Shown piece by piece: positions 1-20,000 of a DNA stretch of 20,000 nt. The stretch covers positions 48,577-68,576 of the forward strand of contig NGBS01001199.1 in the NCBI GenBank assembly GCA_002245135.1, written 5' to 3'. The position numbers were made by a program, and so were the translations under genes. The stretch is from Proteromonas lacertae. Taxonomy: Eukaryota. Each line of letters starts with the position of its first letter. The first letter of the stretch is position 1. The notes beneath the pieces are model-generated. The model worked only from the letters and a program-made list of their open reading frames with translations. It was not told the DNA's origin and ran no database searches.

Positions 1-857
1 GGGGAAGTACTTGCTGGTGTTGCTAGTCCAGAGGTTGTTGGATTGCCAGACAAGGAACTTACTATCGGTGAATTGAAGTAAGTGTATGAGGGTGTAGAAC
101 TGGATGATTGATTCTCTTGCTTTACCTTAAAGCTATCGGTAGTTACTTGAATATCATCTTTGGGAATAGATGTTGGGGTTGGTAATGAAGTAGGAACTGA
201 TGTAGCTGACACTGATGAATCAGATACAGAAGCTAGTTTAAGATCGTCAAGGATCTTATGAATGTAAGTGTCCTGACTCTTAACTTCATCGTTGAGGAGG
301 TTGCTAGAGTGCTTTATAGTTTCCAAGATCTTGTCCACGATCTCTGATGATAGACGTACTTCCTCGGGAGTGAGCTTATCAGCTTTTGCTTTAGTCTCTT
401 GAAGTAGTTGATAGTAGGAACGAAGATGTTTTCGTAAGTCAGCGTATATGGCTACATAGTCAATGATCTTGTCCTTGCTGCGGATGGACTTCAAGGTCTT
501 GGTTAAGTTCTTGATAGTGACATCTTTGGATGACTGTGCCGAGGAAGTTGTCTTGCCTCTGAGGAGCTTCTTCTTAAGTGTAGTGCTAGCAACAGTAGGA
601 GATGCCTTCGATGATTTAGATATTACTGGTGCCTTGAGTGCTAAGTGCTTATTAAGCTTACGCTTCTTGGAGTCATTGGAATTGGTGGATGACTTCATAG
701 CCTTACTACGCTTAGCAATTGAACGTGAATTCTTTACCTTTACGGGAGTGATGATAAGTACCTTGGACTTCTTATGAGTAGAAGTAGCCATAGGCTCACA
801 CTGTTGTAATTCAAGGCTAGAAGAAGTACGGGTAGATAATGCTTGTTGAGTATTCAT
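1..857 (-). CDS. Partial (>=285 aa) Lys/Ser/Thr-rich hypothetical protein, runs off window edge
   Basis: Hand translation from ATG at 857 (MNTQQALSTRTSSSLELQQCEPMATSTHKKSKVLII...KKRKLNKHLALK...) stays open to position 1. It is absent from the ORF track because no stop lies in the window. The 463..777 + ORF is its antisense shadow. Confidence 0.8.
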   Translation of the reverse strand, partial: MNTQQALSTRTSSSLELQQCEPMATSTHKKSKVLIITPVKVKNSRSIAKRSKAMKSSTNSNDSKKRKLNKHLALKAPVISKSSKASPTVASTTLKKKLLRGKTTSSAQSSKDVTIKNLTKTLKSIRSKDKIIDYVAIYADLRKHLRSYYQLLQETKAKADKLTPEEVRLSSEIVDKILETIKHSSNLLNDEVKSQDTYIHKILDDLKLASVSDSSVSATSVPTSLPTPTSIPKDDIQVTTDSFKVKQENQSSSSTPSYTYFNSPIVSSLSGNPTTSGLATPASTS

Positions 858-1388
858 AAGGCAAAGTCTCTCTAGGAGGATCAGAAAAAGTTAAATACAG
901 AGATGCCTGTTAAGATAAGTTCATCCCAAGAACAACGCCTGGTAAAAGTTAATCAAAGAGTATTTATCGATAGAAGAAGTTACTTAAGGTATAGAGTTCA
1001 TAGCAACCCAAAGAGCTATCAGCATCATCATTAGAAGGATGGTAATCAAGATACTTCGGATCAATCTACAACAACTACTATGCTCAATAGCTGGGTGATC
1101 TTCAAAAAACATCTGGACATTTAAGATAAGGAGGATTCAAAGGACGCTTACCAGCACTTCGTCATGACAGAAGAACTCACGGAAGCTATAAGTCCAGGAA
1201 CGACAACTTCTTTCAGCTATAAGCACTAAGCGATCAAAGTCAAAATCCATTGCTCGGTAAGATCCAAGGAAATGAACGATTAAGTAAATTGGTAACTCCC
1301 GCCGGAAGAAGTTCTGAAGTGTTAACAATTCCGAAGTGAGTTATGAATCGACATTCCCGGCATTGATCAATTTCCTTGCCTTTCAATC

Positions 1389-2261
1389 ATGGTCATCTCA
1401 ACTACTACTAGATCGATTGCTCCTTACCGTCCTCCTTTACTTATCGGTGAATCTACTCCCGAGAATGATCAACCTCAAATAGCCTCCATCAAAGCAATGC
1501 CTTATGAACACACTCACATGGAGTATAGCAACAGCCCGCAATTCGTCAATGGATTACCAGGACTCACCAGTCAAAAGAATCGATCTTCCTATAAAACAGC
1601 CTTCAATCAACTCTTAGGCATTGCTCATCCTTACTACTACAACCAGGGGATCTCCATCGCTATCCTCAAGACAATCATTGTACTTAACTTTGATGATACC
1701 TTATTCCCAACCTCCTATATGATGAAGAACTACTGAGAAGACTTCGATCAGAGATGTTCCCTTAACAACCTCGGGGTTGAAGATCATAGCATCATGCAGC
1801 AACTGGACTATACCATCGGTCAGCTCCTTATGCATTGTATGAGCCTATCTTCAAATCTACCGATAGTGATCCTTACCAATGCTACTCGAGATCATGTCTT
1901 TAACATCACTGAGAGATTTTACCCAGCCTATGTATATCAACTACTGCTCGATGAATATAACTTCTTCGTCCTCTCGGCAAAGGAACGATATGGACAATTG
2001 AGTTACAATAACAAGATGTGGAAGGTGGAAGCACTTCAATGGATCATGAACTACTACTTCGATGGTCCGATAACAAACTCCTGGGAAGATGACTTTGCCG
2101 TCAATGTTCTATCAGTTCCAATCCTTAAGAAGGCGATTCAACTAGAAGTTGGCCAGGCTGCTGATGGTAAGAAGCTCATTGGTACCATAGAGAAGTTGAA
2201 CCTCAACCTTACTTCCTTCTGTAGAGATCTCCGATCCTTCCACGTCCACTTAAAGAAGTAA
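1389..2261 (+). pseudogene. HAD-superfamily-like protein (DxDDTLFPT type), interrupted by one in-frame TGA at 1734-1736
   Basis: ORFs 1389..1736 and 1794..2261 are in the same frame and the gap reads EDFDQRCSLNNLGVEDHSI. Motifs IIVLNFDDTLFPTS, IVILTNA, VLSAKERY and WKVEAL match the pattern I recall for this HAD family of protists and large DNA viruses. Confidence 0.75.
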
Positions 2262-2272
2262 TTACTTAGACT

Positions 2273-2361
2273 TTGTTTATTGTTTGTTGTCTTGGGGATT
2301 GCTTAAATAACACTAAGCGTCCCCGTAAATGATCTCCTCAAGACAACAAGGCAATGAACAA
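2273..2361 (+). terminator. ~26-bp hairpin just downstream of the HAD-like gene, between convergent genes
   Basis: 2273-2298 pairs with 2335-2361 with 3 G-U pairs and one bulge on the + strand. It starts 12 nt after the stop codon. Confidence 0.55.
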
Positions 2362-2440
2362 TTGTAAAGACACTTCAAAGGAACCTCTAAGAACAACACC
2401 GAGATAGAATAGAACAAGAGATTATCAGGTTTAAGTAATG

Positions 2441-3007
2441 CTAGTTAGTCCTCACCTGAGGATTCAACATCCGTAGCTTCAGTAAGGTCAAGATCACTGA
2501 GAAGATATTCAGTAAGTACTTAACCTTCAAGGTTGGCTGGAGGAAGTCCATGTACTGCTTCATCTTCTTACTAGCAGTAAGCTGCTCGATGTCTTAGCCA
2601 AGGAGATACTTCAAGGTTCTTAATGCACCAGAGTAGAGGATAAGTGGCATGTAATGGCCCAGTGGGATGTATCCATAGTCTTCTTCCTTGCTATTGTTGT
2701 ATCTGATAAGCTTACAGCCTTTCTTCATCCTGGTCATGATATGTCTTGGACCTTTAAGTAAAGTCGTAGGAAGCAGATTGAGCTTCATAAGGTGACAATG
2801 GAACTTGGCAGAAAGGTTCTTAAAGTATACACAGTCATCATCAGGAGTAGGATCGGTATACCTGCTCATCACTCCGAGATTCCTTATCTGTTGCTTCATG
2901 GAGATGAGGTACATCTTGATGAACTCATCGGAAAGATCCTGGTTGTCATCCTTCTGGTTAAGGATCACGTACTTAGCGTCTTCATTCAAGGTGATCTCCT
3001 CCGACAT
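2441..3007 (-). pseudogene. Hypothetical protein, probably with a premature TAA at 2594-2596
   Basis: ATG at 3007 (MSEEITL...). After the TAA the same frame stays open for 50 more codons (DIEQLTASKKMKQYMDFLQPTLKVK...) to TAG at 2441-2443. Confidence 0.5.
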
Positions 3008-3043
3008 GTTTATAATCAAGGTAAGTTATCACAGACACTAGCT

Positions 3044-3319
3044 TTATCGGGTATTGTCAGCTATGAAGTCTCTTACCATGTCTATGATCTCAGCATTGAA
3101 AGGATCATCATCATCGTCTTCATCCTTGGAGTTAGTGATTGTAAGTGAAGATTTATGAGGTTTAGGAGGGAAAGGAGGAGGAACATCATCATCAACAGCA
3201 ACAGCCATCTCAGCCTTCAACTTCTTATACTCCGACTTAAGCTTAATTCTGAACACCTTAGTGTCTTTCTCATCGCTAGAAGATTCCTCTAAGGCATTGA
3301 TAGGTCTGGTTCTCTTCAT
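3044..3319 (-). CDS. Small hypothetical protein with acidic and Pro-rich tracts
   Basis: ORF track 3044..3328, first ATG at 3319. Contains PPPFPPKP and DEDDDDD tracts. Preceded by the TTTTCTGATC motif. Confidence 0.6.
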   Translation of the reverse strand: MKRTRPINALEESSSDEKDTKVFRIKLKSEYKKLKAEMAVAVDDDVPPPFPPKPHKSSLTITNSKDEDDDDDPFNAEIIDMVRDFIADNTR

Positions 3320-3354
3320 GATATTCACAGATCAGAAAAGACTCAATGGAGATT

Positions 3355-3554
3355 TTAACAATTGTAAAGTCCCTGTTCCACGATTCTATTAAAAGCCCTT
3401 ACAAGGTCACTAGCGTAGCAAGGAGACTCTAGATCGTGATTAGATTCATTGTCTTTAGATGGCCAACACTTGTAGATAGCTTCCAAGAGTCCCTGTAGGA
3501 GATAATCCTGTAAAAGATCATCCCGTAGGAAATCGTCCCGTAGGGAAGAAGACC
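3355..3554 (+). repeat. Diverged direct copy of the right sub-terminal region of element B
   Basis: Shared blocks TTAACAATTGTAAA, GTTCCACGATT, ATTAAAAGCCCTTACAAGGTCAC.AGCGTAGCAAGGAGA and CCAACACTT.TAGATAGCTTCCA.GAGT.CCTGTAGGAGAT match 12380-12541. CCYGTA motifs follow. Confidence 0.9.
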
Positions 3555-3769
3555 TACAATTGATTAATTAATCGATGTTATTACTTCATGGCATATTTGA
3601 TGAAAATCATCCGCCATTTAATGCTGAGAAGGATAAATCCTATGAAATTTTGTGTACTTGCTACACATTATATGATCTGCTTAAATTAACAATAATATTT
3701 AATAAACTGAAAAAATTACATGTCTTAATAAAGATTTAAATAAGATTTTCTGATAAAAAAATCGATTGA

Positions 3770-5482
3770 TCACCAAAACAACCATGTGAAGTCACTGTCA
3801 AGAATATTGTTGTTACAGAGTCTGAAGAAGAGAAAATTAGAGCGCTGGTAAATCAATCTTGTAGTATTGGAGAAATTGCCTTAAAAATGGCAAGAACCAA
3901 GAGTAGTATTTGGAAGTACTTACAAATTATGGGGTTGAAGACAACCAAAGCCAAATCAAGTATTTCACCACCTAAGGTTAGAAGAGGGAGAAAGCCAATT
4001 ATTTTAAACTGTATCATTAGTGGGCAAGCTGTTAGAGATTATATCTTGAGAAGTCAAGATAATGGCATTACAATTCAATCTGCCAAAGCACTCAGAAATG
4101 TGCTACTGAAGAACAGCTTAATCCCCTTATCAGTATCATTAAGTACAATTCGTCGTTACTGTAAATTATGGAAGATCTATTTTGGAAATAGTGGAGTTTG
4201 TCCAAGCTTGACCGAAAAGAACGTTGAAGAAAGATTAATGACAATATCTCAAAACATATTCTTGGATAATAAGACGATTATGTTCTCAGATGAGTCGATG
4301 ATTAGACTTGAAATGTTAAAAGTGTTGGATTAATTATCACTGAAAATGTTATTAAGTATGGGAATATATTCAAAGATAACGTAACTAAGGGAATAAATTC
4401 AGTTAGATATTGTCGATTTTTAAAGAAAACTTTACCGCCTCTAATTAAACAGCATCCATTAGTAAATCATCAGAGACAATGTTATTTCTTACAAGACAAT
4501 GTCAGCATACATAAAAGTAGTTATACCACAGAATATCTTCTGTGCCATTTGTCATAGTTGGCCATTTGTCTACCAGACACTTTTAAAACAAACTAAATGT
4601 ATATTCTTACTTGTCTTGATGAAAAATTGTTACTTTTATACTTACTTTGTTATATGACCTACCTCTGCAGTAAACTTTTTTGTTAATATAAATAGTTTAA
4701 ATATTTGCGCCATTTGTTTTCTAGAAATTTTTGAATCAAACTAAATGCATATTTAGCTAATATAGACTAAAATCCATTAGCTGAAATGATTAGAATATAA
4801 TAATTATTAAATCTTTCTATATAAAAAAGAAATGTAAAAAATAGGCTTGAGTGAGGCTTGATTCTATATTTTCTATTTTCATTTTAAATGTCTTATGATC
4901 AACATTAAGTTGTTCTAATCATTTCAGCTAATGGATTTTAGTCTATATTAGCTAAATATGCATTTAGTTTGATTCAAAAATTTCTAGAAAACAAATGGCG
5001 CAAATATTTAAACTATTTATATTAACAAAAAAGTTTACTGCAGAGGTAGGTCATATAACAAAGTAAGTATAAAAGTAACAATTTTTCATCAAGACAAGTA
5101 AGAATATACATTTAGTTTGTTTTAAAAGTGTCTGGTAGACAAATGGCCAACTATGACAAATGGCGCACAACATCTTCAAAGGAACGGTTGAAAACCTATC
5201 AGACATCCACCGTTTTCTCCAGACTTAAATCCTATTGAAAAGGTCTGGGCAACTCTAAAACACAAGATTAGTGAAGATGAAAACAATTTCAAAGACTTAG
5301 ATAGCCTAGAAGAAGCTGCAAAAAGAATTTGGAATGAAATAATGTCAAGCCAAGCCACCAGACATAAATATGCTTTTAGATATCGTGAAGTATGTATGGC
5401 ATGTCTTTACAAACAGGGTGACTTCGTTCTAGACAATGACATTAAACGAATTAGAAAGATAACAAACATCCCAGAAGAGTAA
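3770..5482 (+). pseudogene. IS630/Tc1/mariner DD34E transposase pseudogene, split by a MITE
   Basis: HTH-like N-terminus (SIGEIALKMARTKSSIWKYL; VSLSTIRRY) and catalytic motifs IMFSDES, FLQDNVSIH and HPPFSPDLNPIEKVW. Removing 4541-5177 rejoins the frame with 34 residues between D and E. Frameshifts and a TGA are present. Confidence 0.92.
4541..5169. mobile_element. 629-bp foldback MITE with ~255-bp TIRs and 8-9-bp TSD
   Basis: 4541-4795 is the reverse complement of 4913-5169 except for a 2-bp indel near the tip. The spacer is 117 bp. Flanks are ATATCTTC (4533-4540) and ACATCTTC (5170-5177). Confidence 0.93.
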
Positions 5483-5631
5483 TTAGCCTAAAAGAAGGTT
5501 TTATATAATTTTTGTAGGGGATTTTCATTTGATTTTATGTTGGCCAAAATTAATACATATAATATAGTAGCCATTTAAAATATTAAATCAAAAGAATTTC
5601 AACTAGTTAGCGTTTAAAATAATTCGAAGAA

Positions 5632-5842
5632 TATATAGTATATAAATGGGACTCTGGCATATTGTACCATAGTCCCATTTACGTAAGGTTCCTACGGGAT
5701 TCCTCCTAACAGGGTCTACTTCTCAACAGAGTCTACTTCCCTACGGGAACTCCTCTAAGCTATTTCTATATCTATCTATGAGACGATCTCCTACGGGTAC
5801 TCCTGGAAGCTATCTAGAAGTGTTGGTTACCACGAGGTGATG
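5632..5842 (+). repeat. Left terminal inverted repeat (211 bp)
   Basis: Its reverse complement aligns to 12485-12888 apart from two extra segments in the right copy and a few substitutions. Confidence 0.95.
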
Positions 5843-6007
5843 GTAATGAAGAAGCAGTGATCTCTTTCGGAGTATGGGTAAGAACGTCTCAGAGGAAGCT
5901 TCCTTACCAAGGACGATGTTGCGGAGCAATATCGGACTTGGATAGGAAGGTTCCGTCGTAGACGTTCTTGTCCATGCCCGGAAGAAGAACTGCTTTCTTC
6001 ATTACCA
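5841..6007 (+). ncRNA. Putative 167-nt rod-like structured RNA/ssDNA element
   Basis: Nested pairings TGGTAATGAAGAAGCAGT/ACTGCTTTCTTCATTACCA, GTATGGGTAAGAACGTCT/AGACGTTCTTGTCCATGC, CCAAG/CTTGG and CGATGTTGC-GGA-GCAATATCG, with several G-U pairs on +. Confidence 0.5.
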
Positions 6008-6271
6008 GGATCATTGAGAAGGTACTTTCATTTGATCATCATCCAGGGTTGTTGAATCTCTTGGAGTTGTTGCTGCCCAACAAAGCAAGGTAAACTATTT
6101 GCACCATGGTTGGGCAGCTCCGAAGGTGGTCACTGACTATAGTTATCCTCTTGCTTAGACTTCCTCTATCTATCTATTACTTTCTCATAATAACAGTCTA
6201 GGTATCGGCTTCTCCTGTAATGTTTTTGATCAATCCCAAGACAGAACCTTATCAGGTAAAGCTTACTATCA

Positions 6272-8746
6272 TTAGCTGAATAAGGAAGTACAAATGAATG
6301 TTGTAGTAGCTGTAAATGAAACAGAACCATTGTGATTGTTGGTGTAGTTGAAGTTATCATAGCCATTATAAACGAAGTAGTGCCAGTATGCTGTTGAGTC
6401 TGTACGTTTTATCTTATAAGTCCAGTAAGTGTTTCTCTTATCGAAATGGAAGACCTTTCGGAACTCAACGAATTCTTTCTTATCAGGGTCGGTGAATGCA
6501 ATGCCGGCATAGGCATTAACATCCACTGATCTTCCGCTAGTCGTTGTCATGGTAAGCTCAATTCTATTTGGATAAGCAGTTAAAGTTCCCTTCATAGGCC
6601 CACCATAGCCATACTGTAAAACATCCATATCAATATTGATCGCCCTAGCGATTACCAGATCTTGACTCTCAAGGACATACTTCCACATTGAAGTCAAGGT
6701 CTCATTTATCTGATTAGCTACCGTGGTAATCTCCGATGATCCATCTCCTTGAGATGCCAGGCTTTCTACTGATGTCTTCAACTCCGTTAACTTCTTCTGG
6801 ACGTCCTGAACATTGCTATCGACTGAGTTGATCTTACTTAATTGAGCTGCACTGGTAAAGTTGTTTACTTGAGTCACAGCCAGGTTGTTTAGGTTGTTGA
6901 CTTTGCCTTGGACTTCAATGACTCTTGTCTGGCAGTCTCCTATCTTTGAATGTACTTCATTGACCTTGGTTAATTGAGCTGGTGAACAGAAGCTATTGAC
7001 ATTCCCGGTATTGAATCCATCGATCTTGGTTCTGATAGCAGCTGCATTGTTGATAGCTGTATCGATCAGTCCTTTACGAGTATTGTTAAAGAAGCCATCC
7101 AAGTTCCTTCGTAGGTTGTCTTCTTCAGTCCTTCTAGCCACGCCGCAGGTTGCATTCACATCATTGATACTTAGAGAATCCACCTTGATCTTGATTGCAT
7201 CGGTGTTGGCCTTAGTTGTATCAATGAAGTTACCACGACCTTCAGTACAGAACTGGTTAATACTCTCCTTGTTGAGGTCATGGACACGTTCATAACACTT
7301 ATCTATCTTCTCCGATCGATCCGAAGTACAGAAGTGCTTCACAGCAGTGTTGGTCTCATCGATAGCAGCACTTCTCGGGATAGTACAAAACTCCTTGATC
7401 GCGTTGTCAGCATCGTCGATCTCCTTAGTTCTCTTATCGGTAATGAATCCTTTGATCAGTTCCTCAATGCTCTTGACAATGGTAAGTCTCTCCAAGGAGC
7501 AGTAGTTGTTAATGTCTTCGATGGCTATGCCGGTGATCAGCTCATGGACTTTATCAATCTTCTCCTTCTGTGAGCTACTACAATACTGGTTGATATCATC
7601 GATATCTATCTTACTTACAATATCCTTGGTCTTGTCAATAGCGGTAGCTCTCTCCTCAGTGCAGAAGGTATTCGTCTTGTCAGCTTCTCCATTCAACCCG
7701 GCGATCTCTTCCTCCATAGCATTCATCTGGTTCTTAAAGTCCTTGTTGTAACCATTGGCAATCTCAATCTCTTGTAAGACCTCCTTGAACTTAATCATGT
7801 TGTTGTTAATCACAGTATTGATTGCCTTGTACTCCTCGTAGTTGTTCTTCATCTTGATCAACTCCTCAGAATCTACTTTGATCTGCTTCTCTAAGTCAGT
7901 GAGCTTCGTAAGGCTCTTATCATCCACCGTAGTGATGTACTTGATCATATCATAGACGTTAACATCCCCGATGTTGAGACTCTCACATAATGACTTCAAC
8001 AAGGTACTGAGACGATCCAATTTCTCATCCTCTGATCCCTTCAATTGATCGATTGAAGTATTGGTGGATTCAAGGGCATTGCTTACATCCTCCATGCTCT
8101 TATACAACTCTGGTAATTGCTTCTCCGTGTACTGCTTAAGTTCATTGCTGCAAGTAGCAATATTGCTCAAGGTTGTAATAGTCGTATCTCCGAAGTCTTT
8201 AGGGATCTTGTTGTTAAGTAAAGTACCTAGGTTCTTAACTTCCTGGAGCTTCTGATCGATACCTTCAATCTTATCAGTCTCATCTAGCACTTCCTTTAAG
8301 GTCGATTGAATAGCTTTATGATCTGGTTGTAAGGTACCTTGAAGGTACTCATGGAGTTGTTGATGATCAGTCTCTAGCTTAGCCAACTTCGTAGATGACT
8401 CCTCCGAGTGATCATCCAACTTTCTCTTGATAGCTGTTGTGGATGAGGTTACTTCTTCTTGTTGCTTCTGATTGATACTGACGGGTGTTCCTCGGAGGAC
8501 TTCTTGGATAGTGCTTACCAATGGAGGATTGATCTTATCATAGTCTATCACGGCCTTGAGTTCACCAGAACCCAAGGCCTTTTGAATCACTTCCTGGGAG
8601 TCTTGAAACAACATGTCCTTATCATACTTAGCAACAACCTTCCCATCTATCTTTTGCTTCACATCGTAAGTAGTCTTGTCGATAGTATTAAGTAACCTTA
8701 ACATCTCCTCATCGTTCTCCCGTAAGTTGTTCCCGGTGTTGAACAT
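6272..8746 (-). CDS. 824-aa coiled-coil repeat protein with beta-rich C-terminal domain; putative virion fibre/receptor-binding protein
   Basis: Intact long ORF with a helical coiled-coil body, about 11 repeats of (F/Y)C(T/S)xx(R/Q)xxxID, and an aromatic, Thr/Asn-rich last ~110 aa. The function is inferred from architecture only. Confidence 0.85.
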   Translation of the reverse strand: MFNTGNNLRENDEEMLRLLNTIDKTTYDVKQKIDGKVVAKYDKDMLFQDSQEVIQKALGSGELKAVIDYDKINPPLVSTIQEVLRGTPVSINQKQQEEVTSSTTAIKRKLDDHSEESSTKLAKLETDHQQLHEYLQGTLQPDHKAIQSTLKEVLDETDKIEGIDQKLQEVKNLGTLLNNKIPKDFGDTTITTLSNIATCSNELKQYTEKQLPELYKSMEDVSNALESTNTSIDQLKGSEDEKLDRLSTLLKSLCESLNIGDVNVYDMIKYITTVDDKSLTKLTDLEKQIKVDSEELIKMKNNYEEYKAINTVINNNMIKFKEVLQEIEIANGYNKDFKNQMNAMEEEIAGLNGEADKTNTFCTEERATAIDKTKDIVSKIDIDDINQYCSSSQKEKIDKVHELITGIAIEDINNYCSLERLTIVKSIEELIKGFITDKRTKEIDDADNAIKEFCTIPRSAAIDETNTAVKHFCTSDRSEKIDKCYERVHDLNKESINQFCTEGRGNFIDTTKANTDAIKIKVDSLSINDVNATCGVARRTEEDNLRRNLDGFFNNTRKGLIDTAINNAAAIRTKIDGFNTGNVNSFCSPAQLTKVNEVHSKIGDCQTRVIEVQGKVNNLNNLAVTQVNNFTSAAQLSKINSVDSNVQDVQKKLTELKTSVESLASQGDGSSEITTVANQINETLTSMWKYVLESQDLVIARAINIDMDVLQYGYGGPMKGTLTAYPNRIELTMTTTSGRSVDVNAYAGIAFTDPDKKEFVEFRKVFHFDKRNTYWTYKIKRTDSTAYWHYFVYNGYDNFNYTNNHNGSVSFTATTTFICTSLFS

Positions 8747-9961
8747 TGCCTAGGTAATGATTCCAAATCAGAACTTTACTTATAGATCCAGGAGCTACTT
8801 TACTAATATGACTTCTCAGGTATCTGTTATATCATAACATGCCCTGGCCTTCAACAGCTTTGCCTACCTCCCGAGAAGTACCTTGTTAACTCTATCCACA
8901 CGATGAACTTCAACTCCTTACGATTACTAGCTGATGGATGTAGATGACTTTATCGGTCTTTGTAATGAGTTGCGTGATCTCTATGCTGTGAACTTCATAG
9001 TCTCGATCATCATCTACCATCTTAACTTACAATGCTTCTATTCGGATAAGACTTATACGATAGTCAGAAGCCTCCTTTGTAGTTCAACTACTCTCCGTAG
9101 ACTTCATTTGCACCTTTGACTTCCAAGGATCTACTAATCGTCTCTCTATTCCAGATGCTCCTTTACCTTCTTGGACTTCTCGGACGTGATAGACATTGCC
9201 TATGAAGTACTTTGTCTTCACTCTTGGTTCTAGCAGTCTATGATCCACTGCTATGGTAAGTACCTTGAGACTGATTGCTGAAGTTAGAGTTGATCTCATC
9301 CTTAACATCTCTTGAAGAACTACTTGTGATCTTTACCGATACATATCTCTTGAACTGATGGTAACCCTTCAAGTGACAATTCCTTCTAGTTCTAGTTCAT
9401 CGAAGTTGTTGATCCTCAGTAATGTACTAGCCTTCAGTCTGATCACTACTAGTCTCGGTATTGTTGAAGTCAGTGTCTTTACCTATCTACTATTAATCAC
9501 CTTACGATCGATAGCTTATAGACTCTTGGACATCAATGCCAGTGTTGCTACTTGAGGAGTATACGATATCTCTGCTCTACTTACTTGCTTACTAGTAATG
9601 ATTCCTAGCATCACAAGTAAGGACTACTTAGGTAAAGGATTATCCATCACACTTCCTATAGTCTGCAATTGTAACTCTTTATGTACCTACAACTACTTCA
9701 TGATCTTCAGAGTCATTGATCCAAGGATGTTATCTTGGGGGTTGTTGATGTCCTTACTATCATTGACTTATCCGAGACTCCTTTAGTTTATTTAATTGAT
9801 TACTTACCATGTCCTTGAGTTGCTCATCTCCGTAAGGCTCCTTGAATTGATTATTTCTATTGTCCTCGGTCATACCCAAGGTAACATTTTACTAAGTACC
9901 AACAATGTTAATCACGTTCCTTATCAGGAGATGCGTTTACTACTACTACTACTTGTGGAAG

Positions 9962-10741
9962 TTATGATGACTTTGCCTGGTAAGGAGTTGCTTCAGAAGC
10001 TAGCTTCAGATGCTTCGCTGGAGGATCACTTGAAGCAGCTCGCGATGGTACTGAGGGTGTTGTTATTGGTCTCTTCTTCGGAGGATTACTAAGCTGTTTT
10101 TGTCTCCTCATTGATTCTATCCTGAGTCGGAGATGATCTTCATATTGTCTTAAGCGATGATACAGACTCAAGAGACAGCACATCGGAAGTGACTTTACCT
10201 TTAGATCTACGTGAAAGTTGATGTGTCCATCTTTGATAGATAAAACTATCTTGGCCTGGCAAGACTTCTCTTTGAGGTGAGCAGCATCACATAGAAATGA
10301 AATAATCTTATCGAACATCCCATCATGGTCGATTAGATCATTGTTGTCCTTGATTGTCTTAAGAATCTCATGTATACTGTGTTGCATAAGCTGATTAATT
10401 ATATCCCTTGTTTTATCACTGGAGTTGATGGAGATTCCTGGTTGTTGATTCTTAGTAGGTTTCCCAGATCTACATCTTGGACAACATCGATAGTAGTCTC
10501 CATTGGGCTTTAACATCATCGATGAAGCGAAGTGCATATGGCATCTACTGCAGGACATAGTCTTGGCTATGAGTTCACTGTTCTCTTCCAAGGCTTTACG
10601 TTCCTCATGGCATCGGGCTATTGTCTTCTGCTTTGCCTTTCGCAAGAGAGCTCTACAAGAACTACAACAGCTGTATGCTCTTCCATCAGCTTCAGATTGG
10701 AACTCCTTCTTACATCGACTACATTTGACGATGGATTGCAT
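9962..10741 (-). CDS. Protein with two CxxC...CxxC Zn-ribbon repeats and a basic low-complexity tail
   Basis: Repeats CSRCKKEF...YSCCSSCR and CSRCHMHF...NGDYYRCCPRCR. First ATG at 10741. NLS-like PPKKRP near the C-terminus. Confidence 0.8.
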   Translation of the reverse strand: MQSIVKCSRCKKEFQSEADGRAYSCCSSCRALLRKAKQKTIARCHEERKALEENSELIAKTMSCSRCHMHFASSMMLKPNGDYYRCCPRCRSGKPTKNQQPGISINSSDKTRDIINQLMQHSIHEILKTIKDNNDLIDHDGMFDKIISFLCDAAHLKEKSCQAKIVLSIKDGHINFHVDLKVKSLPMCCLLSLYHRLRQYEDHLRLRIESMRRQKQLSNPPKKRPITTPSVPSRAASSDPPAKHLKLASEATPYQAKSS

Positions 10742-10807
10742 GGTTACCAATTAAGTATAAAAATAACTAGAAATATCTTAATGCCTTGAGTGACTGTAAT
10801 AATAGAC

Positions 10808-10934
10808 TGGTTACTACATATTGATCTCATGGTTATTAGGTACTTGTTTATTAGCTTTACTTCTATGAGTACTTATTCATATCTATGAATGATGCTTAGT
10901 AGATAGTCTGTAACTTGGTTACTACATACTGATC
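10808..10934. repeat. Pair of 19-bp direct repeats upstream of the Zn-ribbon gene
   Basis: TGGTTACTACATA(T/C)TGATC at 10808-10826 and 10916-10934. Confidence 0.7.
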
Positions 10935-11299
10935 ACTTAGATAAGCTATTGGAATTTAGCAACTAAGTGCAGGATCTATTTTCTATGTCCCTATTTTTAA
11001 ACCTTATTTACGATGTCCTTATGTCCGGTCAGTTCAATTTTTCTTGGCCTTATCAGAGTTGTGAATGCACCTCCAACTCCTAGGCTTCTTGTAGTAGGGG
11101 TCACTCAATGCTTCCTAAGCTCCTGCTGTTGATCTCATTCCAGTGTTAGGGTATCTAGTACTGTACTTTATAGTGAACTGTTGATTACAGATTCATCTCT
11201 ATTCAATTTTTTCTTTGCAGTTTGGATCTCTAATGTGGTTGATGATGGTTTTGATAGATACTAGAAGGCCATGTAGGCTGTGGTATGGATTTTATGCAG

Positions 11300-11371
11300 T
11301 ATCAGCGGTGGGGTTCGAACCCGGAGGGGATGGGATGTTGGTACCTGGTCTGCCCACTAGGGCATCTTGAA
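11300..11371 (-). promoter_or_regulatory. tRNA-like A-box/B-box (Pol III type-2 promoter or tRNA-Leu relic)
   Basis: Minus strand TTCAAGATGCCCTAGTGG...GGGTTCGAACCCCACCGCTGATA, with the boxes at canonical tRNA spacing. It does not fold into a cloverleaf. Confidence 0.45.
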
Positions 11372-11669
11372 CTTGCTTATGGATTGCTGATCCTAGTATA
11401 TGTATTGTTCAGCTACAGTATTTAGTGAATAGCTTCAGAATGATTCCTATTCAATCTCCATTGGACAGATGATGGGGAATTGACCTTAAGAAATTGCTCA
11501 TTAGCTTACCTCCAGTAACATCTCTAACAAGTGCTCAGGTAAGTTCCTACTTATCCTAGGCTTCCCAATCACGGTATCCACGTTTCTACGATTGCTTAGA
11601 TGATGATGCTGTCCTCGGGAATGAACTTTACCTTCAGGAATAAATAAACTAAACTGGTATGTAAGGAGC

Positions 11670-12321
11670 TTCCTAGTAGATGACTTACAAGGTCAATGGA
11701 AGATAGCTACAGAACCCTCCCGAGATTGTTTATCACGATCTTCAAGGCCTTTGAGAAATTCAGAACTAGCTGGAGCCTCTTGAATTCAAGTCTTAGAAGG
11801 ACAATGAAACTTACCTAGGCAATGATCCTGTGGATGTTCCTTGACTTTGTAATGAAGTCTCTCTTGATGGAAGTTCCATGGCTTTGACGGGAGGTTCCTC
11901 CTTGAGTTACAACTCAAGGAGGAACATCCCTTCCTTGCTAGATGATAGTTGAATGTTACCTAGTTGAATTATAAGGCCATTGTAACTTACCTCTAGGAAG
12001 CTCCCGAGAATGCTTACAATAATCTTCAAGGCCTTGAGAAAATCCAGTACTAACCAGAACCTCCAGTTGTAAAGTCACTGATTAATAGAAGAACCATCAA
12101 GACCTTCCCAGATACGTCCAGCCGTGCATGACTGCGTCAGGGAATCTCCCATCGTGGGAGATTCCCTTCCTTGCCAACACGGCTGTTCTTCTCGGGAAGA
12201 TCTTGGATGAACTTACCTAGGAGAGTTATAAGGATGATAAAACATACCTTCAGAAGCCTTCCGAGATTGCTAATCATTATCTTCAAGGGCCTTGAGAAAT
12301 CCACAACTAGCTAGAACCTCC
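11670..12321. repeat. Three diverged ~110-bp direct repeats separated by hairpin-containing spacers
   Basis: Core ATCTTCAAGG(G)CCTT(T)GAGAAA at 11738, 12022 and 12279, each preceded by TCC(C)GAGA.TG and followed by ACTA.C..GA.CCTC. Confidence 0.85.
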
Positions 12322-12324
12322 CGA

Positions 12325-12394
12325 GTTACCATTTGGTAACTTGTTAACAATTGTTAACTTGTTAACAATTGGTAACAAGTTAACAATTGTAAAC
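12325..12394. repeat. Array of eight GTTAAC-like palindromic hexamers (18-bp period)
   Basis: gttacc attt ggtaac tt gttaac aatt gttaac tt gttaac aatt ggtaac aa gttaac aatt gtaaac. Confidence 0.9.
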
Positions 12395-12484
12395 TCCCGG
12401 TTCCACGATTGGTTTCCACGGTTCAATTAAAAGCCCTTACAAGGTCACCAGCGTAGCAAGGAGAGTCAAGAGCATGATTAGAAT

Positions 12485-12888
12485 CATCACCTCGAGGTAA
12501 CCAACACTTCTAGATAGCTTCCAGGAGTACCTGTAGGAGATCGTCTCATAGATAGGTATAGGTAGGTATAGGAAGGTATTGATAGGTATAGAAATAGCTT
12601 AGAGGAGTCCCCGTAGGAAGTAGACTCTGTTGAGAAGTAGACCCTGTTAGGAGGAATCCCGTAGGAACCTTACGTAAATGGGACTATGGTACATTATGCC
12701 AGAGTTCTAACGAGTTTTCTAGGAGTCCGTCCCCTTCTAGATTCAGAGTTGACCTTTACGGGAGCTTCATCGATGCAATCGATGAAGCTCCCGTAAAAGT
12801 CAACTCTGAATCTAGAAAGGGACGGACCCCTAGAAAACTCGTTAGGACTCTGGCATAATGTGCCAGAGTCCCATTTATATACTATATA
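12485..12888 (-). repeat. Right terminal inverted repeat (404 bp)
   Basis: Equals the left TIR plus a 164-bp palindromic segment and three extra 10-bp GATAGGTATA-like units (12551-12590). Confidence 0.95.
12675..12877. repeat. 203-bp terminal palindrome (100-bp arms, GCA loop)
   Basis: 12675-12774 versus the reverse complement of 12778-12877 gives 6 mismatches and no indels by eye. The loop GCA is at 12775-12777. Confidence 0.95.
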
Positions 12889-13240
12889 GAAGAAGGATTT
12901 GGATTTTAGGCTCGAGCTTGACTTAATTTATTTTGTTAAATAGAAAGAGATATGTAATCTTATATTTTCAAAATTATATATTATGATGTTTTTATTTATG
13001 ATATATTAGAAAAATCAAATAAAAAACAAAAGAAAGTTAAAAAAAATGAATCGAAAGGGTTTTTTGAAACTACTATTTTGCTTTATGAAATGAACGCATA
13101 GAATTACTGAGGAGTTTTGGTGAGTGAAAAGCACAACGAAAGTCACAAAACACGAAAGTGACGTGTTTTTCCTAACCCAGAAAAATACACTAAATATGTA
13201 TGATATTATTAATAACATAAAATAACTATGAAAATATATA

Positions 13241-16200
13241 TTAACCTATGAAAGACTTTCTACTTGAAGAAAAGGATGTTCTTGATTTTCTTCTTCCAGC
13301 TGGAGATATTGTTGACATTGACATTCTTCTTTGAGTATCTTTCAATGTTGCTTCTATACTCAATTCTATACTTGCTGCATCTAAATCTGTGTTAAAAGTA
13401 CTTCGAATTGAACGATAAGCATTTGATAATTCACAAGATAATTCTTCAAATTTATTTCGAACATCATTTACATATAAATCCATTTCACTATCCTCAAATC
13501 GATTCTTTATTATTGCTTTTCCTTCTTCATCAATTATCTTTATTTCTTTCGATGATAAAGAGAATATTGTCTCTAAATTGGATGTGGCATTCAATATTCG
13601 ATATAAATATTCTTTCGATGTCAAACCATTCTCTCCTTTTATATGATTTACTGCATCATATAAATCAAAATAGGCATTTAATAAATTGTACGAAACTGTA
13701 AAAGCTTTCGAATATTGACTTATTTCTTCAGCTTTATATTGTCGAAGTTCATGTCGAATTAATTCTATTGTTTCTTTCTCATCTTCATTTTTCTCATCTA
13801 ATACATCATATTTCACCATTGAATTTACAAATTGATAATCAATATAAGTTCTTAAACTATTCCAAGAATCTTTTTCTGGAACTTTTATATCTGTTCCTTC
13901 ATAAGTTAAACCATTTATAAATTGAGCTTTTGTTAAATAACCTAATAAATAGAAACATCCCATTAATATTCTCATTGGATTATGTGGTGGTGGTTGATCA
14001 TATTTTCGAATCTCAGCATAAGAGGCTTTTGCACTCATTACAGCTTGACGAGCCAATCCTACACATCTTTTTAATTCAGCGATTTCAGGAGTTTCATATA
14101 CTTCAGGCTTCTTTAATACTTTCTTCATTTTCTGAATTTCTTTATATAAATTATCATACAATTCTTTTTGATGAATTCTTTCTTCTTCTTTTCTTTGACA
14201 ATCTTCTTCTAATTCACTTACTTTACTTTTTAATTCATTTATTTCATTCAATAATTTCTTTGTATTTTCTTTACAACATTTCCAACCACTATCATATTCA
14301 TCTCTTTCTAATTTTATCTTTTCTAACTCTTCTGCTAATTCTTTTATCCTCTTTTTCATTTCTTCTATTTCTTCACTCATATCTTTATTATTATTCTCTA
14401 ATTCTTCTTTCTTTTCTTTCATTTCTTCGAATTTTTCATTTTTCTCTTTCAATACTATCACTTCTTTCTTCAAACTATTTAAATCATTTATATAACTTTC
14501 ATCTAACATCTTATGGACTGTATCTAAATGATTTCGAATATTTAATGTTTTTAAGGATAAATCATTCATTCCTTTCATTGTTGCACTTGTCTTTTTACTA
14601 TTCAAATCTAATTCGTTCAATTCTTTTACATTATTCTTATTATCTTCAATTTCTTGTTTTATTTTCAAAGAATTGATTTTTATTCGTTTTACTATGGCTT
14701 TATTACATTCTTCATTCTTTTCTAATTCTTCTATTGTTTTCATTATTTCTAATATTGAATTTTCATTTAATTCTTCTTCTTTATTTATTAATTTCTTTAA
14801 TCGACCCAATTCTTTTATCTCATTTTTACTATCCATTTTATTACCATAGTCTTTTAGATTTTCATTTAAACTGTTTAGTTTATTATTACAATCTTTACTG
14901 TTCTCTTTTAATTCATTCATACTTTTACGAATCTCATTCAATTCATTTACATCTATTTCTTCATCTCCTTCTTCCATTCTTTTAATTCTTTCTTCAATTT
15001 CTTTCTTTAACTTCTTATTATTTGATATTCTCTCTTCTAAGTCATTTATCTCATTTCTATATTTATTTATCTCATTTTCATCAGGATTTTCACTTTCTTC
15101 TAATTCTTTTAATTTCTCTTTCAATCCTTTCAATCTTTCTTCCATTTCATCATTCTCATTGTCAATTTCATTTAATTCATTCTTTAAACTATTTAGTTCA
15201 TTCATCCTATTCTCTTTACTCTCTTTTACTTTTTCATTTAACTCATTTATTTCATTTATAAATACATTATTATGGCTTATATTACATAACTTGTTTAATA
15301 TCTTTTCTCTCATTTCTTTTCCTTTCTTTTCACTTTCTAATATATTCTTTCGGATTTCTTCTAAGTTTTGACTATTTTCAGATGTATCTAATAAATAATC
15401 TTCTATATCATTCTTTTCTTTCTTTAATTCTTCTTCTATTTCTCCTATACATCCTTCTGTTTCATTTAATAATTCATCTAATTCTTTTATCTCTTCTTTT
15501 CCATTCAATAACTCATTTTCATCACACAATTCTATACTCTTCTTTAATTCTTCTTTTATATTCTTCAACTTCTCATTATCTTCATTTAATATATCAATTC
15601 TTTCATTCATTTGATCGATCATTGTTGCTTCATCTAAATCACCTTTTTTTAAACCATATCCATCTAAATATTTCTTTGTTTCTTCTAATTCTTTCTCAGC
15701 TTCTTCTAGTTTCTCTTTTGTTTGATTCAATTCTTGGATTTTTCTGTTTAATTCATTCTCTAAACTATCTAATCTTTCTTTGTCAAATGTAAATTCTTCA
15801 TTTCTTCTTTCACTTTCTTCATTTAATTGATTCATTGCTTGTTCTAAATCTTTCTTTTCTTCTTTCAACATCTTCAATTCATCTATCAATTTACTATTGT
15901 CATTTTCATTTATTAACATCTCATGATTCATATTGCCTAATTCATTCTTTACATAATTCAATTTATCATTTATTTTCTTTTCTTTTTCTTTATTCTCTTT
16001 GAATAATTCTTTTCTCTTTTCTTCATCATCCATTTCTTCTATTTCATTTATTAAGTCTTTTCCTTCTTTGATTTCTTTTTCTATTTCTTTCATCTCATTT
16101 TCTAAATTCTCTAATTTTTCTTCATATTCTTTTATTGATTTTTCATCCATCAATTCTTTACTCTTTAATTCATCACATTTCATTCTATTCTTTTCTATTT

Positions 16201-19200
16201 GATCTTTACAATCATTATATTCATTTTCATAATTCTTATAATTCTCTTTGGCTTTTAACAATTCTTCTTCATTCTTTAACCAATTGTTTATCTCCTCTTC
16301 TTCTCCGATTTCATTCATTCGATTTTCTATTTCTTCTAATTCTTTATCTAATTTCTTTATATCTTCAGTATTTTCTTCATTATTGTCTTTCTTTAATGAT
16401 TTTAAGGTATTGTCAATTTTCTTTAATTGATTTTCTAATTCTTTCATTTCTTCTCCATTTCTTTGTAATTTCTCTTTTTTATCCTTTAATTCACTTTCAT
16501 CTTCAATTTCATAGTTAGCTAATAGTTCATTGCATTTATTCTCCAATTTCTTATTCTTTTCTGTCATTGACTTCAACTTCTTTTCATCCTCATTTATATC
16601 ATTATTCATTCTGTTAATTATATTATCTTTTATCATATTTAAATCTTTCTTTAATTCATCTTTCTTCTTTTCTATTGTCTTTAACTTCTTATTTAATTCA
16701 TTTTCTCTTTCACATATTTCTTTCATTTCTTTTTCACTATTTCTTCTTCTTCTCTCTTCATTTCCTTCTTCACCTTCTTCTTCTTCATCATCATCATCAC
16801 CTCTGTTCATTGATTCATTCATTATTCTCTCATTTAAATCATTCATATCATTTTCATATTTCTTTAAATCATTATCTAATTCTTCTATTCCTTCTAAATA
16901 GGATTCTTTCTTATTCATATTCTCTCTTTTACTTTTATCGATTAATTTACATTTGTTTAAGAAGTCATCTTCATCTAATTCATTAAAACTATCATTCAAA
17001 TTGGAGATATTTTCATTCATCTCATTTAATAACTTCTCATTTTCATTCTTTTTGTTAAATAATTCTTTATCTCTCTTTAAATCTTTCATTTCTTTTTTAC
17101 ATTCACTCAATACATCTTTTATCTCATCTAATTTATTGTCTAATTCATTATATTTATCACCTTTTTCATCTTCTTTACATTTCTTTAATTCATTCACTAA
17201 TTTGTCACTTTCTTTTAAACCATTCTGTATTCTTTTATCTTTTTCTTTTATTTCTTTCAGCAAACTTTCATTTTCCATATAATCTTCATTCTTTGATTTT
17301 TTCATTTCTTCTTCCTCTTTATTTATTTCTTCTTCCAATTCTTTTTCATCCTCTTTCAAAGTATCAAGGTAATTCTCTATATATTTGGTATTTAATTCAT
17401 CATAATTCTTCATTTTTTCATTCAATTCATTTAATTCTTCTCTCAGATTTTCTAATTCTTCATTAAATCCATTCTTTTTCAATGAAGCATCTTCTTCTTC
17501 TTTCACCAGTATTTCATTGTCATTCTTTAAATCATTCAATAAATTATTTACTTCTTTCAATTCTTCTCTAATTTTATTGATTGATTCTTGTTCATTCTTT
17601 ATTATCTCATTCTGTTCATTCACTTCTTCGTCACTCAAAGAGTATAATTCATTATTTACATTTTCAATATCTTCTTTTATTACATTCAGTTTATCTTCAA
17701 TTTCAGCTTCTTTACCTTTTAATTCTTCATATTTAGAATCACTCATATTATCATTATTATTATTATCTTCTTCTTTTAAATCTTCAGTTTTTTCTTTCAA
17801 TCTTGTTAATTCATTTGTATATTCATTACATTCTTTTTCTAATTCTTCCATCTCTTTCTTCATCTTTTGTATTTCTTCTTCATTGGATATTGACAGTTTG
17901 ATTTCTTTCTCTTTCTCCTTTAATTCATTCATTCTTTCTTCTATTTCTTTTAATTCACTTTCTAAATTCTTTAAACTTTCAACATCACTTGTTTTTATAT
18001 TTTTACTCTTCTTTTCTAATTCTTTTTCTAGTTTCATCAACTCATTTTCTATTTCTTCCATTTCTTTCTTATTTCGATTGTTTATTATCTCATTCTCACT
18101 CAAATTCTCATTATTCATTTTATTACTATCTTTTAACTTCATTATTACTTCTTTTGTTTCATCATTCTTTTCTCTCATTCTTTTCAATTCATGTTGATCT
18201 TCTATTGATTTATGTATTAGTTTATTCAATAAGTCATTCTTCATTTCATCTAAATTCTTCTTCAATAAACTCTTATTCAAATTACATTTCATCATCTTTT
18301 CTCTTAATCCTTTTAATTCTTTCAATTTTTCTTCACCTTCATATTTCTTATTGATTTCTTTTAATTTACTTCGATTCTCTTCACTTTCCTCATTCAATCT
18401 ATCACAACTATTCACATAAACTCATTTTCTTTACATCTTCATCACTTTCTTCAATATCATCATATATTTTACATTTATCATTATAATCTTCTTCATCAAA
18501 TTCATTATACTCATTTTTCATTTCTTTTAAATCACTTTTCATCTTTTCTAATATTTTATCCATATTATTCAGATTATTCTCATTTTTACTACTACACACT
18601 CTTTCCATTTCATTTAATAGCAATATGTTATTCTCATTCAATTTATCTTTACATTCTCCTAAATGACTCTTTGTTATATTCATTTTATTACTTATTTCTA
18701 TTAATATGGAATTATCAGCATTTGGATCTGTTTCATATCTATCCATTAATTCCTTTTCTTCTTCTACTTCTTTTTTACATTCATCTAATAATGGTTTTAC
18801 AAATGATAATATCTCTTTTAATTCTTTTACTTCTTCTTTCTCACACAATTCTTCATTCAATTCATAATTTTCATATAATTTTTCTTTCATTTTTAACTCT
18901 TTTTCCACATTTTTCATTTCTTTTTCTAACATCTCTATTTCATTATTCAAATATTCACCAACTAAACTACTATCATCATTATTTGGTTTTAACATTATTT
19001 CAGATATTGTCTTATTTGCTTCTTCTAATTGAGTTGATAAATCTTCTATTTCTTGTTTATCATCTTCTATTCGATTATTTGCATTATATAAATCATTTTC
19101 TAATGACTGAATCTTTTCTTTATATCTCTCTAATTCATCATTTATTTCTTCATTCTTTCTTTCTAATCTATCAACTTCTTCATTCATCATCTCATTTCCA

Positions 19201-20000
19201 TCATTTAATTCATTCAAAGCATTTTTGGCTTTTTCTAATTCTTCCATTATTTTTAGAGGATCATTTTCTATTAATAAAAACTCATTTGACATATTACACA
19301 AAGTGGAATCAATATCATTCAATCTTTCATTTATTTTCTTTTGATTTTTTTACTTTCATTTAATTCTTTCTTACAATTACATTATCTTCACCAATCTTCA
19401 ATTCTTCTAGTTTTATCTTTTCATCATTTATCATATCACCAATTTCATTTAACTCAGCTTCCATTTCATTCAACTTCTTATTTCTTTCTTCTACTTTCTC
19501 TTTATCAGTATTTTCATTCTCTTTTATATTCTCATATTGATCTTTACATTTGTTTAACTTATCATTGATTTCTTTGTATTTATTTTCTAGTTGTTCTAAG
19601 TTATTCTTTTCTTTTATTAATTCTTTCTCTAAATCTATATTATCTTCTAATTCTTTAGATTTATCTTTCAATTCTTTCACTTTTCCATCTAATTCATCTA
19701 AACCATTTTTGAGATTCTTCAAATTCTCAACTGAGATTTTACTCAAATCATTCTTTATTGTTTTCTTTATTTCATTTTCTTTTTCATCTAATCTCTTTCC
19801 TAAATCTTCTATTTCTACTTCATTAATACGAATCTCTTGATTACATTTGTTGGAAAACTCATTATCATTATGTGGATCATATTCAAATTTTTAATGATTT
19901 CTTCTCATCTTCATTTTCTTTCTTCAATTCTTTTAAATCTTCTTTTATTGTAGGTATTTCACTTAACATCTTATTGTAAAGATTAGATTTCATTAACTCT
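13241..20000 (-). CDS. Giant Glu/Lys/Asn-rich host coiled-coil protein with a C-terminal dynein-stalk-like microtubule-binding domain (5' end outside window; frame breaks)
   Basis: ORFs 13241..18415, 18408..19322 and 19360..19746 have the same composition and join through small frame breaks near 18415, 19345, 19380 and 19890. The C-terminal AEIRKYDQPPP..RILMGCFYLLG..SWNSLRTYI..FVNSMVKYD resembles the dynein MTBD. Confidence 0.85.

Follow-up and report, generated by a model that had tools for sequence, protein, structure and literature searches.

A probably non-autonomous 7,257-bp element with one palindromic end in Proteromonas lacertae and its tentative link to Polinton-like viruses

Introduction

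By which enzymes could an element be moved that possesses long terminal inverted repeats (TIRs) and a 6-bp target-site duplication (TSD) but no detectable gene for replication, integration or a capsid? This question is raised by a 7,257-bp insertion in Proteromonas lacertae, for which a stretch of 20,000 nucleotides (the window) was analysed. An earlier note on this DNA had regarded the insertion as a satellite or genome segment mobilised by a Polinton-like virus (PLV) and contributing a fibre. Among the titles and abstracts listed by searches of an open-access library, none describes the 7,257-bp element. Core-gene-less, palindrome-ended endogenous viruses and gene-carrying GingerRoot transposons are both already described.

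Results

Boundaries and termini

5632..12888, no strand assigned: whole element, 7,257 bp, 41% GC, ends 5'-TATATAG...CTATATA-3'
5626..5631, no strand assigned: left TSD copy, GAAGAA
12889..12894, no strand assigned: right TSD copy, GAAGAA
5632..5842, + strand: left TIR, 211 bp, with an 11-nt TATATAGTATA tail
5643-5681: small, imperfect hairpin in the left TIR
5691, 5740 and 5790: three octamer sites, CCTACGGG, in the left TIR
12485..12888, - strand: right TIR, octamer sites at 12530, 12610 and 12658
12675..12877, no strand assigned: palindrome of 203 nt, 100-nt arms (94/100 complementary), 3-nt loop
5845..6003, no strand assigned: imperfect hairpin of 159 nt just inside the left TIR, left end only

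GAAGAA is exact on both sides and directly abuts the TATATAG...CTATATA termini; the chance of a six-of-six match at a fixed offset, computed from the composition of the flanks, is about 0.0007. The two TIRs are equal in 205 of 210 aligned columns (five mismatches, 97.6% identity) with alignment gaps of 164, 30 and 1 nt; relative to the right TIR, the left one has lost 164 nt flanked by short direct repeats and lacks 30 nt of a simple repeat. The 6-bp TSD and long TIRs of the earlier note were thus borne out. Judging from the divergence of 2.4% between the two TIRs and from the flawless TSD, the insertion looks young.

The 164 extra bases of the right end, absent at the left, form the 203-nt palindrome, which occurs at the right end only and stops 11 nt inside the terminus. 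The region 12660-12888 folds with a z of -25; the predicted fold leaves the 3' tail outside the palindrome single-stranded, so that simple self-priming does not follow. For the hairpin at 5845-6003 a stability of -50.7 kcal/mol was calculated (z -12.4; 0 of 200 shuffles equally stable). Its G-U strand bias is not clear (5 G-T versus 2 A-C), and an Rfam search returned generic miRNA-hairpin rows only, all under the gathering scores. Octamers of the CCTACGGG type occur nine times, with 0.35 expected, and all nine lie within three ends, two of this element and one of a sister element described below. The asymmetric ends, the palindrome, the three octamers per end and the sister element had been absent from the earlier note.

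Composition

As had been claimed before, the GC content of the element lies above that of the host (41.2%; host gene 24.0%, neighbouring Tc1-like element 31.2%), and it is uniform at 40-42% with non-coding DNA included. The observed/expected ratio of A/T trimers is 0.46 in the element, compared with 1.03 for the neighbouring Tc1-like element and 1.58 for intergenic DNA of the host, and lysine codons are used at an AAA:AAG ratio of 10:65 in the element versus 179:79 in the host gene. The dinucleotide distance between the element and its sister is 59-90, versus 114-135 to the Tc1-like element. Because the composition is foreign and uniform by GC, A/T trimers, lysine codons and dinucleotides, it is unlikely that the cargo was captured from host DNA. 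A homologue search with the C-terminus of the host protein found none.

Gene content and the non-coding interior

6272..8746, - strand: 824-aa ORF, intact, intronless
8750..9960, - strand: stretch without a long ORF, residual 3-base periodicity
9962..10741, - strand: 259-aa ORF, two CxxC-(15/19)-CxxC Zn-ribbon motifs
11677..12327, no strand assigned: three degenerate direct repeats of about 110 bp, starting at 11677, 11961 and 12218
11886-11933: hairpin between these repeats
12323..12396, no strand assigned: palindromic array of GTTAAC-type units, 74 nt

The two ORFs make up 45% of the element's length, and the earlier count of two convincing ORFs, one of them with (twin) Zn-ribbon motifs, holds. 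Neither an ORF nor a remnant of pPolB, rve integrase, capsid, packaging ATPase or transposase was detectable in the element, and no third ORF is long enough for pPolB or rve integrase. When the three non-ORF stretches were read through in six frames, none of the 18 translations had a Pfam match at E<=0.01, in agreement with the previously stated absence of replication, integration and capsid genes, and genetic code tables 4 and 6 revealed no convincing additional gene in the element. Searches of Pfam, PHROGs and NCBIfam with the ORFs of the element and its sister yielded sub-threshold rows only, no viral hallmark or homologue emerged for any ORF, and none of six proteins had an exact-sequence match in the protein collection. 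Motif scans of viral and metagenome contigs did not find the element's ends; five loci from one end-motif scan were rejected as 17-20-nt chance matches with no tblastx support.

The 824-aa protein consists of an N-terminal part of about 90 aa, a heptad coiled coil, repeats, a final coil and a beta-rich C-terminal domain of about 125 aa. Its repeats, about 11 in number, are degenerate, with an N-x-F-C-[TS]-like core and shortest spacings of 19 and 27 aa, and a membrane-length hydrophobic segment is absent. In 300 simulations the frame was still open in 26% at 1.2% neutral change and in 0% at 5%. Single-sequence AlphaFold models are poor (pLDDT 37 and 45), and the matches that Foldseek returned for these low-pLDDT models are weak: SPOP is the top row for the C-terminal domain (E 0.09) and accounts for 10 of the 45 listed rows, and viral TRAF4-like rows appear at E 0.02 and 0.0013. 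Pfam gave no MATH match for this domain, and nearly all VIA-align rows align to the helical coil part. Homologue searches found none for the 824-aa protein and no significant fibre match. The modelled C-terminal 125 aa or so are weakly MATH/TRAF-like, and the whole is possibly a fibre or a TRAF-like protein; the earlier designation "fibre-like" was not upheld, the weak Foldseek rows leaning towards TRAF/MATH.

In the 259-aa ORF, with cysteine pairs at 7/26 and 64/87, codon periodicity is weak (z 1.0). Homologue searches found none, and the nearest Atlas clusters, mostly basidiomycete hypothetical proteins, score 0.86, below the lead threshold of 0.9.

The 1.2-kb stretch 8747-9961 shows codon-like periodicity (z 6.0). 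Its longest open frame, 82 codons, does not exceed the chance expectation (mean of the simulations 78), and the 14 stops in 310 codons of the most open frame are near the chance count; by its sequence, it may be a long-dead gene. In 10751-12400 a coding signal is absent (z -0.4 and -0.7). The copies of the 110-bp repeat are 68-75% identical to the first; a reading as peptide repeats was rejected for want of codon-position bias (14/13/17 variable columns by codon position). A folding scan in 160-nt tiles picked out structured tiles at 11841 and 12321, and in none of the 19 tiles from 8801 to 11840 did z fall below -1.8, fixed tiles being liable to miss a hairpin that straddles two of them, as with 5845-6003. 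The description of half the element as non-coding and structured therefore applies near the ends (5845-6003, 12660-12888, tiles 11841 and 12321) and not to the tiles between 8801 and 11840.

These data bear on the possibility that a full-size Polinton-like insertion later lost its core genes in place, the 7.26-kb form never having moved. Such a one-off remnant would fit the single copy visible in the 20,000-nt window and the 164-nt deletion in the left end itself; most endogenous Mavericks are reported to be degraded, and TIR-bounded PLVs of 7-8 kb are on record. The insertion looks young, yet 10751-12400 holds neither a coding signal nor a core-gene fragment. Had a gene-dense parent been shortened recently, long pieces of its ORFs should have survived, and we consider this course of events rather improbable.

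A sister element

1..3556, no strand assigned: right part of the sister element, 41% GC, exact end uncertain (about 3556), left end outside the window
3492, 3522 and 3537: three octamer sites of the sister
12380..12541, + strand: block shared by both elements, about 80% identical to 3355-3503 at the sister's right end

The shared block includes about 100 nt outside the TIR, and outward of the octamers the sister's end diverges. Both elements avoid A/T runs and prefer AAG codons. The four ORFs of the sister are unrelated to those of the 7,257-bp element, and one, interrupted by a stop, resembles HAD proteins in its motif; the sister's genes are small, intronless, densely packed and without known relatives. 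Homologue searches with two of the ORFs found none, and a transposase remnant is absent from the sister as well.

Two elements that share a right-end block and octamers but no gene recall the segments of a multipartite genome. The 7,257-bp element could accordingly belong to a multipartite DNA virus that integrates, either as a dedicated segment of its genome or as a packaged satellite; the pieces would carry complementary genes, and this one would supply the attachment fibre. The matching termini of Bidnavirus segments (PMC8502044) and the intact state of the 824-aa gene amid non-coding DNA point in this direction. On the other hand, no capsid, polymerase or integrase segment is visible in the window, similarity to the sister's end amounts to only about 80% and is lost outward of the octamers, the putative fibre function lacks a significant match, and families of non-autonomous transposons would be just as likely to combine common ends with differing cargo. 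We hold this explanation to be improbable, and give as little credence to its more specific form, a hairpin-ended multipartite or satellite virus unit of an AT-rich eukaryote with an octamer end code, which would supply a trimeric fibre with a TRAF/MATH head.

Discussion

The anatomy of the element, that is its ends, its duplication and the lack of a detectable mobility gene, makes it likely that it is non-autonomous and that a retroviral-type (rve/DDE) integrase, acting in trans, inserted it. To this extent the earlier note stands; its Polinton helper does not follow from the 6-bp TSD, which IS3EU/GingerRoot transposons share. We tentatively favour, with confidence a little short of even, a non-autonomous member of a PLV/virophage-type family, probably inserted by the rve integrase of a full-size relative. 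In PLVs, rve integrase generates 6-bp TSDs (PMC12220804). Endogenous virophages and PLVs are described with palindromes in TIRs beside the TSD and with core-gene-less copies that retain TIR and TSD (bioRxiv 10.64898/2026.07.28.741278), fibre-like and TRAF-like genes are reported as cargo of such viruses, and in Mavericks short terminal tandem motifs have been linked to jumping-back priming (PMC8097293).

In the mechanism we propose, the relative's integrase would bind the element's ends, with the three octamers per end as candidate binding sites, and make a staggered cut of 6 bp. Replication or excision might be signalled by the TA tandem at the termini and by the 203-nt palindrome, and slippage would have deleted this palindrome from the left end. 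Other genes of the interior were probably lost before the present insertion, whereas the 824-aa gene, whose product would combine a trimeric coiled coil with a fibre- or TRAF-like beta head, may have been kept under selection.

With the endogenous PLVs and virophages of the preprint (bioRxiv 10.64898/2026.07.28.741278) the element has in common TIRs, a TSD, a GC offset, palindromes by the TSD and the existence of fragments that lack most core genes but retain TIR and TSD. TIRs of at least 100 bp and a TSD of 5-6 bp, as expected of PLVs and virophages, are likewise present. These viruses average 23-25 kb with GC below the host, as PLVs also do in the supplement study, whereas the element comprises 7,257 bp and its offset is upward. 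The palindrome figured there measures 52 nt, the element's 203 nt at one end only, with no sequence link between them. Double jelly-roll capsid and packaging ATPase are absent, the only long ORF encoding a coiled coil. Further points against a PLV/virophage origin are the coding density of 45% versus medians of 77-94% for PLV/virophage groups in the supplement rows considered, which list no terminal bases, and the TA..TA termini, a signature of IS3EU/GingerRoot and not the AG of Polintons. Polintons/Mavericks, as far as described in PMC8097293, PMC6839031 and PMC6431247, share the 6-bp TSD, TIRs of hundreds of bp and a short terminal tandem, but end in (AG)n or (AGT)n, span 15-25 kb as opposed to 7 kb, and carry pPolB, integrase, ATPase, protease and capsid genes, all absent here.

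The termini lead to a different explanation, according to which the element is a non-autonomous, cargo-carrying IS3EU/GingerRoot cut-and-paste transposon, served by the integrase-like DDE transposase of an autonomous copy and devoid of any virus stage. The repeated subterminal octamers fit transposase-bound ends, and low coding density would be in keeping. In the reports on these transposons (PMC10045372, PMC6839031, PMC12730594, PMC8232023, PMC10853768), TA..TA ends with a 6-bp TSD occur in all complete IS3EU families and in 72 of 77 GingerRoots. The latter measure 3.9-12.9 kb with TIRs of 100-150 bp; 22 of the 77 contain gene fragments, and among these 22 the DDE motif is kept in only 6 and absent from 16. 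Cargo genes and frequent transposase loss are thus common to both sides, so that the missing DDE transposase is compatible with a non-autonomous member. Styx/REP9, an IS3EU relative of 7.9 kb, has four genes and 6-bp TSDs, and IS3EU is reported from rusts, to which the mostly basidiomycete, sub-threshold Atlas clusters of the 259-aa ORF would correspond.

Several features do not conform. The described GingerRoot cargo consists of host gene fragments with introns, whereas a whole, intronless gene of 824 codons with non-host codon usage is present here; the TIR is longer (211 bp) and contains a 203-nt palindrome, and the words "palindrom" and "protist" are absent from the GingerRoot paper. Rust IS3EU ends read TAYGG versus TATAT in the element, a match of 3/5 to a consensus from rusts only; the Repbase rule for non-autonomous elements calls for the terminal 11 nt to match a known family. 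At least four small ORFs lie within 3.5 kb of the sister, more than the two proteins given for IS3EU, neither element retains a transposase remnant by which it could be placed in a tree, and the cited reports cover plants, animals and fungi. We regard this origin as on the unlikely side, yet as a close rival of the favoured reading. Were it true, such transposons would carry whole foreign genes in a type of host beyond those reported.

Should the favoured PLV/virophage-type reading be correct, a virus-derived element without core genes would move on borrowed enzymes while keeping one large accessory gene. It would then correspond, in eukaryotes, to the satellites of phages and offer a case in which to study why defective endogenous viruses persist. 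On either reading, a 6-bp TSD with long TIRs is no proof of a Polinton.

Transpovirons are about 7 kb in size and have Zn-finger genes, comparable to the element's length and Zn-ribbon ORF, and like it they are TIR-bounded and capsid-less. The earlier comparison with them nevertheless fails on gene content: transpovirons, as described in PMC13215967, encode a pPolB-S1H (helicase) fusion and are parasites of giant viruses, whereas the element is without such a gene and resides in a host chromosome, flanked by a TSD.

Boundaries and gene content

The 7.26-kb insertion between terminal inverted repeats (TIRs) is real, well-bounded and non-autonomous; its ends are unusual, and it carries a single cargo gene that has been maintained. 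The element is 7,257 bp long (5632-12888), its termini read TATATAGTATATAAATGGG inward from either end, and the target-site duplication (TSD) GAAGAA immediately flanks them at 5626-5631 and 12889-12894; given the flank composition, six bases would match at this fixed offset with a probability of about 0.0007. The TIR arms show 5 mismatches across 210 aligned columns, with gaps of 164, 30 and 1 nt. When the three stretches outside the ORFs were read through in six frames each, none of the 18 frames gave a Pfam match at E<=0.01, nor did any of the six frames covering the sister, a second element with a related right end (1 to ~3556). This confirms the boundaries and exact duplication given in an earlier note, as well as the absence of detectable mobility genes. 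The GC content (41.2%) is also, as claimed, above that of the host gene on the right (24.0%), and compares with 31.2% in the Tc1-like element on the left:

3770-5482, plus strand: broken Tc1/mariner-like transposase between the sister and the 7.26-kb element (HTH_Tnp_Tc3_2, E 8e-4; DDE_3, E 2e-7; 31% GC)
13241-20000, minus strand: host gene for a very long E/K/N-rich coiled coil

Two minus-strand ORFs of 824 aa (6272-8746) and 259 aa (9962-10741) occupy 45% of the element, in line with the anticipated pair of ORFs and roughly half non-coding DNA. The 259-aa ORF contains two CxxC...CxxC motifs, its codon periodicity is weak (z 1.0), and a sub-threshold Atlas lead points to mostly basidiomycete hypothetical proteins. 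The stretch 8747-9961 has periodicity (z 6.0) yet no ORF longer than chance, and 10751-12400 has neither codon periodicity nor an ORF beyond chance.

Ends and structured DNA

12675-12877: palindrome of 203 nt at the right end (94 of 100 positions paired; z -25; 0 of 200 shuffles as stable)
5845-6003: hairpin (z -12.4)
11886-11933: hairpin
12323-12396: hairpin
11677-12327: three repeats of ~110 bp

The non-coding half had been described as structured, which holds near the ends but not in the middle, where all 19 tiles between 8801 and 11840 stay at z -1.8 or above. The palindrome ends 11 nt inside the right terminus. The left end corresponds to the right end minus 164 nt, lost between short direct repeats at the stem base, and retains two of the stem's mismatched bases. 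Judged from the sequence, the long right-end form would be ancestral, the left end having collapsed via slippage or in assembly. The assembly may contain errors, since the host gene's reading frame is broken near 18400, 19340 and 19885, which suggests either such errors or a pseudogene. The window contains nine copies of the octamer CC[CT]GTAGG (0.35 expected), three per TIR arm and a further three in the end of the sister; those in the left arm are spaced by 49 and 50 bp, and the sister's octamer-like units are 15 bp apart. The octamers are candidates for the sites at which the integrating enzyme binds.

Mobilization and affinities

The 6-bp staggered insertion suggests a retroviral-type DDE enzyme supplied in trans, and two known groups fit. 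A non-autonomous element related to Polinton-like viruses (PLVs) and to virophages, moved in trans, is the reading we tentatively favour at just under an even chance; this weighting and those of the alternatives are judgements with no computation behind them. Members of these two groups have a retroviral-type (rve) integrase that gives 6-bp TSDs, a GC content unlike the host's and fibre-like genes (PMC12220804), related viruses carry genes annotated as TRAF-like (PMC8502044), and Halocafeteria has palindromes inside TIRs and core-gene-less copies keeping TIR and TSD (bioRxiv 10.64898/2026.07.28.741278). There are differences too: the 6-bp TSD is alike, but the element's coding density is 45% against medians of 77-94% in the PLV and virophage groups, it lies above its host in GC whereas PLVs lie below theirs (PMC12220804), and Polintons end in AG (PMC8097293) where the element has TA..TA.

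TA..TA ends and 6-bp TSDs are described for IS3EU/GingerRoot transposons, which measure 3.9-12.9 kb and often carry gene fragments while lacking a transposase (PMC10045372, PMC6839031, PMC12730594, PMC8232023, PMC10853768). A cargo-carrying, non-autonomous transposon of this type is a less likely but close alternative. Against it, the cargo of these transposons consists of host-derived fragments, whereas that of the element is an entire gene whose codon use is foreign, and the element's palindrome and gene-dense sister have no counterpart in these descriptions. Of the Polinton-like helper previously proposed, the retroviral-type DDE enzyme is retained; its assignment to Polintons is weakened by the IS3EU/GingerRoot group, which fits too, and by ends that are not AG. 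The element is outside both Polintons and transpovirons as defined, and behaves like a trans-mobilized rve-integrase element. A true genome segment or packaged satellite is the least probable reading.

Age and maintenance

Arm divergence of 2.4% and the perfect TSD suggest a young insertion, provided that the arms were identical when it occurred. Simulated over 300 runs, the 824-codon frame was still open in 26% of them with 1.2% change; with 5% change it never was. The most open frame adjoining the ORF has 14 stops in 310 codons, a count near chance, so 8750-9960 is not established as a former gene. Set against this stop-ridden neighbour, the open frame indicates that the interior had probably been non-coding already when the insertion took place, with the long gene retained, as in a non-autonomous lineage and not a fresh deletion. 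A one-off deletion remnant is accordingly improbable.

The 824-aa protein

Codon periodicity of the 824-aa ORF is strong (z 63.9). The first half of the protein has heptad periodicity, the second a 3.8-residue periodicity with about 11 degenerate repeats, and the tail is beta-rich; a membrane-length hydrophobic stretch is absent, and no homologue search found relatives. The AlphaFold models are both of low quality (pLDDT 37 and 45), which qualifies all Foldseek matches. These include SPOP as best PDB match (E 0.09; 10 of the 45 listed, all one protein), a BTB protein (rmsd 4.9 across 89 columns) and TRAF4-like giant-virus proteins (E 0.02 in one search; E 0.0013 in another, at rank 3 behind two phage proteins with rmsd 26-37). 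Nearly all VIA-align matches align to coil, and Pfam gave no match to a MATH domain. A MATH-like head on a coiled coil is therefore a lead, from low-confidence models. The receptor-binding fibre proposed earlier is unproven, tail-fibre matches having E 0.03 or weaker. Fibres and coiled coils bearing a head of this kind each follow a trimeric shaft-and-head design. The ORF terminates in four successive stop codons, with all three kinds represented (6263-6274, minus strand).

The sister element and neighbouring DNA

1389-2261, plus strand: sister ORF with HAD-like motifs NFDDTL and IVILTNA and an in-frame stop at 1734-1736
~4541-5169: MITE-like insert within the Tc1-like transposase (inverted arms 4531-4804 and 4904-5177, 274 nt, 97%)

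The sister resembles the 7.26-kb element in GC content and in AAG-biased lysine codons. A/T trimers reach 0.48 of expectation in the sister and 0.46 in the element's non-coding DNA, as against 1.03 in the Tc1-like element; runs of A or T are depleted in both elements, outside genes too (4-mers at ~0.3 of expectation), in contrast to the host and the Tc1-like element. The sister block 3355-3503 matches 12380-12541 at ~80% identity, and ~100 nt of this match belong specifically to the right end. No genes are common to the two elements; helper genes may lie in the sister's left part, beyond the window. Its ORF, which we take to be HAD-like from the motifs, obtained no Pfam support for that family and is followed 3' by a hairpin (2270-2360, tile z -4.6). 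Within 3537-3575, homology to the TIR breaks off near 3556 at ...CCTA, and CAATTG and a near-palindrome come next; the sister may thus have either a TA terminus plus duplication here or a truncated end.

The C-terminus of the host protein resembles, by eye, the dynein microtubule-binding stalk motif; it had no Pfam match and no homologue in the search. Each arm of the MITE-like insert contains a 53-nt internal repeat, and the insert has an apparent 8-nt flanking duplication with one mismatch.
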